A stretch of DNA of 64,000 nt from an uncultured Alphaproteobacteria bacterium (GTDB taxonomy: Bacteria; Pseudomonadota; Alphaproteobacteria; HIMB59; GCA-002718135), in assembly GCA_902521315.1 (NCBI GenBank), contig CABYRH010000008.1, positions 18,066-82,065 on the forward strand, written 5' to 3'. The notes beneath the pieces are model-generated. The model saw only the letters and a program-made list of their open reading frames with translations. It ran no database searches and was not told where the DNA came from. Each line of letters opens with the position of its first letter. Positions within the stretch are counted from its first letter, which is position 1. A program made the position numbers and the translations under genes. Positions 1-64,000 of this stretch are shown piece after piece.

Positions 1-1857
1 AGCATATAAGAGATGAACAACATATCGATTTTTATTTTCTTGATGAAGTAATGTTATTCTCCCAGAGCTTGGTAGACCCTTGGTTTCAATTAATAGATTT
101 TTGTGTAAGTGCCTAATTGTATTTCCAAATAGTTGACGATGAACTTTTGATCCATTTTCTGCATATATCCTATCTAAATCATGAGCAAAAAAAATTGTGT
201 TCTTATATTGTATTACAGCTGGATAATTTTCTTTATCAAGTTTGTTTGGCGCATATAAGTGTCCATTATATTTTTCTAACGTTCGACTAAAATATGGTAC
301 TTTAATATCTGCTAGAATACTACTATCTTCATTTGCTTCTGATTTAATACCAGGTAAATAAGTTATAAATGGAGAAGAAACTAAATTATTTGATAACTCT
401 TTTCTTACTTGTACATAATCCATATCAAAATCAGAGGGTCCAATATATTTTGCTCCAAGATTAAAAACAAATTTATCGCATTTATTATTAAGGGATCCTT
501 TACCAATCACAACCAACGCCCCACCACGATTCTGAAAATCTTTCAATTTATTTATTTCCTCTTCTGATAGAGTATTTGATGATGGAATAATGATTAATTC
601 AAAGTTGTTAATTCTATCTTGAGAAGCATTAATACTTAAGACTTCGTATTCAATATGCTCTTCCAATAACATTCTAGCTACACCATCATCTGCATTGTAA
701 GAACCTGTCAAATAAAGAGCAATATTTGAAAAAGGTCTGCCGCCAATTCCATATTCTTCAATTTTTTTTATATATTCAAAAGCAACACCGACGTTCTTAT
801 ATGTATCCAAATCCATTTCTCCACTTGGGTGAAGATGATCACCAAAATTACATCGTGCACCGTGGGAGATCATAGCAGCCGCTTCATATTTTAGTGCTTC
901 AGGATATTTAAAACCTCCAAATTCTCCCCATGAAGTATGAAATTTACCACTCATACCAATTATAGGTTTATTTGTATAATTATGAAAATATCTAGACTGA
1001 GTTGCTATCTTATCATAGCCGCCCCAAGTTGTTGGTAAATCTTCTAAATCATTTTTAGTTGAGTTTTCATGAACGCGGTAAAGTAAATTTTCTTTTCTCT
1101 CAAGAACAGTTAAACCATTATAAAATATACTTGCATCTGATTTCATAGACTGAATATGAGCAGTCATATTTTTAGTAAAATTTTTTAGAACAATTTCATT
1201 CCAATGAGCATTTACTTCTTCAGGGTTACCGATATCATAACCAGTTTCCTTTATAGATTGCTTACAATTATCACAGTAACATTTTAGTTGAGTGAAATGT
1301 ATATCAAAGAAAAAACCATCCACTTGGTAATTTGAACACAATTCAGTAACAATGTTTGAAATTAATTCTTCATAATTTCCCGAGGGACACATAAATTTCC
1401 AATTACAATAAGGTCTAAACTCTTTACTTTTTTGTCTTATCTCTTTATCGCTATGTTGACCGGTGCTTGTAATTTCTTCAATTTCGTTTTCAGTTTTTTT
1501 ATTAAACTCAATTATACTACCGTCACTGTTTCTTGCGCACCATTCTGGATGAATTTCTGCATCATGTGCTGACCATCCGACAGTTAAATATATTGGAGCT
1601 TTTACATTAATTTCGTGACAAGCTTCAATTTGTTGACCAAGTAAATCAATTTTTAAATTTGGATGAATTTTTGCATGCTTTAATTTTGTTGGATAATAAC
1701 ACCAACTATGATGACATTTTCCAAAAATATTAATTTGATTAATATGCCCAATTTTTAGAGCTTCTTTAAATTGTTCTTTTGAAAAATATTTTCCAACATC
1801 AGGGATATGCTCTGAAGTGTGAAAATCTAAGTGTATTTGCCTTGATGGTTCATTCAT
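1..1857 (-). CDS. GH151-like alpha-L-fucosidase / beta-galactosidase-trimerisation-domain glycosidase (3' end outside window)
   Basis: Not in ORF track. Hand translation from ATG at 1857: MNEPSRQIHLDFHTSEHIPDVG...GKCHHSWCYYPT...DLLGQQIEACH...APIYLTVGW; same frame reads RYVVHLLYA at the window edge. Motifs match recalled GH151 proteins. Confidence 0.8.
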   Translation of the reverse strand, partial: MNEPSRQIHLDFHTSEHIPDVGKYFSKEQFKEALKIGHINQINIFGKCHHSWCYYPTKLKHAKIHPNLKIDLLGQQIEACHEINVKAPIYLTVGWSAHDAEIHPEWCARNSDGSIIEFNKKTENEIEEITSTGQHSDKEIRQKSKEFRPYCNWKFMCPSGNYEELISNIVTELCSNYQVDGFFFDIHFTQLKCYCDNCKQSIKETGYDIGNPEEVNAHWNEIVLKNFTKNMTAHIQSMKSDASIFYNGLTVLERKENLLYRVHENSTKNDLEDLPTTWGGYDKIATQSRYFHNYTNKPIIGMSGKFHTSWGEFGGFKYPEALKYEAAAMISHGARCNFGDHLHPSGEMDLDTYKNVGVAFEYIKKIEEYGIGGRPFSNIALYLTGSYNADDGVARMLLEEHIEYEVLSINASQDRINNFELIIIPSSNTLSEEEINKLKDFQNRGGALVVIGKGSLNNKCDKFVFNLGAKYIGPSDFDMDYVQVRKELSNNLVSSPFITYLPGIKSEANEDSSILADIKVPYFSRTLEKYNGHLYAPNKLDKENYPAVIQYKNTIFFAHDLDRIYAENGSKVHRQLFGNTIRHLHKNLLIETKGLPSSGRITLLHQENKNRYVVHLLYA

Positions 1858-2048
1858 GAAAACAGCTTATTTTATAAATTATTAAATTTAAATAATTTTT
1901 TGAAAAAAAATTTAAAATAAAAATTAAGTAATTCTCTAGTTTTTTTTATACTCTTAAACTGACTTTAACATACAAAAATATTCAAAAAGTATTTATTTTT
2001 GGCTCTTTTATGCTAATTTCTCCCTATCTTAATAAGGAGGAATGTAAG

Positions 2049-3332
2049 ATGAAATATTATTTTAGTCGAATATGGGCTGGTATATTAATTACTTTACTTT
2101 CTTTTTCATTCACTAGTAGCTCTTATGCAATTGATATTAAACTTTGGGATCTTTCTGCAAGACAAGGTCAAGATGAGTTCTATGAATTATTAAAGAAAGA
2201 AGTTAAAAAATATAATCCAGATATTAATGTTATTGTAACCGAGTGGGAAAATGAGGCATATAAAACTCAAATTCAACTTGCTCTTAATGGTGACGATGGA
2301 CCTGATGTCTTCTTTAACTGGTTTGGTGAAGATAGTGCAAGACTAGCAAGAGCTGGTTTAGCACTCGACCTTACACCTTACGCCGATATGGAAGGTGGAT
2401 ATGGAAGCTTCATTAGTAAAGGTTGGCAAGATGCTGGTGCAGTAGATGGAAAAATTTATGGTATTGCTAATAAAGCAGTTTCAAAATACTTCTATTACGA
2501 TCCTGCATTCTTTGATCAACATAACTTATCTGTTCCTACAACATTTGGAGAGTTAATTGATACTTGTAAAAGTATAAAAGCAATAGACCCTTCAATTGTT
2601 CCATGGCCAATGGGTAATTCTGAGAGATGGAAATTAAATCATGTTATTACCATGCTTAATCAAAGAGTAGTAGGAGCAGAAAATACAAAAGCGGATTATG
2701 CATTAACTGCACCTGATGATGAATTATTCACAAATCCTAAATATGTTGAAGCTTGGGAAAAAGTTGTTGAACTAAATGAAAATTGTTTCAATGATGCGCC
2801 AAATGCAACTAATCCAGAATTAACTAGATCAATGTTTGCAGCTCAAATTTCACCTATGATGTATTGTGGAACTTGGTGTGGAGGTATTTTTGCTTCTGAA
2901 GGTTTCACAGATTTTAAAATGTTTAGATTTCCACGTGTTGAAGGTGGAGCTGATGATGGAACTGTAGGCTTTCTAGTTGCAGAAGGATTACAAGTATCGG
3001 CAAAAACTAAACATCCAGAAGCAGCGGCTTTAGTAGCATCAATTAATGTATCTGATACTATGGCTTTAGCAGATGCTGAGTTGAGAGGTAGTTTGATATC
3101 AAATGCAACTTTAATTGATCAAATGGAAGATGCTCCTCATTGGTTTACGTTTTATGTCAATGATATTGCTGACAAAAGTGGACATGTAAATGTTTTAGAT
3201 GTTCTTTTAGAAGCGAATGTATCTAATGCTTATCTTGATATGGGAACTGAAGTTCTTAATGGAACAAAATCTCCTCAAGAAGCAATGGATTTCATTAGAA
3301 AAGTTGCTTTAGAAGCTAAAGCAGCAATGTAA
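2049..3332 (+). CDS. Carbohydrate ABC transporter (CUT1) substrate-binding protein
   Basis: Signal peptide, GPDVF motif; AAGGAGG RBS favours ATG 2049 over 2010; followed by two permeases. Confidence 0.9.
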   Translation: MKYYFSRIWAGILITLLSFSFTSSSYAIDIKLWDLSARQGQDEFYELLKKEVKKYNPDINVIVTEWENEAYKTQIQLALNGDDGPDVFFNWFGEDSARLARAGLALDLTPYADMEGGYGSFISKGWQDAGAVDGKIYGIANKAVSKYFYYDPAFFDQHNLSVPTTFGELIDTCKSIKAIDPSIVPWPMGNSERWKLNHVITMLNQRVVGAENTKADYALTAPDDELFTNPKYVEAWEKVVELNENCFNDAPNATNPELTRSMFAAQISPMMYCGTWCGGIFASEGFTDFKMFRFPRVEGGADDGTVGFLVAEGLQVSAKTKHPEAAALVASINVSDTMALADAELRGSLISNATLIDQMEDAPHWFTFYVNDIADKSGHVNVLDVLLEANVSNAYLDMGTEVLNGTKSPQEAMDFIRKVALEAKAAM

Positions 3333-3345
3333 TAAAAAAATTAAT

Positions 3346-3372
3346 TTCGGCTATTAATAATTAATAGCCGAA
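3346..3372 (+). terminator. Intercistronic stem-loop after SBP gene (mRNA stabiliser/attenuator)
   Basis: TTCGGCTATTAAT-A-ATTAATAGCCGAA inverted repeat. Confidence 0.65.
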
Positions 3373-3380
3373 GTTATTAT

Positions 3381-4286
3381 ATGAATAAAACTCAAACAAA
3401 CTCAATTGGTTTTTCTTTATCTAGTGATAGGGTATCCGTAATTATTCTTTTAATCCCAGCTCTTATATTTTGTACAATATTTATATTTATTCCAGCATTT
3501 TGGGCCATAGTTGGATCGTTTTATAGCTATGGAATGACTTCTCTTAATGATTGGAAATGGGTTGGTTTTGATAATTATATAAAAGCATCACAGGATGAAT
3601 TTTTTTGGATTGCATTAAAAAATAATTTTATAATTGTTTTTGCGTCAATCGTTCTGCAAGTAGGTGTAGGTACAATACTAGCAGCTATCTTAGATCGAGG
3701 AATAAAATACGGAAAAGTAATTTTTCGAACTATTATATTTACACCAATGGTTATATCATCTGTTGCAGTAAGTATAATTTGGTTAATAATTTATGATCCA
3801 AATGTTGGAATTTTAAATAGCATATTAAAAGCAATAGGCTTGCCAACACCTTCAATGGGTTGGTTGGGGGATCCTGATATATCTATTTGGATGATTATGA
3901 TTGTTGCTGGCTGGCAAAATACTGGATTTATGATGGTTTTAATCCTAGCTGGTTTACAAGGAGTTTCTAAAGAAGTTTATGATGCAGCAGAGATAGATGG
4001 TGCAACGGGTGTAAAAGCATTTTGGTATATTACTCTTCCGATGATTAGAAATATTATAATTGTTGCAATTTTGATAACAACTATTGGTGCATTTAAAGTA
4101 TTTGAATTTGTTTATGTCTTAACCCAAGGTGGTCCATCGAATGCAACACAAGTATTAGGAACATATATTTATTTACAAGCATTTAATTTATTGCATATGG
4201 GTTATGCCAATGCTTTGTCAGTTGTACTATTAATTATTGCCTTAATTTTAGGTTGGTTTCAACTTAAAGCAAGTAGGAGAGCGTAG
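3381..4286 (+). CDS. Carbohydrate ABC permease (MalF/UgpA-like)
   Basis: Hydrophobic; EAA loop YDAAEIDGA; TQGGPSNAT. Confidence 0.92.
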   Translation: MNKTQTNSIGFSLSSDRVSVIILLIPALIFCTIFIFIPAFWAIVGSFYSYGMTSLNDWKWVGFDNYIKASQDEFFWIALKNNFIIVFASIVLQVGVGTILAAILDRGIKYGKVIFRTIIFTPMVISSVAVSIIWLIIYDPNVGILNSILKAIGLPTPSMGWLGDPDISIWMIMIVAGWQNTGFMMVLILAGLQGVSKEVYDAAEIDGATGVKAFWYITLPMIRNIIIVAILITTIGAFKVFEFVYVLTQGGPSNATQVLGTYIYLQAFNLLHMGYANALSVVLLIIALILGWFQLKASRRA

Positions 4287-5104
4287 TGAGTAAATTTAAG
4301 TTAGCTAATATATTTGCTTACGGTTTTGTAACTCTCTTTAGTATCTATGTACTATTACCAATAATAGTGATGATACTGACTACTTTTAAAACAAGAAGGG
4401 AAATTTTTTTAGAACCACTAGGTTTACCAGGTCAATTTAATTTTTCTTCATTTGAAAAGGCATTATCCATAGGCCTTGGGGGTTTTATCTTCAATTCTTT
4501 TTTGGTTTCATTATTTTCAGTTATTTTAATAGTAATAATTGCAGGAATGGCTGCCTATGTTCTAGCAAGAATAGATTTTAGAATAAATAGATATGTCTAT
4601 TTATTAATTGTTGCAGGTTTCGCAATACCTCCAGCAGCTGTGCTTGTACCACTTTATGTAACAGTATCAAATTTAGGATTATTAAATAGTATATATGGTG
4701 TAGTAATGCCGTTAACTGCATTTGGTATTCCATTCACCGTTATTTTATTTTATGCTTTCTTTTTAGATTTCCCAAAAGAAGTTGAGGAAGCAGCCACTAT
4801 TGATGGTTGCAGTAAGATGCAGATTTTTTTTAGAATTATTATTCCATTATCTGGTCCAGCTATTGCTAGTGCAGCAATTTTTCAAACTGTATGGATCTGG
4901 AATGAATTTCTACTAGCATTAATTATGTTGACATCTGATGAAGTAAAAACCTTGCCATTAGGACTAATGAAGCTGAGAGGAGAATGGTCATCTGATTGGC
5001 CATCAATTATGGCTGGACTAACAATAGCAATCTTACCAGTTCTTATAGTATTCTTGATTTTCCAAAAATACTTTGTAAGGTCTTTAGCAGGTTTAGGAAA
5101 ATAA
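4286..5104 (+). CDS. Carbohydrate ABC permease (MalG/UgpE-like)
   Basis: EEAATIDGCS, WNEFL motifs; GTG start overlaps previous stop. Confidence 0.92.
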   Translation: MSKFKLANIFAYGFVTLFSIYVLLPIIVMILTTFKTRREIFLEPLGLPGQFNFSSFEKALSIGLGGFIFNSFLVSLFSVILIVIIAGMAAYVLARIDFRINRYVYLLIVAGFAIPPAAVLVPLYVTVSNLGLLNSIYGVVMPLTAFGIPFTVILFYAFFLDFPKEVEEAATIDGCSKMQIFFRIIIPLSGPAIASAAIFQTVWIWNEFLLALIMLTSDEVKTLPLGLMKLRGEWSSDWPSIMAGLTIAILPVLIVFLIFQKYFVRSLAGLGK

Positions 5105-5109
5105 ATAAC

Positions 5110-5388
5110 ATGGCCAAAAGACAAAAAGTTTTAGTTCTCTATTTAAAGTTACCAAGCTTAGAAGGAGAAGTAATTTCTTGGGCAACCTTTGATGGTACGG
5201 GAAAAAAACTACATATGACAGGAGATAGTGATCAGCCTCCTTATCCTACAGGTTTGGATGCTTTATTAGATGGCTGGAGATTATTTCAAGCAAGTCAAGC
5301 TATTCCTGAACATCCAGGTCAAGAATTCAGAACATCGTATTTAAAGCATGAATTTTTTTTTGAAAAATTAGAAGAAGGAGATTTTTAA
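5110..5388 (+). CDS. Conserved hypothetical ~92 aa protein coupled to PhyH gene
   Basis: ATG at 5110 (MAKRQKVLVLYL...PPYPTGLDALLDGWRL) fills the gap between permease and PhyH gene; ORF-track start 4996 overlaps the permease. Confidence 0.75.
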   Translation: MAKRQKVLVLYLKLPSLEGEVISWATFDGTGKKLHMTGDSDQPPYPTGLDALLDGWRLFQASQAIPEHPGQEFRTSYLKHEFFFEKLEEGDF

Positions 5389-5389
5389 T

Positions 5390-6310
5390 ATGGCTAAGTT
5401 ATTGACAACAGAGCAAATGGCTGAATTTGCAAATAGTGGATGTTTATTTTTTGATGAATTAATTGATGAACAAACTAATAAAGAGTTTTTAGATGATATT
5501 GGTCATACAGAAATTGATGAAGTTGATAGTGTTCAGCATTATTATAGAAATATAAAAGCAACAAGTAGTATCCCAAGAATACCAGCAGGAACAAAACTTA
5601 AAGATGCTTATCCAAAAGGCTCTCCTTTAGAAAAAATTTTTGCACATGAAGTTGTTGATGGTGCTATTAAAAGTTTAGTTGGTAGTAACACAATTATTGA
5701 TCACCAGTTTCTTCATATTACGTTTCCTACCAAATACTTTAAACAAGCAAATCAACGTCAGATGTCTCAACAAAATCACCAAGATAGTACGATTGATCCA
5801 AGAAGTACTTTTGACGTACAATTATTTTATTTTCCAACAGAGGTAACAAAAGAAATGGGAGGAACAAGATATCACCCTGGTACGCATTTACGTATTGTTA
5901 ATGAATTTGGAATTGCAAAATATCAAAATATTTTAGGACAAAAGAGTATAGTTTGTAAACCTGGTACAATTGGTATTTTCCATAGTGGTTTATGGCATGG
6001 TGCAGGTGTAAATTTTTCAGAAAATATTCGCTATATGTTTAAAGTGAGACTCCAACCTACAGAAAAACAGGAATTACTATGGGATCCTGAAAAAAAATAT
6101 CAGCCATTGCCAAACCGTGCACTTTATTGGACGGATGAAAGTAAGGAAAAAACGATAAACGATATTTTAATGAGATCTTATCCCTGGCAAGAAGCAGATA
6201 CAAATAGACTTGACAAAATCAATGTTGTTAAATTTTGGAGATTGTTAACTGGTCATAAGAAAATGGATGTTGATTATTGGTTAACACGCATTGAAAATGA
6301 ACTCTACTAA
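5390..6310 (+). CDS. PhyH-family Fe(II)/2-oxoglutarate dioxygenase
   Basis: H-x-D (NHQDS), GGT..PGTH and distal His (LWHG) motifs. Confidence 0.8.
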   Translation: MAKLLTTEQMAEFANSGCLFFDELIDEQTNKEFLDDIGHTEIDEVDSVQHYYRNIKATSSIPRIPAGTKLKDAYPKGSPLEKIFAHEVVDGAIKSLVGSNTIIDHQFLHITFPTKYFKQANQRQMSQQNHQDSTIDPRSTFDVQLFYFPTEVTKEMGGTRYHPGTHLRIVNEFGIAKYQNILGQKSIVCKPGTIGIFHSGLWHGAGVNFSENIRYMFKVRLQPTEKQELLWDPEKKYQPLPNRALYWTDESKEKTINDILMRSYPWQEADTNRLDKINVVKFWRLLTGHKKMDVDYWLTRIENELY

Positions 6311-6353
6311 ATAAATAATTCTCATCACGATTATTTAAAAAAGAACTTATTTA

Positions 6354-7496
6354 ATGAAAACTGGAATAATTGGTTGTGGAAATATTGCAGACATATACTT
6401 CTCTAATTCAATAAAATATTTCAATAATTTTGAAATTGTAGCTTGTGCTGATATTAAACCAGAAGCTTCTAAACATTATGCTAATATTTATAATGTAGAA
6501 AATTTAACTATTGATCAAATACTTAATAATGATGAAATAGAATTAATCATCAACCTAACAATACCAGATGTTCATTTTGAAGTTTCTAAATCAATTATAC
6601 AATCTGGAAAACATGCGTATTCAGAAAAACCACTATCAATTGAGTTTCATCACGGAAAAAAACTTTTAGAATTATCACATCAGAAAAATTTGTATTTAGG
6701 ATGTGCTCCTGACACCTTTCTAGGCGCTGGCATTCAAGAATCAAAAAAAATTTTATCTAATAATATAATCGGAAATATTGTATTAGGCAGTATTTCAATG
6801 GGTGTGGCTGGTCATGAAATTTGGCATCCAAATCCAGATTTTTATTATCAATATGGTGGTGGTCCAGTCCTTGATATGGGGCCATATTATTTTACAGCTC
6901 TTGTGAATTTATTGGGACCAGCTAAAAATATTTATTCACAATCAAGGACGGTTTACAATAAAAGAGTAATTGGAAGTGGAGAAAGAAAAAACCAACAAAT
7001 AAAAGTAGATATTCCTACTACTTTAATTTCACAAATTGAGTTTGAAAACGGTACATTAATAGACTCATTTTTCTCTTTTGATATTTGGAAGCATAACAAA
7101 AATCATATTGAGCTTTATGGTGATTTGGGTTCCATAAATATCCCTGACCCAAATACTTTTGGGGGATCTATACAGTTATGTACAGAGAAAAATGGTGAAT
7201 GGAAAACTATAGAGACTAACGAAAATAATTTAGGTAAAATAAATGTTGAAAACAGTAAAAAAACAAATGAAAAACCAGGCATAGCAAATTACAGAGGAAT
7301 AGGAGTTAGTGAAATGGTTGATTCTATTAAAAATAATCGAATAAATAGATGTAACGGTGAGCTAAGTCTTCATGTTTTAGACATCTTAGACACAATAATT
7401 AAATCTGCTAAAGAAGATAAAAAATTGGAATTAAGAAGTTCTGTATCAGCGATTGAATATTTTTCAGAAGAGGAAAATTTTAAATTATTAAAATGA
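6354..7496 (+). CDS. Gfo/Idh/MocA-family oxidoreductase
   Basis: GIIGCGNI Rossmann motif, YSEKP, GGGPVLDMGPY. Confidence 0.9.
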   Translation: MKTGIIGCGNIADIYFSNSIKYFNNFEIVACADIKPEASKHYANIYNVENLTIDQILNNDEIELIINLTIPDVHFEVSKSIIQSGKHAYSEKPLSIEFHHGKKLLELSHQKNLYLGCAPDTFLGAGIQESKKILSNNIIGNIVLGSISMGVAGHEIWHPNPDFYYQYGGGPVLDMGPYYFTALVNLLGPAKNIYSQSRTVYNKRVIGSGERKNQQIKVDIPTTLISQIEFENGTLIDSFFSFDIWKHNKNHIELYGDLGSINIPDPNTFGGSIQLCTEKNGEWKTIETNENNLGKINVENSKKTNEKPGIANYRGIGVSEMVDSIKNNRINRCNGELSLHVLDILDTIIKSAKEDKKLELRSSVSAIEYFSEEENFKLLK

Positions 7497-7509
7497 AGGT
7501 AAATTTATA

Positions 7510-8223
7510 ATGAAAAAAGCATTAATCGTATTTGGAGGTTGGCCAGGACATGAGCCTGAAAAATGTAATGAAATTTTAAGTAAATTCTTAAATTCTGAAG
7601 GTTACGAAGTAAGATCTGAAAATTCAACAGAAGCTTTTGCTGAAGACTATGTACACGAAATGGATTTAATTATACCAATTGTTACAATGGCTTTTCATCA
7701 TTCTCCCAAAGGAGAAATAAAGAAAAATGAAGTTAATAATTTAATAAAAGCAGTTGTAAATGGTTGTGGTCTTGCAGGTCATCATGGAGGGATGTGTGAT
7801 GCTTTTAGACAATCAATTGATTGGCAATTTTTAACTGGTGGTCAATGGGTAAGTCATCCTAATGGTATTCACGATTATAAAGTGAATATTACTAAAAAAA
7901 ATGATCCAATTATGGAAGGTATTGAAGATTTTGATTATCATTCTGAACAATATTATATGCACGTTGATCCAATGAATGAAGTTTTAGCAACAACTACTTT
8001 TCAAGGTCATGAAATATGGAAATTAGAGCAAGAGCCAGGAAAGCCAGGAGATGATCAATACCAAACAGAATGGATAAAGGGTGTTGAAATGCCAGTTGTA
8101 TGGAAAAGAAAAATTGGAAAAGGAAAAATTTTTTACACTTCCCTTGGTCATTTTGCTGATGAGCTTAATCATCCAGAAATGAAAAAAATTTATCATCGTG
8201 GTTTGCTTTGGGCATCAAGATAG
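7510..8223 (+). CDS. ThuA-like (trehalose-utilisation domain) protein
   Basis: GGWPGHEP, GGQWVSHP, SEQYYMHVDP, GKGKIFYTSLGH. Confidence 0.8.
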   Translation: MKKALIVFGGWPGHEPEKCNEILSKFLNSEGYEVRSENSTEAFAEDYVHEMDLIIPIVTMAFHHSPKGEIKKNEVNNLIKAVVNGCGLAGHHGGMCDAFRQSIDWQFLTGGQWVSHPNGIHDYKVNITKKNDPIMEGIEDFDYHSEQYYMHVDPMNEVLATTTFQGHEIWKLEQEPGKPGDDQYQTEWIKGVEMPVVWKRKIGKGKIFYTSLGHFADELNHPEMKKIYHRGLLWASR

Positions 8224-8247
8224 AGTAAGATAATTTAGGGAGATTAT

Positions 8248-9561
8248 ATGACAGATTATTTTAAAAATATTCCTGAAATTAAATACGAAGGTGAAAATAG
8301 CTCAAATCCATTAGCATTTAAATTTTACGATGAAAATAAGGTTGTCTTGGGCAAAACAATGAAAGAGCATTTAAGATTTGCAACTTGTTACTGGCATACA
8401 TTTACTTGGCCAGGTCTTGATCCATTTGGAGGTCAAACATTTAATAGACCTTGGATGCAAGCAGGTGACGAAATAAAAATGGCTGAAATGAAACTTAATG
8501 CTGCGTTTGATTTCTTTACTAAAATCAAAACTCCCTTTTTCTGTTTTCACGATAGAGATATATCTCCTGAAGGCTCAAACTATGCCGAAACCCAAAAAAA
8601 TTTCTTTCATATAATAGATTTAATGGAACAAAAAATTAATAACTCAGGTATGCAATTACTCTGGGGGACAGCAAATGCGTTCTCTCATAAAAGATATATG
8701 AGTGGTGCTTCTACAAACCCAGATCCAGAAGTTTTTGCATATAAAGCTGCACAAGTAAAAGATTGTATGGATGCAACAATGAGATTGGGTGGTCAAAATT
8801 ATGTTCTTTGGGGTGGTAGAGAAGGATACGAAACTATTCTTAATACTGACATGACGAAGGAAACTTCTAATCTTCAAAGATTTTTAGAATTAGTCGTTAA
8901 TTATAAACACAAGATAGGATTTAAAGGTCAAATCTTATTGGAACCAAAACCTCATGAACCAACTAAACATCAATACGACTTTGACTCTGCAACTTGTTTA
9001 GCGTTTTTACGAAAGGCAGGTTTAGAAAATGAGATTAAACTAAATGTTGAAGTTAATCATGCAACTTTATCTGGTCATAATTTTGAACATGAAATTGCTT
9101 ACGCTACTTCAAATAGCGCCTTAGGAAGTATTGATATTAATAGAGGCGATACTTTGATAGGTTGGGATACTGATCAATTCCCAAATAATCCTGCTGACTT
9201 AATTATGTCATTTTATTTTATTTTTAAGAATGGCGGCTTAGGTCAAGGAGGCATGAACTTTGATGCAAAAATAAGAAGACAATCTATCGATGCTGAAGAT
9301 TTATTCCATGCTCATATTGGAGGCATGGATGTTTGTGCAAAAACACTTATTGCTGTTGAAAAAATGATGAATGATAATGTTATTCCTAAGTTTATTGAAG
9401 ATAGATATGAAGACTGGAATAAAAGTTTGGGGCAGTTTATTCATAATAAAGATACTGGATTAGATGATATAAATAAAAAAGTAATCGACGATAATATTGA
9501 ACCAGAACCTCGTTCAGGAAGACAAGAATATCTGGAAAATATCTTAAATAAATATTTGTAG
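8248..9561 (+). CDS. xylA: Xylose isomerase (class II)
   Basis: YWHTF, FHDRD, WGGREGY, EPKPHEPTKHQYD, GWDTDQF motifs. Confidence 0.97.
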   Translation: MTDYFKNIPEIKYEGENSSNPLAFKFYDENKVVLGKTMKEHLRFATCYWHTFTWPGLDPFGGQTFNRPWMQAGDEIKMAEMKLNAAFDFFTKIKTPFFCFHDRDISPEGSNYAETQKNFFHIIDLMEQKINNSGMQLLWGTANAFSHKRYMSGASTNPDPEVFAYKAAQVKDCMDATMRLGGQNYVLWGGREGYETILNTDMTKETSNLQRFLELVVNYKHKIGFKGQILLEPKPHEPTKHQYDFDSATCLAFLRKAGLENEIKLNVEVNHATLSGHNFEHEIAYATSNSALGSIDINRGDTLIGWDTDQFPNNPADLIMSFYFIFKNGGLGQGGMNFDAKIRRQSIDAEDLFHAHIGGMDVCAKTLIAVEKMMNDNVIPKFIEDRYEDWNKSLGQFIHNKDTGLDDINKKVIDDNIEPEPRSGRQEYLENILNKYL

Positions 9562-9603
9562 TTACTAACCATAAGTTTCTATACTAATTGATTTATAAAT
9601 ATT

Positions 9604-10533
9604 ATGAAAATTTATAAATTAGATACAGCATCAGATTTTGAAAAATTAAACCTTTGTCTCGCAATAGGTAATTTTGATGGAATACATAAAGGGCACCAAG
9701 AAATAATAAATAAAATTAAGGAGATTGCATCAAACAATAATTTATTATCTTCTATAATGAGTTTTAATCCTCATCCTCGTATTTACTTTAATCAAATTAA
9801 TGAGCCTTTTAATATTTATACTCAAAATGATAAAATAAATTTTCTTGAAAGATTGGGTTTAGATATATTTATAGATTTTTCTTTTGATAACAATCTATCA
9901 GTATTATCAGCTGATGATTTTGTAACTAAAATTCTTATTGATAAATTAAATATTAAATATTTAGTTATAGGTACTGACTTTAAGTTTGGAAAAGACAGAA
10001 AAGGTAATTTTAAAACATTAGAAAAGTATGCTGAAAAAAATAATGTTAATATTCATTCAATCGAACCTATTATGCTTACTGATAAATCTGATAAATATTC
10101 ATCTTCGATAATTCGATCACAAATAAAAGAAGGTTATATGGAAGATGTTACAGAGTCTTTAGGTAGGCCCTGGCATATGCATGGAAAAATAATTGAAGGC
10201 GATAAAAGAGCTAGAGAAATCAATTTTCCGACTGCTAATATGATACCAGATCAACACATATTACCAAAAAGAGGTGTTTACTGTGTGGAAGTGCTATTAG
10301 AAGGCAAAAAATACAAAGGTGTTTCAAATTTTGGTTTAAGACCAACAGTCGATGGAAGCAAACTCCTTCTAGAGACACATATGTTTAATTTTAGTGAAGA
10401 AATATATGGTAAAGAATTGACTGTTGAATTCCTTACATTTATTAGGTCTGAACAAAAATTTAATAATTTTGAAGAATTAACCAAGCAAATCAACAAAGAT
10501 ATAAATACAGCTAAAAAATATCATCAACTATAA
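9604..10533 (+). CDS. ribF: Bifunctional riboflavin kinase/FAD synthetase
   Basis: GNFDGIHKGH, FPTAN, GLRPT; upstream of ileS. Confidence 0.96.
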   Translation: MKIYKLDTASDFEKLNLCLAIGNFDGIHKGHQEIINKIKEIASNNNLLSSIMSFNPHPRIYFNQINEPFNIYTQNDKINFLERLGLDIFIDFSFDNNLSVLSADDFVTKILIDKLNIKYLVIGTDFKFGKDRKGNFKTLEKYAEKNNVNIHSIEPIMLTDKSDKYSSSIIRSQIKEGYMEDVTESLGRPWHMHGKIIEGDKRAREINFPTANMIPDQHILPKRGVYCVEVLLEGKKYKGVSNFGLRPTVDGSKLLLETHMFNFSEEIYGKELTVEFLTFIRSEQKFNNFEELTKQINKDINTAKKYHQL

Positions 10534-13307
10534 TGGAATATAAAGATACAATTTTTCTTCCCAAAACATCTTTTGAAATGAGAGCTAACCTTCCAGCAAA
10601 GGAACCTGCAATAATAGAGCAGTGGGATAAAGAAAATATTTTTAAAAAGCTAAGAGATAAATCTAAAGGTAGAGAAAAATTTGTTCTTCATGATGGTCCG
10701 CCATACGCAAACGGACATATTCATATGGGAACTGCTCTTAATAAAATTTTAAAAGACGTTATTGTGCGAACACAACAAATGGCTGGTAAAGACTCTATCT
10801 ATGTTCCTGGTTGGGATTGTCACGGTTTACCAATTGAATGGAAAATAGAAGAAGAATATAGAAAAAAAGGAAAGAACAAGGATGATGTTCCAACTGTTCA
10901 ATTTAGAAATGAGTGTAGAGAGTTTGCAGAAAAATGGATCGAGATACAAAAAAAAGAATTTAGACGACTTGGTGTTGAAGGGGATTGGGAAAATCCATAC
11001 CTCACAATGTCAAATCAAGCAGAAGCACAAATTGTTCGTGAGCTTGGAAAATTCTTGCTTGATGAAAGTTTGTATAAAGGAGCAAAACCAGTTCTCTGGT
11101 CCGTTGTAGAAAAGACAGCTTTAGCTGATGCTGAAGTTGAATATGAAGATCATACGTCCAACACTATATACGTTAAATTTTTAATTAAAAATTCTACTGA
11201 TAAAGATTTAATTGACTCAAATATTGTTATTTGGACCACAACTCCTTGGACGATTCCAGGAAATAGAGCTTTGGCTTATGGTAAAGAATTAGATTATTCA
11301 CTTATTGTTGTTGAAGAATTAGAAGAAGATAGTTTAGTCAAAGAAAATGATAGATTAATATTTGCTTCAGAACTTTTAGAAAGTGTAACTAAAGAAATTG
11401 GAATAAAAAAATTTAGTACAAAAAAGAAATTTAAAGGAGATAATTTATCTTCTTGCGAATGTGAGCATCCATTTAAACAATTGGGATACGATTTTATTGT
11501 AAAACCATTTCATGGGGATTTTGTAAACTTAGAACAGGGTACAGGAGTTGTACATATAGCTCCTGGACATGGAGATGACGACTATGTTTTAGGGATAGAA
11601 AATAATGTTGATATAATACAGACTGTTCAAGATGATGGTAAATATAATCAACATGCTGTTGGTTTTGAAGGTGAACATATTTATAAAGTAGATCACAAAA
11701 TCGCAGATAAATTAGAAGAATTTTCAAAATTATTATTTAAAGGAACGCTTCGTCATAGCTACCCTCATTCATGGAGGTCTAAAGCTCCTCTTATTTATAG
11801 AAATACACCACAATGGTTCATTTCCATGGAAAAAAATAATTTAAGAGACATTGCTCTTAAATCAATTGATGAAACTATTTTCTACCCTCCTCAAGGCCAA
11901 ACAAGGCTTAGATCAATGATTGAAACTAGACCAGATTGGTGTGTATCTAGACAAAGAGTGTGGGGTGTACCTTTACCATTATTTGTAAATAAAAAAACGG
12001 GTCAACCTTTAAGAGATGAAAATATTATCAATAGAATAGCAGACATATATGAAAAAGAAGGAAGCAATACGTGGTTTACTGAAGATCCACAAAGGTTTTT
12101 AGGGGATGAATATTCACTTGAAGATTATGAACAGGTTAAAGATGTAGTTGAAGTATGGTTTGATAGTGGTTCTACACATGCTTTTTGTCTAGAACAAAGA
12201 GAAGATTTGAAATGGCCTGCATCGATGTACTTAGAAGGAAGTGATCAACACAGAGGGTGGTTTCATTCATCTCTTTTAGAATCTTCTGGCACAAGAGGTA
12301 AAGCTCCTTATGAAAGTGTTCTGACACACGGGTTTGTTGTTGATGGAAAAGGACGTAAAATGTCTAAATCTTTAGGTAATGTTATTTCTCCAGATGATAT
12401 ATTAAAAAAATATGGAGTAGATATTTTAAGATTGTGGGTTGTCGCATCTGATTATTATGATGATCTGAAGCTTGATAATGCTATCCTCCAATCACAAGCT
12501 GAGTCTTATAGAAGAATAAGAAATACCTTTCGTTTTTTAATTGGCAATTTAAATGATTTTACTAATGAGGAAGCTATTGATGAGAGCGAGTTTCCAGAGT
12601 TAGAAAAATATCTACTTCATCGTTTGTGGGAAGTTGATCAAGTTGTTCAAAAATGCGTATCAACATTTAACTTTCACTTGATGTTTACAACACTTTTAAA
12701 TTTTTGTTCTAATGATCTTTCTGCTTTTTACTTTGATATAAGAAAAGATACCATCTACTGTGATAGTAAAAATTCGATTAAGAGGCGATCTACAAGAACA
12801 CTTTTAAATATAATATTTAATCATTTAGTTAGGTGGTTTGCACCTTCTATTTCTTTCACTTCTGAAGAAGCATGGAAAGCCATAGGAAATACTGAAAGTA
12901 TACATCTTCAAGACTTCTTAATTTGTAATAAAGAATACCAAAACAATCAATTAAATGAAAAATGGAATCTAATTAAAAATATTAGAAAAGTTGCTACTGG
13001 AGCAATTGAGAAAATTAGAGAAGAAAAAATTATACGTTCAAGTTTAGAAGCTCATTTGGATATTTATATTTCTAAGGAAAGTTATGATAAAGTTAATGAA
13101 GTTATGTTTGATGAAATTGCTATTACTTCATCATTTAAATTGCATATACTTGATAAAAATAGCCATGGTTTTTCAATAGACGATATTAAAAATGTAAAAG
13201 TGCAAGTTTCTAAGGTGAGTGGTCAAAAATGTCAAAGATGTTGGAAATATGAAAAGGAATTAATAAAAAATGAAATTTGCAATCGTTGTAATGATGCAAT
13301 AAGTTAA
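10533..13307 (+). CDS. ileS: Isoleucine--tRNA ligase
   Basis: DGPPYANGHIHMGT (HIGH), KMSKS, C-terminal Zn finger CQRCW...CNRC. Confidence 0.98.
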   Translation: MEYKDTIFLPKTSFEMRANLPAKEPAIIEQWDKENIFKKLRDKSKGREKFVLHDGPPYANGHIHMGTALNKILKDVIVRTQQMAGKDSIYVPGWDCHGLPIEWKIEEEYRKKGKNKDDVPTVQFRNECREFAEKWIEIQKKEFRRLGVEGDWENPYLTMSNQAEAQIVRELGKFLLDESLYKGAKPVLWSVVEKTALADAEVEYEDHTSNTIYVKFLIKNSTDKDLIDSNIVIWTTTPWTIPGNRALAYGKELDYSLIVVEELEEDSLVKENDRLIFASELLESVTKEIGIKKFSTKKKFKGDNLSSCECEHPFKQLGYDFIVKPFHGDFVNLEQGTGVVHIAPGHGDDDYVLGIENNVDIIQTVQDDGKYNQHAVGFEGEHIYKVDHKIADKLEEFSKLLFKGTLRHSYPHSWRSKAPLIYRNTPQWFISMEKNNLRDIALKSIDETIFYPPQGQTRLRSMIETRPDWCVSRQRVWGVPLPLFVNKKTGQPLRDENIINRIADIYEKEGSNTWFTEDPQRFLGDEYSLEDYEQVKDVVEVWFDSGSTHAFCLEQREDLKWPASMYLEGSDQHRGWFHSSLLESSGTRGKAPYESVLTHGFVVDGKGRKMSKSLGNVISPDDILKKYGVDILRLWVVASDYYDDLKLDNAILQSQAESYRRIRNTFRFLIGNLNDFTNEEAIDESEFPELEKYLLHRLWEVDQVVQKCVSTFNFHLMFTTLLNFCSNDLSAFYFDIRKDTIYCDSKNSIKRRSTRTLLNIIFNHLVRWFAPSISFTSEEAWKAIGNTESIHLQDFLICNKEYQNNQLNEKWNLIKNIRKVATGAIEKIREEKIIRSSLEAHLDIYISKESYDKVNEVMFDEIAITSSFKLHILDKNSHGFSIDDIKNVKVQVSKVSGQKCQRCWKYEKELIKNEICNRCNDAIS

Positions 13308-13760
13308 GTGACTAAGATAGCTATACTAGTATCATTAATTTTTTTTGATCTACTAACTAAGTATTTAATTCAAGATAATTTGTTTTTAAATCAATCAATA
13401 AAAATCAATGAATATTTTGATTTAGTTTATGTTCAGAACTTTGGTGTTTCTTTTGGTTTATTTTCTGGTTATGTTTCTCATTGGTTATTAATATTTATAG
13501 CCTTAATAGTTGTTATATTAATTTTTTATTTATTTATTAAATCAGATAAACAACTTGAAAAACTGGCTTATTTCTTTGTCATAATTGGGGCTTTATCAAA
13601 TATTATTGATAGATTGATAAATAGTTATGTTGTTGACTTTATCTTACTACATTATGAAAATTTTTATTGGCCAGCATTTAATCTAGCAGATATCTATATT
13701 ACAATTGGAATTATCATGTTAATAATGAGTTTTTTTATAAAATCAAAAACAGTAAAATGA
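13308..13760 (+). CDS. lspA: Lipoprotein signal peptidase II
   Basis: NFGVSFG, GALSNIIDR, VVDF, AFNLAD. Confidence 0.96.
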   Translation: MTKIAILVSLIFFDLLTKYLIQDNLFLNQSIKINEYFDLVYVQNFGVSFGLFSGYVSHWLLIFIALIVVILIFYLFIKSDKQLEKLAYFFVIIGALSNIIDRLINSYVVDFILLHYENFYWPAFNLADIYITIGIIMLIMSFFIKSKTVK

Positions 13761-14257
13761 AAAAAGTTATTTGTGTAACAATCATTTCATCAATTTTTCT
13801 ATTTTCTTGTAATACTATTCGAAGTAGTGCAGGTGTAGAAAGAAAAGTAATAGATGAATATAATGTAGTTGAAAATCCTCCATTAGTAATTCCACCAAAT
13901 TTTAATTTACTACCACCCGATCAAATTGAATCAAAAGATATTGATGATACCGACAGTGAGCTTGCAAAGGAAATTCTTTTTGGCCTGGATGAAGAAAGTG
14001 ATGAAACACCTTCTGAAAATTCTGTTATAGACAATATTTTAAAAGAAACTGAAGCAGATCAAGTAGATAATAGTATCAGAGAAGATCTTGATGGGAACTC
14101 AGAAGATGAAATAAGTCAAGATATTACAGATGTTGAAAATGAAAATATAGAAGAGCCAAAAAAGAAGAAAAGATTTTTCTTTTTCAGCAGTAAAGAAGAA
14201 AATGAAGATGGCGAAGAAGGTGAACCTAAAAAGAAAAAAAGATTTTTCTTCTTTTAA
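13757..14257 (+). CDS. DUF3035-like lipoprotein with acidic tail
   Basis: Lipobox LFSC, DEY.V..NPPLVIPPNF.L.PP motif; position after lspA as in other alphaproteobacteria. Confidence 0.7.
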   Translation: MKKVICVTIISSIFLFSCNTIRSSAGVERKVIDEYNVVENPPLVIPPNFNLLPPDQIESKDIDDTDSELAKEILFGLDEESDETPSENSVIDNILKETEADQVDNSIREDLDGNSEDEISQDITDVENENIEEPKKKKRFFFFSSKEENEDGEEGEPKKKKRFFFF

Positions 14258-14265
14258 TTTTATAA

Positions 14266-15465
14266 ATGGAAATAAAATACTTTAATTCAAATTTTGACAA
14301 AATCACTCAAAATAAAGATACTGATCAAAGTATAACTAATGTAATAGAAAAACTTCCTTCTCTTAATATTATTTCAGATAAAAATTTATTAGAAGAAACT
14401 ATAAAAATTTCAAATCAATTTAAAGAGAAAAAGGAAAAAATAATTGTATTTGGAACAGGAGGTTCAAATTTAGGAGCTAGAGCATTAAATAATATTATTT
14501 TAAATAATAAAATTATCTTAGAATTTTATGATAATGTTGATCCTACTAATTTTGAAAAAAATTTTCAAAATATTAATTTTGAACTAACTGGCTTCTTAGT
14601 TATTTCAAAATCGGGTACTACACCAGAGACATTATCTCAATTTTCATGTCTCTACCAAAAGGCAATAGAAGCTAACAAAGTTGAAGATTTTTTTTCAAAT
14701 ACTCTAATCATAACTGAATTTAAAGAATCACCACTTTTTAAAATTGCTAAAGATAATAATTGTTTACTATTAGAGCATCATAAAGATGTTGGAGGTAGAT
14801 ATTCTATATTTACCAATGTTGGTATAGTTCCTGCAATCATTTCTGGATTAAATATAGATGCACTTTTTGGCGGAGCATCTGAAGTAATTAATAATATTGA
14901 TAATTACAAACCGTACGATCTTGGAAGATATTTAACTCAAAAAGAAAATGTAAAATTTACTAATAATGTTTTAATGACATATTCTGATTCACTTTATTTT
15001 TTTGGAAAATGGTATCTGCAACTTTGGGCAGAAAGTATTGGAAAAAATAATAAAGGTATTACAGCAATTCATTCAGTAGGGACCACTGATCAGCATAGTC
15101 AATTACAACTGTATTTAGATGGACCTAAAGATAAATATTTCACCTTTATCACTACAGATCATTCAAATAAGGGCATAAAAATTAATAATAATATGTTTGA
15201 AAATACCGATATTGACTATTTTAAAGATAAAACAATGGGAGATCTAATGGAAGCTGAACAGCGCGCAACCATTGAAACTTTTAAATTAAATAATTTTAGT
15301 TTTAGAGAAATCTATATTCCTAAAATAGATGAACAAAACTTAGGTAAATTATTATCGTTTAGTATAATAGAAACAATTGCTTCCTGTATGTATTTAGATG
15401 TTGATCCCTTCGATCAACCTGCTGTTGAACAGGGTAAAAAACTAACTAAAACTTATTTAAGATAA
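14266..15465 (+). CDS. pgi: Glucose-6-phosphate isomerase (short type)
   Basis: GTGGSNLG, SKSGTTPET, VGGRYS, QLWAESIGK, DQHSQLQ, PFDQPAVEQGK. Confidence 0.93.
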   Translation: MEIKYFNSNFDKITQNKDTDQSITNVIEKLPSLNIISDKNLLEETIKISNQFKEKKEKIIVFGTGGSNLGARALNNIILNNKIILEFYDNVDPTNFEKNFQNINFELTGFLVISKSGTTPETLSQFSCLYQKAIEANKVEDFFSNTLIITEFKESPLFKIAKDNNCLLLEHHKDVGGRYSIFTNVGIVPAIISGLNIDALFGGASEVINNIDNYKPYDLGRYLTQKENVKFTNNVLMTYSDSLYFFGKWYLQLWAESIGKNNKGITAIHSVGTTDQHSQLQLYLDGPKDKYFTFITTDHSNKGIKINNNMFENTDIDYFKDKTMGDLMEAEQRATIETFKLNNFSFREIYIPKIDEQNLGKLLSFSIIETIASCMYLDVDPFDQPAVEQGKKLTKTYLR

Positions 15466-16017
15466 TTTAAAAATATAAATTATTGTTTTACCGTAAGTCT
15501 TTTTTTGAAGCAGATTTAAATTTTCTGGAATTACAATATTATCTTTCACACCCGTTTCTAAACCAATGACGGTAGTATTTTTAATGTTATTAGATAAATT
15601 CTCTAAAAGCTTTGTTAAATTATACTTTGCATATGGTGGATCAATATAAACAACTGAAATATTTTTAAATTCTATTTCTAATTTAGAATGAATAAGGTCT
15701 TCTTCATAAATTTTAAATTGATTATTTTTACAAATACTTAAACAATTTTTTCTTAAAATTTTAAGAACTTCAATATTATTCTCAATAAAAATTACTTCAC
15801 TCATTCCTCTAGAAATTGCTTCTAAACCCATTGTGCCAATACCTGCGAAAAGATCTAAAAAAATTTTATTTTTATATAATTCGATAGAATTTTTGATTGC
15901 ATAACTTTCAATAATTGAAAAAAAAGCTTCTCTTTTTAGAGAAGAAGTTGGTCTTACAAAATCATTAATACTAGCTAATTTTTTTTGCTTAAACTTTCCC
16001 CCAGTAATCCGTATCAT
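15457..16017 (-). CDS. rsmD: 16S rRNA m2G966 methyltransferase
   Basis: RITGG...RPT, LDLFAGIG, DPPY. Confidence 0.9.
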   Translation of the reverse strand: MIRITGGKFKQKKLASINDFVRPTSSLKREAFFSIIESYAIKNSIELYKNKIFLDLFAGIGTMGLEAISRGMSEVIFIENNIEVLKILRKNCLSICKNNQFKIYEEDLIHSKLEIEFKNISVVYIDPPYAKYNLTKLLENLSNNIKNTTVIGLETGVKDNIVIPENLNLLQKKTYGKTIIYIFKLS

Positions 16018-16706
16018 TTGCTAATTGAATTTAATTTTTGAAATTGCCCTTCTTTAAGTCTTCCAAGCTTATAAGGTCCATATCCAATTCTTATTAATTT
16101 AACTATATTCCATGAAAAATAATTACAGATATTTCTAATTTCTCTATTTTTTCCCTCTTTAAGTTTAAAAATTAACCAACTATGATTTTTTAATTTTTTT
16201 TCAAAGGCAACTTTAATTTTTTTATAATTTATTTCTTTAATTGTAATGCCTTTATTTATTTTTTGTAAATCAGTTTTTTGTACATTGCTATTTATACAAA
16301 CTCTATAGACCCGCTCAATGTTTGAAGATGGATGTTCTAAATATCTTGAATAATCACCATTATTAGTTAGTAAAATTAATCCTTCACTCATGTAATCTAA
16401 TCTTCCAACACTTATCAATTGACCAATATTTTTTGGTAATAAATCAAAAATTTTTTTTCTACCTAAATTATCTTTTGTACTACAAATATATTTAATTGGT
16501 TTGTATAACTTCCATAATTCAACTTTATTTATTTTTTTAATAATTTTATTATTAACTTTAATAACATCCAAATCACTTACTTTATGACTTGGATGAACAC
16601 ATAGTTGATTATTAATTTTAATTTTTTTTTCAACTATTAATTTTTCTGCATCTCTTCGTGAACAAATTCCAGCACTGGATAGATATTTTGAAATTCTAAT
16701 ATTCAC
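16014..16706 (-). CDS. RsuA/RluB-family rRNA pseudouridine synthase
   Basis: S4 domain (CSRRDAE), GRLDYMSEGL, EGKNREIR. Confidence 0.9.
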   Translation of the reverse strand: MNIRISKYLSSAGICSRRDAEKLIVEKKIKINNQLCVHPSHKVSDLDVIKVNNKIIKKINKVELWKLYKPIKYICSTKDNLGRKKIFDLLPKNIGQLISVGRLDYMSEGLILLTNNGDYSRYLEHPSSNIERVYRVCINSNVQKTDLQKINKGITIKEINYKKIKVAFEKKLKNHSWLIFKLKEGKNREIRNICNYFSWNIVKLIRIGYGPYKLGRLKEGQFQKLNSISK

Positions 16707-17401
16707 TTTGCTTCATTAATAAAATTTTTGATTATTTTTATATCATATTTTGTAATTAAAAATTCAGGATGCCATTGTAAGCCAATACACCATTTGTGTT
16801 TTTTGTGTTCTATTCCCTCAATAACACCATCATTAGCTACACATGAAACATTCAAGTCTTTACCAATTTTTTTTACTGACTGATGATGTGCACTATTAAC
16901 TTTAATTTTTTGAGACCCACATATTTTATGTAGTTGAGTATTTTTTGAAATATTAACAATATGACTAGTTTGATTTCTTGGATTTACTTGTTCATGGTTT
17001 ATTGGATCTCTTTTTAAATCTTGTATTAATGTTCCACCACATGCAACATTAATAAGTTGCGCACCACCACAAATTCCTAATATAGGTTTGTTATATTTAA
17101 AAAATTTATTGAAAATATTTAATTCAAAATTCGTTCTCTTATTTTTAATATTTTTAGATTGAGTATTACTTGTTTTATATAATTTAGGGTGAATATCAAA
17201 ATCTCCTCCAGTAATAATTAAACCATCAATTAAATGACAAAAATCATCAATATATTTTTTTTCGTGCAACAAAGGAAATGGAATAGCATTAAATTTTGTT
17301 AAGGAAGTTAAGTAATTTTCCCTTAGCGCATACCATGGAAATTTTGAGTATGTTTTCTTTTTTTCACTATCAAGAGTTATTCCAATAATTGGTTTTTTCA
17401 T
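16703..17401 (-). CDS. Peptidase C26 / gamma-glutamyl-GABA hydrolase-like glutamine amidotransferase
   Basis: GICGGAQ, VNSAHHQ, QWHPE. Confidence 0.88.
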   Translation of the reverse strand: MKKPIIGITLDSEKKKTYSKFPWYALRENYLTSLTKFNAIPFPLLHEKKYIDDFCHLIDGLIITGGDFDIHPKLYKTSNTQSKNIKNKRTNFELNIFNKFFKYNKPILGICGGAQLINVACGGTLIQDLKRDPINHEQVNPRNQTSHIVNISKNTQLHKICGSQKIKVNSAHHQSVKKIGKDLNVSCVANDGVIEGIEHKKHKWCIGLQWHPEFLITKYDIKIIKNFINEAK

Positions 17402-17441
17402 TATAATTCAACTATAATGTACATCATAAGTGTGTTCCAGA

Positions 17442-17897
17442 ATGAACGTTGATTTTTTTATGAAAGAAGCAATTATCGAAGCAGACAAAGCTTATAATTT
17501 AAATGAGGTTCCAGTTGGAGGAATACTTGTCGATAACACAACGAACAAGATTGTAGCCAGAAGTTACAATACAGTAAATAAAGATAAAAATGCTATTAAA
17601 CATTGTGAATTAAATCTAATCCAAGAAACTTGCGAAAGACTAAAGCTAAAATATTTAGAGAATATGACATTATTTGTTACCTTGGAACCATGCACTATGT
17701 GTGCTAGTGCAATAAGTGAGGTACATATTAAAGATGTATATTTTGGTGCATATGATGATAAAAATGGAGGAATTGAAAAACTCCGAGTTGCTTTTCAAAG
17801 ACAAAACATATTTATGCCAACTATTTATGGTGGCATTATGGAAAAAGAATGTAGTAGTTTACTAAAAAAATTTTTTAAAAATAAAAGTGATAGATAA
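17442..17897 (+). CDS. tadA: tRNA adenosine deaminase
   Basis: EVPVG, HCE, TLEPCTMC; ATG 17442 preferred over GTG 17430. Confidence 0.85.
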   Translation: MNVDFFMKEAIIEADKAYNLNEVPVGGILVDNTTNKIVARSYNTVNKDKNAIKHCELNLIQETCERLKLKYLENMTLFVTLEPCTMCASAISEVHIKDVYFGAYDDKNGGIEKLRVAFQRQNIFMPTIYGGIMEKECSSLLKKFFKNKSDR

Positions 17898-19218
17898 AAT
17901 TAATATACCAGAATTTGAGGTTTCAGAATTTAATCAAGCGTTTAAAGAAGTAATTGAGTCCAATTTTAATTATGTAAGAATTAAAGGAGAAATTTCCGAA
18001 GTTAAAACTGCAACAAGAGGTCAAATCTATTTAACACTTAAAGACGAGGATTCTATTTTAAGTGGAGTTATCTGGGATCAGAAAAAAAAATATTTAGATA
18101 TAAATCCAGAAATAGGACTAGAAATAATAGCAACTGGCAGAATCACCACTTGGTCTCGCTATAAAACTACTTACCAAATTGATATTGATAAAATTGAAAT
18201 TGCAGGAGAGGGAGCACTTTTAAAACTTATTGAAGAAAGAAAAAAAAGACTTCAAAAAAAAGGCTATTTTGATGAAGATAAAAAAATCCCATTACCTTTT
18301 TTGCCTGATAGATTAGGTATAATTACCTCTCCCACTGGCTCTGTAGTACATGACATAATTAATAGGGTGAATGATCGTTTTCCTATGCCATTAGATATAT
18401 GGCCTGTTTCTGTTCAGGGTGTTGACGCAGCAGATAGCATTATAAATGCTATCGAAGGTTTCAATAAACTTAAATCTAGTAAACCAGATATTCTTATTGT
18501 TGCTAGAGGTGGAGGTAGCACTGAAGACTTAATGGCATTTAATGATGAAAATCTTGCAACAAGTGTTTTTGAATCAAAGATACCAATTATTTCAGCAATA
18601 GGTCATGAAACAGATACAACAATTATTGATTTAGTATCAGATTTAAGAGCGTCTACACCAACTGCGGCAGCAGAAAAAGCTACCCCAGTTAGATTTGAAT
18701 TATTAGAAAAAATTAAAAATTTACAACTTAGATTAAACACCAAAGTAAATTCACAAATTCAAACCAAAAAAGAAAATTATGAATATTTAAATAAATTTCT
18801 CAAATCTCCAAGCTTGATAGTTAATAATTATAAGGAGAAGCTTTTAGATGATTTTAAAAATTTAACATTATCAATTGAAAATAAATTTAGTATAAAAAAA
18901 TTAAATCTTCTTAACCTGGGAAAATCTATTATTTCACCAGATTCATCAATTAACTTAAAACAAATAAAGATTAACAATCTTTCAAAAAATCTTAATTTGA
19001 ATATAGCCAATAATTATAAAGATAAGTTTGAAAAATATAAGTCTAATATAAGATTGCTCAATTCCAATTCTATTTCTTCAAATCTTAAAAAAGGATACTC
19101 AATTTTGATGGATAAAAAGAAAATTATTAAGACAAGTAAAAAAATTACTACTGATGATCAATTATCAGTTAAACTTATTGATGGTATAATTGATATAAAA
19201 GTAACAAAAATTAACTAA
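17887..19218 (+). CDS. xseA: Exodeoxyribonuclease VII large subunit
   Basis: ARGGGSTEDLMAFN, SAIGHETD, TPTAAAE. Confidence 0.96.
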   Translation: MIDKINIPEFEVSEFNQAFKEVIESNFNYVRIKGEISEVKTATRGQIYLTLKDEDSILSGVIWDQKKKYLDINPEIGLEIIATGRITTWSRYKTTYQIDIDKIEIAGEGALLKLIEERKKRLQKKGYFDEDKKIPLPFLPDRLGIITSPTGSVVHDIINRVNDRFPMPLDIWPVSVQGVDAADSIINAIEGFNKLKSSKPDILIVARGGGSTEDLMAFNDENLATSVFESKIPIISAIGHETDTTIIDLVSDLRASTPTAAAEKATPVRFELLEKIKNLQLRLNTKVNSQIQTKKENYEYLNKFLKSPSLIVNNYKEKLLDDFKNLTLSIENKFSIKKLNLLNLGKSIISPDSSINLKQIKINNLSKNLNLNIANNYKDKFEKYKSNIRLLNSNSISSNLKKGYSILMDKKKIIKTSKKITTDDQLSVKLIDGIIDIKVTKIN

Positions 19219-20074
19219 ATCTTTTATGCTGCCAGAACCATTGACTGGGTTCTTCTTTAATCCACTGTTCAATCTTATTATGAATTACTTCCATCATCTG
19301 AGTATCATTTATTTCTAAATTATTATGATAAAGTGGCTCTAAAAATGTTAGCTCAATATTTCCATTATCAATTCTTTTATTTTGTATTGGAATTATTGGT
19401 AAGTTATATTTTCTAGCTATTTTTAAAAAACCTGTTTGTGTTTTAACTTTTTTATTAAAAAACATTACTTCTTCTCCTGAGGAATCTTTTTGATCTATTA
19501 ATAATACAATTGATAAAGAATTATTTATTGCATCAACAATATCTTTGGCACTTTTCTTACCTTTAGGAGTATAAAAGCTACTTTTAGAAACAAGAGAATT
19601 TTGTCTAATATTAAGTATTACTTTATCAATAAAATTATTGTTTATATGCCGATAAATGCCACCAATATTAATTCCAATTCTATCTAAACCTGGAACTAAT
19701 ACTTCCCAATTAGATTGATGAATACTAATAAAAATTGCTTGTTTTTTATTTTTAGTAAAATCTTCTATATTTTCTAGATTGATATATTTTATTTTATTTT
19801 TAATAAAAATATCATTTATTCTTAGAAGTTCACAAATTGTAATTCCAAGATTATTCCAACTTTTTATAATAATATTCTGTATTTCTTCATCTTTAAGATT
19901 TGGAAAAACATACTTACAATTATTTATAGCTATTTTGTTGGCTCGCGAAAATTTTCCAAAAGTTCTAAATAAAAATGATGAAATTTTCAAAGATAGATTG
20001 AGTGGTAAAATCTTATAGAAAAAATAAATAAAAATAAATCCAATATACTGTAAAAAGTAAATTATCTTTTTCAT
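19211..20074 (-). CDS. Lipid A late acyltransferase (LpxL/HtrB family)
   Basis: HQSNWE, LIDQ, PSQWFWQHKRF. Confidence 0.88.
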   Translation of the reverse strand: MKKIIYFLQYIGFIFIYFFYKILPLNLSLKISSFLFRTFGKFSRANKIAINNCKYVFPNLKDEEIQNIIIKSWNNLGITICELLRINDIFIKNKIKYINLENIEDFTKNKKQAIFISIHQSNWEVLVPGLDRIGINIGGIYRHINNNFIDKVILNIRQNSLVSKSSFYTPKGKKSAKDIVDAINNSLSIVLLIDQKDSSGEEVMFFNKKVKTQTGFLKIARKYNLPIIPIQNKRIDNGNIELTFLEPLYHNNLEINDTQMMEVIHNKIEQWIKEEPSQWFWQHKRFS

Positions 20075-21069
20075 ATTGCTAAATCATTAATTTTATTTTC
20101 TAGTACATTACTTAAAATCTCTTTTAGTAAATTTTCATCTTCAAATTTGATCTCACCATTAAGTGTGCTGACCAAAGAACGATATGATTTTGGTATTCTT
20201 ACAAAATCTTTTTTTGTAGTGACTAATACAGATTTTGTAAGATTAGCATTTTCTGCAAGATTTAACATGTCATTTTCATCAAATATATGATGATCCGGAT
20301 AGCTAATTTTTTTTTCTAAAATAGCGCCTTGTTCACTTAGTGAATTATAAAATTTTTCAGGATAAGCAATGCCTGCAAAAGCTGTTACTTTTTGGTTTTT
20401 ATAAATTTTATTATCTGTACTAATTTGAAACTTCGCATGAATAACTGGAATAGTGCTAGGAATTTTATCTTTAACATCTTGAGCAATTTCACCAATTACA
20501 ATTACTAAATTTGCTCTAGAAATACCTCTTGATATGCTTTCCCTAAGAGGTCCAGAAGGAATAACTCGTTTATTTCCAAATCCTTGTTCACCATTAATTA
20601 CTATAATTGAAAAATCTTTCTGAAGAGTTGGATTTTGAAAGCCATCATCCATAATTATACAGTCAGCACCTTTTTCTTGAGCTAAAATAAAGGATTTATT
20701 TCTATCCTGACCAATCCAAGTTGGAGCAACTTCAGCTAGCAACAAGGATTCATCTCCAACACTTTTTGCCGAATGCCACTCTTTAACGAGAACATTAGAT
20801 GATTCAACTCCACCATAACCCCTTGAAACAAAGTGAGGATTGTATCCATTAAGTTTTAATAAATTTCCAATTTTTAATGCAACAGGTGTTTTACCAGCAC
20901 CTCCCACCACTATATTCCCAATACAAATTACAGGAATTCCAGAAGATTTTTTTCTACTAACAAAATTTCTAATTTTAGTTCCAAATCTAAATAGTAATGA
21001 GAGTGGATATAAGGAATTTGATAAGTATGTGTCATTTTTTTTATACCAAAATTTAGGAGCTTTAAGCAT
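20071..21069 (-). CDS. lpxK: Tetraacyldisaccharide 4'-kinase
   Basis: IGNIVVGGAGKTP, SRGYG, DDGFQ; start trimmed to MLKAPKFW at 21069. Confidence 0.94.
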   Translation of the reverse strand: MLKAPKFWYKKNDTYLSNSLYPLSLLFRFGTKIRNFVSRKKSSGIPVICIGNIVVGGAGKTPVALKIGNLLKLNGYNPHFVSRGYGGVESSNVLVKEWHSAKSVGDESLLLAEVAPTWIGQDRNKSFILAQEKGADCIIMDDGFQNPTLQKDFSIIVINGEQGFGNKRVIPSGPLRESISRGISRANLVIVIGEIAQDVKDKIPSTIPVIHAKFQISTDNKIYKNQKVTAFAGIAYPEKFYNSLSEQGAILEKKISYPDHHIFDENDMLNLAENANLTKSVLVTTKKDFVRIPKSYRSLVSTLNGEIKFEDENLLKEILSNVLENKINDLAI

Positions 21070-21070
21070 T

Positions 21071-22291
21071 TTAATTAATGTACTTTTCGATGTCCTTGAA
21101 AAGCTTTTCTTTTTCAAAGAAAGATCTATTAGAAAACTCAATTGCATTTGCTTGAATTTTTTTTACTTCAAAATCATTATTTAGTAATTCTTTCATCTTT
21201 TTATCAATATCTTCAAACTTATTCACCATTATACATGAATTTGCTTTTACCATATCTTCATAAATATTAGTCCAATTATCAACATAATTACCACTAATAA
21301 TAGCACATCCATAACTTGCAGGCTCTATAGGATTATGTCCACCAATATTTTTTAAAAAAGAACCACCTAAAATAACTAAATCACTAATTTTAAAATATTG
21401 ATCTAATTTTCCAAAACTATCAATTACTACGATATTATTTTCTTCAATTTCTTTTTTCGATTCTAAAGAAATATTAAATCCTTCTTTATTTAATTCTTGC
21501 TTAATTGTATTAATTCTTTCTGGATGCCTTGGTGCAAGATAAATTTTTAAATTAAATTCATGTATTGTTTTTTTAATACATTTAATTATTTCTTTTTCTT
21601 CATTAGAATGAGTACTTGCAATCATAATTGTATTTGATTGATCTTTATTTATTGAAGAATTATTTTTATTCTTAGCTAATTTTAAATTTCCAATATGGTC
21701 AATTTGTAAGTTTGTTAATTCTTGAATTCTTTTTTTGTCATCTTTGCTTTGTGCAAAAATTTTATTAAAACTCTTTAATGAATTTCTGTAGAAATTTTTT
21801 AGACTTTTCCATTTTTTAAAAGAAGTTGGAGAAATCCTTGCATTTACATATAAACAATTGATATTTTTAACTCTAATTTTATTAAGCATATTTGGCCAAA
21901 TATCTGACTCTATCCAAAGAATCAGATTTGGTTTCCAAAAGTTTAAAAATCTTGAACACCACAGAGACACATCAAATGGGATGTATTGATGGATAATTTT
22001 ATTTTTATAAAACTCCTCAATATATTCTGCTGAAGATTTTGTTGTTGTAGTAACTAAAATATCAAATACTTTATGATATCGTTCTATAATTAAATCTGAA
22101 GATTTAAATTCGCCAATACTTGCTGCATGTATCCATAAAATTTTTTTCTCATTATTTTTTTTTAACGTTGGTTTTCCAAACCGTTCAATAAATCTTAGTC
22201 TATCCTCTTTTTTTCTATAAATCCTAATAAATATATTAAAAATAATTACTGGTATGAGAAGAGTACTGAGTATTTGATATATTCTAAGCAT
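21071..22291 (-). CDS. waaA: Kdo transferase
   Basis: WIHAASIGE, APRHPER, GGHNPIEPA. Confidence 0.94.
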   Translation of the reverse strand: MLRIYQILSTLLIPVIIFNIFIRIYRKKEDRLRFIERFGKPTLKKNNEKKILWIHAASIGEFKSSDLIIERYHKVFDILVTTTTKSSAEYIEEFYKNKIIHQYIPFDVSLWCSRFLNFWKPNLILWIESDIWPNMLNKIRVKNINCLYVNARISPTSFKKWKSLKNFYRNSLKSFNKIFAQSKDDKKRIQELTNLQIDHIGNLKLAKNKNNSSINKDQSNTIMIASTHSNEEKEIIKCIKKTIHEFNLKIYLAPRHPERINTIKQELNKEGFNISLESKKEIEENNIVVIDSFGKLDQYFKISDLVILGGSFLKNIGGHNPIEPASYGCAIISGNYVDNWTNIYEDMVKANSCIMVNKFEDIDKKMKELLNNDFEVKKIQANAIEFSNRSFFEKEKLFKDIEKYIN

Positions 22292-22955
22292 CTAGATTTT
22301 TTTCTGCTGATTTCATGCAATCATTAATTTTTTCTTCCAAGAAATTCTTATATTTCTCTAAATCATCATCTTTAGTAGAAGAAGGAATAGTAATTGGTTC
22401 ACCCCATACAAATCTACATCTTGAAAATGGATATGTAATTAAAAATGAGTCCCAAGATTTAAGTTTAAGATTTTTATTTGAAGCAAAACCAAGTGGTATA
22501 ATAGGGACTTGTGAATGAATTGCAATTTTTATAATTCCTTCTGAGACTTTCTTATTTGGTCCTCTTGGTCCATCAGGAGTAATACCAATATAATTTCTAT
22601 CTTTTAAAATTTTAAATACTTTCCTTAATGAAGGTGATTTATTTTTTGACATTATAGAAACATTTTTTAAGTTAAAATGACCTGCAATATATGCACCAAA
22701 TCGACCATCACTATGGCTAGATGCTAACATATTTAACACAGCTTTACTTTTCCATACATATCCTATCATCATCAATTGACCATGCCAAAATGCTAAAATA
22801 AAAGGTTTATTCTCTCTCCACAATTTTTCTGGTAACTCAGAGTTTATAATCTGTATTTTAGAGGTGTAACATACGAACAAGATATATAGGTAACCTATAA
22901 ATGCCAAAATTTTTTGAGATATAGAAAATTTAAAAATTTTTTTTTTAAAACTCAT
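22284..22955 (-). CDS. DUF374 (LpxJ-like) acyltransferase
   Basis: FWHG, SSHSDG, ITPDGPRGP; located between msbA and waaA. Confidence 0.8.
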   Translation of the reverse strand: MSFKKKIFKFSISQKILAFIGYLYILFVCYTSKIQIINSELPEKLWRENKPFILAFWHGQLMMIGYVWKSKAVLNMLASSHSDGRFGAYIAGHFNLKNVSIMSKNKSPSLRKVFKILKDRNYIGITPDGPRGPNKKVSEGIIKIAIHSQVPIIPLGFASNKNLKLKSWDSFLITYPFSRCRFVWGEPITIPSSTKDDDLEKYKNFLEEKINDCMKSAEKNLDA

Positions 22956-24693
22956 TTTCCAACTGTTCTCTTAGTTGTAATTTTTTATAAATGGTTGATT
23001 TAGAAATTAATTCTTCATGTTTTCCTTGACTTTCAATTTTGCCTTTATCTAAAACGTAGATAATGTCAGCGTCTTCTATTGTGCTTAATCTATGTGCAAT
23101 TATTAATTTGGTTTTATTATTCATCAGGCTATTTATTGTTTCATGAATTTTATTTTCAGTTATGTTATCTAAAGAAGATGTAGCTTCATCCATAATTAAA
23201 AGTGGCGCATCTTTTATTAGAGCTCGGGCAATAGCAATTCTTTGTCGTTGTCCACCTGATAATTTTACGCCGTTTTCTCCAATAACAGTGTATAGTTTTT
23301 GATCCAATTCTTCTGAAAAACTACTTACCCCAGCATTTTTAGCGACTAAACTAATCTCTTCATCAGTTGCATTAAGGTTTCCATATTTAATATTTTTAAA
23401 TATACTTTCATTAAATAAAATTGTTTCTTGAGTTACTATTGAAACACTATTTCTTACATCTGTCAGATCTAATTCTTTTATATCTTTAGAATTAATTAAT
23501 ATAGAACCTGAATAATTATCATATAATCGCAAAATTATATTTGCTATCGTTGATTTACCAGATCCAGATAAGCCAACTAACGCAACTTTTTTTCCTTTTG
23601 GTATTCTTAAACTTATTTTATCAAGTACTGTATTATCGTTATATGCAAATGAAACATCTTTAAACACAATGTCTCCATCTAGATCTATAGTTTTTTTTGG
23701 AGAAATATTTTCCATATTTTTTTCGCTTGTATCTAAAAGTTTAAATATTCTCTCAGCTCCAGCTAGGCCTTCCTGGACACTAATATTTAGATTGCCAAGT
23801 GCCTTTACTGGTTGATAAGCCAGTAGAAGACTTACTAAAAAACTCATAAATTGGCCTGTTGTCATACTTTCGTTTAAGACAAAAACACCCCCAGCATAAA
23901 TTGAGAGTGCTACAGCTAAACTTCCAATAAATTCCATTAAAGGGCTTAAGCGATTGCTAATAAAAGCAGATTTTGTAAAATATTTTTGAATGAAACTAAT
24001 TGTTTCAAAAGCTCTTTGTTTTTCATAGTTTTCTCTTGAGTATGCTTTTACTTGTCTAATACCTTTAATGCTCTCAGCTAATACATTAGAAAAAACTGCA
24101 ATTTCGTTTTGGATAGTGTAAGTAATTTTTCTTATACTCTTCCCAATTTTTCTTATGGGCCAGATCGCTAAAGGGAATGCAAAAAAAGCAAAAAGAGTTA
24201 GAGTCCAACTTTGGTAAAACATATTACATAGTAAAAAGATAATAACTAAAACATCTTTTATAATTCCTGTTACAGATTTAACTATTGCAAGTCTTAAGTA
24301 GTAAGTATCATTGATGAGTCTTGAAATTAAATTACCTGACTTAGAATCATTATAAAATTTCATATTCAAATACATGAGTTTTTCAAACATCTGAGTTTGA
24401 AGTTTTGCAATAATAGAATGTGCAACTTTACTCATTTGATAAGAGTGAGTATAAGTTGCTAGTCCTTTACAAAGTGTGACTATAATAATTGCAATTGGAA
24501 TTAAAAATAACATTTCTTTATTCCCTTTGATTAAAACTTCATCAAGCGCAGGCCTTACTAACCAAGCATGTAAACCTGTTGCTGCTGCTGAAATAACCAT
24601 CATAAATAAAGCTAAAATTATTTTGAGTTTATGACTCATTAAATAATCAAAAATTATTCTTGAAGTAACTGACTGTTTTTTATCTGAAGACAT
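22945..24693 (-). CDS. msbA: Lipid A export ABC transporter (MsbA-like)
   Basis: TM domain plus GLSGSGKS, LSGGQRQR, DEATS; lipid A gene context. Confidence 0.85.
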   Translation of the reverse strand: MSSDKKQSVTSRIIFDYLMSHKLKIILALFMMVISAAATGLHAWLVRPALDEVLIKGNKEMLFLIPIAIIIVTLCKGLATYTHSYQMSKVAHSIIAKLQTQMFEKLMYLNMKFYNDSKSGNLISRLINDTYYLRLAIVKSVTGIIKDVLVIIFLLCNMFYQSWTLTLFAFFAFPLAIWPIRKIGKSIRKITYTIQNEIAVFSNVLAESIKGIRQVKAYSRENYEKQRAFETISFIQKYFTKSAFISNRLSPLMEFIGSLAVALSIYAGGVFVLNESMTTGQFMSFLVSLLLAYQPVKALGNLNISVQEGLAGAERIFKLLDTSEKNMENISPKKTIDLDGDIVFKDVSFAYNDNTVLDKISLRIPKGKKVALVGLSGSGKSTIANIILRLYDNYSGSILINSKDIKELDLTDVRNSVSIVTQETILFNESIFKNIKYGNLNATDEEISLVAKNAGVSSFSEELDQKLYTVIGENGVKLSGGQRQRIAIARALIKDAPLLIMDEATSSLDNITENKIHETINSLMNNKTKLIIAHRLSTIEDADIIYVLDKGKIESQGKHEELISKSTIYKKLQLREQLENEF

Positions 24694-25556
24694 TAAAAAG
24701 TTTGTAAAAGTAAAAATAACATAATTGCAAAAATATTATTTTGTCTGAAATAATAATTTGAACTTAACGGTGATGTTATATCCCATTTCTGAATTGCTAT
24801 ATACGTACAAATTGTGATAGTGGCTATAATAATTGAACTTAGTAAAAAATTTGAGGAATTCCATACAAAATAAGACAGTATAATTAAGATAATAAGATAG
24901 CATGTTTGAACAAATCTTTTACCATTATTATCAAAATAAACTGCAGTAGATTTGATCTTATTTAAAACATCATCTGCCTTATCTTGGTAGGCATAAATAG
25001 TATCATATGCTAATGTCCAAAATATACATACAAAATACAATAAAAGAAAATCAAATGTAATTCGTGTATTAAATTGCATTGAAACTATTAGCACGCCCCA
25101 ACTAAAAATAATTCCAAGGAATAATTGTGGGAAGAAAGTTATTCTTTTCATAAACGGATATAAAATAACAAATGGCACACTTAACAAACCTAATACAATT
25201 GACTTAAAATTAAACTCGAGAAGAATGAAAAAACTAATTACCAATAATATTATTAATAATAATATCGCTTCAGTAATAGAAATCTTTTTTGATGCTAAAG
25301 GTCTAAATTTGGTACGCGCAACTTTTTGATCAAAATCAATATCAATGATGTCATTAATTATACAACCTGCACTTCTCATTAAAAAAGAACCAATTAAAAA
25401 AAGTAAATACCAAAATATTAGTTTAGAAGTTTCTGTTTTTAGTAACGCTAAACCAAACCAGCAAGGCCACATTAATAGAAGGAAGCCAATAGGTTTGTTT
25501 AGTCTGATTAACTCGCAGTAATCAAATGTTTTTTTTACAACTAAGTTATCCCACAT
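24693..25556 (-). CDS. ubiA: 4-hydroxybenzoate polyprenyltransferase
   Basis: RLNKPIG, GCIINDIIDIDFD..V.RT..RP, YDTIYAYQD. Confidence 0.93.
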   Translation of the reverse strand: MWDNLVVKKTFDYCELIRLNKPIGFLLLMWPCWFGLALLKTETSKLIFWYLLFLIGSFLMRSAGCIINDIIDIDFDQKVARTKFRPLASKKISITEAILLLIILLVISFFILLEFNFKSIVLGLLSVPFVILYPFMKRITFFPQLFLGIIFSWGVLIVSMQFNTRITFDFLLLYFVCIFWTLAYDTIYAYQDKADDVLNKIKSTAVYFDNNGKRFVQTCYLIILIILSYFVWNSSNFLLSSIIIATITICTYIAIQKWDITSPLSSNYYFRQNNIFAIMLFLLLQTF

Positions 25557-25591
25557 ATATGAATATAATGTTATAATTCTAAACTATTGTA

Positions 25592-26323
25592 ATGAAAATG
25601 TCTAAAACACGATTATTTGTATCAAAAAAATTATCAGCCAATATTTTAATCTATATAAAAAATAAGCAGCACCACTTTTTGAAAAATGTTCTTAGAATCA
25701 AAAAAGAAGATAACATAAATTTATTCGATGGTTTGACAGGTGAATGGCTATCTAAAGTAATTTCTATCAATAGAGATAACATTGTTTTACAAATACAAAA
25801 CAAATTGAGAGATATTCCTCAAGAATCTGATTTATGGCTAATATTTGCCCCAATCAAATCTTATAGAATGAATATAACCATTCAAAAAGCTACCGAGCTT
25901 GGTATTTCTAGATTTATTCCAATTTTGACAGAATATACAAATCAATCAAAAATAAATTTTAAAAATTTTGAATTAAATATCATTGAAGCATCAGAACAAT
26001 CTGAGAGATTGTCAATTCCGATTTTAGAAAAAACAATTAAACTAGATGATTTAGTTGACAATTTTCCGTCTGATAGAGGTTTAGTATTTTGCGACGAAGG
26101 AAATGAAAATTTACCAACTATTTACAATGCATTAATTAATGAAACAAAAAAATACAAAAAATGGTCTGTCATTATTGGACCTGAAGGTGGTTTTTCTGAA
26201 AAGGAACGAAGAACCATCTCTTCTTTGTCTTCATGTATATCCGTCTCTTTGGGAAAAAGAATTCTACGATCAGACACAGCAACTACAGCTGCAATTTTTT
26301 CAATTCAATCGGTTATTGAATAA
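25592..26323 (+). CDS. rsmE: 16S rRNA m3U1498 methyltransferase
   Basis: QKATELG, IGPEGGFS, LGKRILRSDTA. Confidence 0.94.
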   Translation: MKMSKTRLFVSKKLSANILIYIKNKQHHFLKNVLRIKKEDNINLFDGLTGEWLSKVISINRDNIVLQIQNKLRDIPQESDLWLIFAPIKSYRMNITIQKATELGISRFIPILTEYTNQSKINFKNFELNIIEASEQSERLSIPILEKTIKLDDLVDNFPSDRGLVFCDEGNENLPTIYNALINETKKYKKWSVIIGPEGGFSEKERRTISSLSSCISVSLGKRILRSDTATTAAIFSIQSVIE

Positions 26324-26333
26324 ATCATAATGA

Positions 26334-26348
26334 GCGACAACCTGTCCT
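26334..26348 (+). promoter_or_regulatory. Possible RegA/PrrA/RegR-type binding site upstream of coxB
   Basis: GCGAC-N5-GTCCT, GC-rich spot in an AT-rich spacer, resembling GCG(G/A)C-N5-GTCGC. Confidence 0.35.
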
Positions 26349-26421
26349 AGAATTTTGCCTCTAAATCACTGGTTAATTTACTGAATAATTTATTTATTAG
26401 TGTATACAATAACTAATTAAG

Positions 26422-28831
<2,410 letters not shown>

Positions 28832-28836
28832 TTTAC

Positions 28837-29757
28837 GTGGATGCTAAATCCTTAGAAGCTGGTTATAGCAATAATTTCTTTTTAAGAAAATTTAAAGGTT
28901 ATTATGAACTAATGAAACCAAGAGTTATGTCCTTGGTTATTTTTACTGCATTTGTTGGAATGTTTTTAGCACCTGGGCAGATAACATTTCTAAATAGTTT
29001 TCTTGTAATAGTTGCTATTGCATTAGGAGCTGGTTCATCAGCAGCAATTAATATGTGGTTCGATGAAGATATAGATAAAACTATGGAAAGAACAAAACTA
29101 AGACCAATTCCACTTGGAATAGTTTCTAAAAATGAAGCCTTAGTTTTAGGGATATTAACAGGAACTATTTCTTTAATTTTGATGCAATGGTTCTCAAATT
29201 CATTAGCAACAAGTTTACTTCTTTTTACAATTCTTTTTTATGTATTTATCTATACATTTTGGCTTAAACGAACAACTTCATTAAATATAGTTATTGGAGG
29301 AGCAGCAGGAGCAATTCCGCCAATTATTGGATGGACAGCAGTTGTTCCTGAATTAAATTTCTTACCAATTAGTTTATTTATAATTATATTTTTTTGGACC
29401 CCACCTCATTTTTGGGCCCTATCCGTATATAGATATAATGATTATAAAAATGCTAATGTGCCTATGTTACCAAATGTAAGTAGTATTGAAGATACAAAAA
29501 AACAGATTGTTTATTATGCTGTAATATTAATTTTATCGAGTTATCTTCCATACTTAGATAGCAATGTTGGAATAATATACTTAACTATAGTTACTACATT
29601 AAATTTATTATTATTTAATAGTTCTTTAAAGTTAAAAAAATCTAGAGAAAAAAAATCAATGCCAAATTCTGAAGGCTTAAAATTTTTTGCTATTTCAATT
29701 CTTTATTTATTCAGTTTATTCTCAGCATTATTGATTGATCATGTGGTACTAAGATGA
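28837..29757 (+). CDS. ctaB: Heme o synthase
   Basis: KPRVMSL, DID..MERT..RP, WTPPHFWAL. Confidence 0.95.
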   Translation: MDAKSLEAGYSNNFFLRKFKGYYELMKPRVMSLVIFTAFVGMFLAPGQITFLNSFLVIVAIALGAGSSAAINMWFDEDIDKTMERTKLRPIPLGIVSKNEALVLGILTGTISLILMQWFSNSLATSLLLFTILFYVFIYTFWLKRTTSLNIVIGGAAGAIPPIIGWTAVVPELNFLPISLFIIIFFWTPPHFWALSVYRYNDYKNANVPMLPNVSSIEDTKKQIVYYAVILILSSYLPYLDSNVGIIYLTIVTTLNLLLFNSSLKLKKSREKKSMPNSEGLKFFAISILYLFSLFSALLIDHVVLR

Positions 29758-29861
29758 AAAATAGAAGAAGAAAAAATATTATCACTTTAATTATTCTACT
29801 TTGTATTGTCGCATTCTTTTATTTGTGGACTTTATTTAAGGCTAATATTTTTGGAGTATAA
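29754..29861 (+). CDS. Small 35 aa single-TM protein of cox operon (CoxF-like)
   Basis: Below ORF-track cutoff: MKNRRRKNIITLIILLCIVAFFYLWTLFKANIFGV; ATGA overlap with ctaB stop and TAATG overlap with ctaG start. Confidence 0.7.
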   Translation: MKNRRRKNIITLIILLCIVAFFYLWTLFKANIFGV

Positions 29862-30376
29862 TGACAAACACTAGAACAGCTTTAGGATTATCGTTAATTG
29901 TTTTAACAATGATAACTTTAGTTGCTTTTTCGGTACCCTTATATGACTTATTCTGTAGAGTTACTGGTTATGGTGGTAAGACAAATACATCTGAGTTCCT
30001 TTCATCATCAATTTTAGAAAGAGATATTAATCTTAAATTTAATGCGGATGTTAATGATAGTATAAATTGGACTTTTACTGCACCAAAAAATATTAAATTT
30101 AAAGTTGGTGAAAATAAACTCGTTAATTATAAAGCTACTAATCAATCTGATGTAGAAACAATCGGAACTGCGACATTTAATGTTTTACCAGAAAAGGTCG
30201 GTCCATATTTTATTAAAACACAATGTTTCTGTTTCGAAAAGCAGGCTTTGAAACCTGGAGAAACAGTTGAAATGCCCGTTGTGTTTTACATTGATCCCTC
30301 AATTAATGAAGATCCAACAATGAAAGATGTCGAAGAGATAACATTGTCATATACCTTTTTTAAATATATAGAATAA
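29861..30376 (+). CDS. ctaG: Cytochrome c oxidase assembly protein CtaG/Cox11
   Basis: VPLYDLFCRVTGYGG, QCFCF. Confidence 0.96.
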   Translation: MTNTRTALGLSLIVLTMITLVAFSVPLYDLFCRVTGYGGKTNTSEFLSSSILERDINLKFNADVNDSINWTFTAPKNIKFKVGENKLVNYKATNQSDVETIGTATFNVLPEKVGPYFIKTQCFCFEKQALKPGETVEMPVVFYIDPSINEDPTMKDVEEITLSYTFFKYIE

Positions 30377-30379
30377 CCA

Positions 30380-31225
30380 ATGGCTAATAAATCAACAACA
30401 GGGCAGAAACATCCATATCACTTAGTTGATCCAAGCCCACTTCCATTTTTATCATCAATAGCTGGTCTCGCAATGGCTGCTGGTCTTGTATTTTATATGC
30501 ATTACGGAACTTCTTGGCTTCTCATTCTCGGCACTATTGGTTTACTAACTATTATGTTTTTATGGTGGAGAGACGTAATCAAAGAGTCAACTTTTCAAAA
30601 GGTTCACACACCCGTTGTGGAGCTGGGACTAAGATATGGAATGGCACTTTTTATTGCATCAGAAGTAATGTTCTTTGTTGCTTTTTTCTGGGCTTTTTTT
30701 GATGCAAGCTTAACACCTAAATTACCTATAGAAGAATTTTCAGAAACTTTTGATAGTAATGGTGCTGTTGGAATTTGGCCACCAGAAGGTATCAAAACAT
30801 TTGATCCACTTGATGTTCCTTTTTTAAATACATTAATATTATTAATGTCAGGTACTACTTGTACATGGGCTCACCATGCTGTTAGAGAAGGTCATAGAGA
30901 TCAAGCCATTCAGGCATTATGGTGTACTGTTGGTCTCGGAATTTTCTTTTCATTTATGCAGGGTGTAGAATATTACGAAGCAGCTCATCATTATTTTAGT
31001 TTTACTGATGGAATATATCCGTCAGTATTTTATATGGCTACTGGTTTTCATGGATTTCATGTAATGGTTGGAACAGCATTTCTAGCTGTTTGTTTGTATC
31101 GTGTTTATAAAAATCATTTTACTCCAGATAGACATTTTGGATTAGAGGCTGCAGCATGGTACTGGCACTTTGTTGACGTTGTTTGGCTGTTCTTGTTTGT
31201 CTGCGTTTATGTTTGGGGTGCATAA
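30380..31225 (+). CDS. coxC: Cytochrome c oxidase subunit III
   Basis: HPYHLVDPSP, SEVMFF, ATGFHGFHV, WYWHFVDVVW. Confidence 0.97.
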   Translation: MANKSTTGQKHPYHLVDPSPLPFLSSIAGLAMAAGLVFYMHYGTSWLLILGTIGLLTIMFLWWRDVIKESTFQKVHTPVVELGLRYGMALFIASEVMFFVAFFWAFFDASLTPKLPIEEFSETFDSNGAVGIWPPEGIKTFDPLDVPFLNTLILLMSGTTCTWAHHAVREGHRDQAIQALWCTVGLGIFFSFMQGVEYYEAAHHYFSFTDGIYPSVFYMATGFHGFHVMVGTAFLAVCLYRVYKNHFTPDRHFGLEAAAWYWHFVDVVWLFLFVCVYVWGA

Positions 31226-31915
31226 ATTAAAAACTTTCCCATAAAATTTTTTTTATTTAGTTTATTTTGTATTGCGCTGACAATATTTTTAGGAATTTGG
31301 CAATTGCAAAGACTGGAATGGAAAGAAAAAATTATAGCTGAATTTAATGAACTAAAGAATCAAAAACCACTTTCACTTTCAATGGGAAAAATGAAGTATC
31401 CAAACATTGATGAATTTACTAAAGTGATCACTTTAGGTACTGTTGACAGAAGTAAAAAAATTTTTTTCCCTGCTAAAACATTGAATGGGATTTCTGGTGT
31501 TAGAATAGTTAGTTTATTGTCAGATAATCATGGTAATAATTATTTAATTGATGAAGGTTGGTTTGAGCAAAGCAGATATGATTATTTTAAAGACAATAAT
31601 GAAAAAATAAATGCTGAAATTCTAGGATACATCCGATATCCAACTCAAAAAAAGATGTTTACTCCCGAGAATTCTATCTCTTCAAATGAATGGTATTATT
31701 ATGATTTGGAGCAAATTCAAACTTTCTTAAATGTTAAGATAAATCAGAAGTTTTTCATAAAAAATATGAGTAATTACGCAGAGAATTTCTTAATACCATC
31801 ATCTCAAAATCATAATTTTTCAAATAATCATTTGCAGTATGCAATTACATGGTTTTTGATGAGTTTTTCTTTTTTGATTATTTTTATAATTTATTTATTT
31901 AGGAAGAAAAAATGA
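31226..31915 (+). CDS. SURF1-family cytochrome oxidase assembly protein (start uncertain)
   Basis: LGIWQLQRLEWK and NNHLQYAITWF motifs; frame open from 31226, upstream of ORF-track TTG at 31304. Confidence 0.85.
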   Translation: MKNFPIKFFLFSLFCIALTIFLGIWQLQRLEWKEKIIAEFNELKNQKPLSLSMGKMKYPNIDEFTKVITLGTVDRSKKIFFPAKTLNGISGVRIVSLLSDNHGNNYLIDEGWFEQSRYDYFKDNNEKINAEILGYIRYPTQKKMFTPENSISSNEWYYYDLEQIQTFLNVKINQKFFIKNMSNYAENFLIPSSQNHNFSNNHLQYAITWFLMSFSFLIIFIIYLFRKKK

Positions 31916-33390
31916 AAACATATTTAAAACTTAAAGAGATCTTTAATGAAGCTTCACTGACATCAGATATTGCAGGTATTTTACACTGGGATATGGCAAC
32001 AATGATGCCTAGCAGCTCAAGAGATCAAAGATCAGATCAATTAGCCTATTTATCAAAACTTAGTCATAGTAAAATTTCATCTTCTGAAGTCGGTGATTTA
32101 ATTGAAGATTCTAAGAATCTTAATCTAAGTAACAGTGATCAGAAAAACTTAAATGAAATGGATAGAGAATATAAATTAGCTTCTGCTATTCCAACAAAGC
32201 TTGTAGAAAAAATTTCAAAATCTTCAGCTAAATGTGAAGGTGTTTGGCAAGAGGCAAGGGAAAAGTCTGAATTTAATTTAGTAAAAAAAGATTTAGAAGA
32301 ACTTTTAAATTTAACGAAAGAAGAAGCTAATATTCTAGGGGAAACTTTTAAAATTTCTCCTTATGAAGCACTAATAAATAAATTTGAACCTTCTTCAGAA
32401 GAAAATAAAATATCTGAAGTATTTGATGATTTACAAAAATTTCTCACACCACTTATTGATAAAATTATTGATAAGCAAAAAAAAGAAGAAACACTTCAAT
32501 TTGAAACAAGTATTGATGAAGAAAAGCAGAAAAATATTTCTGAATATATAATGAAACAAATAGGTTTTGACTTTACAAGAGGGAGACTTGATAAAAGTGT
32601 TCACCCTTTTTGTGGAGGATCTACAAATGATGTTAGAATTACAACGAGATATAATAATGAAAATCCATTTTCATCTTTAGATGGTGTTATGCATGAAACT
32701 GGACATGCATTATATGAGCTAAACCTTCCAAAAGAATGGATGCATCAGCCAGCGGGTAAATCTAGGGGGATGGCCATGCATGAAAGTCAATCACTATTAA
32801 TTGAAATGCAAATCACTAGATCTTTAGCTTTTAAAAAATTTTTATCTAATACCTTAAATAATAAATTTGATATAAATGACAAAGCTACAAATCCAGACAA
32901 TCTTTACAAATTAGGTACTCGAGTAAACAAATCTTTTATAAGAGTTGAGTCAGATGAAGTAACCTATCCCTTGCATATTATCTTAAGATTTAATTTAGAA
33001 AGAAAAATTTTTAACAATGAAATAAATATTGCAGACATTCCCGATGCTTGGAATGATGAATTTAAAAGATTATTTAATTTATCGATAAATAAAGACACTG
33101 ATGGATGTTTACAAGATATTCATTGGTTTGCTGGATTATTTGGATACTTTCCAACATATTCATTAGGAGCACTCACTGCTGCTCAATTTGCGTCTCAATT
33201 GAGAACTGATGAAATGGAATTAGATAAGGAAATAGAAAATGGTGAATTTTCAAATTTAGTAAATTGGCTTAAAAAAAATATCCATGAAAAAGCTAGTTTT
33301 TTTTCAACTAATGAGGTTTTAGAACAGGTTACAAAGTCGCCTTTAAATGCTAAATATTTCAAAGAATATATTACTAGTCGCTATCTTTAA
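31912..33390 (+). CDS. Carboxypeptidase M32
   Basis: HPFC, DVRITTR, HETGH, HESQ, GCLQDIHW. Confidence 0.95.
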   Translation: MKTYLKLKEIFNEASLTSDIAGILHWDMATMMPSSSRDQRSDQLAYLSKLSHSKISSSEVGDLIEDSKNLNLSNSDQKNLNEMDREYKLASAIPTKLVEKISKSSAKCEGVWQEAREKSEFNLVKKDLEELLNLTKEEANILGETFKISPYEALINKFEPSSEENKISEVFDDLQKFLTPLIDKIIDKQKKEETLQFETSIDEEKQKNISEYIMKQIGFDFTRGRLDKSVHPFCGGSTNDVRITTRYNNENPFSSLDGVMHETGHALYELNLPKEWMHQPAGKSRGMAMHESQSLLIEMQITRSLAFKKFLSNTLNNKFDINDKATNPDNLYKLGTRVNKSFIRVESDEVTYPLHIILRFNLERKIFNNEINIADIPDAWNDEFKRLFNLSINKDTDGCLQDIHWFAGLFGYFPTYSLGALTAAQFASQLRTDEMELDKEIENGEFSNLVNWLKKNIHEKASFFSTNEVLEQVTKSPLNAKYFKEYITSRYL

Positions 33391-34766
33391 TGAAATATTT
33401 AAGTACAAGAGATGATTCTCTAAGAAGATCATTTAACGATATTCTTTATCAAGGATTATCAAGAGATGGTGGTCTATATTTACCCCAAAGCTGGCCCAAA
33501 ATAGACTTACTAAGTTTAAAAAATAAATCATACGAAGAAGTGGCATGTGAGATTATTTTTCCTTATGTAAATGAAAGTATAGAAAAATTAGATTTACAAA
33601 AAATTTTAAATAAAACTTATTCAAATTTTAATCATGAAAAAATAGCTCCACTAGTAGAACTAGAAAATAATAAATTTTTATTAGAATTAATTTATGGGCC
33701 TACTTATGCTTTTAAAGATTACGCTTTACAATTTCTTGGTAATCTATTTTCTACAAGTCTAGAGATGTCTCCAAAAAAAATTACTGTTTTAGGTGCAACT
33801 TCTGGTGATACTGGATCAGCTGCAATTCACTCTTTTAAATCAAAAAAAGATATAAATGTATTTATTCTACATCCTCATAATAAAGTATCACCTATTCAAC
33901 AAAAACAAATGACTACAGTAATTGATAAAAATATTTTTAACATTGCTGTAGAGGGTAATTTTGATGATTGTCAAAAAATTGTCAAAGAACTATTTGTAGA
34001 TGATGAAATACAAGAGTCTACTTCTTTAACTGCAGTAAACTCTATAAATTGGGCACGATTAATTGCCCAAGTTGTTTATTATTTTTGGTCTTATTTACAA
34101 ACTGATAAGCAGAAAATTAATTTTATTGTTCCTTCAGGAAATTTTGGCAATATTTTTTCAGCTTTTGTTGCTAAACAAATGGGATTACCTATTGGTCACT
34201 TACATATTGCAACTAATTCTAATGATATCTTGAAGTCTATAGTAGACACTGGAGAAATGAAAAAAAAATCTGTTTTTCAAACATATAGTCCTAGTATGGA
34301 TATACAAGTTTCAAGTAACTTTGAGAGGCAAATTTTTGAAAGTCTCAATAGAGACAGCAAAAGAGTAAATGAAGTATTTGAAAGTTTTTCATCAAAAGGT
34401 TTTTATCAATTCGATGACTCTGTTTTAGCTAAGTTTCAGCAAATATATAAGGCTTCCTCAATTGATGATAGTCAGACTCTGGAAACAATTAAATATGTAT
34501 ATGAAAAATTTAATTATATTGCTGATCCACATACTGCAACAGGATTAAAAGTATTATTAGATAAAAAAGATGATGAAGCATGGGTATCTTTGGTTTGTGC
34601 ACATCCTGCAAAATTTGACAAAGCTGTGAATAAAGCAATTAATAAAGAAATTGAAATACCAAAAGAATTGAGCAATCTCTTTGATAAAGAGGAAAAGATG
34701 ACTATATTACCCAATAGTACTATGGATGTAAAAAACCTCATCTTAGAAAAAACAAGCAATGCATAA
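33390..34766 (+). CDS. thrC: Threonine synthase
   Basis: YLSTR, GPTYAFKD, ATSGDTG, NSINWAR, VPSGNFGN. Confidence 0.96.
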   Translation: MKYLSTRDDSLRRSFNDILYQGLSRDGGLYLPQSWPKIDLLSLKNKSYEEVACEIIFPYVNESIEKLDLQKILNKTYSNFNHEKIAPLVELENNKFLLELIYGPTYAFKDYALQFLGNLFSTSLEMSPKKITVLGATSGDTGSAAIHSFKSKKDINVFILHPHNKVSPIQQKQMTTVIDKNIFNIAVEGNFDDCQKIVKELFVDDEIQESTSLTAVNSINWARLIAQVVYYFWSYLQTDKQKINFIVPSGNFGNIFSAFVAKQMGLPIGHLHIATNSNDILKSIVDTGEMKKKSVFQTYSPSMDIQVSSNFERQIFESLNRDSKRVNEVFESFSSKGFYQFDDSVLAKFQQIYKASSIDDSQTLETIKYVYEKFNYIADPHTATGLKVLLDKKDDEAWVSLVCAHPAKFDKAVNKAINKEIEIPKELSNLFDKEEKMTILPNSTMDVKNLILEKTSNA

Positions 34767-36012
34767 AATTACAACACTAGAAAACGGATTAAGAATAGTA
34801 ACCCAGAATATGCCAGGGCTGGAAACAGTTTCAATGGGTATATGGAATTTTGTTGGTGGTAGAGATGAAACAAAAGATATAAATGGTGTCGCTCACCTTT
34901 TAGAGCATATGGCTTTTAAGGGAACATCAACTAAAAACGCTCTTCAAATTGCCGAGACAATTGAAAATGTTGGCGGAGATATAAATGCCTATACTTCAAA
35001 GGAAATAACAGCTTATTATGTAAAACTCTTAGCTGATGATCTGCATTTTGGAATTGATATTCTGACAGATATTTTACAAAATTCTACATTTGCAGAAGAT
35101 GAACTTAATCGAGAAAGAGGAGTCATAATTCAAGAAATTGGAATGTACCTTGATACACCTGATGATATGATTTTTGATTATTGGCAAGAAAAAGCATACC
35201 CGGACCAACCAATGGGACGTTCTATATTGGGTAAAACTGATATCATTAAAAATATTTCAAGAGACGAAGTTAAAGACTTCATGATGAATCATTATAATCC
35301 AAAAAAAATGATTATAAGTGCAGCTGGAAAAATTGACCATGATCAATTTGTAGAATCAATTAAAAAATCATGCACTAATCTTCCAACTGGATTATCTACT
35401 GAAAGGGAAAAAGCAGATTATAAATCTGGAGAATACAGAGAAGATAAAAAATTAGAACAGATTCATATATTGCTTGGTTTTGAAGGTATAGATTACCACC
35501 ATGATGACTACTACTCTTTATTAGTCTACTCTTCTTTATTAGGGGGAGGTATGTCATCAAGATTGTTTCAAGAGATTAGAGAGAAACGTGGCCTTGTATA
35601 TGGTATTTCTTCTTTCAGCTCATCTTACACTGATACAGGTGTTTTTGGTATCTATTGTGGGACAGGAGAAAATCAAATTCAAGAACTCATACCTGTTTTA
35701 TGTGATCAATTAAACGAAAGTCCTAACTCAATTACAGAAAAGGAAATCAATAGAGGTAAAGCTCAGTTGAAAGCAAGTTTAATGATGGGAAGAGAAAGTG
35801 CATTTAGAAGATGTGAAAGTGCTGCTAGACAACTTCTGGTCTTTAATAGAATAATCGAACCCGCTGAAACTATTAAAAATATAGACAAGGTCTCTAAAGA
35901 GACTGTTCAAAAGATTGCTAATGAAATTGTAAAAGGGCCAATAACTATATCGAGTATTGGACCACTATCTAAACTTGAAAATATTGATAAAATACAAAAT
36001 CGTATTAACTAA
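34759..36012 (+). CDS. M16B-family zinc peptidase
   Basis: HLLEH (HxxEH), INAYTS, SSRLFQEIREKRGL. Confidence 0.94.
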   Translation: MHKITTLENGLRIVTQNMPGLETVSMGIWNFVGGRDETKDINGVAHLLEHMAFKGTSTKNALQIAETIENVGGDINAYTSKEITAYYVKLLADDLHFGIDILTDILQNSTFAEDELNRERGVIIQEIGMYLDTPDDMIFDYWQEKAYPDQPMGRSILGKTDIIKNISRDEVKDFMMNHYNPKKMIISAAGKIDHDQFVESIKKSCTNLPTGLSTEREKADYKSGEYREDKKLEQIHILLGFEGIDYHHDDYYSLLVYSSLLGGGMSSRLFQEIREKRGLVYGISSFSSSYTDTGVFGIYCGTGENQIQELIPVLCDQLNESPNSITEKEINRGKAQLKASLMMGRESAFRRCESAARQLLVFNRIIEPAETIKNIDKVSKETVQKIANEIVKGPITISSIGPLSKLENIDKIQNRIN

Positions 36013-36037
36013 TTCGTTCAAAAATTTAGAAAATTTT

Positions 36038-37540
36038 ATGATTAAGTTTGCAACTTTTTTTTTAATTACGATATTTCTATCAACTACTGCAATAACAAAA
36101 GAGATATATCCTTTTCAAGGTGGTCAAGGATTTGATACCAAGTACTTGTGGGATAAAAATTTGAATGGTAAGAAAAAATGGCTTCTACCAAAAAAAATGC
36201 TTAAGGATCAATTTCTAGCGAAACTCTTAGCGTATGATAAAACCCAATTTTGGTTTACAATGCATGATTTTATTGCAACAGGAGATTTCAACAGAGATGG
36301 TGTTCAAGATTACGTAGTAACAGTTTTAAATCTTGATAAGCAATTCAAAGCAAAATTAGACGAAGATCAAGGAATCTATGTCTGTAAAGCTAATAAAGAT
36401 GCCGGTGCTTGTTTGGCAGAGAAAGGTGTTACACAACATAACTATCAAATTATTCTTGGTAAAAAAGAAACTGGAAGAGCTGAAGGAAAAGAGTCATATT
36501 GGGGTACAGGTTTAATACAAGACAATTTACCATTTATTCAAAGTGGAACTGCACAACCACTTATTGCAGATTTCAATGGAGACGGTTGGGACGACATTTA
36601 TTTGGCAGCGGCCGTTAATGATTTTGGAACAGGTTGCGGTGGGTATCATTCTTATTTCTTGTCACAGCCTGAGGGATTCTTAAAAGAGTCAAGTGAAACG
36701 CATATTGGTAAAGGAAAAGATTTCAACAAAAAATATAATAGAATTTGTAATTATTCACACAGAGCCGATACAGGTGACTTTGATAAAGATGGTGATTTTG
36801 ACATCATTCTTGCAAGTATTGATTGGAAAGGCAAAAACGGTGAAATGATTTGTCTTATCAACGACGGCAAAGGTAATATGAGAAGTTCAACTTGTGGTAA
36901 TCAATTTGCCTTTATTGTAAGACACGCAGATTTTAATGGTGATGGACACATCGATATGTTGGCTGGTGCTCATAGTTCAGATTGTTTTAAATATCATAGC
37001 AATTGGAAGGGTCATCAAAAAAGTTCTAAAAACAGACACAGTCTAAGAATTCTTTGGGGTAATGGTACTAACAAATGGAACACCAAAAATTCAAAAGAAA
37101 TAAAAAATGTAGGATATCACACAAAGACTAAAGATAATATTCCGCTATGTATGCCAGTAGGAACTATGGTTGCTGATGTTGATAACGATGGTGATATGGA
37201 TTTAGTAGGTTCAACTATTGGTCTTAATTATGTTGGAGGTTATTTAATTACTTACTTGAATGATGGTAAGGGTAACTTCACAATCGGCTGGCAACAATCA
37301 ATACATAGCGTAACTAAATATAACAAAGAGAATTGGCCTATGTCAGAGGTTAATCACGATGAGAATGGTTGGTACATATCAATACATCCTGCAGATATTA
37401 ACTTTGATGGTAATATAGACTTTATGGTTAACGGTCATTGGCTTAATCCCGGCAATAATGATGTTTATATAAATAATGGAGATGGAACTTTTAAAACAGT
37501 AAGTGATGTGGACTTGAGAAAGTACGCAAAAATATTCTAG
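36038..37540 (+). CDS. Secreted FG-GAP/VCBS-repeat (beta-propeller) protein
   Basis: Signal peptide from ATG 36038; six DxxxDGxxD repeats (DFNRDGVQD, DFNGDGWDD, DFDKDGDFD, DFNGDGHID, DVDNDGDMD, DINFDGNID). Confidence 0.85.
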   Translation: MIKFATFFLITIFLSTTAITKEIYPFQGGQGFDTKYLWDKNLNGKKKWLLPKKMLKDQFLAKLLAYDKTQFWFTMHDFIATGDFNRDGVQDYVVTVLNLDKQFKAKLDEDQGIYVCKANKDAGACLAEKGVTQHNYQIILGKKETGRAEGKESYWGTGLIQDNLPFIQSGTAQPLIADFNGDGWDDIYLAAAVNDFGTGCGGYHSYFLSQPEGFLKESSETHIGKGKDFNKKYNRICNYSHRADTGDFDKDGDFDIILASIDWKGKNGEMICLINDGKGNMRSSTCGNQFAFIVRHADFNGDGHIDMLAGAHSSDCFKYHSNWKGHQKSSKNRHSLRILWGNGTNKWNTKNSKEIKNVGYHTKTKDNIPLCMPVGTMVADVDNDGDMDLVGSTIGLNYVGGYLITYLNDGKGNFTIGWQQSIHSVTKYNKENWPMSEVNHDENGWYISIHPADINFDGNIDFMVNGHWLNPGNNDVYINNGDGTFKTVSDVDLRKYAKIF

Positions 37541-37578
37541 ATAAAAATCTTAAATATTGTTTAAATATATTTAAAAAA

Positions 37579-37785
37579 TTATTTTATTTTTAAATCCTCT
37601 TTTATTGAATGATTAAGTTCTCCATCTTCAGATGATAAATTCATAGACACTTTTATAGATTCACCTACTTTGATACTTCCTTCCGAAAATTTTTTTCGTA
37701 TGTAATTTTCTATTTCACGTTGCGAGCTAATGCCAACTTGTTTAAGAAATTTTCTAATCTCCAAATTTAAATTATCTTCATCCAT
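37579..37785 (-). CDS. Small conserved protein (DUF6494-like)
   Basis: IRKFLKQVGISSQREIE motif. Confidence 0.75.
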   Translation of the reverse strand: MDEDNLNLEIRKFLKQVGISSQREIENYIRKKFSEGSIKVGESIKVSMNLSSEDGELNHSIKEDLKIK

Positions 37786-37838
37786 GATTTACTATAAATT
37801 ATTTTGATAGATTCATTCAATAATGTTATTAATTTTAT

Positions 37839-38279
37839 ATGGAAACAGCTTGTTTTGAAACTAAACTTGGTTGGATTACAGTGAAAAGAAACAGAGGTAA
37901 TGTTTATTCACTTAGCTTTGGTAAAACAAATAAAACAATTGATTTAATTAACATTAAAAATCAGATTAATTTATATGCTTCTGGAAAACTTAAAAATTTT
38001 AAGATTAACTATTCTTTTGAAGGTTCCCCTTTACAAAAAAAAATTTGGAAAGAATTATCTAAAATTAAATATGGTAAAGTTTCAACATACGGAGAAATAG
38101 CAAAAAAAGTTGGTACGTCTCCAAGATATGTAGGTAATGTTTGTGGACAAAATAAACTTTTACTTATTATCCCTTGTCACCGTGTAATTCGTAGTGACGG
38201 TAAACTTGGAGGATTTTCTGGTAGAGGGGGAATCAAATTAAAAAAAAGATTACTCAACTTAGAACAAAGTGTCTCATAA
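37839..38279 (+). CDS. ogt: Methylated-DNA--protein-cysteine methyltransferase
   Basis: IPCHRVI active site. Confidence 0.92.
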   Translation: METACFETKLGWITVKRNRGNVYSLSFGKTNKTIDLINIKNQINLYASGKLKNFKINYSFEGSPLQKKIWKELSKIKYGKVSTYGEIAKKVGTSPRYVGNVCGQNKLLLIIPCHRVIRSDGKLGGFSGRGGIKLKKRLLNLEQSVS

Positions 38280-38997
38280 AATAATTATTCTTCAACATAC
38301 ACCCTTAGTAACACCTGGGTACTTTACCAAGTTAATGAATGAAGACTTAGTAGAAACAACTATTATTCGATTGGATGAAGGAGAAAAGATTCCTATTAAT
38401 CTTGATATATTTGATGGAATGATATGTTTAGGTGGACCAATGGATACTTGGATGGAAGAACAATATCCGTGGATGATTGATGAAAAAAACAAGATAAAGG
38501 AATTTGTTCTAAATAATCAAAAACCATATCTTGGAATCTGTTTAGGCTGTCAATTTTTAGGTGAAATTCTTGGAGGTAAAGTAATTAAATCTAATCCTCC
38601 AGAAATTGGGGTTTTAAATATTAATATTTTCGATAATAAAAAAAAGGATCAACTTTTTCAAAATTTTGATAATCAGATTAAAGCATTGCAATGGCATAGT
38701 TACGAAGTAAGTGAAATAAATAATTCTGAAGTTACTATTTTAGGTTCATCAGATATTACAAAATTTCAAATATTTAAGTATAAAAATCATGCTTATGGTA
38801 TTCAATTTCATATGGAAGTCGATAAAAACACAATCATTAAATGGTCCAAAGTTCCTGAATTAAAAAATGCTTTAGAAAAATATTTAGGAAAAAACTCCAT
38901 TGATGAACTTGATATATTGCTTAGAAATAATATTCAAGAAATGAACAATAATACTAAAAAATTATATGAAAATTTTAAAAATTTAATGACTACCTAA
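38269..38997 (+). CDS. Class I glutamine amidotransferase-like protein
   Basis: LGGP, GICLGCQ, QFHME. Confidence 0.88.
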   Translation: MSHKIIILQHTPLVTPGYFTKLMNEDLVETTIIRLDEGEKIPINLDIFDGMICLGGPMDTWMEEQYPWMIDEKNKIKEFVLNNQKPYLGICLGCQFLGEILGGKVIKSNPPEIGVLNINIFDNKKKDQLFQNFDNQIKALQWHSYEVSEINNSEVTILGSSDITKFQIFKYKNHAYGIQFHMEVDKNTIIKWSKVPELKNALEKYLGKNSIDELDILLRNNIQEMNNNTKKLYENFKNLMTT

Positions 38998-39031
38998 AAG
39001 TTTCATGTTTAAATAGTTTTGGAGAAAATTT

Positions 39032-40084
39032 ATGAAAAAAATTAAAGGACCTGCAATATTTTTAGCACAGTTTATAGGCGATAAAGAACCATTTAATTCA
39101 CTACCTAGTATATGTAAATGGGTATCTGATCTTGGATATAAAGGAATTCAATTGCCAGCAGAAAATTTAGCAGTTTTTGATTTGGATAAAGCAGCTTCGA
39201 GTAAAGATTACTGTGATGAAATAAAAGGAATAGCAAAAAATTTTAATCTTGAAATAACTGATATTGCATCTCATCTAACCGGTCAATTGGTTGCAGTTCA
39301 TCCTGCTTATGACACACTCTTTGATGGTTTTGCTGCTGATGAGGTAAAGGGTAATCCAAAAGCTAGACAAGAATGGGCAGTAAAAAGGATGATGAATGTC
39401 GCTCAAGCATCAAAAAACTTAAATTTAAAAACTGCTGCTACATTTTCTGGTGCTTTATGTTGGCCTTTTCTTTATCCATTTCCTCAAAGACCTGAAGGTT
39501 TAGAAGATGAAGCTTTTGGTGAATTAGCAAAAAGATGGCATCCAATTTTAGATAAATTTGATGAGTGTGGAGTAGATCTTTGTTACGAAATTCACCCTAG
39601 TGAGGATTTACACGATGGTTCAACTTTCGAAATGTTTTTAGACAGAGTAAATAATCATAAACGTTGTAATATGTTGTATGACCCAAGTCATTATGTTCTC
39701 CAATGTTTAAACTATCTTGATCACATTGATATTTACCATGAAAGAATCAAAATGTTTCATGTTAAAGATGCAGAATTTAATCCGTCTGGTAGGCAAGGAG
39801 TTTACGGAGGTTATCAATCATGGATAAACAGAGCAGGAAGATTCAGATCACTTGGTGATGGGCAGGTTGATTTTAAATCAATTTTTTCAAAACTATCTGG
39901 TTATAATTTTGATGGATGGGCAGTTTTAGAGTGGGAATGCTGTATTAAAAGCCCTGAACAAGGTGCAGCTGAAGGAGCTCCATTTATTCAAAATCACATT
40001 ATTGAAGTTACAGACAAAGCATTTGATGATTTTGCAAGTTCTGGAACGGACGAGCAAGCTAACAAAAAGATTTTAGGTATATAA
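39032..40084 (+). CDS. Sugar phosphate isomerase/epimerase (AP-endonuclease-2 TIM barrel)
   Basis: YEIH, YDPSH, FHVKD, VLEWE metal ligands. Confidence 0.88.
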   Translation: MKKIKGPAIFLAQFIGDKEPFNSLPSICKWVSDLGYKGIQLPAENLAVFDLDKAASSKDYCDEIKGIAKNFNLEITDIASHLTGQLVAVHPAYDTLFDGFAADEVKGNPKARQEWAVKRMMNVAQASKNLNLKTAATFSGALCWPFLYPFPQRPEGLEDEAFGELAKRWHPILDKFDECGVDLCYEIHPSEDLHDGSTFEMFLDRVNNHKRCNMLYDPSHYVLQCLNYLDHIDIYHERIKMFHVKDAEFNPSGRQGVYGGYQSWINRAGRFRSLGDGQVDFKSIFSKLSGYNFDGWAVLEWECCIKSPEQGAAEGAPFIQNHIIEVTDKAFDDFASSGTDEQANKKILGI

Positions 40085-40093
40085 GGAGTAATT

Positions 40094-41245
40094 ATGGGAA
40101 GAAGATTAAAACTTGGGATGATAGGTGGTGGCCAAGGAGCTTTTATTGGAGCCGTGCATCGTCTATGTGCAAGGATGGATGATAAGTATGAATTTGTTGC
40201 TGGTTGTTTATCTTCAACTCCTGAAAAAGCAGCTAAGTCTGCTGAAGAAATTGGTCTTGATCCTTCAAGAAGTTACCCTGATTTTAAAACTATGGTTGAA
40301 GAAGAATCTAAAAGAGATGACGGTATTGAAGTAGTATCCATTGTTACACCAAATCATATGCATGCTGCACCAGCAATAGAATTTCTAAATAAAAATATTC
40401 ATGTTATTTGTGATAAACCTATGACTTCTACAATGGAAGATGCTCATAAATTAGTTGAAGCAGTCTCTAAATCTGATGCTCATTTTTTCTTAACTCATAA
40501 TTATTCCGGATATCCAGTTGTTAGAGGTATGAGATCACTTATTGAAAATGGAGCACTAGGGAAAATAAGAATTATTAAAGGATCTTATCTTCAGGGTTGG
40601 CTTGGCTCAAAAGAAGAAGATTCAGGTTCTAATAAACAAGCAGAATGGAGAACTGATCCTTCAAGAAGTGGAGCTGCAGGAAGTGTGGGTGATATAGGAA
40701 GTCATGCTATGCATTTGTTAGAATTTATTACCCAATTAAAATTACAATCAGTTAGTGCAGATCTAACTACATTTGTTGAAGGAAGAAAATTAGATGATGA
40801 TGCTTCTATAATGATCAGATTAAATAATGGAGCTAAGGGATCATTATCTATCTCTCAAGTTGCAACAGGTGAAGAAAATAATTTTAGTGTTGCTATTTAT
40901 GGTGACAAGGGTGCATTGAAATGGAGTCAAGAAAATCCAAATTATGCAACATTTAATCAAGTAGGGGAGGCGAGTCAGATAATAACTAGAGGCGGTTCGA
41001 TTAAAGTTGAAGGAAGTGAAGCTAATGTCCGAATCCCTGCTGGTCACCCAGAAGGATATCTTGAGGCATTTGCACAAATCTATTCAGATGCTGCAGATGT
41101 TATTCAAAATAAAAAAAATAAGGAAGAATTATTAAAGATGCTTCCAAATATTGATGATGGTTTGCACATAATGAAATTTATTAATGCTACTGTAGATTCG
41201 AGTAATAATAATTCTAAGTGGATAAATTTATCTGAAATAAATTGA
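40094..41245 (+). CDS. Gfo/Idh/MocA-family oxidoreductase
   Basis: GGGQGAFIG.VH, ICDKP, GDIGSHA, PAGHPEGY. Confidence 0.9.
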   Translation: MGRRLKLGMIGGGQGAFIGAVHRLCARMDDKYEFVAGCLSSTPEKAAKSAEEIGLDPSRSYPDFKTMVEEESKRDDGIEVVSIVTPNHMHAAPAIEFLNKNIHVICDKPMTSTMEDAHKLVEAVSKSDAHFFLTHNYSGYPVVRGMRSLIENGALGKIRIIKGSYLQGWLGSKEEDSGSNKQAEWRTDPSRSGAAGSVGDIGSHAMHLLEFITQLKLQSVSADLTTFVEGRKLDDDASIMIRLNNGAKGSLSISQVATGEENNFSVAIYGDKGALKWSQENPNYATFNQVGEASQIITRGGSIKVEGSEANVRIPAGHPEGYLEAFAQIYSDAADVIQNKKNKEELLKMLPNIDDGLHIMKFINATVDSSNNNSKWINLSEIN

Positions 41246-41350
41246 TATTTTGGCAGTATTATTAGTTTTTTTTATATATGCAAATATTGCATACCAATAT
41301 TCTCTTAAATATTCTTACTAAAATTCAATAATAAACTAATTCACTTATCA

Positions 41351-41401
41351 CGTTCATCACTCTTTTAGGGTGACGGAAGTAGACGAAAGTCGAAGGAACG
41401 C
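41351..41401 (+). ncRNA. glnA-motif (glutamine-I) riboswitch aptamer 1 of amtB copy 1
   Basis: P1 CGTTC/GAACG+C; P2 TCACTCT-TTT-AGGGTGA; CGGAAGTA..GAAG E-loop; P3 GAC-GAAA-GTC. Confidence 0.88.
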
Positions 41402-41417
41402 ATGCAAAGTTATAAAT

Positions 41418-41468
41418 CGTTCAATTTGCCCTTAGGCAAATCGGAAGTAGGTTAAACCGAAGGAACGC
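41418..41468 (+). ncRNA. glnA-motif riboswitch aptamer 2 of amtB copy 1
   Basis: P1 CGTTC/GAACG+C; P2 ATTTGCC-CTTA-GGCAAAT; CGGAAGTA-GGT-TAA-ACC-GAAG. Confidence 0.88.
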
Positions 41469-41560
41469 GGATCTTAGTAATTAATTTCCATAGCTAAGCA
41501 TGAAAAGTAACGCATGACTCAATGTGAGCCATGTACTGTGAAATTTATAATGGAGGATTA

Positions 41561-42847
41561 ATGTTAAAAAAATCTATATATTTCATTAGCATTATTGCCG
41601 TCTTTATGCTCTTTAGTTCATACGCGAGAGCAGAAGTAGATGGTGAAGTGCAATACATTTTAAATACATTCCTATTTCTTGTATCTGGGTTCTTAGTCAT
41701 GTGGATGGCAGCAGGATTTGCAATGCTTGAATCAGGACTTGTAACGTCTAAAAGTGTAGCAACAATAGCTGCAAAAAATATAGGCTTATATTCTATAGCT
41801 GGTTTAATGTTCTGGTTAGTTGGATATAACATGGCATATGGCATTCCTGCTGGTGGCTTTATTGGATCTCCACTTCCTTGGAGTGATGGTAGTGCTCTAG
41901 ATACAGGTTATTCAGATGGTTCTGACTGGTTCTTTCAGATGGTATTTTGTGCAACAACTTGCTCAATCGTATCTGGAACACTAGCTGAAAGAATCAAAAT
42001 TTGGCCATTTTTTATTTTTTGTGCTTTATTAACTGGTTTCATTTATCCAATCGAAATGGGTTGGCAGTGGGGTGGAGGATACCTAGCGGAAGCAGGTTTC
42101 TCAGATTTTGCTGGATCAACCTTAGTACATAGTGCAGGAGCAGCAGCAGCACTTGCTGGTGCAATTTTGTTAGGTCCAAGATTAGGACGTTTTACTGATA
42201 GTGGTGAAGCAGCTCCAATGGAGCCTTTTGCAAATTCATCAATTCCTCTTGCAACCTTAGGTGTATTTATCCTATGGCTTGGATGGTTCGGGTTTAATGG
42301 TGGATCACAATTAGCTATGGGTACATTTGATGATGTAACAGCAGTAGCAACAATATATATTAATACTAACCTGGCAGCTGGTGCAGGTGTAATGGCTTGT
42401 GCTGTTATTTCTAGACTAGTAACAGGTAAAACAGATGTTGTAATGATGCTTAATGGAGCATTAGGTGGTCTTGTAGCAATAACTGCAGAACCATTAGCTC
42501 CTTCTCCTTTCCTAGCAGTAATCATTGGTGCAATAGGTGGATTAATCGTCTTCTACGGAACAAGACTTTTAATATCTCTTAAAATCGATGATGTTGTTGG
42601 AGCAATTCCAGTACATGGTTTTGCTGGAATTTTTGGAACATTAGTAGTTCCAATTTCAAACACTGCAGCAAGTTTTGGTGCACAACTTTACGGAATTATA
42701 GCAATTAACGTTTTCGTTTTTGTTGTATCATTTATTATTTGGTACATCATGAAAATGCTCTTTGGTATTAGAATTAGTGAAGAAGCTGAAAAACTTGGTA
42801 CTGATAAATCTGAAGTAGGTGTAATGGCTTACAGCATCAGAGACTAA
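41561..42847 (+). CDS. amtB: Ammonium transporter (paralog 1)
   Basis: DFAGSTLVH, LWLGWFGFNGGS, IDDVVGAIPVH; GGAGG RBS supports ATG 41561. Confidence 0.96.
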   Translation: MLKKSIYFISIIAVFMLFSSYARAEVDGEVQYILNTFLFLVSGFLVMWMAAGFAMLESGLVTSKSVATIAAKNIGLYSIAGLMFWLVGYNMAYGIPAGGFIGSPLPWSDGSALDTGYSDGSDWFFQMVFCATTCSIVSGTLAERIKIWPFFIFCALLTGFIYPIEMGWQWGGGYLAEAGFSDFAGSTLVHSAGAAAALAGAILLGPRLGRFTDSGEAAPMEPFANSSIPLATLGVFILWLGWFGFNGGSQLAMGTFDDVTAVATIYINTNLAAGAGVMACAVISRLVTGKTDVVMMLNGALGGLVAITAEPLAPSPFLAVIIGAIGGLIVFYGTRLLISLKIDDVVGAIPVHGFAGIFGTLVVPISNTAASFGAQLYGIIAINVFVFVVSFIIWYIMKMLFGIRISEEAEKLGTDKSEVGVMAYSIRD

Positions 42848-42896
42848 TGAATTTAGTGATTAGCACATCAACTCCTTATAGTTGGTCACTAAAAAA

Positions 42897-42918
42897 TGGG
42901 AGAGCATTTGCTCTCCCA
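42897..42918. terminator. Hairpin after amtB1 (terminator-like)
   Basis: TGGGAGAGC-ATTT-GCTCTCCCA flanked by A tracts on both sides (U tract lies on minus strand). Confidence 0.7.
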
Positions 42919-42946
42919 AAAATGAAAAATATTATTGAGATATCTA

Positions 42947-43321
42947 ATGACTGAAACAGAAATAATTAAAGAGAAAAAAAGAAACATATATTCTAGTTTC
43001 TTTTCAGAAGATTACGTCTCCAAATTTTTATTTAAATCAATTTTACACCATGTTATCTCTCTTGAAATATATGAAAATAATAAATTGAATGGAATTTCGT
43101 TTGAAACAATTTGCGCAAATATACCTAAGTCAATTGGATCTAGATCATCTATTCAATCTATTTTAAACGAAGCTTTAGAAAAAAATATTTTTGTTAAAGA
43201 GCAAAGTAAATCAGACAAACGAATTAAAAATTATTATTTAAGCAATAATTTTCTCGATATGATTAATACATGGTTAAGAAAAGAGGGTTCATTTTTTAGC
43301 AAAATGAGTTTAGAAAATTAA
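42947..43321 (+). CDS. Putative winged-helix (MarR-like) DNA-binding protein
   Basis: HTH-like SRSSIQSILNEA followed by wing motif SDKRIKNYYL; ~124 aa. Confidence 0.55.
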   Translation: MTETEIIKEKKRNIYSSFFSEDYVSKFLFKSILHHVISLEIYENNKLNGISFETICANIPKSIGSRSSIQSILNEALEKNIFVKEQSKSDKRIKNYYLSNNFLDMINTWLRKEGSFFSKMSLEN

Positions 43322-43354
43322 TCAGATTTTATTAATTAAATTTAATACTATTTC

Positions 43355-43382
43355 TTGATAGTTTCCGAATTATAGCTATAAA
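43355..43382 (+). promoter_or_regulatory. Putative sigma70 promoter for riboswitch-amtB2 transcript
   Basis: TTGATA-N16-TATAAA ending 8 nt before aptamer 1; AT-rich background weakens the call. Confidence 0.4.
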
Positions 43383-43390
43383 TCAATTCA

Positions 43391-43441
43391 CGTTCATCAC
43401 TCTATTGGAGTGACGGAAGTAGACAATTGTCGAAGGAACGC
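43391..43441 (+). ncRNA. glnA-motif riboswitch aptamer 1 of amtB copy 2
   Basis: P1 CGTTC/GAACG+C; P2 TCACTCT-ATT-GGAGTGA; P3 GAC-AATT-GTC; same core as 41351-41401. Confidence 0.88.
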
Positions 43442-43457
43442 ATGCAAAGTTATTAAT

Positions 43458-43507
43458 CGTTCAATTTGCAGTTTGCAAATCGGAAGTAGGTATACCCGAA
43501 GGAACGC
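43458..43507 (+). ncRNA. glnA-motif riboswitch aptamer 2 of amtB copy 2
   Basis: P2 ATTTGCA-GTT-TGCAAAT (compensatory change versus copy 1); CGGAAGTA-GG-TATAC-CC-GAAGGAACGC. Confidence 0.88.
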
Positions 43508-43598
43508 GGATCTTAGTAATTAATTTCCATAGCTAGGCATGATTTAATGCATAACTAAAGGGTAGTTATGTGTTTATAATTTTATATGGAGTTAAATA

Positions 43599-44885
43599 AT
43601 GTATAAAAAATTTTTTAGTCTTTTTACAATATTCTCTTTTATTTTGTTGCTAAGTTCATCTGTGAGAGCAGAGGTTGACGCTGAAGTAGCATATATATTT
43701 AATACATTTTCATTTCTAGTTTGTGGATTTTTAGTAATGTGGATGGCTGCTGGTTTTCTATTTTTAGAATCAGGTCTTGTTACAACCAGAAGTGTATCAA
43801 CTATTGCTGCTAAAAATATTGGAAAGTTCGCAATAGTTTCAATTGTTTTCTATTTAATAGGATACAATCTTGGATATTCTGTCCCTGAAGGAGGTTATGT
43901 TGGTACACCATCAATATGGACTGATAATACATCAATGGAAACAGGTTATTCAGATGCTTCAGACTGGTTTTTTCAAGCTTTATTTGTTTGTGCCACTGTT
44001 TCAATTGTATCAGGTGCGGTCGCAGAGCGAATAAAAATTTGGCCTTTCTTTACTTTTGCAGCAGTTCTTGGAGGAGTGATTTATCCAATTCAAATGGGTT
44101 GGGAATGGGGCGGAGGTTGGTTAGATGCCCTTGGATTTGCAGATTTTGCAGGTTCAACATTAGTTCATGCTTGTGGTGGTTCAGCTGCCTTAGCTGGTGT
44201 AATTCTTTTAGGTCCAAGACTTGGGAGATTTAGCGCAAGTGGTGAACCAGCTAATATGGCCCCATTTGCTCCATCATCAATTCCATTAGTTACTCTAGGT
44301 ACATTTATTTTATGGATGGGTTGGTATGGTTTTAATGGCGGGTCACAACTTGCATTAGGTTCTTATGAAGATGCAACAGCAATGTCAAAAATTTTCATGA
44401 ACACTCAACTTGCAGCTTGCGGTGGATGTATGGCTGGCGCAGCAATAACAAGATTGATTGGTGGTAAAACTGATATTGTCATGATGCTAAATGGAGCTCT
44501 TGCTGGCCTAGTTTCAATAACTGCTGAGCCATTAATGCCTAGTCCATTGCTTGCAATTGGAATTGGAGCAGTTGGAGGAATTATAATGTATTACGGAACT
44601 AACTTCTTAAATTCATTAAAGTTAGACGATGTTGTTGGTGCAATACCTGTACATATGTTTGCTGGAATTTGGGGAACATTAGTCGTACCTTTAACTAATC
44701 CTGATGCATCATATGCAATTCAGTTATTAGGTGTTGCATCAGTATGTATCTTTGTTTTTGTTTTCTCATATATTGTAATATATTTAATTAAAAATATTAT
44801 GGGATTAAGAATTAGTGAAGAAGCTGAAAAACTTGGAACTGATAAGGCTGAGGTAGGAGTTGTAGCTTATTCAATAAGAGATTAA
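43599..44885 (+). CDS. amtB: Ammonium transporter (paralog 2)
   Basis: DFAGSTLVH, LWMGWYGFNGGS, LDDVVGAIPVH; collinear with paralog 1. Confidence 0.96.
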   Translation: MYKKFFSLFTIFSFILLLSSSVRAEVDAEVAYIFNTFSFLVCGFLVMWMAAGFLFLESGLVTTRSVSTIAAKNIGKFAIVSIVFYLIGYNLGYSVPEGGYVGTPSIWTDNTSMETGYSDASDWFFQALFVCATVSIVSGAVAERIKIWPFFTFAAVLGGVIYPIQMGWEWGGGWLDALGFADFAGSTLVHACGGSAALAGVILLGPRLGRFSASGEPANMAPFAPSSIPLVTLGTFILWMGWYGFNGGSQLALGSYEDATAMSKIFMNTQLAACGGCMAGAAITRLIGGKTDIVMMLNGALAGLVSITAEPLMPSPLLAIGIGAVGGIIMYYGTNFLNSLKLDDVVGAIPVHMFAGIWGTLVVPLTNPDASYAIQLLGVASVCIFVFVFSYIVIYLIKNIMGLRISEEAEKLGTDKAEVGVVAYSIRD

Positions 44886-44901
44886 TATTCATAAAAAAAG
44901 A

Positions 44902-44927
44902 TAAGAGAGGTAATTTTACCTCTCTTA
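44902..44927. terminator. Hairpin after amtB2
   Basis: TAAGAGAGGTAA-TT-TTACCTCTCTTA perfect inverted repeat. Confidence 0.7.
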
Positions 44928-44946
44928 AATATAAAGGAGATAAATT

Positions 44947-45138
44947 ATGAAAACAGCATTTATTATCAGTGGAAAGAAACATATATTGAAATATGAAAGA
45001 AAAATGCCTGAAAAAGAAGTAATTAAAATGAAATCATTTGTGACAAACAAAGGAATCAAACTTACAAAAACTGCAAAGTTTAAAATAAAAAAGGTTTTAG
45101 AAAAAGATAAAGAAAGGGTCTTTGAAATTATTTTATAA
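44947..45138 (+). CDS. Small lysine-rich hypothetical protein
   Basis: 63 aa, AAAGGAGA RBS, fills intergenic space. Confidence 0.7.
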   Translation: MKTAFIISGKKHILKYERKMPEKEVIKMKSFVTNKGIKLTKTAKFKIKKVLEKDKERVFEIIL

Positions 45139-45690
45139 TTAACAATTTCCTGAAAATAGTGAAAGTTTACTTGCGTCTATTCCTAATAAATTGAATGCAT
45201 CGTTCCACTTATTATTAACTTTTTCGTCAAAAATAAAATCACTATCAGTTTTAAGAGTCATCCAACTATTTGAAGCTAATTCCCTTTCAATTTGTCCTGG
45301 GCCCCATCCTGCATATCCAAGAGCTAGAATACTATTTTTTGGACCATTGCCTTTAGAAAGGTCTTCAAAAAACTCTGAAGTACTTGTTAGAGCAACGCCT
45401 TTATCTATTGTTAGTGTTTCTTTTTGAATTACTTCATCAGAATGTAAAACAAATCCTCTGCCACTTTCAACTGGACCACCATAGCGAATGTATAGTTTCT
45501 TATCCTCTAAGGGCTTGTCTATACCTAATTGTTCAAGCAAATCGGGATAAAGATCATAGTCAATTTTTTTATTGATTATTATACCCATAGCCCCATCTTT
45601 TGAGTGAGCACACATATAAATTACCGTTTTTTCAAATCTATCATCTTCCAAAGAAGGCATTGAAATTAAGAACTGACCAGTTAAATTCAT
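45139..45690 (-). CDS. YqgE/AlgH-family protein
   Basis: GAMGIIIN, GGPV, LGYAGWGPGQIE.E. Confidence 0.93.
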   Translation of the reverse strand: MNLTGQFLISMPSLEDDRFEKTVIYMCAHSKDGAMGIIINKKIDYDLYPDLLEQLGIDKPLEDKKLYIRYGGPVESGRGFVLHSDEVIQKETLTIDKGVALTSTSEFFEDLSKGNGPKNSILALGYAGWGPGQIERELASNSWMTLKTDSDFIFDEKVNNKWNDAFNLLGIDASKLSLFSGNC

Positions 45691-45747
45691 ATAGTATATA
45701 TATTCGCGTTAATTTATATTTTTCAATATTGTATTGATTAATTTTAT

Positions 45748-47805
45748 ATGGACAAGGTAATAAAAGTTATAAATCTGTTAAAAATAGTAATAATACTTGC
45801 TATTGGGCTATTTAGCACAGCTGGATATACCTTATCTTCAGATTGGGCAATTAGTGAAAAATCAAAAGTTAGATTGATTTCACCAATGACCGCATCAAAT
45901 AATAATAACCAATTAATTTTAGCATTAGAATATGAACTAGAAGAGGAATGGAAAACATATTGGAAATCACCTGGAGGAGGAGGTTTTCCTCAAAAAATTA
46001 TATGGAATAATTCCTCCAATGTGAAAGATATTAAAATATTATGGCCAGAGCCAATAGAATTTGAAATACTAGGTTTAAAATCAATTGGATATAAAGATAA
46101 AGTAATCTTTCCTTTAATTGTAGATATTGAAGATAATAAAAAACAAACAAATTTAAATTTAAATATAAATTATTTAGTTTGTAGAGATATTTGTATTCCA
46201 GGTAATGCAGATATATATTTAAACTTACCATCTGGAGATGGAGCGTACACAGATTATTTTTTCGAAATTGAAAAAGTGTTATCTACTACCTTAAACAATA
46301 ATATTGATTTTACACCTATTTCTAATTTTTCATTTAAAGCTATTGAAAATAGTAATAACGTTATTTTTGATATAGAAATATCAACAAATTCTTTTTTTGA
46401 TAATCCAAAAATTTTTATTCACACACCATTTGGACTACCTGTTGTAGAACAAATAAATAATTATTCCCTTGATTTTCAAAAACTTAACACCTCTTTATAT
46501 TACAGTGCCGATCAATTTAATGAAAAAAAATTTCCAATAGAAATATTTTTTTATGACAATAATCACAGTTTTAAAGTTGAAAAAAAAGTAGAAATTGAAA
46601 ATGTAGATAAAAATATTTCTATAAACAATAGTCTTATATACTTACTCTTAATTTCACTATTAGGCGGATTTATTTTGAATCTTATGCCATGCGTATTTCC
46701 TGTATTATCGTTAAAATTATTATCTGTAATTAATACTGAAGATAAAAAGGTAAAAAGTAGTTTTTTTATAACTGTATTGGGTATTATTACTTCTTTTCTT
46801 TTACTTGGTGTATTTTTTGCCTTGCTGAAACAGATCAATATTTCAATTTCTTGGGGTATGCAATTTCAAGAACCATACTTTTTAATGTTCATTTTAATGA
46901 TTATATCAATGTTCTTCTTGAACACATTAGGCCTTTTTCAAATAAATTTACCGAGTTTTTTACATTCATCTAATATTTTAAATTCAGGAAATAATTTTTA
47001 TACAAAGAATTTTTTTAATGGTTTTTTTGCTACACTACTTGCTACTCCATGTTCTGCACCTTATTTAGGAACAGCTGTCACAGCTGCATTTACTCAATCA
47101 ACAACATATTTATTTTTAATATTCTGTTTTATGGGTATAGGGATGAGCTTACCTTATTTGGTTGTAGCTTTTTTTCCAGGCCTAATTTCCTTTTTACCTA
47201 AATCAGGAAAATGGATGATTTATTTTAAATATTTTCTATCTATTTTATTATTAATAACAATAGTTTGGCTTTTAAGTATATTAAATAATTATTTTAATTA
47301 TTTTTTTATAGTTACATTTACTGTTTTATTAATCTTAATTTCAGCAATTTTAAAATTTAGAATTTACCAAATTCCCTTAATTATTTCTTTAATAATTATT
47401 TTCTTTTTAACACCATATATAAATTCTTTTCAAAAAATTAATGAAGAAAACTATAAAAATAACAATTGGCTAGATTTTAATGCTAAAAATATTCCTGAAA
47501 TAATAGCTAATAATGAAATTGTTTTTTTAGATATAACTGCTGATTGGTGCATTACCTGTAAGTTTAATAAAATCAATGTCTTAAATTCAAAAACAATTTC
47601 AGATTTTTTTGATTCACAAGAAGTGACATTGATAAAAGCTGATTGGACGCAACCAAATGAAAAAATAAATAAATTTTTAAAAAAATATAATAAATTTGGT
47701 ATACCATTTAATGCTTTTTACTCTTCAAAGTTTCCTGAAGGCATAGTAATGAGTGAAATATTGACCGAGAAACAAATATTTGAAACATATAATAAAGTTA
47801 AATAA
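45748..47805 (+). CDS. DsbD-family thiol:disulfide interchange protein
   Basis: KTYWKSPG, LNLMPCVFPV, ATPCSAP, ADWCITC. Confidence 0.92.
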   Translation: MDKVIKVINLLKIVIILAIGLFSTAGYTLSSDWAISEKSKVRLISPMTASNNNNQLILALEYELEEEWKTYWKSPGGGGFPQKIIWNNSSNVKDIKILWPEPIEFEILGLKSIGYKDKVIFPLIVDIEDNKKQTNLNLNINYLVCRDICIPGNADIYLNLPSGDGAYTDYFFEIEKVLSTTLNNNIDFTPISNFSFKAIENSNNVIFDIEISTNSFFDNPKIFIHTPFGLPVVEQINNYSLDFQKLNTSLYYSADQFNEKKFPIEIFFYDNNHSFKVEKKVEIENVDKNISINNSLIYLLLISLLGGFILNLMPCVFPVLSLKLLSVINTEDKKVKSSFFITVLGIITSFLLLGVFFALLKQINISISWGMQFQEPYFLMFILMIISMFFLNTLGLFQINLPSFLHSSNILNSGNNFYTKNFFNGFFATLLATPCSAPYLGTAVTAAFTQSTTYLFLIFCFMGIGMSLPYLVVAFFPGLISFLPKSGKWMIYFKYFLSILLLITIVWLLSILNNYFNYFFIVTFTVLLILISAILKFRIYQIPLIISLIIIFFLTPYINSFQKINEENYKNNNWLDFNAKNIPEIIANNEIVFLDITADWCITCKFNKINVLNSKTISDFFDSQEVTLIKADWTQPNEKINKFLKKYNKFGIPFNAFYSSKFPEGIVMSEILTEKQIFETYNKVK

Positions 47806-47810
47806 AAAAC

Positions 47811-48275
47811 ATGATTATTGATGATTTTAAAGTACCTATTATTAAAAAAGGTGTTTCATCAGTATCTTCATTGAAAAATGAATTTATAAATAAAAAAATT
47901 ATTCTATTTGGTGTGCCAGGAGCATTTACACCAACTTGTTCTGAGAAACATCTTCCGGGTTATATAAAATTATATAATGCATTTATAAATAAAAAAATTG
48001 ATGCAATTTATTGTCTCTCTGTAAATGATGAGCACGTTATGAAATCTTGGTTATTGAGTTATACAGATGGAGAAAAGATCAATGGAATTGCAGATGGAAA
48101 TGCTGAGATTACAAAATATTTTGACTTGATATCTGATAAGACAAAAAATTACATGGGTTTAAGGTGTCGAAGATTTGCCATGATAATTGAAAATAATGTA
48201 GTTATAAAAAGATTTATTGAAAATAATGGTGAATACCAAGTAAGTTCAGCTGAATATATTTTAGAAAAAATTTAA
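47811..48275 (+). CDS. Peroxiredoxin (Prx5 type)
   Basis: VPGAFTPTCSEKHLPG. Confidence 0.94.
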   Translation: MIIDDFKVPIIKKGVSSVSSLKNEFINKKIILFGVPGAFTPTCSEKHLPGYIKLYNAFINKKIDAIYCLSVNDEHVMKSWLLSYTDGEKINGIADGNAEITKYFDLISDKTKNYMGLRCRRFAMIIENNVVIKRFIENNGEYQVSSAEYILEKI

Positions 48276-48293
48276 CTTTTTAATTTAATAACT

Positions 48294-49271
48294 TTAACTT
48301 TTTCTTCTTTGAATTAAAGCGTAAACTGTTACTGCAACAGTGATCATCAGACCATTAATAAATTTAACATAAAACCCAGACAACCCTAAAGCAACTATTC
48401 CTGACTCTAATGAACCTATGATTAAAACACCTATGAATGTTCCAAAAATAGTACCTCTACCACCAAAAACTGAAGTTCCTCCAACAAAGACAGCTGCTAA
48501 TGTTGTTAACATTAACCCCTCACCTTGTGTAGGCCAGAAATATAACATTTCATACATTGTAAAAATTCCTGCTAAAGCGGAGAAAAATCCTAATTGAACA
48601 AAAGCAATAATTTTTACATTGTCGACATTAATTCCCATCATTTGAGCGCTTGCTTTGTTATCACCTACAAAGTGGATATGATTTCCAAATTTATGGTATC
48701 TATAAACCCATTGCATCAATCCAGTTAATACAATGAACCAAATAAATTGCATTGGAATTTTTCCAAATAATTTTTCAACAAATATCATATGATGCCAGGT
48801 GCCATCTGCTACATCGACAATTGCTATACCACTACCTTGGGAAATTACATTAACTAATCCACGCCAAAAAAATAATGTACCTATAGTAGCAACTATTGAA
48901 GGTATACCAATTTTTGTAACAAGTAATCCATTTACTAATCCAGCAAACATTCCAAGTGAAGTTGCCAAAATAAATGCTATAAAGAAGTTACCATCGGTCG
49001 ATGTCATTATAATTCCAAATATGAGAGATGTAATTCCAACTATAGATGGAAATGATAAATCAATTTCACCTAGTGTAACAACAAATGTTGCTGATATAGC
49101 AATAATTCCAAAAAAAGGCATTGATTGCATAAATGCTCTATAAATAGGGAATCTTGTAAACACATGTGGCGCGCCCAGAAAATAAATTAAGAAAAGTACT
49201 ACGGCAATTATTGTAATACTAATTTCAAGTTTGTGAGTTTTAACAAAATAACTATTTAATAAATTATTCAT
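48294..49271 (-). CDS. Monosaccharide/polyol ABC (CUT2) permease
   Basis: GEIDLSF, AAVFVGGTS.FGGRG. Confidence 0.92.
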   Translation of the reverse strand: MNNLLNSYFVKTHKLEISITIIAVVLFLIYFLGAPHVFTRFPIYRAFMQSMPFFGIIAISATFVVTLGEIDLSFPSIVGITSLIFGIIMTSTDGNFFIAFILATSLGMFAGLVNGLLVTKIGIPSIVATIGTLFFWRGLVNVISQGSGIAIVDVADGTWHHMIFVEKLFGKIPMQFIWFIVLTGLMQWVYRYHKFGNHIHFVGDNKASAQMMGINVDNVKIIAFVQLGFFSALAGIFTMYEMLYFWPTQGEGLMLTTLAAVFVGGTSVFGGRGTIFGTFIGVLIIGSLESGIVALGLSGFYVKFINGLMITVAVTVYALIQRRKS

Positions 49272-50039
49272 TTAATCTTCCACTTTTATTTTTCCTGATT
49301 CATGAAGTTGAATCATTTTTTGAACAAGTTCTTCTCTTGAAATATCTTCTTTATTAAATTCCCCAACAACCTCACCTCTATCTAAAATAATAAATCTATC
49401 TGCAGCGCCGTAAACGTGTATAATATTATGATCGATAAATATTGCAGATTTGTTTTCATTCTTTAAACCTTTGACAAAATTAAGAACTTTTTCTGTTTCT
49501 TGTATCGATAATCCCATTGTTGGTTCATCTAATACGATTAAATCAGAATTAAAATACAATGATCTACCGAAAGCTACACCTTGTTTTTCACCACCAGACA
49601 GTCCCATTACTTGAGAGTCAACGGTTATAGCTTTTGAAGTAAAGCCTATATAGTCGCGTAAAATTTTTTCTGCTTCTTTTCTTTGTTTTTTTATATCCAA
49701 AAAACCAAATGAGTTTGTAATTTCTCTTCCTGCAAAGATATTTCTGTATAATTCTTGCTGATCACATAATGCTCTTTCTTGATATACTGCTTCAATCCCC
49801 ATTTTTCTTGATTGAGCAACTGATTTAATTTGTACTTCTTTTTCTTTAAAAAAAACTTTTCCCGAGTTTGGACTATGAACTCCAGTTATAACTTTAATAA
49901 GTGTAGATTTTCCAGCTCCGTTATCACCGATTAAAGCTACTACTTCACCTTTGTTTATTTTGATATTCACATCTTTTAAAACTTTGACGTTTCCAAAGTT
50001 TTTGTAAATATTTTGTAATTTTAAGAGTTCTTCAGCCAT
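49272..50039 (-). CDS. Monosaccharide ABC ATPase (single NBD)
   Basis: GDNGAGKST, LSGGEKQ, LDEPT. Confidence 0.93.
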   Translation of the reverse strand: MAEELLKLQNIYKNFGNVKVLKDVNIKINKGEVVALIGDNGAGKSTLIKVITGVHSPNSGKVFFKEKEVQIKSVAQSRKMGIEAVYQERALCDQQELYRNIFAGREITNSFGFLDIKKQRKEAEKILRDYIGFTSKAITVDSQVMGLSGGEKQGVAFGRSLYFNSDLIVLDEPTMGLSIQETEKVLNFVKGLKNENKSAIFIDHNIIHVYGAADRFIILDRGEVVGEFNKEDISREELVQKMIQLHESGKIKVED

Positions 50040-50048
50040 AAAAATAAA

Positions 50049-50071
50049 CCTGCCTTATAAAATAAGGCAGG
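50049..50071 (-). terminator. Intercistronic stem-loop after SBP gene
   Basis: CCTGCCTTAT-AAA-ATAAGGCAGG. Confidence 0.65.
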
Positions 50072-50085
50072 CTATAATATTTAAT

Positions 50086-51066
50086 TTATCTGATTTGTAC
50101 TGCTGCTAATGGAGCAACAGCATCAACGTTATCAGCTGTAACAAATGCAGCACCAGTATCCATTGCTAATCCAGCCATTCCATATTTTGTACTTAGGAAT
50201 AACTGAACAATTGGCATATATCCTTGGATAAATGGTTGTTGATCAATTACAACGTCAATGTATCCAGAATTAATTCCGTCAACAATTGGAGCTGATAAAT
50301 CAAATCCAGCACCACATACTTCTTCAGTACCATGACCTGCAGCCTTCATATATGTTGGTAAACTTGCAGTTAATCCACCATGATCTGTAATAGCCATTTT
50401 GATATCAGGATTTGCACTATAAGTAGCAACGTACATAGGAGTTCCTTGAGATGCATCTGAGTTTACATTATCAGGAATTTCTTGATAAACTACTTCAACA
50501 CCTGCTGCTTCAACACCAGCTATTGCGCCTTTAGTTCTTTCTCCTCTGTTTGGCATACTTGCAAGACCCCAGATAAAAGCTTTATCTCCAGCTTGTAGAC
50601 CACAAACTTCAACAGCTTTTTTACCTAGATTAAATCCAGCATCGAATAGATCTGCACCTGCATAACCAAATCCTTCAGTTTTATATTCTGCTTCAAGATC
50701 AGGAAGAGGTGTATTCATAGTAGTAATTACTATACCCATTTCTCTAGCTTCTTGAATGATAGGTCTCATAGCAGCGTCTCCTGGAAAACCATAGATTGCA
50801 ATTCCATCAGGCTGTAAAGCAACTGCTTCTTTAAATTGTTTAATCATGATTTCTGAATTCCACTGTGACCAGTAGTAATCTACTTCACAACCAGTGTGTT
50901 CAGCAGCAGCTACTGCACCATTGTAAACGATAGTTCCAAATGGGCCACCTTCAGGACCACCTGGGAAAAATATAAATTTCTTATCACAGCTGTAATCATT
51001 TTTTGCTACTGCTGAAGTAGATGCAAAAGCAAAAAATAAAGCAATGACAGCAAAGATTTTTTTCAT
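50086..51066 (-). CDS. Monosaccharide/polyol ABC substrate-binding protein
   Basis: Signal peptide, PDGIAI, GFD, IDQQPFIQGY; GGAGG RBS. Confidence 0.9.
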   Translation of the reverse strand: MKKIFAVIALFFAFASTSAVAKNDYSCDKKFIFFPGGPEGGPFGTIVYNGAVAAAEHTGCEVDYYWSQWNSEIMIKQFKEAVALQPDGIAIYGFPGDAAMRPIIQEAREMGIVITTMNTPLPDLEAEYKTEGFGYAGADLFDAGFNLGKKAVEVCGLQAGDKAFIWGLASMPNRGERTKGAIAGVEAAGVEVVYQEIPDNVNSDASQGTPMYVATYSANPDIKMAITDHGGLTASLPTYMKAAGHGTEEVCGAGFDLSAPIVDGINSGYIDVVIDQQPFIQGYMPIVQLFLSTKYGMAGLAMDTGAAFVTADNVDAVAPLAAVQIR

Positions 51067-51256
51067 AATTCCTCCAAATAATTTATGTATTAATTTATAA
51101 GTAAATAAATCAATAATACAATTAAATTAAAGTATTAAAGATCTTATTACAAATTAAATCCCTCTTTCTTTTGATAGATAAAATAGTCGCACTTATTTAC
51201 CAATTTAAACCAATTTTTATATTTATAAGATTATCAAAAAGTGCTATTTTTTCATT

Positions 51257-52243
51257 ATGGATGTTGATTTAGGTAAATGGTATCGAGCAAATATAGATAA
51301 AAAAGAATTCAAGCAGTTATGCAAAAAATCTGATTGGCAGGGTTTTAAGCATATGATTATTTATTTTTCATCTCTGTTTCTCTTTGGATATCTTGCGTAT
51401 GTCACTTGGGGCACTTGGTGGTCATTATTATTTTTTATAATATACGGAAATATTTGGGGATGCAGCGATGCTATCTGGCATGAAACTGGTCACAGAACTG
51501 CTTTTAAATCTAAATTCTGGAATGATTTCTTTTATTATATTGCTAGCTTCATGGATAATTTTGAACCTATCAGATGGAGATATTCTCACTATCATCATCA
51601 TACTTATACTCAATTTAATGATCCTGTAGATTTTGAAATACATGTAAAAAAACCAACTGACTTGATTGTGTTTTTCTCTCATTACATTCCGTTCTCTGGT
51701 TTTATTTTCTTTAAAAATTCTCTTCAATGGGAAACTATAAAACATGCATTTGGCGTAACTACTGATGTAATGAAAGTTTGTATTCCAAAAAATGAAAGAT
51801 GGAAATGTAGATTATCTGCGTGGAGTCATCTTTCTATTTGGATAATTAGTATAGCTTCTTCAGTTTACTTTCAAAGTTGGCTTCCAGTTCTATATGTTTT
51901 ATTACCTAATTTTTATGGAAAGACCCTTGTTATGCTTATGGGTCTTACTCAACACGCAGGACTTAGAGAAGATAAAAGAGACCACAGGTATACAACTAGA
52001 ACAGTATATTTAAATCCAGTTTTAAGTTTTTTATATTGGCATATGGAATATCATGTTGAGCACCATATGTTCCCTCAAGTTCCCTCACATAATTTACCTA
52101 AGCTGCATGCTATGATTAAAGATCAATTACCACCTGCCAGAAAAGGTCTTCTTGGGGCTTATAAAGAAATTATTCCAGCACTCATAAAACAAGCAAAAAA
52201 TCCTGACTATCAAATTCCATTATCTGTTCCAAGCAACGCTTAG
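51257..52243 (+). CDS. Membrane di-iron fatty-acid-desaturase-family enzyme (MocD-like) 1
   Basis: His boxes HETGH, HYHHH, HVEHH; TQHAGL; next to ferredoxin and reductase. Confidence 0.85.
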   Translation: MDVDLGKWYRANIDKKEFKQLCKKSDWQGFKHMIIYFSSLFLFGYLAYVTWGTWWSLLFFIIYGNIWGCSDAIWHETGHRTAFKSKFWNDFFYYIASFMDNFEPIRWRYSHYHHHTYTQFNDPVDFEIHVKKPTDLIVFFSHYIPFSGFIFFKNSLQWETIKHAFGVTTDVMKVCIPKNERWKCRLSAWSHLSIWIISIASSVYFQSWLPVLYVLLPNFYGKTLVMLMGLTQHAGLREDKRDHRYTTRTVYLNPVLSFLYWHMEYHVEHHMFPQVPSHNLPKLHAMIKDQLPPARKGLLGAYKEIIPALIKQAKNPDYQIPLSVPSNA

Positions 52244-52248
52244 ATTGA

Positions 52249-53478
52249 GTGAAAAATAACATTATAATTTTAGGTGGTGGTCAAGCCGGAATCTATGCTG
52301 CTAGAGAGATCAGACAAAATGATTCAAAATCAAATATTAAAATTTTAGGTGAAGAAAATTTATTACCATACGAAAGACCTCCTTTATCTAAAGATTTTTT
52401 GTTAGATAAAAAAAAAGCAGAAGATCTTTACTTTCATTCTAGCGACGTACTAAAAAATGAAAATATAGAATTTGAAAATATATCAATTAATAAAGTTGAT
52501 TTTGAAAATAAAAAACTTTTTGCAAAAAATGATAATGTTTACTCTTATGATAGTTTGCTTATTTCAACAGGTTCTGAAAATAAAAAACTTACTTTAGATA
52601 ATAATTTAAAGAATGATATTTATTATCTAAGAAATTTAGAAGAAGCCAAAAAAATTAAAGAAATAGTTTCAAATAAAAATAAAATAACAATTATTGGTGG
52701 TGGTTTCATTGGCTTAGAAATTGCCTCATCTTTATCTCAGCTTCAAAAGAAAGTAGTTGTTATTGAAATTGGTAATCAACTTATGGGAAGAATTATACCC
52801 AAACAAATTGCTGATTTAGTTCAAAACACTCATATAGAACATGGAAATGAAATAATATTAAATAAACAGATAGAAAAAATAAGTAAAAAAAATGACGATT
52901 ATGAAATTTTATTAAATGATAATTCTTTAATAGAAACAGATTTTATAATTGCAGGTATAGGCTCAACCCCGACTGTAAAGTTATTTGAAAATACAAATTT
53001 AAAGCTTGATAATGGTATTGTAACTAATCAATTTTGTGAAACTTCTATTAAAGATGTTTATGCCGCAGGTGACGTATCTAATTTTTATCATCCATTCTAT
53101 GAAAGAAATATGCGACTCGAGTCTTATCAACATGCACAAAATCATGGAATATGTGCTGGAAAAAATATTGCTGGAGTAAAAACAGAATACTCTTCAATTC
53201 CTTGGATGTGGTCTGATCAATTTAATTTGAATCTTCAACTGACTGGTATTTGTGATGAGTATGATGAAATCATCGAAAGAGGTAATGATATTAATAATGG
53301 TGTTATTTATTTTTTCCTAAAAAATAATAAAATAAGAGGAGCATGTGGTGTTGGAGTCATAGGAAAAGTAGGCCGTGACATTAGAATAACTTCTAAATTA
53401 ACTGAGAAAGATGCCATTGTAGATAAACAAATTCTCTCAGATCAAAATCTAAAATTAAATAAACTTATACAAAAATAA
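52249..53478 (+). CDS. Ferredoxin reductase (MocF-like)
   Basis: GGGQAG, PYERPPLSK, GGGFIGLE, AAGD, PWMWSDQ. Confidence 0.92.
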   Translation: MKNNIIILGGGQAGIYAAREIRQNDSKSNIKILGEENLLPYERPPLSKDFLLDKKKAEDLYFHSSDVLKNENIEFENISINKVDFENKKLFAKNDNVYSYDSLLISTGSENKKLTLDNNLKNDIYYLRNLEEAKKIKEIVSNKNKITIIGGGFIGLEIASSLSQLQKKVVVIEIGNQLMGRIIPKQIADLVQNTHIEHGNEIILNKQIEKISKKNDDYEILLNDNSLIETDFIIAGIGSTPTVKLFENTNLKLDNGIVTNQFCETSIKDVYAAGDVSNFYHPFYERNMRLESYQHAQNHGICAGKNIAGVKTEYSSIPWMWSDQFNLNLQLTGICDEYDEIIERGNDINNGVIYFFLKNNKIRGACGVGVIGKVGRDIRITSKLTEKDAIVDKQILSDQNLKLNKLIQK

Positions 53479-53530
53479 CAATTTAATTATTTTGTATTTA
53501 TTTTCATAAAATAGCTATTATATACAATCT

Positions 53531-53848
53531 ATGTCTGAAGAAAATTGGATTGAAGTAGGATCTACAGATAGTATTGAAGAAGAGGATCTCATCAGATTTG
53601 ATCATCAAGATAAAACTTTTTGTGTATATAAGCTAACAGATGGTTTTTATGCTACTGATGGAATTTGTACACACGAGGCAGTACATCTTGAAGATGGTTT
53701 AGTTATGGATGATGAAATTGAATGTCCAATGCACCAGGGAATTTTTAATATTAAATCCGGAGAAGCTTTAAGCCCACCAGCTTGTGAGGATTTAAAAACA
53801 TATCCAGTTAAAGTTGATAATGACAAAATTTTCATTAAGATAGATTAA
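53531..53848 (+). CDS. Rieske-type ferredoxin (MocE-like)
   Basis: CTH...CPMH Rieske motif, 105 aa. Confidence 0.92.
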   Translation: MSEENWIEVGSTDSIEEEDLIRFDHQDKTFCVYKLTDGFYATDGICTHEAVHLEDGLVMDDEIECPMHQGIFNIKSGEALSPPACEDLKTYPVKVDNDKIFIKID

Positions 53849-53867
53849 ATATTTTTTTGGAGATTTT

Positions 53868-54695
53868 ATGAGTAGAAAAAAACTTACAGTGTACGATTAT
53901 TTGCAATGCAAAGGTAAAAGGCAATTAAGTGTTATGTTTGTACATAATGCTGATGAAGCTGCAGCAGCTGAAGAGGCAGGCATTGACATGATTTGTACTT
54001 CTCATGATGCTCCACAATTTGGTATTTATAATTCTTTTGATGAACTTAAAAGAATTCGTGAGGCTGCGCCAACTTGCTTTATGCAATCTGGAGGTGCAGT
54101 TAGAGTAGCTTCTGAATATGAAGCAATGAAACTATCACATAAGTATTTAGATATTGGAGCAGATGTAATCTATGGCGGTAATTGGAGTTATAAATGGATT
54201 AGAGCATTAAGAGATGAGTATGTTCCAATTAATAGTCACGTTGGATTAGTTCCAGGAAATGCTACTTGGATTGGCGGATTTGTTGCACAAGGTAAAACTG
54301 CTGATAAGGCTATCAGAATTTTAGAACATACGCTTGAGTTACAAGATGCGGGAGCTATCGGAGTTGAGCTTGAAGTAGTTCCTCCAAAAGTTGCAGAAGT
54401 TATTACCAAAAAAGTTGATATCATGACTCTCTCAATGGGAAGTGGTTCTGGATGTGATGGGCAGTATTTATTTGCCAATGATGTATTAGGCTATACCCAA
54501 GGAAAAATTCCAAGACATGCGAGAATTTATAGAGATTTTAAAAAAGAATTTGCAAAATTACAAGCTGAAAGAGTTAGCGCCTTTAAAGAGTTTCACGATG
54601 ACACAGTAAACAAAAAATTTAATGATCCTAAAATCACAGTTAATATCGACGAAGGTGAATTTGAAAAATTTCTAAAACTTTCAGAAAAATTTTGA
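53868..54695 (+). CDS. PanB-like (ketopantoate hydroxymethyltransferase fold) protein, divergent
   Basis: HVGLVP, LQDAGA..ELEVVP, GSGSGCDGQYLF..DVLG; lacks LVGDS motif. Confidence 0.75.
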   Translation: MSRKKLTVYDYLQCKGKRQLSVMFVHNADEAAAAEEAGIDMICTSHDAPQFGIYNSFDELKRIREAAPTCFMQSGGAVRVASEYEAMKLSHKYLDIGADVIYGGNWSYKWIRALRDEYVPINSHVGLVPGNATWIGGFVAQGKTADKAIRILEHTLELQDAGAIGVELEVVPPKVAEVITKKVDIMTLSMGSGSGCDGQYLFANDVLGYTQGKIPRHARIYRDFKKEFAKLQAERVSAFKEFHDDTVNKKFNDPKITVNIDEGEFEKFLKLSEKF

Positions 54696-54698
54696 TTA

Positions 54699-55715
54699 AT
54701 GTTCGCAGGAGAAGTTGATTTAAAAAATTGGTATAAACCAAATATAGATAAGAAAACTTTAAAAGAACTATCTAAGAGATCAGATTTAAAAGGTACAATA
54801 GATATAACCTTATTTATTGTTGCTTTAATATTAAGCGGGTATCTATGTATTATAAGTTGGGCTACTCTATGGTCAATCCCTGCTCTTCTACTTTATGGAA
54901 ATATTTTTTATTGTAAAATCATTAGTATTCAACATGAAACAAATCACGAAACATATTTTAAAAGAAGATCGTTAAATAAATTTTTTTATCATATAACTTC
55001 TTTGCTTGGGGGGTTTGAAGCAGTAAGATGGAAGTGGAGTCATTTTCATCATCACACTTACACAATATTTACACATGAAGAAGTCTATGATTACGAAAAT
55101 AATAGTCCAAAACCAACAGAACCTGTTAGATTTCTTTTAAATTTTTTACCACTTGGTCCAATAATTAATATTCAAAAAATAAGACATTTTACACATTTTG
55201 AAATTATTAAACATTCATTTGGGATAATTACTCCTGTTGTAAAAGTTACAGTGCCTGAAAAGGAAATAAAAAAAATTATTAATAGTTCAAGATTATATTT
55301 AAGTTTTTGGTTGCTTGTAATTTTATCTTCAGTTTTGTTTCAATCATGGCTACCTATAATAATGATAATTTTACCTCCATTTTATGGTAATACTATATTA
55401 ATGATTTGTGGCATGACTCAACATGCTGGACTAGCTGATAATATTAAAGATCATAGAAAAAGCACAAGAACTGTTATTATGAATCCTTTTTTTAGTTTTT
55501 TGTATTCAAATATGGAGTATCATATTGAGCATCACATTTTCCCAAAAATCCCATGCCATAATCTAAAAAAATTTCACAAAATAGTTAAAAATCAAATGCC
55601 TGAACCTCATTACGGAATAATTTCTGCTTATAGATCAATAATCCCAGCAATATTTAAGCAATCCAAAGATAAAAATTATTTTATTGATGTGAAGGTTCCA
55701 GATACGACAATTTAG
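54699..55715 (+). CDS. Membrane di-iron desaturase-family enzyme (MocD-like) 2
   Basis: HETNH, HFHHH, HIEHH; paralog of 51257-52243. Confidence 0.85.
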   Translation: MFAGEVDLKNWYKPNIDKKTLKELSKRSDLKGTIDITLFIVALILSGYLCIISWATLWSIPALLLYGNIFYCKIISIQHETNHETYFKRRSLNKFFYHITSLLGGFEAVRWKWSHFHHHTYTIFTHEEVYDYENNSPKPTEPVRFLLNFLPLGPIINIQKIRHFTHFEIIKHSFGIITPVVKVTVPEKEIKKIINSSRLYLSFWLLVILSSVLFQSWLPIIMIILPPFYGNTILMICGMTQHAGLADNIKDHRKSTRTVIMNPFFSFLYSNMEYHIEHHIFPKIPCHNLKKFHKIVKNQMPEPHYGIISAYRSIIPAIFKQSKDKNYFIDVKVPDTTI

Positions 55716-55753
55716 TCTCTTTTTTTTTACTCAAAATATACTATAAACACAAT

Positions 55754-56758
55754 ATGGGTAATCGATTAAATGATAATGATTTCGGTACAAGAGATAAAAG
55801 AGGTCATTGGAAACCTTTTGGCACAATTAGTATTAATCCACCTAAAGATATATTTTTTAATCCAATAAAATTTTTAAAGTATTTTTTTAAATTTCCAGGA
55901 ATTTTTTTTCCATGGACTTTTGTTTTTGCAGCAATAACAGTTGCTACATATCTTTTTTTGACTCCTTCCTTAGAAACAATGAAGAATTTTGAAATAGGAT
56001 GGATATCCTATATATTCTTTAGAAATGCAGTTATTATTTTGCTTTGGACAGGCTTCTTTCATTTAAGACTGAAAACACAAGGAACTTCCTTTAAATATAA
56101 TCCACGACCTTTGGAAAAAAACAACTCAACATTTTTATTTAATGATCAGACTAAAGATAACTTATTCTATACTTTTTGTAGTGCTATTCCATTATGGACA
56201 GCATACGAAGTAATTACATTTTGGGCATTTGCAAATCAAATAATCCCATATGTAAGTTGGGAAGCTTATCCAATATATTGTTGTTTCATGTTCTTTCTTG
56301 TTCCATTTATAAGAGACGCACATTTTTACTTAACTCATAGGTTATTGCACTGGGCACCACTTTATAAAATCGCTCATAAAGTTCACCACCGCAACACGAA
56401 TACTGGTGCTTGGTCAGGTATGTCAATGCATCCAATAGAGCACATACTATATTTTTCAGGTATCTTAGTTCATTGGATTATCCCTTCACATCCTCTTGTT
56501 GCGATGTATCATGTTTTTCATGCTGGATTAGCTCCTACACCTGGACATACAGGATATGAAAAGATGACTTTCAAAAATGGTGTATCAATACCAACGGGTG
56601 ATTATATGCACTATATCCATCACAAATACTTTGAATGTAATTACTCAGGAGGAAATACTAGCTTTTTAGATAAACTAATGGGTACATTTCATGACGGATC
56701 TGAAGAAGCAACAAAAGAAGTAATGGCTCGTATTAAAGATAAAGCTCACTACCTCTAA
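55754..56758 (+). CDS. Sterol desaturase/fatty acid hydroxylase-family di-iron enzyme
   Basis: HFYLTHRLLH, HKVHH, HYIHH..FECNY. Confidence 0.85.
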   Translation: MGNRLNDNDFGTRDKRGHWKPFGTISINPPKDIFFNPIKFLKYFFKFPGIFFPWTFVFAAITVATYLFLTPSLETMKNFEIGWISYIFFRNAVIILLWTGFFHLRLKTQGTSFKYNPRPLEKNNSTFLFNDQTKDNLFYTFCSAIPLWTAYEVITFWAFANQIIPYVSWEAYPIYCCFMFFLVPFIRDAHFYLTHRLLHWAPLYKIAHKVHHRNTNTGAWSGMSMHPIEHILYFSGILVHWIIPSHPLVAMYHVFHAGLAPTPGHTGYEKMTFKNGVSIPTGDYMHYIHHKYFECNYSGGNTSFLDKLMGTFHDGSEEATKEVMARIKDKAHYL

Positions 56759-56802
56759 TCCTATCTTCATAAATTCTAAATTTTATTATATTGATCTAAA
56801 AT

Positions 56803-57678
56803 ATGAGTGAGGTTGAATTATATAAAGATGTAAAAAATAGTTTAGGAGAAGGTATTACTTGGTCTTCAATTGATCAAAGTTTACTTTGGGTAGATATTAA
56901 ACCAAAATCAGTTTTATTCAAAATTAATTTAGACAATGAAAAATTAGAAACTTTTGATTTACCTGAATTTGTTACAGCGACATCAATAATCTCTAAGAAT
57001 GAAATTGCTTTAGTATCAAATTGTGGAGTAAATAAATTTAACTTTCATTCTAAAAAATATGAAAGAATAATTAATGTTGAAGATAAAATTTCATCAAATA
57101 GATCTAATGATGGTGCATCAGATGCTAAAGGCAGGCTTTGGTTTGGGACGATGCAAAATAATATTAACAACGATGGAAGTGGAAAGCCTTTAAATACTAA
57201 ATCTGGAACTTTATATTGTTTATCAGAAAATAAATTAAATATTGTTGAAACAAATCTTGGTATACCTAACACATTTGTTTGGAGTCCTGATAACACAAAA
57301 TTTTATTTTACTGATACAACTGAGGGATCATTACTAGAATACAATTTTAACCTAGCTGAAGGTGTTTTATCAGATAAAAAAAATTTCTTTGATTTTGAAA
57401 GAGGTGCTCCAGATGGATCAACTATTGATAGTGATGGTTTTATTTGGAATTGTCGTTGGGGTGGATCATGTGTTGTGAAAATTGATCCAAAAGGCAGGGT
57501 TGATCAAATTTACCAGCTACCTGTTGAAAACGTAACAAATTGTGTATTTGGAGGAAGTGATCTTAAAACTTTATTTATTACTACTGCTAATAACTTAGGT
57601 AAAAATAAATATGATGGCAGCTTATTTGCATTAAATGTTAATACTCCTGGTATTGAAGATAATAAATTTAAAATTTGA
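56803..57678 (+). CDS. SMP-30/gluconolactonase-family sugar lactonase
   Basis: LGEG..W, RSNDG, PNTFVWSPD, APDG. Confidence 0.9.
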   Translation: MSEVELYKDVKNSLGEGITWSSIDQSLLWVDIKPKSVLFKINLDNEKLETFDLPEFVTATSIISKNEIALVSNCGVNKFNFHSKKYERIINVEDKISSNRSNDGASDAKGRLWFGTMQNNINNDGSGKPLNTKSGTLYCLSENKLNIVETNLGIPNTFVWSPDNTKFYFTDTTEGSLLEYNFNLAEGVLSDKKNFFDFERGAPDGSTIDSDGFIWNCRWGGSCVVKIDPKGRVDQIYQLPVENVTNCVFGGSDLKTLFITTANNLGKNKYDGSLFALNVNTPGIEDNKFKI

Positions 57679-57709
57679 TTTTTTTCTTTAATTAGATAAG
57701 ACTTTTTTT

Positions 57710-59443
57710 ATGAATAAAAAAAATAAATTCAGATCTTCTAATTGGTATAATTCTAAATCACATCGAAGAGATACATTTATTCATAGAGGTTGGATGCGAA
57801 ATCAAGGGCATCCCAATCACTTATTTGATGGACGCCCTGTAATTGGAATTTGCAATACTTGGTCAGAACTAACACCATGTAATGGTCATTTTAGAGAGAT
57901 AGCTGAGTCTGTTAAAAAAGGTGTTTATGAAGCTGGTGGTTTTCCACTAGAATTTCCTGTTTTTTCAGCAAGTGAATCTAATTTAAGACCAACAGCTATG
58001 TTGTTTAGAAATTTGGCAAGTATGGATGTTGAAGAGGCAATAAGGGGCAATCCTATAGACGGAGTCGTACTATTAATGGGTTGTGATAAAACAACACCTT
58101 CATTAATGATGGGTGCAGCAAGTGTTGACCTTCCAACAATAGGAGTTTCAGGCGGTCCAATGCTTAATGGTCATCATCAGGGGGAAACTATTGGTTCTGG
58201 AACAGGAGTTTGGAAACTTGATGCTGATTTAAACGCAGGTGTAATTACAGAAGAAGATTTTATCAATGCAGAAATTTCAATGAGCAGATCAAAAGGTAAT
58301 TGTATGACAATGGGTACAGCATCAACAATGGGTTCAATGGTTGAGGCATTAGGAATGTCCCTTCCTGGAAACGCAGCAATTCCAGCAGTTGATTCAAGAA
58401 GATACGCATTAGCTCACATGTCAGGAAAAAGAATTGTTGAGATGGTTAAAGACAATATAACTATGTCAAAAATTGTAACAAAAAAATCATTTGAAAATGC
58501 AATAAAAGTTAATGGTGCAATAGGTGGTTCAACAAATGCTGTTATTCATCTAGCAGCTATTGCAGGAAGAATGGAAATAGATCTGGATTTAGAAGATTGG
58601 AATAAGTGTGGAGAGGGAATTCCGACACTTGTCAATCTTCAACCCTCTGGAAAATACTTAATGGAAGATTTTTATTATGCTGGTGGAGTTCCTGTTGTAA
58701 TAAAAAGATTACTTGAAAAAAAATTATTAGAAGAAAATGCATTAACTGTAAATGGAAAAAGTATTGGTGAAAATAACAAAGATGCTAAATGTTGGAATAA
58801 TGAAGTTATAAAAGAATTTGACAATCCATTAACAAAAAATGGAGGCATTAAAATTCTTAAAGGAAACATTGCTCCAAATGGTGCAATCATTAAACCATCT
58901 GCTGCATCACCAGAATTAATGAAACATACTGGAAAAGCAGTTGTCTTTGAAAGTGTAGAAGAATTTCATGAAAAAATTGATGATCCAAATTTAGAAGTAG
59001 ATGAAAACTCTATATTAGTCTTGAAAAATTGTGGACCAAAAGGTTATCCTGGTATGGCAGAAGTTGGAAACATGCGTCTTCCACAAAAACTTTTAAAGAA
59101 AGGTGTTAGGGACATGATTAGGATATCTGATGCTAGAATGAGTGGAACAGCATATGGAACAGTAATCCTACATACTGCCCCTGAGGCAGCTGTAAAAGGC
59201 CCGTTAGCAGCGGTTCAAAATGGTGATCTAATAGAAATAGATGTCAATAAAGGTTCTATGAACTTAAATGTTGACGAAGAAACAATTAAAAATCGTTTAA
59301 ATAATTATAATCCAATTTTACCTGAAATATCTGGAGGCTATCAAAAGATGTATATAGATCATGTTATGCAAGCTGATAAAGGCGCAGATCTTGATTTTCT
59401 AATTGGCAAAAGAGGTGCAGAAGTAAAAAGACATAGTCATTAA
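57710..59443 (+). CDS. IlvD/Edd-family sugar-acid dehydratase (L-arabinonate dehydratase-like)
   Basis: ELTPCNGH, GCDKTTP, CMTMGTAST, SDARMSGT, C-terminal RHSH. Confidence 0.88.
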   Translation: MNKKNKFRSSNWYNSKSHRRDTFIHRGWMRNQGHPNHLFDGRPVIGICNTWSELTPCNGHFREIAESVKKGVYEAGGFPLEFPVFSASESNLRPTAMLFRNLASMDVEEAIRGNPIDGVVLLMGCDKTTPSLMMGAASVDLPTIGVSGGPMLNGHHQGETIGSGTGVWKLDADLNAGVITEEDFINAEISMSRSKGNCMTMGTASTMGSMVEALGMSLPGNAAIPAVDSRRYALAHMSGKRIVEMVKDNITMSKIVTKKSFENAIKVNGAIGGSTNAVIHLAAIAGRMEIDLDLEDWNKCGEGIPTLVNLQPSGKYLMEDFYYAGGVPVVIKRLLEKKLLEENALTVNGKSIGENNKDAKCWNNEVIKEFDNPLTKNGGIKILKGNIAPNGAIIKPSAASPELMKHTGKAVVFESVEEFHEKIDDPNLEVDENSILVLKNCGPKGYPGMAEVGNMRLPQKLLKKGVRDMIRISDARMSGTAYGTVILHTAPEAAVKGPLAAVQNGDLIEIDVNKGSMNLNVDEETIKNRLNNYNPILPEISGGYQKMYIDHVMQADKGADLDFLIGKRGAEVKRHSH

Positions 59444-59473
59444 TTTTAAAAAATTATAAAGATCAGTTGTAAA

Positions 59474-60517
59474 ATGAATAGTAATTTTAATCCGTTATCA
59501 CCTGAAGAATTAGTTTCGAGAATAAATAAAATTCCAAGAATTCGTTTAGCACAACTACCAACTGCTCTTGAATATGCTCCTAATATTTCTAAAGAGTTAA
59601 ATATAAATCTCTATATAAAAAGAGATGATTGCACCGCTTTAGCTTTTGGAGGGAACAAAACAAGACATCTAGAATTTATAATGGCTAAAACTTTATCTGG
59701 AGAGTATGATTGTATTGTAACTGGAGCTGCCTCTCAATCAAATTTTTGTCGTCAAGCAGTAGCAGCTGCTAATAAATTAAACTTGGATAGTTATCTAGTT
59801 TTGATGCATGGAGTTAAAGGTAAATTAATGCAAGGTAACTTTTTGTTATATAACATCCTAGGAGCAAATGTTGATGTAGTTGATGGAGAAAATTTAGAGG
59901 ATATTCCAAAACATTTAGACAAAAAATATGACGAACTAATAAAAGAAGGCCGAAAACCTCTATTAATCTACGGTGGTTTTGGAGAAGAAGATACCACTCT
60001 TGCAGGTATTAGTTATGCAAATACTATGGCTGAAATTGATAAACAAATGAAAAATCAAAATTTTATTGCAGATCATTTATTTGTAACAGCAGCCAACATG
60101 ACACAAGCTGGTTGTGAACTTGGTGCAAGAGTACTTAATTGGTCTACTAGAATACAGGGTATATCTCCTGTTTATTGGGATATGAATATTAAAGAGGACA
60201 TTGCCAGAATATGTAATCAGGGAGCAAAAATGCTCGATCTGAATTTAGAGTTTAATTCAAATATGATTAATCACGACAACAATTACGTAGGTGAAAAATA
60301 TGGTGTACCAACAAAAGATGGAATTGCGGCTATGAATCTTTTAGCAAAAAAAGAAGGACTATTTTTAGATCCTGTTTATACCTCTAAAGGATTTGCTGCA
60401 TTAATTGACTATGTAAAAAAAGGGATTATCAAAAAGGGAGAAAACGTAATTTTCATTTTAACTGGAGGCAGTCCTGCAGTTTTTGCATACAATGAAGAAC
60501 TTTCAAAAAAAATTTAA
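59474..60517 (+). CDS. PLP enzyme of D-cysteine desulfhydrase/ACC deaminase family
   Basis: KRDDC...GGNKTR, QSNF, LDPVYTSK, TGG. Confidence 0.85.
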   Translation: MNSNFNPLSPEELVSRINKIPRIRLAQLPTALEYAPNISKELNINLYIKRDDCTALAFGGNKTRHLEFIMAKTLSGEYDCIVTGAASQSNFCRQAVAAANKLNLDSYLVLMHGVKGKLMQGNFLLYNILGANVDVVDGENLEDIPKHLDKKYDELIKEGRKPLLIYGGFGEEDTTLAGISYANTMAEIDKQMKNQNFIADHLFVTAANMTQAGCELGARVLNWSTRIQGISPVYWDMNIKEDIARICNQGAKMLDLNLEFNSNMINHDNNYVGEKYGVPTKDGIAAMNLLAKKEGLFLDPVYTSKGFAALIDYVKKGIIKKGENVIFILTGGSPAVFAYNEELSKKI

Positions 60518-60518
60518 A

Positions 60519-61406
60519 ATGATTAAAGGTATTATACCTATGACATATTGTTTCTTTAATAGAAACAATACAATAGATATTAAATTAATGATCGATCAAA
60601 TATCACTAATAAAACAATTAGGATCTAATGGTATTGCTTGTCTTGGTCTTGCTACAGAAGTTAATAAATTGGAATTTTCAGAAAAAAAAAAAATAATTGA
60701 ACTTGTTTCTGATATTACAAATAATTCTATACCTGTAGTTGTTACTATATCTGGAAAAAATATTAATGAATATAAAAAATTAATAGGTGTAGCACAATAT
60801 AATAATGCTAATTGGATTGTTCTTCAACCTTTATTAAATAAAAAGACTACAGATAAAGATTGTTATGATTTTTTTGATAAGATAATTAATTTTGTAGATA
60901 AAAAAACTTTAGTTGGAATTCAGAATGCTAAAGAATATATTGGCGTTGGTTTAGAGTCACATCAAATATTAAAACTTTATAAAAAATTTTCTAATTTTAG
61001 AGCTATCAAAGGTGAAGCTGCTGCAGTACTAATACAAAATGAGATTACTAGGTATCCTAAAAATTTAGGTGTTTTTAATGGTAGAGGAGGACAGGAAATA
61101 ATTGATAATTTTTTAGCAGGTTGTAAAGGTATAATACCTTCATTAGAGGGTACTGATATATTTATAAAAATCTACAAACTACTAGAACAAAAAAAAATCA
61201 GTGAAGCTAGAAAGGTTTACAAAAAAATACTTCCCTCCATTGTGTTTTCAATGCAATCTATCGATTCTTTAACTTGTTATGGAAAAAGAATATGCGCATA
61301 CAGAATGGGTGTAAAAAAAATTTATGACAGAAGTCCTAGTTTAAGTCCAACTAAATTCGGTACTGATTTAGCAAAACAATTTGCTGATGATCTAGGAAAA
61401 TTTTGA
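60519..61406 (+). CDS. DHDPS/NAL-family lyase (possible 2-keto-3-deoxy sugar-acid dehydratase/aldolase)
   Basis: LGLATE, Schiff-base Lys in AIKGE; start trimmed to ATG 60519. Confidence 0.8.
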   Translation: MIKGIIPMTYCFFNRNNTIDIKLMIDQISLIKQLGSNGIACLGLATEVNKLEFSEKKKIIELVSDITNNSIPVVVTISGKNINEYKKLIGVAQYNNANWIVLQPLLNKKTTDKDCYDFFDKIINFVDKKTLVGIQNAKEYIGVGLESHQILKLYKKFSNFRAIKGEAAAVLIQNEITRYPKNLGVFNGRGGQEIIDNFLAGCKGIIPSLEGTDIFIKIYKLLEQKKISEARKVYKKILPSIVFSMQSIDSLTCYGKRICAYRMGVKKIYDRSPSLSPTKFGTDLAKQFADDLGKF

Positions 61407-61410
61407 TTTA

Positions 61411-62598
61411 TTAAAGTTCAATATCAAAGTCTTTAAGATATTTTTGTGATAATTCTATACCGAGACCTGGTTTTTTATCATCTAGTTCAATAAATCCATT
61501 TTTAGCTTGTGGTTCTCCATCAAAAATATACCAAAACAATTCATTACCTATTTCTACTGGCCAAAACGGAAAGTATTCAACTATAGGAGCATTAATACTA
61601 CTCATCGATATATGAAAATTGTGCACTTGTCCTGCATGAGGAATAACTGGAATTTGAAATGCCTCTGCTAAAGCGCAAATCTTGTGTGCTTGTGTGATTC
61701 CTCCAACCCTATTTGTATCAAATTGAACTACATCTACTGCTTTTTTCTCTAAAAGTTGTCTAAATCCAAAAAGAGTATACTCATGCTCACCTCCAGATAT
61801 AGGTGTTCTGCAGGAAGCTTTTAAATCGGCATATCCATCAATATCATCAGCTATTACAGGCTCTTCTAACCATCTTAAGTTTTCATTATCAATTAATCGC
61901 ATCATTCTTTTTGCATATTCAAATGTCCAGCCCATATAAACATCAGCCATCAAATCAACATTATCACCAACTACTGATCTAACTGTTTTAATTAATTCAA
62001 TATTTTTGTTCATTCCTTCAGCACCATCTTTTGGTCCCCAACCAAAACGCAGTTTCATAGCTTTGAATCCTTGATCTAAATAATCTTGCGCTTCTTTTGC
62101 TAATGTATCAAGAGGTTGGCTATACAATTTACTGGCATAGCAAGGTAATTTTTCTTTTGTTTTACCACCAAGCAGTCTGTAGACTGGTTGTTTAGTTGTT
62201 TTTCCTAGTGCATCCCATATAGCTATATCTACTGCACTAATTGCTGTCATCCCCACACCTTTTCTTCCCCAAGCTAAAGTTTGTCTATACATCTTTTGCC
62301 AAATGTGTTCATAATCCCAAACACTTTCACCAATTATTGCAGGTTTTAAGTAATTATCTACTACAGATTTACAAGGTTTTGGTGAAAGAGCTGCATTACC
62401 AAGACCAATATGTCCATCCTCAGTTTCAACTTCTACTACCAACCAACTTAAAAATTTGAAAGTTGACATTCCATCTGCACTTATATTTTCTTTATTAAGT
62501 AAGTCTGCTGCACTAGTGCAAAAATTATCATGTATTGCTTGAATAGGACCTTTCCAAGTATAAAGTTTTGCTCTTACATCTTTAATTTTTGAGGACAT
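61411..62598 (-). CDS. Enolase-superfamily sugar-acid dehydratase, L-lyxonate dehydratase-like
   Basis: WKGP..NFCT, GNAAL, AWGRKG, KLRFGWGPKDG, WLEEP, GGEHE, GNELFWYIF closely resemble the recalled Labrenzia aggregata L-lyxonate dehydratase. Confidence 0.8.
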   Translation of the reverse strand: MSSKIKDVRAKLYTWKGPIQAIHDNFCTSAADLLNKENISADGMSTFKFLSWLVVEVETEDGHIGLGNAALSPKPCKSVVDNYLKPAIIGESVWDYEHIWQKMYRQTLAWGRKGVGMTAISAVDIAIWDALGKTTKQPVYRLLGGKTKEKLPCYASKLYSQPLDTLAKEAQDYLDQGFKAMKLRFGWGPKDGAEGMNKNIELIKTVRSVVGDNVDLMADVYMGWTFEYAKRMMRLIDNENLRWLEEPVIADDIDGYADLKASCRTPISGGEHEYTLFGFRQLLEKKAVDVVQFDTNRVGGITQAHKICALAEAFQIPVIPHAGQVHNFHISMSSINAPIVEYFPFWPVEIGNELFWYIFDGEPQAKNGFIELDDKKPGLGIELSQKYLKDFDIEL

Positions 62599-62600
62599 AA

Positions 62601-63509
62601 TTAAATTCTATAATATTTTTCAGCGTTTGATGAAAATAACATTGTTTTTTCATTTTCGGAATAATCTTTTGTAATTGTTTTAAAAGAGTTCCAATAATTA
62701 TCGAAAGTATTAAAAATTTTATCAACTGGAAAGTTTGATGCAAACATACATCTTTCAATTCCAAATATTTCTATAGTTTTCTCAACAAAAATTTTTGTAC
62801 TATCGATTGTCCAGCTTGGGTTAAACATTCCAAGACCAGAAATTTTTGCCACCATATTTTCACAGTTTGCAATCTTTTTCATATTAGCTTCCCAATATTG
62901 AATGTACTCTTCAGATTGATAGCATGGTTCACCAGTATGATTTAATATAAATAAGATATCAGCATTATTTTTTGCTAAATTAAAAGAGTCATCCATCTGG
63001 TGAGGATAAACTTGGATATCAAATGATAAATTTCTGTTTTTCATATTTTTGAAATTTTCTAACCATTTTGTATTTTTCATATAATCTTCTGGTGCGTGTG
63101 AATATTTTGGTTCATCTGAATTAAATGATAAAATCTGTCTAATACCACGTGTATTATTAAATTCTTGATGTTGATCTAGAATATCAGCTACATTAGATTT
63201 TGAGAAATCTGCAAATGCAACAATAGCATTTGGTAATTTTGCATTATGATTATCCGCAAGTCTTTGTAGCCATTCTGTTTCATTAACAGGACTATCATCA
63301 TCGTGTTCAGCTTGTACATGAACAGATTTAATTAAATTTTGGTTTTTCGCATCATTTAAATAATCATCTAATAAATAACTTTTTCTTATAGCTCCATAAT
63401 CACCAAAAAATGCTTCTCCTTCAGATACCATTAACCATGAATATTTAGTTTTTTCATTCTCTAAATCCCATAGATGGTGATGAGCGTCTACTATTGGAAT
63501 ATTATCCAT
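62601..63509 (-). CDS. Amidohydrolase-2 family sugar lactonase (fucono/rhamnono-lactonase-like)
   Basis: DAHHHLWD, LNHTG, KISG, FASNFPVD; start trimmed to ATG 63509. Confidence 0.82.
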   Translation of the reverse strand: MDNIPIVDAHHHLWDLENEKTKYSWLMVSEGEAFFGDYGAIRKSYLLDDYLNDAKNQNLIKSVHVQAEHDDDSPVNETEWLQRLADNHNAKLPNAIVAFADFSKSNVADILDQHQEFNNTRGIRQILSFNSDEPKYSHAPEDYMKNTKWLENFKNMKNRNLSFDIQVYPHQMDDSFNLAKNNADILFILNHTGEPCYQSEEYIQYWEANMKKIANCENMVAKISGLGMFNPSWTIDSTKIFVEKTIEIFGIERCMFASNFPVDKIFNTFDNYWNSFKTITKDYSENEKTMLFSSNAEKYYRI

Positions 63510-63526
63510 TGTTTCACTTATAAGTC

Positions 63527-63554
63527 TGAAGAGCAATATTTCTATTGCTCTTCA
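63527..63554 (-). terminator. Stem-loop after SBP gene
   Basis: TGAAGAGCAATA-TTTC-TATTGCTCTTCA. Confidence 0.65.
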
Positions 63555-63564
63555 AATCATTAAT

Positions 63565-64000
63565 TTAGAAGTTAAAATTATCGATATTGTCAGGAACAAA
63601 ATCAAGCATTGGCGCTGCATAAATTAAATTATTTGCATTTATTACAACATCACCTTGATCTGGAACACTGATTGTCATACCTTCTGATAATTTCATACCA
63701 TTTTCAACCATTTGTACAGATAGATAACCTGCGATTTCTCCTTCAACAGATGGATCCCATAATTGGAATGCTTTTACACAACCGCTTTTTAGGAATGGTC
63801 TCATTTGATTTGGAGTTCCAAGTCCAGTAACTTGAACCTGATCACACTTGCCAGCAGATTCTACAACTTGTGCAGCAGCCGCAACACCAACTGTAGTTGG
63901 TGAAATAATTCCTCTTAAGTCTGGATATTTAGCAAGAAGAGCTTCAGCTTCAGTAGTACTTTTTTGTGGATCATCATCACCATATACAACACCTAAATAT
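63565..64000 (-). CDS. RhaS/LsrB-family sugar ABC substrate-binding protein (5' end outside window)
   Basis: Frame extends past ORF-track start: VVYGDDDPQKS...YPDLRGIISPTTVGVAAAAQ...VTGLGTPNQM...LWDP...NIDNFNF. Confidence 0.85.
   Translation of the reverse strand, partial: YLGVVYGDDDPQKSTTEAEALLAKYPDLRGIISPTTVGVAAAAQVVESAGKCDQVQVTGLGTPNQMRPFLKSGCVKAFQLWDPSVEGEIAGYLSVQMVENGMKLSEGMTISVPDQGDVVINANNLIYAAPMLDFVPDNIDNFNF

Follow-up and report, generated by a model that had tools for sequence, protein, structure and literature searches.

Tandem glutamine-I riboswitch aptamers upstream of two amtB genes and the corresponding regulon in a family of Alphaproteobacteria

The window, that is, the whole stretch of 64,000 nucleotides analyzed here, contains two ammonium transporter genes, amtB1 and amtB2, each preceded on the same strand by a pair of RNA aptamers (Table 1). 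The region singled out by the initial annotation, 41351-44885, was correctly delimited, and its assignment of the host to Alphaproteobacteria agrees with the nearest AmtB relatives, which are alphaproteobacterial (the class of this genome comprises at least 150 families). A recent duplication of amtB was considered and rejected, as the two paralogs diverged long ago (65% identity), and each has a promoter-like region and a leader to itself. The start of amtB1 proposed by the ORF finder, 41531, was rejected as well, the true start being at 41561, after GGAGG.

Table 1. Positions of genes, RNA elements and other features around amtB1 and amtB2, counted from the first nucleotide of the window
Feature	Position	Strand	Evidence
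Perfect palindrome ATGCAAATATTGCAT upstream of amtB1 leader	41278-41292	.	1 window match, 0.01 expected by chance
amtB1 leader, glutamine aptamer 1 (RF01739)	41349-41404	+	61.4 bits, full model
amtB1 leader, P0 5' strand = inter-aptamer linker (CAUGC-AA-AGUUAU)	41401-41413	+	RNAfold, RNAalifold, duplex energies, shuffles
amtB1 leader, glutamine aptamer 2 (RF01739)	41416-41471	+	59.6 bits, full model
amtB1 leader, small hairpin H3 (GGAU...UUCC)	41469-41489	+	RNAalifold pairs 136-138/155-157
amtB1 leader, candidate anti-Shine-Dalgarno stretch = 3' side of H3	41481-41491	+	complementary to 41550-41561
amtB1 leader, P0 3' strand (AUAGCU-AA-GCAUG)	41490-41502	+	RNAfold, RNAalifold, duplex energies, shuffles
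amtB1 leader, hairpin H4	41512-41534	+	RNAalifold
amtB1 Shine-Dalgarno GGAGG (41552-41556) and start codon (41561-41563); proposed anti-Shine-Dalgarno target	41550-41563	+	sequence; duplex -7.7 kcal/mol
amtB1, ammonium transporter, 428 aa	41561-42847	+	PF00909, E 9.9e-98
G+C-rich hairpin after amtB1	42897-42918	.	hairpin scan
Small ORF, 124 aa, between amtB genes	42947-43321	+	no Pfam match
Promoter-like TTGATA, 16-base spacer, TATAAA, before amtB2 leader	43355-43382	+	sequence
amtB2 leader, glutamine aptamer 1 (RF01739)	43389-43444	+	59.5 bits, full model
amtB2 leader, P0 5' strand	43441-43453	+	RNAfold, duplex energies
amtB2 leader, glutamine aptamer 2 (RF01739)	43456-43510	+	55.4 bits, full model
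amtB2 leader, H3, candidate anti-Shine-Dalgarno stretch and P0 3' strand	43508-43541	+	RNAfold, duplex energies
amtB2 leader, hairpin H4	43549-43571	+	RNAfold, RNAalifold
amtB2, ammonium transporter, 428 aa	43599-44885	+	PF00909, E 4e-96; 65% identical to AmtB1
Hairpin after amtB2	44902-44927	.	hairpin scan

The only Rfam family matching the window (cmscan, gathering thresholds, whole window, both strands) is RF01739, with four copies on the plus strand, all of them covering model positions 1-53 of 53 and scoring 55.4-61.4 bits against a cut-off of 35 (E-values from 4e-11 to 1.8e-9). These are the four matches that the initial annotation had expected from a covariance-model search with the Rfam glnA model, and they form the two tandem pairs it had described, each directly 5' of its own amtB. 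The sequence motifs said to be common to the copies are present, and the differences noted between copies are real, both the change of GCC/GGC to GCA/TGC in the first hairpin of aptamer 2, which keeps the pairing, and the change of the GAAA loop to AATT in the second hairpin of aptamer 1. Each pair consists of two complete aptamers 11-13 nt apart, followed by one Shine-Dalgarno site and one start.

The aptamer core (CGUUCA / CGGAAGUA / GAAGGAACGC) shows no change in 73 of 73 distinct tandem leaders. The three-stem junction, formed by P1 and two hairpins, is backed by compensatory changes in an RNAalifold analysis of 23 leaders: several pairs of the first hairpin are changed on both sides in up to 10 of 23 sequences, and pairs of the second hairpin in 2 to 6, P1 being invariant. 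Judged by sequence and covariation, the four elements are genuine glnA-motif (glutamine-I) aptamers, for which binding of glutamine is predicted.

The host genome contains eight RF01739 aptamers, that is, four tandem pairs in four very similar leaders. Besides the two amtB genes, the tandem unit precedes glnA, where Pfam domains identify PII and then glutamine synthetase (GS), and an operon with the domains CP_ATPgrasp_2 / Alpha-E / Transglut_core (below, the ATP-grasp operon). The aptamer occurs in 35 of 36 genomes of the genus and in 77 of 79 genomes of the family, while in the sister family from the same order it is found in 0 of 71 genomes, and elsewhere in the class in 1 of 150 families. 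The four leaders form a glutamine-sensing RNA regulon characteristic of this alphaproteobacterial family, and the identity of both aptamers and regulon is virtually certain. Thus, the pairing of two amtB genes with tandem aptamers, as initially annotated, is real, but it is not a peculiarity of two genes, given the four leaders, with glnA and the ATP-grasp operon among their targets, and their spread over the whole family.

We propose that each amtB is transcribed with a leader of approximately 210 nt containing two complete aptamers and one expression platform. The inter-aptamer linker is complementary to an invariant element 3' of aptamer 2, and the two are predicted to form a helix of approximately 11 bp, which we call P0. 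Since the linker pairs with an element past aptamer 2, this aptamer and the weak hairpin H3 lie inside P0, and P1 of aptamer 1 is predicted to abut it. P0 is recovered both by RNAfold and by RNAalifold (23 leaders); all 46 distinct linker/tail combinations examined give a duplex of -9 to -11 kcal/mol, with z-scores from -2.4 to -4.8 (about -3.2) against shuffles, on average 1% of which reach the real value. Its strands are invariant across 73 distinct leaders from seven genera, while the adjoining loops vary. No compensatory changes in P0 were found by RNAalifold in the amt class, all 11 pairs being invariant or changed on one side; therefore, the support for P0 comes from conservation and complementarity without covariation. 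H3 has the variants GGAA..UUCC and GGAU..AUCC. In H4, the sequence differs between leader classes with pairing kept, two-sided changes being seen for pairs 183/199, 184/198 and 188/194 in 3 to 8 sequences each.

On the 3' side of H3/P0 lies a U/C-rich stretch whose complement is found at the ribosome-binding site or at the start codon. In amt-type leaders it is UUUCCAU, matching the Shine-Dalgarno region AUGGAG(G), and in glnA-type leaders it is UUUCAU, matching the start AUGAAAU. Matched tail/target pairs are 1.3-1.8 kcal/mol better than swapped ones, and one glnA leader, L171, combines an amt-type tail with an AUGGAGG site, giving 12 consecutive pairs (-11.8 kcal/mol). With the 5 nt past each P1 blocked, opening the ribosome-binding site of amt leaders costs 5.8 kcal/mol instead of 1.8 (the increase exceeds 1 in 31 of 36), and that of glnA leaders 8.2 kcal/mol instead of 3.0 (21 of 21). 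The anti-Shine-Dalgarno duplex is not unusual in itself (z from -0.6 to -1.4 in most amt leaders), and among 65 other Shine-Dalgarno-like sites of the window 12% and 6% pair as well with the stretch. ATP-grasp leaders show no match of the stretch at the main start (-2 kcal/mol), only at an upstream AUGG. We treat the anti-Shine-Dalgarno/P0 detail of the mechanism as tentative, with a chance of about one in three.

Our preferred reading, to which we assign a probability of about 0.58, combines the tandem-aptamer regulon, the P0 architecture and an OFF switch acting on translation. At low glutamine, either H3/P0 or the purine-rich core of the unfolded aptamer 2 would retain the U/C-rich stretch, leaving the ribosome-binding site free, so that AmtB and GS would be made. 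At high glutamine, both aptamers would fold around the ligand, and the released stretch would lower translation by pairing with the ribosome-binding site or the start codon; an OFF switch with two sensors would thereby give a steeper response. The step in which the ligand would melt the helix below P1 draws on what Ren et al. reportedly found in 2015. The OFF sign, which regulon logic and modelling make somewhat more likely than not, is favored mainly because of what the controlled genes do, every one with a known role acting in ammonium uptake or assimilation. Moreover, OFF is the modelled outcome for a leader with just one aptamer that belongs to the same ATP-grasp gene in another family, the opening cost being 3.5 kcal/mol free and 7.8 kcal/mol bound. 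Action on translation is favored over termination because a U-tract rarely follows the last stem.

The same parts could be wired as an ON switch: glutamine would steady both P1 stems, stacked on P0, which would sequester the U/C-rich stretch and leave the ribosome-binding site open, and without glutamine the aptamers would misfold (e.g. through a helix between the 3' strand of aptamer 1 and the 5' strand of aptamer 2), P0 would fail and the stretch would block the site. Riboswitch ligands usually stabilize P1 and whatever stacks on it, and by this rule P0 would be more stable with glutamine, giving an ON switch and speaking against OFF. In the RNAalifold consensus structure, which contains both aptamers, the Shine-Dalgarno region is single-stranded. 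No switch emerged for 76 leaders in a nearest-neighbor model with aptamers forced or forbidden; in 55 of these, folding of the aptamers goes with a slightly more accessible ribosome-binding site (mean -0.4 to -0.9 kcal/mol), but such differences are below 1 kcal/mol, and the models disagree on the sign of the response. The sole tested members of the class, those of cyanobacterial gifB, are ON switches (PMC6212724, PMC6698751), and one Pelagibacter Amt protein has been seen only in nitrogen-replete cells (PMC3870248). However, an ON switch would raise GS and ammonium uptake at high glutamine, with no GlnE or GlnD found in the family to damp GS, and the single-aptamer ATP-grasp leader points in the other direction; we consider this wiring unlikely.

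Even less probable is an action on the RNA itself, in which H4 would serve as a weak terminator, or else a site for Rho or an RNase would take part, and glutamine would shorten or destabilize the transcript. It would fit glnA leaders L168, L172 and L171 from other genera, where a long H4 is followed by 6 to 8 U, and the recurrence of CAUG in the linker, the tail and both H4 strands of amtB1-type leaders, which makes alternative pairings possible. A U-tract past the last stem is present in 4 of 21 glnA leaders (at least 5 U in 8), but in just two of the 36 amt leaders and one of the 19 ATP-grasp leaders; reading the leaders by eye revealed no antiterminator complementary to H4, and H4 forms in all modelled states. 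The similarity of the four leaders within one genome and the lack of compensatory P0 changes in the amt class would also be compatible with leaders kept for another reason, such as gene conversion or binding of a protein or other ligand, with linker and tail forming no helix. This is very improbable, as the glutamine aptamer core is intact at every position, scores exceed the cut-off by 20-30 bits, and the controlled genes are those of nitrogen assimilation; furthermore, compensated changes accumulate in the hairpin stems but linker and tail do not vary over seven genera, which indicates selection and not recent copying.

In Proteobacteria, glutamine sensing is the task of the GlnD/PII/GlnE (and NtrBC) cascade, a protein sensor acting by uridylylation and adenylylation (PMC3870248), which has the same signal and the same outputs, GS and ammonium uptake. 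A survey of PII and Ntr genes suggested by the initial annotation yielded, in the host genome, one PII gene and an NtrY/NtrX-like pair adjoining trkA, while the domain search found neither GlnD nor the sigma-54 DNA-binding domain. In a comparison limited to genomes of 85% completeness or more, GlnD was found in 0 of 26 from the family against 24 of 24 from the sister family, and GlnE in 0 of 26 against 22 of 24, a contrast that counts as one evolutionary comparison; GlnD and PII are retained in the other riboswitch-bearing family (G174). The RNA, predicted to act in cis on each mRNA, seems to substitute for the absent protein sensor. With somewhat less than even odds, the nested double aptamer took over the job of GlnD-PII-GlnE, copies of an aptamer of the cyanobacterial ON class standing in front of glnA, of two or three amt genes and of the ATP-grasp operon and serving as the family's main glutamine sensor, a two-input OFF switch. 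The opposite distributions of the aptamer and of GlnD/GlnE within one order are a rare, clean case and suggest an exchange of a protein sensor for an RNA sensor during genome streamlining. The takeover, if true, would settle the ownership of the amt- and glnA-linked glutamine riboswitches known from ocean metagenomes since 2010.

Tandem glnA RNAs in marine metagenome sequence were reportedly also described by Ames and Breaker in 2011. In Weinberg et al. 2010 (PMC2864571), such RNAs precede genes for PII, GS, glutamate synthase and ammonium transporters in unassigned marine metagenomes. Being marine, tandem and linked to the same genes, they very probably represent the same population as the elements of the window. 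Those reports give neither host nor regulatory sign, whereas here we describe the host family, the regulon, the enclosing helix and the missing GlnD/GlnE. The effect and taxonomic affiliation of the marine copies upstream of glnA were still not known according to Klähn et al. 2018 (PMC6212724), and in the literature up to that year amt/glnA-linked copies come only from unassigned marine metagenomes, which agrees with the initial annotation. As to novelty, host, regulon and architecture appear new, but the aptamer class, its tandem form and the amt association had been published (PMC2864571); in the literature that could be searched, we found no description of the host, the regulon, the GlnD/GlnE complementarity or the nested helix. 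With host family, gene set and conserved architecture given for the marine metagenome riboswitches, defined sequences are now at hand for testing the question raised by Klähn et al. 2018.

The Synechocystis gifB leader, as presented in the same paper (PMC6212724), contains a glutamine-I riboswitch (RF01739) that is ON with glutamine. It shares with our leaders the aptamer class, full-length matches, the conserved core, the 5' leader position, nitrogen control and a probably translational action. The cyanobacterial copies are single aptamers controlling a GS-inactivating factor, while the alphaproteobacterial ones are tandem, nested in P0, located directly before glnA or amtB and probably OFF. 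If the OFF logic is true, nature uses a single aptamer class for switches of both signs.

Another comparison is offered by the tandem glycine riboswitch, whose conserved inter-aptamer linker takes part in a helix. As in our leaders, two like aptamers in series serve one expression platform (PMC5066625), but fold and ligand of the glycine aptamer are different, and here the linker helix encloses the second aptamer. In Pelagibacter ubique HTCC1062, amt and amtB have riboswitch-like leaders (Meyer et al. 2009, cited in Smith et al. 2013, PMC3870248). This marine alphaproteobacterium is likewise streamlined, lacks the full PII network and has structured leaders before Amt paralogs; these are described as two different novel structures with no ligand assigned, unlike the RF01739 leaders. 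Among 40 scanned loci, RF01739 was found in no Pelagibacteraceae amtB locus, the sole match of the 40 being L020. We tentatively place the group of the window in the AEGEAN-169/HIMB59 order; if this is right, it is common in the nutrient-poor surface ocean, and its nitrogen sensing therefore matters for models of ammonium use.

Several other features of the locus relate to transcription. The promoter-like TTGATA/TATAAA, kept in 9 of 9 amtB2-type leaders, would start transcription at approximately the first base of amtB2 aptamer 1; it was missed by the promoter scan because the latter demands T at position 6 of the second hexamer. Metatranscriptome contigs from four runs of four studies span the leader into amtB1 (e.g. 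41374-41593 in run X2), a weak support for cotranscription, as these are contigs, possibly from relatives. The G+C-rich hairpin after amtB1 probably ends the first transcription unit. No Pfam family was found by a Pfam search for the 124-aa ORF between the genes; it may encode a winged-helix regulator, a weak lead from HTH_27 in 11% of the members of one near cluster. The palindrome ATGCAAATATTGCAT has three sites in the whole 1.54-Mb genome, one of the other two preceding the ATP-grasp leader and the second a small-RNA-like element; judging from the sequence, it is a candidate transcription-factor site that would add a transcriptional layer of control.

When the whole window was scanned against Rfam with gathering thresholds (35 bits for RF01739, the glnA motif), four matches resulted, all of them to RF01739, on the plus strand, covering the full model and scoring 55.4 to 61.4 bits. 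The open reading frames downstream of both aptamer pairs encode ammonium transporters (PF00909, E-values 1e-97 and 4e-96), and the two proteins, AmtB1 and AmtB2, share 65% identity in a gap-free alignment of 428 residues. With four RF01739 matches and PF00909 found twice, the observation of the initial annotation, four aptamers arranged as tandem pairs before two amtB genes, holds as written; the differences it quoted between the aptamer copies are also present in the sequence, with pairing kept. The elements in the window truly belong to an aptamer class that is already known, as is their arrangement. The most likely start of amtB1 is at 41561, five bases past GGAGG; the start given by the ORF finder (41531) was rejected, as it falls within a leader hairpin.

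Features of the amtB leaders, their surroundings and related elements (window coordinates unless a contig or locus is named; G000 is the window's own genome, C1 and C10 are its contigs, L-numbers are single loci)
Feature	Position	Strand	Basis or remark
RF01739 aptamer, amtB1 leader, first	41349-41404	+	Rfam scan
RF01739 aptamer, amtB1 leader, second	41416-41471	+	Rfam scan
RF01739 aptamer, amtB2 leader, first	43389-43444	+	Rfam scan
RF01739 aptamer, amtB2 leader, second	43456-43510	+	Rfam scan
Metatranscriptome contigs, leader into amtB1	41374-41593; 41467-41850; 41474-41662; 41478-41725		four runs
Promoter-like TTGATA, 16-base spacer, TATAAA	43355-43382		sequence
G+C-rich hairpin 3' of amtB1	42897-42918		
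G+C-rich hairpin 3' of amtB2	44902-44927		
ORF of 124 aa between amtB1 and amtB2	42947-43321	+	no Pfam family
Xylose-isomerase-like and oxidoreductase genes	39032-41245		just 5' of amtB1 leader
Perfect palindrome 5' of amtB1 leader	41278-41292		window pattern count, 1 vs 0.01 by chance
Palindrome, second copy	G000:C1:10955-10969 (L182)		
Palindrome, third copy	G000:C10:2579-2593 (L184 1501-1515)		
Element of roughly 90 nt	L184 about 1540-1632 (contig C10)		
ATP-grasp operon	L189 2275-5467 (G000:C1)		
Short reading frame, ATP-grasp leader	L001 about 1687-1750		also in relatives

The assembly to which the window belongs (1.54 Mb, 35 contigs, 87% complete) contains eight aptamers, that is, four tandem pairs. 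The third pair is located between the PII gene and glnA (GS type I), and the fourth precedes an operon encoding a circularly permuted ATP-grasp protein, an Alpha-E protein and a transglutaminase-like protein. The glutamine riboswitch before this operon (CP_ATPgrasp_2 / Alpha-E / transglutaminase-like protein) ties a widespread cassette to nitrogen status; a homolog behind a single aptamer (L188) is found in G174, a genome of another alphaproteobacterial family.

The closest AmtB relatives in the species-level genome collection belong to Pelagibacteraceae and other Alphaproteobacteria (54-77% identity), and tandem aptamers were found in only one (L020) of the 40 AmtB-relative loci scanned with Rfam, 80 loci being listed. 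The aptamer is present in 35 of the 36 other genomes of the window's genus and in 77/79 genomes of its family, representing seven of eight genera. It was found in none of the 71 genomes of the order's only other family (the sister family) and, among 150 other families of the class with one genome drawn from each, only in G174, where one copy stands before the same kind of ATP-grasp gene. The glnA pair is the most widespread target across the family (six genera, loci L158-L172), the amtB pairs occur in two genera, and some genomes have a third Amt paralog behind a single aptamer (L089, L142, L145, L147, L170, L180). In the third-Amt leaders, the single aptamer is followed by a long pyrimidine tract predicted to be able to pair with its purine-rich half, with the unconstrained fold favoured over the aptamer fold by 9-17 kcal/mol. 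A metagenome scan with a loose tandem pattern, which proved too weak, listed 80 loci, none with an aptamer; a viral scan with a 16-base word gave 14 loci, approximately the chance number, with no aptamer detected by regular expression.

The protein nitrogen sensors of the window's genome comprise one PII gene and one histidine kinase and response regulator pair of the NtrY/NtrX type, adjoining trkA; neither the GlnD uridylyltransferase domain nor the sigma-54 DNA-binding domain was found in this 87% complete genome. Because of this level of completeness, the search was repeated across the order, in every genome with a completeness of 85% or more. GlnD was found in 0/26 genomes of the window's family vs 24/24 of the sister family, GlnE in 0/26 vs 22/24, and PII in 19/26, one copy each, vs 24/24, mostly two copies. 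The riboswitch thus occurs in one family and GlnD/GlnE in the other, a complementary pattern that is a single evolutionary contrast and carries no statistic. The sister-family set with GlnD, GlnE and two PII genes includes one closed 1.4-Mb genome, and the same gene content is given for strain HIMB59 by Smith et al. 2013 (PMC3870248). G174 retains GlnD and PII, and its aptamer controls the ATP-grasp operon only. For AEGEAN-169 clade II, a 2024 paper gives up to two ammonium transporters per genome. Judged from this and from the HIMB59 gene content, the window probably derives from the family that is sister to that of HIMB59 within the AEGEAN-169 order.

The leader set consisted of 73 distinct tandem units and 76 distinct full leaders. 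Besides the aptamer cores, the leaders hold two nearly invariant stretches, shared by all gene classes and genera: the inter-aptamer linker and a roughly 35-nt element that follows aptamer 2. RNAfold pairs them with each other (CAUGC/GCAUG and AGUUAU/AUAGCU or AUAACU, separated by a small internal loop), forming a helix of about 11 bp, here called P0, and RNAalifold finds the same helix in 23 amt leaders. The P0 duplex is predicted in all 46 distinct linker/tail combinations, with energies of -9 to -11 kcal/mol and z-scores of -2.4 to -4.8 relative to shuffled tails. In the tail, only one base varies freely, and it lies in the internal loop of P0; variant linkers of glnA leaders (L138, L159, L162) still pair in a shifted register, so that the variation fits P0. 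Within the amt class (RNAalifold, 23 leaders) no P0 pair is changed on both sides, and the helix is therefore supported by conservation and complementarity.

In the predicted fold, both aptamer 2 and a weak hairpin, H3, lie inside P0. The fourth H3 pair is U.U, A-U or U-A, depending on the leader, and P1 of aptamer 1 adjoins P0. Downstream of P0 there follow another hairpin, H4, whose sequence varies by leader class with compensation, and then the Shine-Dalgarno site. Other pairings proposed by RNAfold were rejected: for that between the 5' half of aptamer 1 and the amtB1 Shine-Dalgarno site (free MFE), the hairpin drifts between species without matching changes in the site, and an alternative helix joining the H3 loop to the second hairpin of aptamer 2 shows no matching variation across leader classes.

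The aptamer class, its tandem form and its association with genes for PII, GS, glutamate synthase and ammonium transporters in marine metagenomes were published in 2010 (PMC2864571), and a later statement limits these associations to environmental sequence. Klähn et al. 2018 (PMC6212724) describe the effect and the taxonomic affiliation of the glnA-linked copies as not known. Reports since then place RF01739 in SAR86, next to a porin gene of a Pelagibacter MAG, and in SAR11 and OM43 phages. The words riboswitch and glutamine are both absent from the AEGEAN-169 papers PMC10308909 and PMC11366302. In the main texts that could be searched, no paper ties the amt- or glnA-linked tandem switches to the window's family, describes the enclosing helix P0 or mentions missing GlnD/GlnE; the supplementary files to Weinberg 2010 and Klähn 2018 may contain taxonomic guesses for metagenome copies. 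Within that literature, the window's family as host, the four-leader regulon and the conserved nested architecture are new for this aptamer class, and the sign of control is probably opposite; the class itself, the tandem form and the amt association are already published.

The U/C-rich stretch on the 3' side of H3/P0 reads UUUCCAU in amt leaders, where it can pair with AUGGAG(G) (-7.7 and -8.0 kcal/mol for the leaders of the window), and UUUCAU in glnA leaders, where the start AUGAAAU is its possible partner. L171, the sole glnA leader whose stretch is of the amt type, also contains an AUGGAGG site, and the two are predicted to form 12 consecutive pairs. Pairing is 1.3-1.8 kcal/mol stronger for matched tail/target classes than for swapped ones; the complementarity of the tail to the ribosome-binding site is marginal relative to shuffles (z mostly -0.6 to -1.4, with most values near -0.7), and 6-12% of 65 other Shine-Dalgarno-like windows pair as well as the tail's target. 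We propose, as a modest hypothesis based on this modelling, that the stretch may serve as an anti-Shine-Dalgarno. A mini reading frame from the AUG within AUGGAGG was also considered, but its frame and length are not kept between amt leaders, and AUGGAGG is therefore read as a Shine-Dalgarno site. In the ATP-grasp leaders, a short reading frame lies downstream of the conserved tail and ahead of the ATP-grasp start. Its initial AUGG is complementary to CCAUAG in the tail, its end overlaps the main start in many species, and its length varies from 7 to about 20 codons.

A U-tract downstream of the last stem occurs in 2 of 36 amt, 4 of 21 glnA and 1 of 19 ATP-grasp leaders; given this rarity, H4 was rejected as a general terminator, and termination is unlikely as the general output. 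A plain secondary-structure model of bound and free states, with aptamers forced or forbidden in 76 leaders, gave no usable switch, the differences being below 1 kcal/mol. When the five bases after each P1 were made unavailable, mimicking ligand-induced melting of the helix below P1, the U/C-rich stretch shifted to the ribosome-binding site in the model, raising the opening cost of that site by 4-5 kcal/mol in the amt and glnA leaders. Such melting was reportedly described by Ren and colleagues in 2015. The single-aptamer ATP-grasp leader of G174 is a plain relay of purine, pyrimidine and Shine-Dalgarno segments and models as OFF, that is, with expression decreasing with glutamine. Given this modelling, and since all controlled genes of known role take up or fix ammonium, we consider a translational OFF switch the probable reading (about 0.6); the same evidence makes an ON switch, with expression increasing with glutamine, rather unlikely, and a mechanism acting at the RNA level still less likely.

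In four marine metatranscriptome runs, each from a different study, contigs placed at no less than 90% likeness and possibly derived from relatives or from library DNA span the leader into amtB1. They are weak evidence against transcription starting 3' of the aptamers; transcript starts, ends and levels are not readable from them. These runs leave 41200-41326 without any contig and give low cover over 42978-43485; such gaps prove nothing. One contig (run X4) switches at 41391, in the shared core, from glnA-leader aptamer sequence to the amtB1 leader; assemblers thus join paralogous leaders, and contig evidence across leaders needs care.

The two amtB genes look like separate units. The G+C-rich hairpins following them have an upstream A-run and a downstream T-run only in the minus-strand reading, and so would be better terminators for minus-strand transcription, though the genes are on the plus strand. 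The promoter-like sequence before amtB2 is kept in 9/9 amtB2-type leaders, and this predicted promoter would place the transcript start at the first bases of aptamer 1. The 124-aa ORF is near clusters of hypothetical proteins of about 118 aa in the protein atlas, one near cluster having HTH_27 in 11% of its members, a weak hint that it may be a small winged-helix regulator. The genes upstream of the amtB1 leader, encoding a xylose-isomerase-like TIM-barrel protein and a GFO/IDH/MocA oxidoreductase, have no relation to nitrogen control.

The palindrome upstream of the amtB1 leader (ATGCA, five A/T bases, TGCAT) has only three copies in the 1.54-Mb genome, two of them 5' of glutamine-riboswitch leaders, those of amtB1 and the ATP-grasp operon. 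It includes CAA, three bases and TTG, which would correspond to the NtrX type of site. The third copy precedes the element of roughly 90 nt, which has a CCUCCC loop and a clean terminator (fold -19.8 kcal/mol, z -2.8) and matched no family in the Rfam search. This element is a candidate nitrogen-regulated small RNA, and its hairpin loop, UUCCUCCCAUU, looks like an anti-Shine-Dalgarno sequence.

Follow-up and report, generated by a model that had tools for sequence, protein, structure and literature searches.

Two ammonium transporter genes lie close together on the forward strand of the window, i.e. the whole 64,000-nucleotide stretch of DNA analysed here, which comes from an uncultured alphaproteobacterium with a small, AT-rich genome (28.9% GC). 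Each gene is preceded by a leader, and the layout is common to both: two glutamine-I aptamers, a 34-nt block, a hairpin (H) and the AmtB start. In the features given below, J is the segment that joins aptamer 2 to the 3' strand of a helix called P0, SD stands for the Shine-Dalgarno sequence and RBS for the ribosome binding site.

Leader 1 and its gene:
41349..41404, + strand: glutamine-I aptamer 1 (RF01739, 61.4 bits, E 4e-11), with P1 at 41351-41355 / 41396-41400
41401..41417, + strand: inter-aptamer spacer, 5' strand of P0 (CATGC 41401-41405, AA loop, AGTTAT 41408-41413), which pairs with 41490-41502
41416..41471, + strand: glutamine-I aptamer 2 (RF01739, 59.6 bits), with P1 at 41418-41422 / 41463-41467, inside P0
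41468..41489, + strand: joining segment J; candidate anti-SD at 41480-41491, made up of the 3' part of J and the ATA of P0
41490..41502, + strand: 3' strand of P0 (ATAGCT, AA loop, GCATG)
41512..41534, + strand: hairpin H, between P0 and the RBS
41550..41563, + strand: translation initiation region ATGGAGGATTAATG, with SD GGAGG at 41552-41556 and start ATG at 41561
41561..42847, + strand: amtB copy 1, 428 aa, signal-peptide-like N-terminus (PF00909, Ammonium_transp, E 9.9e-98)

Leader 2 and its gene:
43389..43444, + strand: glutamine-I aptamer 1 (RF01739, 59.5 bits)
43441..43457, + strand: spacer, 5' strand of P0 (43441-43445 and 43448-43453)
43456..43510, + strand: glutamine-I aptamer 2 (RF01739, 55.4 bits)
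43507..43541, + strand: J segment, with the anti-SD at 43520-43531 and the 3' strand of P0 at 43529-43541
43549..43571, + strand: hairpin H (GCATAACTA / TAGTTATGT)
43585..43601, + strand: initiation region TATGGAGTTAAATAATG, with SD GGAG at 43588-43591 and start at 43599
43599..44885, + strand: amtB copy 2, 428 aa (PF00909, E 4.2e-96)

All four aptamer matches cover the full length of the covariance model (1-53) and score 55.4-61.4 bits against the RF01739 gathering score of 35. Membership of this family points to L-glutamine as the ligand. The arrangement is one of dual aptamers on one platform, with an inter-aptamer spacer of 16-19 nt and no separate platform after aptamer 1. The sequence-only reading had picked out a block, GGATCTTAGTAATTAATTTCCATAGCTA(A/G)GCATG, kept after aptamer 2 in both leaders, and this is borne out: 33 of its 34 positions are identical between 41469-41502 and 43508-43541. 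Four leaders of the genome follow this design, namely those of both amtB genes, of glnA and of an ATP-grasp operon, and the block is near-identical in three of these four tandem leaders. An open reading frame of 128 aa lies between both amtB genes and matched no Pfam family.

The helix P0 is formed by the 17-nt spacer and the segment directly after J. Two stretches of 5 and 6 bp flank a 2x2 loop, and aptamer 2 and J are consequently nested inside the helix. In leader 1, its duplex amounts to -10.5 kcal/mol, a value equalled by none of 2000 shuffled spacers. Ten of the 11 pairs are invariant across 60 distinct amtB leaders, and the A/G/C-variable base of the block (41497) sits in the internal loop. 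Among 168 unique tandem leaders of any gene class, P0 (10-13 bp) is possible in 161; in the other seven, from records titled SAR86 or Gammaproteobacteria, a hairpin-forming segment follows each aptamer and P0 is absent. These counts across gene classes were made per sequence by RNAduplex, and the all-class MAFFT alignment was excluded from them because it shifted the spacer by one column between gene classes. P0 and the anti-SD overlap by ATA. In spacer variants ending in GTTTGAA, the pairing reaches into the TTCA of the anti-SD element, which fits a competition of spacer and RBS for the same bases. No description of P0 or of the platform was found in the literature searched; Ames & Breaker 2011, outside the scope of that search, may bear on the point.

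Hairpin H had been described as divergent in sequence and yet preserved. It is indeed supported by covariation: over the 60 distinct amtB leaders, both partners vary in four of its eight pairs, and 97.1% of cells keep the pairing. It was also considered as an intrinsic terminator and rejected, there being no T run after it and no terminator call on the + strand. No terminator-like site was found on the + strand of either leader (41150-43700). A local CTTAG/CTAAG stem, in the loop of which the anti-SD had been placed, did not hold up: only 78.6% of cells are paired, of the 60 leaders, 21 have the closing G-C and 38 the second U-A, and covariation is lacking. This poorly conserved stem was rejected, its 3' arm being part of P0; the structure proposed for the tandem leader is thus incomplete and in part incorrect.

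The anti-SD had further been proposed to pair with each gene's RBS region. With RNAduplex, TTAATTTCCATA (41481-41492; 43520-43531) is indeed complementary to ATGGAGGATTAA (41550-41561) and TATGGAGTTAA (43585-43595) over 11-12 pairs. In leader 1, 12 pairs with one bulge are formed at -9.3 kcal/mol, with 41550-41562 as the partner, while leader 2 attains 11 pairs at -7.5 to -8.0 kcal/mol. The 1458 start regions called in the window's own genome served as the chance background. With a 13-mer probe, the RBS regions of leaders 1 and 2 rank 54th and 46th among the 1458; with a 14-mer probe, they are within the best 1.2% and 4.5%. Against the 157 start regions that bear GGAG, however, the 14-mer places them only in the best 3.8% and 14%. 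The complementarity above chance is real but modest.

Among 29 distinct amtB types of anti-SD and RBS, 27 retain the pairing and carry TTTCCATA (energies -6.6 to -13.2), and 18 of the 29 fall within 5% of the background over the interval from -22 to +14. This element consists of the 3' end of J and the bases with which the P0 3' strand opens, and its complement at the RBS is (T)ATGGAG(G). In two natural RBS variants (L206, L236), the pairing is retained through U.G, while one genome (L057) has disruptive changes in both leaders (-8.0 and -5.2). A glnA gene of another genus (L099) has the same anti-SD/RBS pair, with 12 contiguous pairs at 0.27%, and the pair is also seen in a record titled Puniceispirillales (L186). 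In two amtB leaders titled SAR116 (L110, L119), P0 and TATGGAG are kept and the anti-SD is absent (-4.9, 24th percentile). Cognate J and RBS sequences do not pair significantly better than non-cognate ones by permutation (0.09 with 6 representatives, 0.26 with 28). A covariation of the distal J and RBS bases (TTAA:TTAA vs ATAA:TTAT, L218, L099) looked promising by eye and was not significant on permutation. The possibility that ATGGAG opens a conserved upstream reading frame in amtB leaders was dropped, its frame relative to the main start varying among leader types.

The other gene classes behave differently. The glnA leaders of this architecture have TTTCATA, which pairs weakly (median percentile 0.14). 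The pairing of TTTCATA with the start codon, TATGAAAT, comes to 8-9 bp and is not unusual (median percentile 0.14), because ATGAAA starts are common. In the ATP-grasp leaders, what lies opposite the same TTTCCATAG is not the SD but the CTATGG at which a short upstream ORF starts. For the variant J of three ATP-grasp leaders, AAATTCCCATA, a matching downstream partner was sought, and only weak candidates were obtained (-5.5 to -6.0).

It can be argued from such cases that the anti-SD:SD pairing is incidental or auxiliary. The block would then be kept as the P0 3' strand plus J, and control would be exerted via the occlusion geometry of P0 and H, via mRNA stability or via pairing with the start codon, of the sort seen in glnA and ATP-grasp leaders. 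No feature but P0 is common to all 161 P0-type leaders, whatever the gene; the anti-SD is absent or weak in the two SAR116-titled amtB leaders and in glnA leaders, and an ORF start takes the place of the SD in the ATP-grasp class. Covariation of anti-SD and SD is not significant among distinct amtB leader types, in which both partners are nearly invariant, and about 24% of start regions offer an AT-rich 14-mer seven or more pairs in a row. This account nevertheless seems rather unlikely. TTTCC is invariant in 60 of 60 amtB leaders although it lies outside P0, and the (A/T)ATG immediately 5' of GGAG is retained in the amtB RBS, for which pairing is the sole explanation. Most types also rank within the top few percent for complementarity, and two lineages, L218 and L099, attain 12-13 contiguous pairs.

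The aptamer itself may provide an alternative partner for the anti-SD through its GGAAGT, as had been suggested. In each of the 60 leaders, ATTTCC can pair with GGAAGT and form two further G.U pairs, but both sides are invariant and show no covariation; the three distal decoy pairs of leader 1 hold in 41, 29 and 21 of the 60, no better than shuffles. In the unconstrained fold of leader 1, P0 is formed and J is paired to the aptamer-2 core, the SD region being unpaired with J. In the ensembles, the anti-SD core of leader 1 pairs with aptamer 2 at 0.53, and that of leader 2 has the 5' end of J as its partner (0.56), not the aptamer. Over 67 tandem leaders, the predicted free-ensemble partner of the core is not consistent: it is the J 5' end in 26, the RBS in 25 and aptamer 2 in 15, and in one the core is unpaired.

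High glutamine is expected to repress amtB and glnA. Glutamine had been proposed to lock the aptamer, free the anti-SD and block amtB translation. This proposal stands in part. The anti-SD is conserved and repression is physiologically expected. Relatives have a third Amt gene behind a single aptamer; locking that aptamer lowers SD accessibility from 0.56-0.63 to 0.05-0.09 in three of six such leaders. The tandem leaders, however, do not follow it in nested folding: when locked, they favour P0, and the SD remains open. With both aptamers locked, the P0 state lies at -26.1 kcal/mol and the anti-SD:SD state at -21.3 kcal/mol, P0 being better by 4.8. Locking the aptamers lowers J x RBS pairing across the 67 tandem amtB leaders from 4.30 (free fold) to 0.35. 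SD accessibility in this nested, pseudoknot-free model rises from 0.37 to 0.46 (29 up, 2 down), so that a lower accessibility in the aptamer-bound fold was not found for these 67 leaders. Even when P0 was masked to mimic a pseudoknot, J:RBS occupancy reached only about 13%. The proposed OFF direction holds only if a pseudoknot forms or P0 partly opens. The tail of the leader probably shuts off translation at high glutamine, although this direction is tentative.

Taken at face value, the nested folds predict the opposite sign. Ligand-free aptamer 2 would be misfolded, with J and the P0 3' strand on the RBS; glutamine would close both P1 helices, P0 would form, the anti-SD would be removed and translation would go up, as it does with the gifB riboswitch of cyanobacteria. 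The fall in J x RBS pairing, the more open SD and the 4.8 kcal/mol lead of P0 once the aptamers are folded all agree with this, and the sole experimentally tested glutamine-I riboswitch, as the excerpted text of Klaehn et al. 2018 (PMC6212724) has it, is an activator. The support from folding, however, comes from a model that excludes pseudoknots, tertiary and ligand energy. The window's own leaders would not be OFF without ligand, because J hardly pairs with the RBS in their free ensembles (0.09 and 0.01), and the singlet Amt leaders of the same genus fold as OFF switches. An activation of ammonium uptake and glutamine synthetase at high glutamine would also contradict the logic of nitrogen control, and an ON switch is regarded as distinctly improbable. 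It is more improbable still, to the point of being remote, that the block is the binding site of a trans-acting factor, be it a small RNA or a protein, for which the 128-aa product would be a candidate: the block recurs near-identically in the genome and the ORF between the amtB genes has no Pfam family, but both halves of the block have cis partners, P0 and the RBS, and the ORF is without any link to RNA binding.

The reading tentatively preferred here, with a confidence that falls somewhat short of even, is that each leader is a composite glutamine-repressed translational riboswitch, in which two glutamine-I aptamers act on one expression platform. With glutamine low, a purine decoy would hold the pyrimidine tract of J; this decoy may be the unlocked aptamer core GGAAGT(A)GG, a mimic of the SD, or the GGA at the 5' end of J. 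With ATA held in P0, the SD would be free and AmtB would be made. At high glutamine, the aptamer cores would be locked in their tertiary fold and J released to pair with the SD. In doing so, J would either build an H-type pseudoknot that stacks on P0 or take the place of the innermost 2-3 pairs of P0. Such pairing would block initiation. Occupancy of both aptamers may be needed, because either carries the same decoy, and this may sharpen the response. In the boldest and rather doubtful form of this reading, the tandem glutamine riboswitch of marine alphaproteobacteria would be a single two-input device: P0 would nest aptamer 2 and hold the anti-SD near both aptamers, either unliganded core could act as the decoy, and only double occupancy would release the anti-SD into the H-type SD pseudoknot stacked on P0. 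It would then be the first glutamine-I riboswitch found to repress, and ammonium uptake, glutamine synthetase and the ATP-grasp operon would be under digital control of an AND-like kind.

Several known systems invite comparison. In the tandem glycine riboswitch, two aptamers serve one expression platform and a leader-linker helix is present. The likeness lies in two like aptamers on one platform and in a helix that uses the inter-aptamer linker; the aptamer fold is a different one, and in the amtB leaders aptamer 2 lies enclosed between the linker and the 3' flank, with which the linker pairs. SAM-II, preQ1 and glutamine-II are translational OFF riboswitches in which the SD or its partner belongs to the aptamer. 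The proposed output, ligand-dependent occlusion of the SD, is the same, whereas the amtB leaders have a separate anti-SD between the aptamer and P0.

Within the glutamine-I class, the riboswitch of the Synechocystis gifB 5' UTR has a single aptamer and activates (excerpted text of Klaehn et al. 2018, PMC6212724). It shares with the amtB leaders the aptamer class, the presumed ligand and translational control of a nitrogen gene, and differs in being a one-aptamer activator, while the amtB leaders have two aptamers, P0, a dedicated anti-SD and an expected repression. In the same excerpt, negative regulation by marine glnA-linked type-1 riboswitches is called 'reasonable', their sign, mechanism and hosts being stated as unknown. 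As early as 2010, marine metagenomes were known to contain glutamine-I riboswitches upstream of amtB and glnA (PMC2864571, in extract). Sherlock et al. 2022 (PMC9481103) give 157 doublets and 4 triplets of glutamine riboswitches, listed in the excerpted text as pseudo-cooperative with multiple expression platforms. Two adjacent glutamine-I aptamers are common to those tandems and the present leaders; as against that excerpted description, aptamer 1 of the amtB leaders is without its own platform, and the 16-19-nt spacer is a strand of P0.

The leaders offer a concrete and testable architecture, consisting of P0, J with the anti-SD, hairpin H and the RBS. Because this design heads two amtB genes, glnA and the ATP-grasp operon, it would control much of the nitrogen assimilation of the organism. 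If the OFF reading is true, one aptamer class has been wired for opposite outputs, and two aptamers share one platform by a route unlike that of the glycine riboswitch.

Tandem glutamine-I aptamers precede both ammonium transporter genes of the window, amtB copy 1 (41561..42847) and copy 2 (43599..44885):

41349-41471, + strand: tandem glutamine-I aptamers of leader 1 (RF01739)
43389-43510, + strand: tandem glutamine-I aptamers of leader 2 (RF01739)

All 4/4 aptamers matched RF01739 over the full length, with 55.4-61.4 bits (gathering score 35). An ORF starts about 90 nt past each pair and encodes a member of the Ammonium_transp family (PF00909, E 1e-97 and 4e-96). The real starts are ATG 41561 and ATG 43599, with GGAGG or GGAG just 5' of each and a signal-peptide-like N-terminus encoded after both. 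No + strand terminator-like site was found in leaders 1 and 2. Between the amtB genes lies a 128-aa ORF (42935-43321) with no Pfam match at E <= 0.001, just preceded by a strong bidirectional terminator-like hairpin (42897-42918).

The window's genome (1.54 Mb, 35 contigs, 28.9% GC, 87% complete) carries four tandem leaders: the two amtB ones, one before glnA and one before an ATP-grasp gene. The glnA leader (L002, contig C1, 1118-1705) sits directly downstream of a P-II gene (PF00543), and glnA (PF00120 / PF03951) follows it. The ATP-grasp leader (L001, contig C1, 1502-1760) has the same block after its aptamers and stands before a 20-codon upstream ORF (MVKKLD...), the stop of which overlaps the start of the circularly permuted ATP-grasp gene (TAATG). 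A palindrome, TATGCAA-ATA-TTGCATA (41277-41293), occurs about 60 nt upstream of leader 1. The ATP-grasp leader has a similar one, ATATGCA-N5-TGCATAT, on its 5' side (L001, about 1427-1445); leader 2 and the glnA leader showed none of this type. These palindromes may be promoter-proximal operators. RF01739 is present in 35/36 other same-genus genomes vs 0/24 sister-family genomes searched, and in a wider draw of the order in 77/79 vs 0/71. It was described by Weinberg 2010 (PMC2864571) that glnA RNAs, some of them tandem, precede genes for glutamine synthetase, P-II and ammonium transporters, associations which a passage of Bolay 2018 (PMC6316151) confines to environmental sequences.

After aptamer 2, both leaders share a 34-nt block, identical at 33/34 positions. 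The candidate anti-Shine-Dalgarno (anti-SD) element in it, TTAATTTCCATA, consists of the 3' part of the joining segment J and the ATA of a helix termed P0 here. As the sequence-only reading had claimed, it is complementary to both RBS regions. RNAduplex pairs 41480-41491 with 41550-41562 in leader 1 (12 pairs, one bulged A, -9.3 kcal/mol) and gives 11 pairs in leader 2 (-7.5 to -8.0 kcal/mol). Against 1458 ORF starts called in the same genome, the best-SD start being taken per ORF, the RBS regions of leaders 1 and 2 rank 54th and 46th for the anti-SD 13-mer. The 14-mer places them within the top 1.2% and 4.5% of all starts; among the 157 starts with GGAG, the figures are 3.8% and 14%. The complementarity is real and above chance, each leader alone being modest given the AT-rich genome.

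The comparative set comprised 77 regions from same-genus genomes, all matches from nine genomes in six other genera of the family and at least 130 stretches from a pattern scan of species-representative genomes. At least 168 unique leaders in it had two aptamers and an ORF that could be identified (69 amtB, 53 glnA, 35 ATP-grasp, 11 other). Among the matches listed, 29 distinct anti-SD/RBS combinations occur in amtB leaders; 27 of these contain TTTCCATA, their predicted duplexes lying at -6.6 to -13.2 kcal/mol, and 18/29 are in the best 5% of background in the -22..+14 window. One further combination reaches -5.2 kcal/mol in the L057 genome, where two natural variants weaken the helix; in the last, found in two SAR116/Rhodobacterales-titled leaders (L110, L119), J ends differently and pairing is absent (-4.9). 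Outside the genus, a glnA leader has the same pairing (L099; 12 contiguous pairs, 0.27%), as does the Puniceispirillales-titled record L186. It reaches 13 contiguous pairs in L218, while RBS variants of L206 and L236 retain it via U.G. TAATTTCCATAGC is invariant in 60/60 distinct amtB leaders among the matches listed. Because both partners are nearly invariant and the permutation of cognate vs non-cognate J/RBS did not reach significance (0.09 with 6 representatives and 0.26 with the full 28), the support is that of conserved complementarity, not of covariation.

In L001, TTTCCATAG faces CTATGG at the upstream ORF's start codon, and in ATP-grasp leaders of other species a variant J (AAAATCCATAG) faces TGGATTT inside that ORF. 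L002 has, just 5' of the SD, a sequence CTTTTGTTG complementary to CATCAAAAG, the 5' half of J; L043 and L072 carry matching insertions on both sides.

The 3' half of what had been taken for a conserved platform is the 3' strand of P0, which the sequence-only reading overlooked. P0 pairs the inter-aptamer spacer CATGC-AA-AGTTAT (41401-41413) with ATAGCT-AA-GCATG (41490-41502), 5 + 6 bp flanking a 2x2 internal loop, into which the A/G/C-variable base (41497 / 43536) falls. Its energy of -10.5 kcal/mol was equalled by 0/2000 shuffled spacers, and the minimum-free-energy fold of either leader contains it. Among the matches listed, P0 potential of 10-13 bp exists in 161/168 unique tandem leaders of all gene classes, and in 60 amtB leaders 10/11 pairs are invariant and 99.7% of cells paired. 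Between classes, changes are one-sided and compatible: ATAGCT vs ATAACT facing AGTTAT, CGTGC giving G.U, and GGTTA:TAACT in SAR116-titled records. As no double compensatory changes occur in the tandem leaders among the matches listed, the case for P0, like that for the anti-SD pairing, is one of conservation and statistics. The seven tandem leaders lacking P0 among the matches listed are SAR86/Gammaproteobacteria-titled, with a hairpin-forming segment after each aptamer. Eight records so titled have double or triple aptamers, each with a hairpin-forming segment behind it (CGTTA...TAACG; GTTAAAC...GTTTAAC), and lie before glnA-like and porin-like genes:

L118, L129, L137, L141, L162, L174, L178, L184: double or triple aptamers of different design, SAR86/Gammaproteobacteria-titled

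P0 encloses aptamer 2 and J and shares its ATA with the anti-SD, which leaves aptamer 1 without an expression platform to itself. This differs from the tandem glutamine riboswitches of Sherlock 2022 (PMC9481103), which counts 157 doublets and describes them as pseudo-cooperative, with several platforms per unit. The literature searched on this point described neither P0 nor the platform seen here. It is possible, if somewhat doubtful, that the block is conserved for P0 and the anti-SD is incidental; the sharing of P0 across gene classes fits this, and the above-chance complementarity to the RBS does not. Eight glnA leaders have GTTTGAA or GTTAGAA in the spacer, and in them the predicted P0 is longer by four pairs, extending over TTCA in the anti-SD element, which suggests that spacer and initiation region compete for the same bases. 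The P1 strands of both aptamers in each leader are identical (CGTTC/GAACG; in leader 1 41351-41355, 41396-41400, 41418-41422 and 41463-41467), so that pairing is also possible between the aptamers, the 3' strand of the first with the 5' strand of the second. This P1-swap fold, present in some unconstrained predictions, places the spacer in a hairpin loop and would exclude P0.

A hairpin (H) proposed between P0 and the RBS is well supported: both sides change in 4/8 pairs in the amtB leaders among the matches listed (for example AU 25 / GC 23, and CG 27 / AU 22), and its covariation score was equalled by 0/500 shuffles. The proposed CTTAG/CTAAG stem fell away, with 78.6% of cells paired, no covariation, its closing G-C in 21/60 and its second pair in 38/60 amtB leaders among the matches listed. 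The ATTTCC pairing with aptamer GGAAGT is possible in all leaders and invariant, hence uninformative; its extension in leader 1 is not conserved.

Nearest-neighbour folding, pseudoknots excluded, was compared between free aptamers and aptamers locked in the P1-closed fold. In this model, the proposal that glutamine frees the anti-SD was not reproduced for tandem leaders. With both aptamers of leader 1 forced P1-closed, the P0 state is predicted at -26.1 vs -21.3 kcal/mol for the anti-SD:SD state. Over 67 unique amtB leaders among the matches listed, locking the aptamers lowers the summed pair probability of J x RBS from 4.30 to 0.35, and mean SD accessibility moves from 0.37 to 0.46 (up in 29, down in 2). 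Masking P0, as a stand-in for a pseudoknot, gives J:RBS about 13% occupancy. The main partner of the anti-SD core in the free ensembles of the 67 leaders is the J 5' GGA in 26/67, the RBS in 25/67, aptamer 2 in 15/67 and none in 1/67; it is aptamer 2 (0.53) in leader 1 and the J 5' end (0.56) in leader 2. An ON switch is the direction that these nested folds suggest. The folds carry limited weight: their energies are finely balanced, small substitutions being enough to reverse the prediction. An ON switch is judged improbable. A passage of Klaehn 2018 (PMC6212724) reports activation by a glutamine-I riboswitch in Synechocystis and states the effect on marine glnA-linked copies as unknown.

In relatives, a single glutamine aptamer followed by a CT-rich tract, without P0, precedes a third Amt-family gene (PF00909); the window's own genome, 87% complete, yielded none.

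L068, L073, L077, L085, L098, L108: singlet Amt leaders of relatives, third Amt gene without signal peptide

The nested model predicts a clean OFF response in 3/6 unique singlets, with SD accessibility going from 0.63 to 0.05, 0.61 to 0.05 and 0.56 to 0.09 on locking; the remaining 3/6 go from 0.34 to 0.28, 0.54 to 0.46 and 0.58 to 0.60. In the OFF-folding ones, the CT tract is predicted to pair with the purine core of the free aptamer and, once the aptamer is locked, with the SD. As modelled, the singlets are an internal control showing the logic of the sequence-only reading in a simpler setting.

That the conserved block is the site of a trans-acting factor is very improbable, each half of the block having a partner in cis, the P0 5' strand and the RBS. 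A glutamine-repressed translational switch is, tentatively, the most likely reading of the tandem amtB leaders. Sequence and comparison establish the aptamers, the conserved complementarity, the potential for P0 and its conservation, hairpin H and the lack of a terminator; ligand dependence, direction, the pseudoknot and a joint role of the two aptamers are inferred. At low glutamine, the purine-rich aptamer core, an SD mimic, would hold the anti-SD; at high glutamine, ligand binding would free it to pair with the SD. In tandem leaders, this release would need either a pseudoknot with P0 or P0 to open at its inner pairs. Zero nucleotides would separate P0 from the anti-SD:SD helix and H would shorten the long loop, both of which would be expected of an H-type pseudoknot. 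The two aptamers may act jointly.

Follow-up and report, generated by a model that had tools for sequence, protein, structure and literature searches.

What is the function of an operon that joins three membrane di-iron oxygenases to enzymes of sugar-acid breakdown in an ocean bacterium? We analysed a window of 64,000 nucleotides from the genome of a SAR11-type bacterium (1.54 Mb, 87% complete as assembled). Our work supports the idea of a three-component membrane monooxygenase system of the MocDEF type that modifies small carbohydrates after their import, most likely by O-demethylation; we put the probability of this reading at roughly 55%.

The locus and its layout

All genes that a first-pass annotation had listed between positions 48294 and 59443 are present, with the positions, order and strands reported there, and the operon continues beyond this end with genes for a PLP enzyme and a DHDPS-family protein (Table 1). 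Ten genes on the plus strand, separated in table order by 5, 52, 19, 3, 38, 44, 31, 30 and -35 bases, form an operon that is divergent from a CUT2-type ABC transporter on the minus strand. The true start of the last gene is probably downstream of position 60517. The cluster contains no regulator gene, and the operon contains no lipid genes. RNA-library contigs from four studies, which cannot prove transcription, extend over the cluster and run across four gene junctions, and they suggest that the cluster may be expressed. A rhamnose/fucose-type module adjoins the operon.

Table 1. Features of the transporter and oxygenase locus (positions in the window)
Feature	Positions	Strand	Basis
CUT2-type ABC permease	48294-49271	-	PF02653 BPD_transp_2, 109.8 bits
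ABC ATPase, single ABC domain, 255 aa	49272-50039	-	PF00005
CUT2-type periplasmic solute-binding protein (SBP)	50086-51066	-	PF13407 Peripla_BP_4, 106.8 bits
AT-rich divergent intergenic region between transporter and oxygenase operon	51067-51256	.	direct reading
MocD-like membrane di-iron oxygenase, paralog 1	51257-52243	+	PF00487 FA_desaturase, 113.6 bits
MocF-type NAD(P)H:ferredoxin reductase (FAD)	52249-53478	+	Pyr_redox_2 + Reductase_C; HcaD-like 304 bits
MocE-type Rieske [2Fe-2S] ferredoxin	53531-53848	+	TIGR02377, 136.0 bits (cut-off 136.15)
PanB-like protein, remodelled ketopantoate hydroxymethyltransferase paralog	53868-54695	+	PF02548, partial
MocD-like membrane di-iron oxygenase, paralog 2	54699-55715	+	PF00487, 116.6 bits
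FA_hydroxylase/sterol-desaturase-family membrane di-iron oxygenase	55754-56758	+	PF04116, 71.3 bits, residues 181-311
SMP-30/gluconolactonase-family lactonase	56803-57678	+	PF08450, 236.7 bits
IlvD/Edd-family sugar-acid dehydratase	57710-59443	+	NF004784, 916 bits (cut-off 539)
Fold-type II PLP enzyme, D-cysteine desulfhydrase/ACC deaminase/CuyA family	59474-60517	+	PF00291
DHDPS/NAL-family enzyme, candidate 2-keto-3-deoxy-acid aldolase or dehydratase	about 60483-61406	+	PF00701, 59.5 bits

The transporter may import a sugar-like solute. The best NCBIfam matches of the permease are monosaccharide permeases, all far under their cut-offs, and the ATPase matches positions 1-240 of the YtfR, XylG and RbsA models, i.e. 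only the first half of these sugar ATPases of about 500 residues. The sole NCBIfam match of the SBP is the model of the rhizopine-catabolism SBP (NF052284, 83 bits, cut-off 420), and its best relatives in the PDB are sugar SBPs (55 bits). Among the sugar-acid enzymes, the dehydratase scores 839 bits with the L-arabinonate dehydratase model NF009559, below the cut-off of 882. The PLP enzyme reaches 278 bits with the CuyA model (cut-off 450), and its best PDB match is the D-cysteine desulfhydrase 7ysk (188 bits). The operon contains no sugar 1-dehydrogenase that could supply the lactone.

MocD-family oxygenases and their probable shared electron chain

The assignment of the enzymes to the MocD, MocE and MocF kind was borne out by family matches, by full-length identities of 39-44% between the MocD-like oxygenases and rhizobial MocD homologues, and by a tree in which the MocD-like paralogs group with rhizobial MocD and the eighth FA_desaturase gene of the genome is a remote outgroup. 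Paralogs 1 and 2 are 45% identical and fall into the same marine clade of the tree. Paralog 1 carries the His boxes HETGH, HYHHH and HVEHH, and its residues H75, H79, H111, H114, H115, H233, H266, H269 and H270 are invariant across 25 sequences; the best fold matches of its predicted model (pLDDT 89) are membrane di-iron proteins, among them AlkB (8f6t, 8sbb; TM 0.40-0.48, identity 14-15%). The FA_hydroxylase-type enzyme has the motifs HFYLTH, HKVHH and HYIHH, and in Mesorhizobium, Bradyrhizobium and the genome G118 its homologues (45-47% identity) have Rieske, reductase and PanB-like genes as neighbours. This type of enzyme is known from rhizobia and is biochemically uncharacterised, as had been assumed: we found neither a characterisation nor an activity assay of any MocD-family enzyme in the literature.

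The gene neighbourhoods indicate that the enzymes act in a carbohydrate rather than a lipid setting, which had also been proposed before. The genome encodes seven MocD-like paralogs, each with CUT2 transporter genes no more than about 5 kb away, and their surroundings also hold GFO/IDH/MocA, ThuA, PhyH and aldehyde dehydrogenase genes. The iolD gene shares a contig with its nearest paralog, at a distance of about 6.7 kb, and rhizobial and Marivivens homologues have LacI regulators, sugar ABC transporters and iolG, iolC and iolD as neighbours.

The MocE-type ferredoxin of the operon, 0.15 bits short of the family cut-off, is the only strong match in this 87% complete genome (the second-best reaches 36.5 bits), and the MocF-type reductase was likewise found once, in the operon. 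The congener G248 (96% complete) also has one MocE above the cut-off. Since seven MocD-like paralogs and the FA_hydroxylase-type enzyme are faced with a single MocE and a single MocF, several oxygenases must share one chain, in agreement with the earlier suggestion, and the operon-encoded ferredoxin and reductase are probably used as well by the five MocD-like paralogs that lie outside the operon. In the complete genome G025 of the sister family, the pair of oxygenase and PanB-like genes is present and a MocE-type ferredoxin is absent.

Conservation of the locus

The arrangement of the genes is conserved within the genus. In a sample of this genome and 24 others of the same genus, an orthologue of paralog 1 (at least 78% identity) was found in 16 genomes; in 13 of these, paralog 2 lies on the same strand 3.45-3.55 kb downstream, in one it is on another contig, and in two it is absent from the locus. 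Two genomes (G024, G004) have reduced variants with the PanB-like gene, only one oxygenase and extra enolase-type genes, and in G006 no PLP or DHDPS gene was found adjoining the operon. The SBP is 93-94% identical in other species of the genus.

In a wider sample of 76 loci, a PanB-like gene lies within 8 kb at 19, a lactonase gene is present at 9 and an IlvD-type dehydratase gene at 11. By group, the PanB-like neighbour (within 8 kb) is found once among 17 rhizobial-MocD-like loci from MAGs and isolates, at 4 of the 14 loci with the ThuA/GFO type of paralog and at none of the 25 loci of a Pelagibacter-type subgroup; within 5 kb, it occurs in 6 of the 17 genomes of the class in which a MocD-like gene reaches at least 35% identity. 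The PanB-like gene follows oxygenase genes at 11 of the 12 paralog-1-type loci and at 7 of 8 annotated plasmid loci. Thus, the PanB-like gene is a frequent, not a universal, neighbour of MocD-like genes. The Pelagibacter-type subgroup has no CUT2, MocE or PanB-like neighbour, and the MocD-like family is therefore not uniformly linked to sugars; the copy in HTCC8051 follows proteorhodopsin and is accompanied by a plant-type ferredoxin.

The PanB-like protein and the link to one-carbon metabolism

PanB uses methylene-tetrahydrofolate (methylene-THF), and it makes and breaks a C-CH2OH bond adjacent to a carbonyl. The operon-encoded protein is, judged by its sequence, a remodelled paralog and not the real PanB of this organism, which is encoded separately and shares 20% identity with it. 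Its match to PF02548 covers profile positions 91-256 only, and it scores 101 bits with TIGR00222 (panB; cut-off 207.55). The oxygenase-linked copies form a clade separate from canonical PanB with a conserved residue set of its own: the GDS, DMP and K-x-E segments, which carry the metal and keto-acid site in PanB, are replaced, E167, D205 and a PRH motif are newly invariant, and HVGL, LE.VP and G.G..CDGQ are kept in an alignable C-terminal two-thirds. No copy of the PanB family reaches the cut-off of the panB model in three large genomes of high GC content, suggesting that PanB activity may persist in the PanB-like proteins there. PanB-like genes are also found beside the FA_hydroxylase-type oxygenase, which is unrelated to MocD, together with Rieske and reductase genes, and beside PhyH dioxygenase genes.

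Two loci, in Rhizobium leguminosarum A1 and Phyllobacterium zundukense Tri-48, read mocD-mocE-mocF-PanB-like-purU and also carry a MocR-type regulator, an SBP and MocA. This gene order links the module to one-carbon and folate handling; PurU occurs at a third Rhizobiales locus as well. The genome studied here encodes both FolD and formate-THF ligase, and no purU above the cut-off.

A proposed pathway and its alternatives

The best reading is, by analogy, the O-demethylation of imported methylated sugars or cyclitols, because the genetic model of MocDEF and the PanB-like and purU neighbours at two true moc loci point in this direction. The CUT2-type transporter would import a sugar-like or cyclitol-like solute, and electrons from NAD(P)H would pass via the FAD reductase and the Rieske ferredoxin to the three integral-membrane enzymes, i.e. 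the two MocD-family paralogs and the FA_hydroxylase-family enzyme, which would hydroxylate it. The most likely targets are O-methyl groups, giving a hemiacetal that would decay to a free hydroxyl group and a C1 unit. Most likely, the PanB-like protein would load this unit onto THF, and FolD and formate-THF ligase could then oxidise it. The demethylated sugar may be converted to a lactone, opened by the lactonase to an aldonate, and dehydrated by the IlvD-type enzyme to a 2-keto-3-deoxy acid for the DHDPS-like enzyme. As compared to the first-pass annotation, the enzyme family, the sugar context and the shared chain stand and O-demethylation is argued by analogy; the recurrence of the PanB-like gene as a partner and the genome-wide expansion of MocD-like genes had been understated.

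An unlikely alternative, although the strongest competitor, is C-H hydroxylation of C-methyl, deoxy or branched sugars or cyclitols, followed by retro-aldol removal of the hydroxymethyl group by the PanB-like protein to give methylene-THF or formaldehyde. This would fit the established chemistry of PanB, GFO/IDH/MocA dehydrogenases beside several paralogs could supply the carbonyl, and the adjoining rhamnose/fucose-type module is compatible with it. Moreover, there is a weak match to the NCBIfam model GntB, an L-arginine gamma-hydroxylase, and FA_desaturase-family enzymes can hydroxylate unactivated C-H bonds in polar molecules. However, the loss of the metal and keto-acid segments speaks against enolate chemistry, and the sole substrate assigned to MocDEF in the available part of PMC13434037 is an O-methyl ether.

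Somewhat less likely still, the operon may combine two independent modules: a hub that provides the electron chain for the whole genome, with two or three oxygenases for other solutes, and an ordinary pentonate or hexonate pathway for an unmethylated sugar. The latter would consist of the lactonase, dehydratase, PLP and DHDPS-like enzymes and be fed by the adjacent transporter. The halves have no linking dehydrogenase, lactonase and dehydratase genes are present at few of the 76 loci, and the composition of the operon varies between species, with the SBP remaining 93-94% identical. On the other hand, the genes are tightly spaced on one strand, even the reduced variants combine oxygenase and PanB-like genes with sugar-acid genes downstream of this transporter's position, and the RNA-library contigs bridge junctions in both halves.

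It is improbable that hydroxylation takes place at the anomeric C1-H of a glycoside or anhydro-sugar, with direct release of aldonolactone and aglycone, by analogy with the established chemistry of C1-oxidising polysaccharide monooxygenases. This would explain the presence of a lactonase and an aldonate dehydratase without a sugar 1-dehydrogenase; however, such an enzyme may be encoded elsewhere among the many GFO/IDH genes, the PanB-like and purU neighbours would be left unexplained, and no precedent is known from the MocD family. Finally, ordinary desaturation or hydroxylation of membrane lipids, as implied by the Pfam names, by the source annotations 'fatty acid desaturase' and 'sterol desaturase' and by a fold like those of AlkB and SCD1, is very improbable given seven paralogs near sugar transporters in a 1.5-Mb genome, a MocE-family Rieske partner, homologues adjoining LacI regulators and inositol genes, an operon free of lipid genes, and a separate, remote FA_desaturase gene elsewhere.

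Relation to known systems

In the available parts of the sources, demethylation of 3-O-methyl-scyllo-inosamine is ascribed to MocDEF as the oxygenase system (PMC13434037, citing Bahar 1998), and MocDEF is assigned to rhizopine catabolism (PMC10107442, PMC6668481); the demethylation model is genetic. The operon shares with the rhizobial moc loci a His-box enzyme of the FA_desaturase family, a MocE-family Rieske protein and an FAD reductase with Reductase_C in one operon, a nearby CUT2-type SBP, 39-40% identity to MocD of two moc loci, and the PanB-like gene that follows in both. It differs in that MocR, MocA, MocC and purU are absent, the SBP is distant from the rhizopine SBP model, and two MocD paralogs and an FA_hydroxylase-type oxygenase are present instead of one oxygenase. 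Moreover, it is joined to lactonase and dehydratase rather than inositol genes, and a single chain seems to supply the seven paralogs of the genome.

The three-component logic of membrane di-iron hydroxylase, iron-sulfur carrier and reductase is that of AlkB/AlkG/AlkT and XylMA, an analogy noted in the available part of PMC13434037; here, in contrast, the carrier is a Rieske ferredoxin rather than rubredoxin, and the context is one of polar carbohydrates rather than hydrocarbons. The PanB-like protein has the same fold family as PanB (EC 2.1.2.11; PDB 3ez4, 3vav, 1m3u, 1oy0, 1o66), but is found in catabolic operons beside oxygenases. In marine Bacteroidetes, a system of cytochrome P450, ferredoxin and ferredoxin reductase demethylates 6-O-methyl-D-galactose of porphyran. 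If our reading is right, both are three-component systems for oxidative O-demethylation of a marine methylated sugar, although the P450 is a soluble heme enzyme from another phylum and we know of no PanB-like partner. In SAR11 bacteria, according to the available part of PMC3160333, methyl carbon is oxidised for energy after transfer to tetrahydrofolate. The genome studied here has FolD and formate-THF ligase. The enzymes of the SAR11 route act on methylamines or DMSP with GcvT-type folate domains, whereas the carrier proposed here is the PanB-like protein. If the demethylation reading is true, methyl groups would be stripped from imported sugars by membrane di-iron enzymes.

Organization of the oxygenase operon

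The oxygenase operon is real and conserved. It lies in DNA of low G+C content (about 23-37% per kb) from a genome of 1.54 Mb that is 87% complete. Near-identical proteins carry the NCBI organism label 'Pelagibacteraceae bacterium'; among named records, single-cell genomes of uncultured marine Alphaproteobacteria come nearest. Profile matches, coordinates and strands agree with the gene description of the first-pass annotation, and the genes that it assigned to the cluster are present as listed, but its end coordinate falls two operon genes short.

Genes and gene groups of the window discussed in this section
Feature	Position	Strand	Remarks
GHL6-family putative glycosidase, CUT1 ABC transporter, PhyH dioxygenase, GFO/IDH/MocA, ThuA	1-8223
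Open reading frame	8248-9561		437 aa
Xylose-isomerase-like TIM barrel gene beside GFO/IDH/MocA	39032-41245		GFO/IDH/MocA levoglucosan-dehydrogenase-like, 135 bits
First ammonium transporter gene	41531-42847		about 750 bases before the second
Second ammonium transporter gene	43599-44885
DsbD-like protein, then Redoxin-family gene	45748-47805		DsbD-like protein of 685 aa; 23% G+C stretch
CUT2-type permease, single-domain ABC ATPase, Peripla_BP_4 SBP	48294-51066	minus
ATPase of this transporter	49272-50039	minus	255 aa, one ABC domain
Ten-gene operon	51257 to ~61406	plus	divergent from transporter; gaps -35 to 52 bases
1, FA_desaturase-family (oxygenase 1)	51257-52243	plus
2, FAD reductase	52249-53478	plus
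3, Rieske ferredoxin	53531-53848	plus
4, PanB-like	53868-54695	plus
5, FA_desaturase-family (oxygenase 2)	54699-55715	plus
6, FA_hydroxylase-family (third oxygenase)	55754-56758	plus
7, SMP-30 lactonase		plus
8, IlvD/Edd-family dehydratase		plus
9, fold-type II PLP enzyme		plus
10, DHDPS-family		plus
Separate deoxy-sugar-acid module: L-rhamnonate-dehydratase-like enolase-type, fuconolactonase-like Amidohydro_2 lactonase, RhaS-like SBP	61411-63999 and extracted locus L022	minus	divergent from an ABC ATPase; converges on the ten-gene operon

The transporter has the three components of a CUT2 sugar ABC transporter, a Peripla_BP_4 SBP, a BPD_transp_2 permease and an ABC ATPase. The sugar ATPase models that matched the ATPase span about 500 positions, and the CUT2-type ATPases beside MocD-like genes, in the window and in two further loci of the same genome (L019 and L020), are all half-size (245-255 aa, one ABC domain). 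A similarity search of the SBP against solved structures returned distant sugar SBPs only (55 bits) and did not indicate the ligand. The lactonase, IlvD-type dehydratase and DHDPS-family gene are candidate parts of a non-phosphorylative (Weimberg/Dahms-type) aldose oxidation pathway; profile searches found no sugar 1-dehydrogenase among the operon genes. The PLP enzyme matches D-cysteine desulfhydrase, ACC deaminase and CuyA-type lyases best. A sulfoquinovose (sulfo-ED) reading of the lactonase, dehydratase and CuyA-like genes was set aside: the CuyA model scored 278 bits against a cut-off of 450, and no other sulfonate genes were seen. The RhaS-like SBP to the right of the operon reaches 255 bits, with a cut-off of 342.

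Elsewhere in the window, the xylose-isomerase-like gene and its GFO/IDH/MocA neighbor resemble oxidative glycoside or anhydro-sugar cleavage modules, and the second ammonium transporter passes the 'marine subtype' model TIGR03644 (534 bits, cut-off 514). The DsbD-like/Redoxin flank is conserved, adjoining the transporter in same-genus species as well. The open reading frame that follows the glycosidase group had no Pfam match at E <= 1e-8.

Of the words sampled from a 7-kb stretch, 26-31% were present in 14 RNA runs from 12 studies, and the contigs of four of these runs (four studies) covered 22-30 of the 30 bins of the 14-kb cluster. RNA contigs bridged the junctions oxygenase 1/reductase, Rieske/PanB-like, PanB-like/oxygenase 2 and lactonase/dehydratase. 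Contigs from RNA libraries may contain DNA and do not demonstrate a single transcript, and they give only a weak hint that the operon is expressed.

Kinship of the oxygenases with MocDEF

The first-pass annotation had called the cluster MocDEF-like, and this is borne out at the level of kind by the His boxes, the tree, sequence identity and the reductase. Oxygenases 1 and 2 match PF00487 at 113.6 and 116.6 bits and are 45% identical to each other, and all 25 sequences compared keep the His-box residues H75, H79, H111, H114, H115, H233, H266, H269 and H270. Two of the annotated loci have the published moc layout (taken from the available parts of PMC10107442 and PMC6668481), those of Rhizobium leguminosarum A1 and Phyllobacterium zundukense Tri-48. 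There, genes for Gfo/Idh/MocA, an SBP and a MocR-type PLP-domain regulator are followed by an FA_desaturase-family gene, the MocE ferredoxin and an FAD oxidoreductase. The MocD-like oxygenases of the window are 39-40% identical to MocD of these loci over the full length and stand on the same side of the tree as true-locus MocD, relative to a remote outgroup. A tblastn search against plasmids gave 293 records, mainly of Rhizobium and Sinorhizobium, with identities of up to 44%. The Rieske ferredoxin scores 136.0 bits on the MocE model TIGR02377, just below the curated cut-off of 136.15; its orthologue in the congener G248 reaches 137.0 and rhizobial MocE 178 bits. The MocF-type reductase (Pyr_redox_2 and Reductase_C) is encoded directly 3' of oxygenase 1. 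Unlike the rhizopine (moc) locus, the window operon has no counterparts of MocR, MocA and MocC, and the window SBP reaches 83 bits on the rhizopine SBP model NF052284 (MocB), far below its cut-off of 420. Judged by its sequence, the locus is not a rhizopine locus.

Oxygenase 1 gave a confident structure model (pLDDT 89.3, pTM 0.87), whose best fold matches are membrane di-iron proteins: an algal Ycf2/Orf2971-FtsHi subunit (TM 0.63-0.64), AlkB (0.40-0.48) and SCD1 (~0.32). A PDB sequence search with both oxygenase types gave no match at E <= 1. Since a hydropathy scan (window 19, threshold 1.6), which picked out no segment in oxygenase 1 and three in oxygenase 2, is too crude, we base the membrane character on family and fold. 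The third oxygenase, unrelated to the other two, matches PF04116 (71.3 bits, cut-off 31; profile positions 2-132) and has the motifs HFYLTH, HKVHH and HYIHH; with a model of pLDDT 72 only, its fold search returned no match at E <= 0.001. Its homologues in the comparison genome G118 (47% identity), in Mesorhizobium and in Bradyrhizobium are flanked by genes for a Rieske ferredoxin, a reductase and a PanB-like protein, and at the latter two also by a ribokinase-family gene; the Sinorhizobium meliloti homologue has the Rieske and reductase genes without the PanB-like one.

Seven paralogs and a single electron chain

The genome holds eight PF00487 matches, seven of which fall into one well-supported marine clade together with the copies of relatives; the eighth is a remote outgroup. 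All seven MocD-like paralogs lie within ~5 kb of CUT2 transporter genes, accompanied by genes for GFO/IDH/MocA, ThuA, PhyH, aldehyde dehydrogenase and a second PanB-like protein. A MocE-type ferredoxin has one strong match in the genome, in the ten-gene operon (next match 36.5 bits), and the single copy of the MocF-type reductase is in the same operon. The congener G248 (96% complete) has the same pattern, with one MocE above the cut-off. Since seven paralogs face one ferredoxin and one reductase, the earlier proposal that several oxygenases share one electron chain is supported and extends past the operon, a conclusion limited by the incompleteness of the genome (87%).

Two of the extracted loci illustrate the surroundings of these paralogs. 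(i) L019 (C8:1-18100, on the same contig directly upstream of the window) is a carbohydrate island; it starts with a truncated iolD (705 bits, cut-off 715) and contains, besides a 2-hydroxyacid dehydrogenase and three CUT2 transporters, three MocD-like paralogs, two of which enclose the second PanB-like gene, as well as a GFO/IDH/MocA gene and a PhyH dioxygenase. (ii) In L020 (C2:183000-202999, another contig of the genome), two MocD-like paralogs flank a group made up of a LacI regulator, a levoglucosan-dehydrogenase-like GFO/IDH gene (138 bits), ThuA, and genes for a CUT2 transporter and an aldehyde dehydrogenase. Of the 14 loci of the same paralog type, 11 show the ThuA/GFO context of L020.

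The PanB-like protein as a partner of the oxygenases

Our work distinguishes the PanB-like protein from canonical PanB. The genome encodes a canonical, full-length PanB elsewhere (PF02548, 254 bits) and three PanB-like copies. The operon copy scores 101.3 bits on TIGR00222, below the equivalog cut-off of 207.55, and shares 20% identity with the canonical protein. Aligned over the full length, the PanB-like proteins of 19 loci were 32-80% identical to the operon copy (31-90% in a larger set of loci). Invariant or nearly so are D40, D99, H124, E167, E169, D197, D205 and P215-R216-H217. When these 19 were aligned with canonical PanB, the GDS, DMP and K-x-E segments, which we take to be the seat of metal and keto-acid binding in PanB, were not conserved. 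The tree places canonical PanB far from the others and sets four orphan copies apart as a clade; almost every oxygenase-linked copy belongs to one clade of 22 rows (SH-aLRT 96). Three large high-GC genomes contain no PanB-family copy that passes the panB model, so that their PanB-like proteins might still make ketopantoate. A complex prediction for oxygenase 1 and the PanB-like protein (score 0.00) speaks neither for nor against an interaction. A YgfZ/CAF17 folate-binding gene beside an orphan PanB-like gene (locus L048) was considered as a folate lead and dropped, as it was not found at the other loci compared.

The PanB-like gene lies directly 3' of the oxygenase genes in seven of eight annotated plasmid loci, the exception being Burkholderia YI23, and in both true moc loci it is followed by purU (formyl-THF deformylase). 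It adjoins the single MocD-like gene in three sister-family genomes, a second copy adjoins oxygenase 2 in the comparison genome G006, and better gene calling revealed extra adjacent pairs in another, G194. In the congener G248, PanB-like genes also adjoin PhyH dioxygenases. One locus of G248 (L059:8232-14880) has two tandem PanB-like genes divergent from two PhyH genes, a class IV aminotransferase, a DHDPS-family gene and an M81 peptidase, alongside an MFS transporter and a BNR-repeat protein.

Wider samples put limits on this partnership. In a class sample of 401 genomes, MocD-like proteins (E <= 1e-30) were present in 31 and PanB-like proteins (E <= 1e-25) in 29. In the 17 genomes with a MocD-like protein of at least 35% identity, a PanB-like gene was found within 5 kb in six, on another contig in four and at a distance in two; in five it was not found. 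Two more adjacencies involve more distant oxygenases. A scan of named genomes, in which 76 loci were kept of at least 591 relatives and neighbors were counted within 8 kb of the oxygenase, gave PanB-like genes at 19 loci, Rieske at 25, reductase at 18, CUT2 at 35, GFO at 19, ThuA at 11 and PurU at one. The 19 of 76 rule out an obligatory pair of PanB-like protein and oxygenase. PanB-like genes accompany 11 of the 12 loci of the paralog-1 type (Rieske at 10), four of 14 of the ThuA/GFO type, one of five of the PhyH type and one of 17 rhizobial-MocD-like loci from MAGs and isolates (Rieske at 12). None of the 25 Pelagibacter-type loci has a PanB-like gene or any other partner (no CUT2, no MocE). 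Thus, given the class-sample and subgroup counts, the PanB-like protein is a frequent, lineage-dependent partner of the oxygenases, far above chance and not obligatory, and the oxygenase family is not uniformly sugar-linked.

Other contexts of MocD-family genes were also seen. In Candidatus Pelagibacter ubique HTCC8051 (L102:7155-11027), a relative 51% identical to oxygenase 1 directly follows proteorhodopsin, with a plant-type [2Fe-2S] ferredoxin, a pyridine-nucleotide reductase and a GST downstream. In the comparison genome G427 (L061:7755-12949), a cluster of the xanthine-dehydrogenase/aldehyde-oxidase family has a MocD-like gene between its two XdhC-type genes; as a general feature this context was discarded, being shared by only one of the 25 loci of the subgroup (L121).

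A putative route for methylated sugars

PanB uses methylene-THF, and purU adjoins the PanB-like gene in the moc loci; together these suggest that the PanB-like protein captures a C1 unit. In the best-supported reading, the membrane di-iron enzymes would receive electrons from NAD(P)H by way of the reductase and then the Rieske ferredoxin. From hydroxylation onward, we infer the following steps: the di-iron enzymes would hydroxylate an imported polar solute; at an O-methyl group this would give a hemiacetal, from which formaldehyde would be released; the PanB-like protein would capture the C1 unit on folate; and the sugar would then pass to the lactonase, the IlvD-type dehydratase and the DHDPS-like enzyme. 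FolD and formate-THF ligase are both encoded in the genome, where a search for purU gave no match above the cut-off. The reaction assigned to MocDEF is the demethylation of 3-O-methyl-scyllo-inosamine, according to the available part of PMC13434037, which cites Bahar et al. 1998.

Extended to the whole genome, this leads to a tentative idea of a hitherto unrecognized methyl-ether harvesting in SAR11-type cells: the seven MocD-like and the FA_hydroxylase-type enzymes would be substrate-specific O-demethylases, each tied to its own sugar transporter, all would draw on the single Rieske ferredoxin/reductase pair, and a new PanB-derived enzyme family would move the hydroxymethyl or formaldehyde unit onto tetrahydrofolate. 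We put the probability of this idea at about 0.3.

Methylated sugars are a recognized part of marine dissolved organic matter, and to our knowledge the only known marine sugar demethylase is the P450 system of Bacteroidetes. The oxygenase system is known in kind but biochemically uncharacterized. In agreement with the first-pass annotation, which had called the pathway uncharacterized, our literature search (supplements outside its scope) found no biochemical assay of any MocD-family enzyme and no published description of the PanB-like partner. In its available part, a 2026 review regards the role of mocDEF-like clusters outside rhizobia as unresolved (PMC13434037), and in that of a pinitol paper no bacterial demethylase is identified (PMC9788770). 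The AEGEAN-169/HIMB59 paper PMC10308909 makes no mention of desaturase, inositol or rhizopine, and the SAR11 'unknome' paper PMC13712998 none of desaturase, inositol, Rieske, hydroxymethyltransferase or demethyl. What goes beyond the printed record is the marine expansion of the paralogs, the one electron chain that they share, an alternative oxygenase of the FA_hydroxylase type that has the same partners and, with its limits, the PanB-like/purU link.

As relatives are found in cultured Pelagibacter strains and in rhizobia, these ideas are directly testable. Such work would give the first measured activity for MocD-family enzymes, define a new function for the PanB-derived family and put right widespread annotation errors ('3-methyl-2-oxobutanoate hydroxymethyltransferase', 'fatty acid desaturase', 'sterol desaturase'). 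If methyl-ether harvesting is real, it would let the cells draw both usable sugar and folate-bound C1 units for energy from methylated sugars and cyclitols in marine dissolved organic matter.
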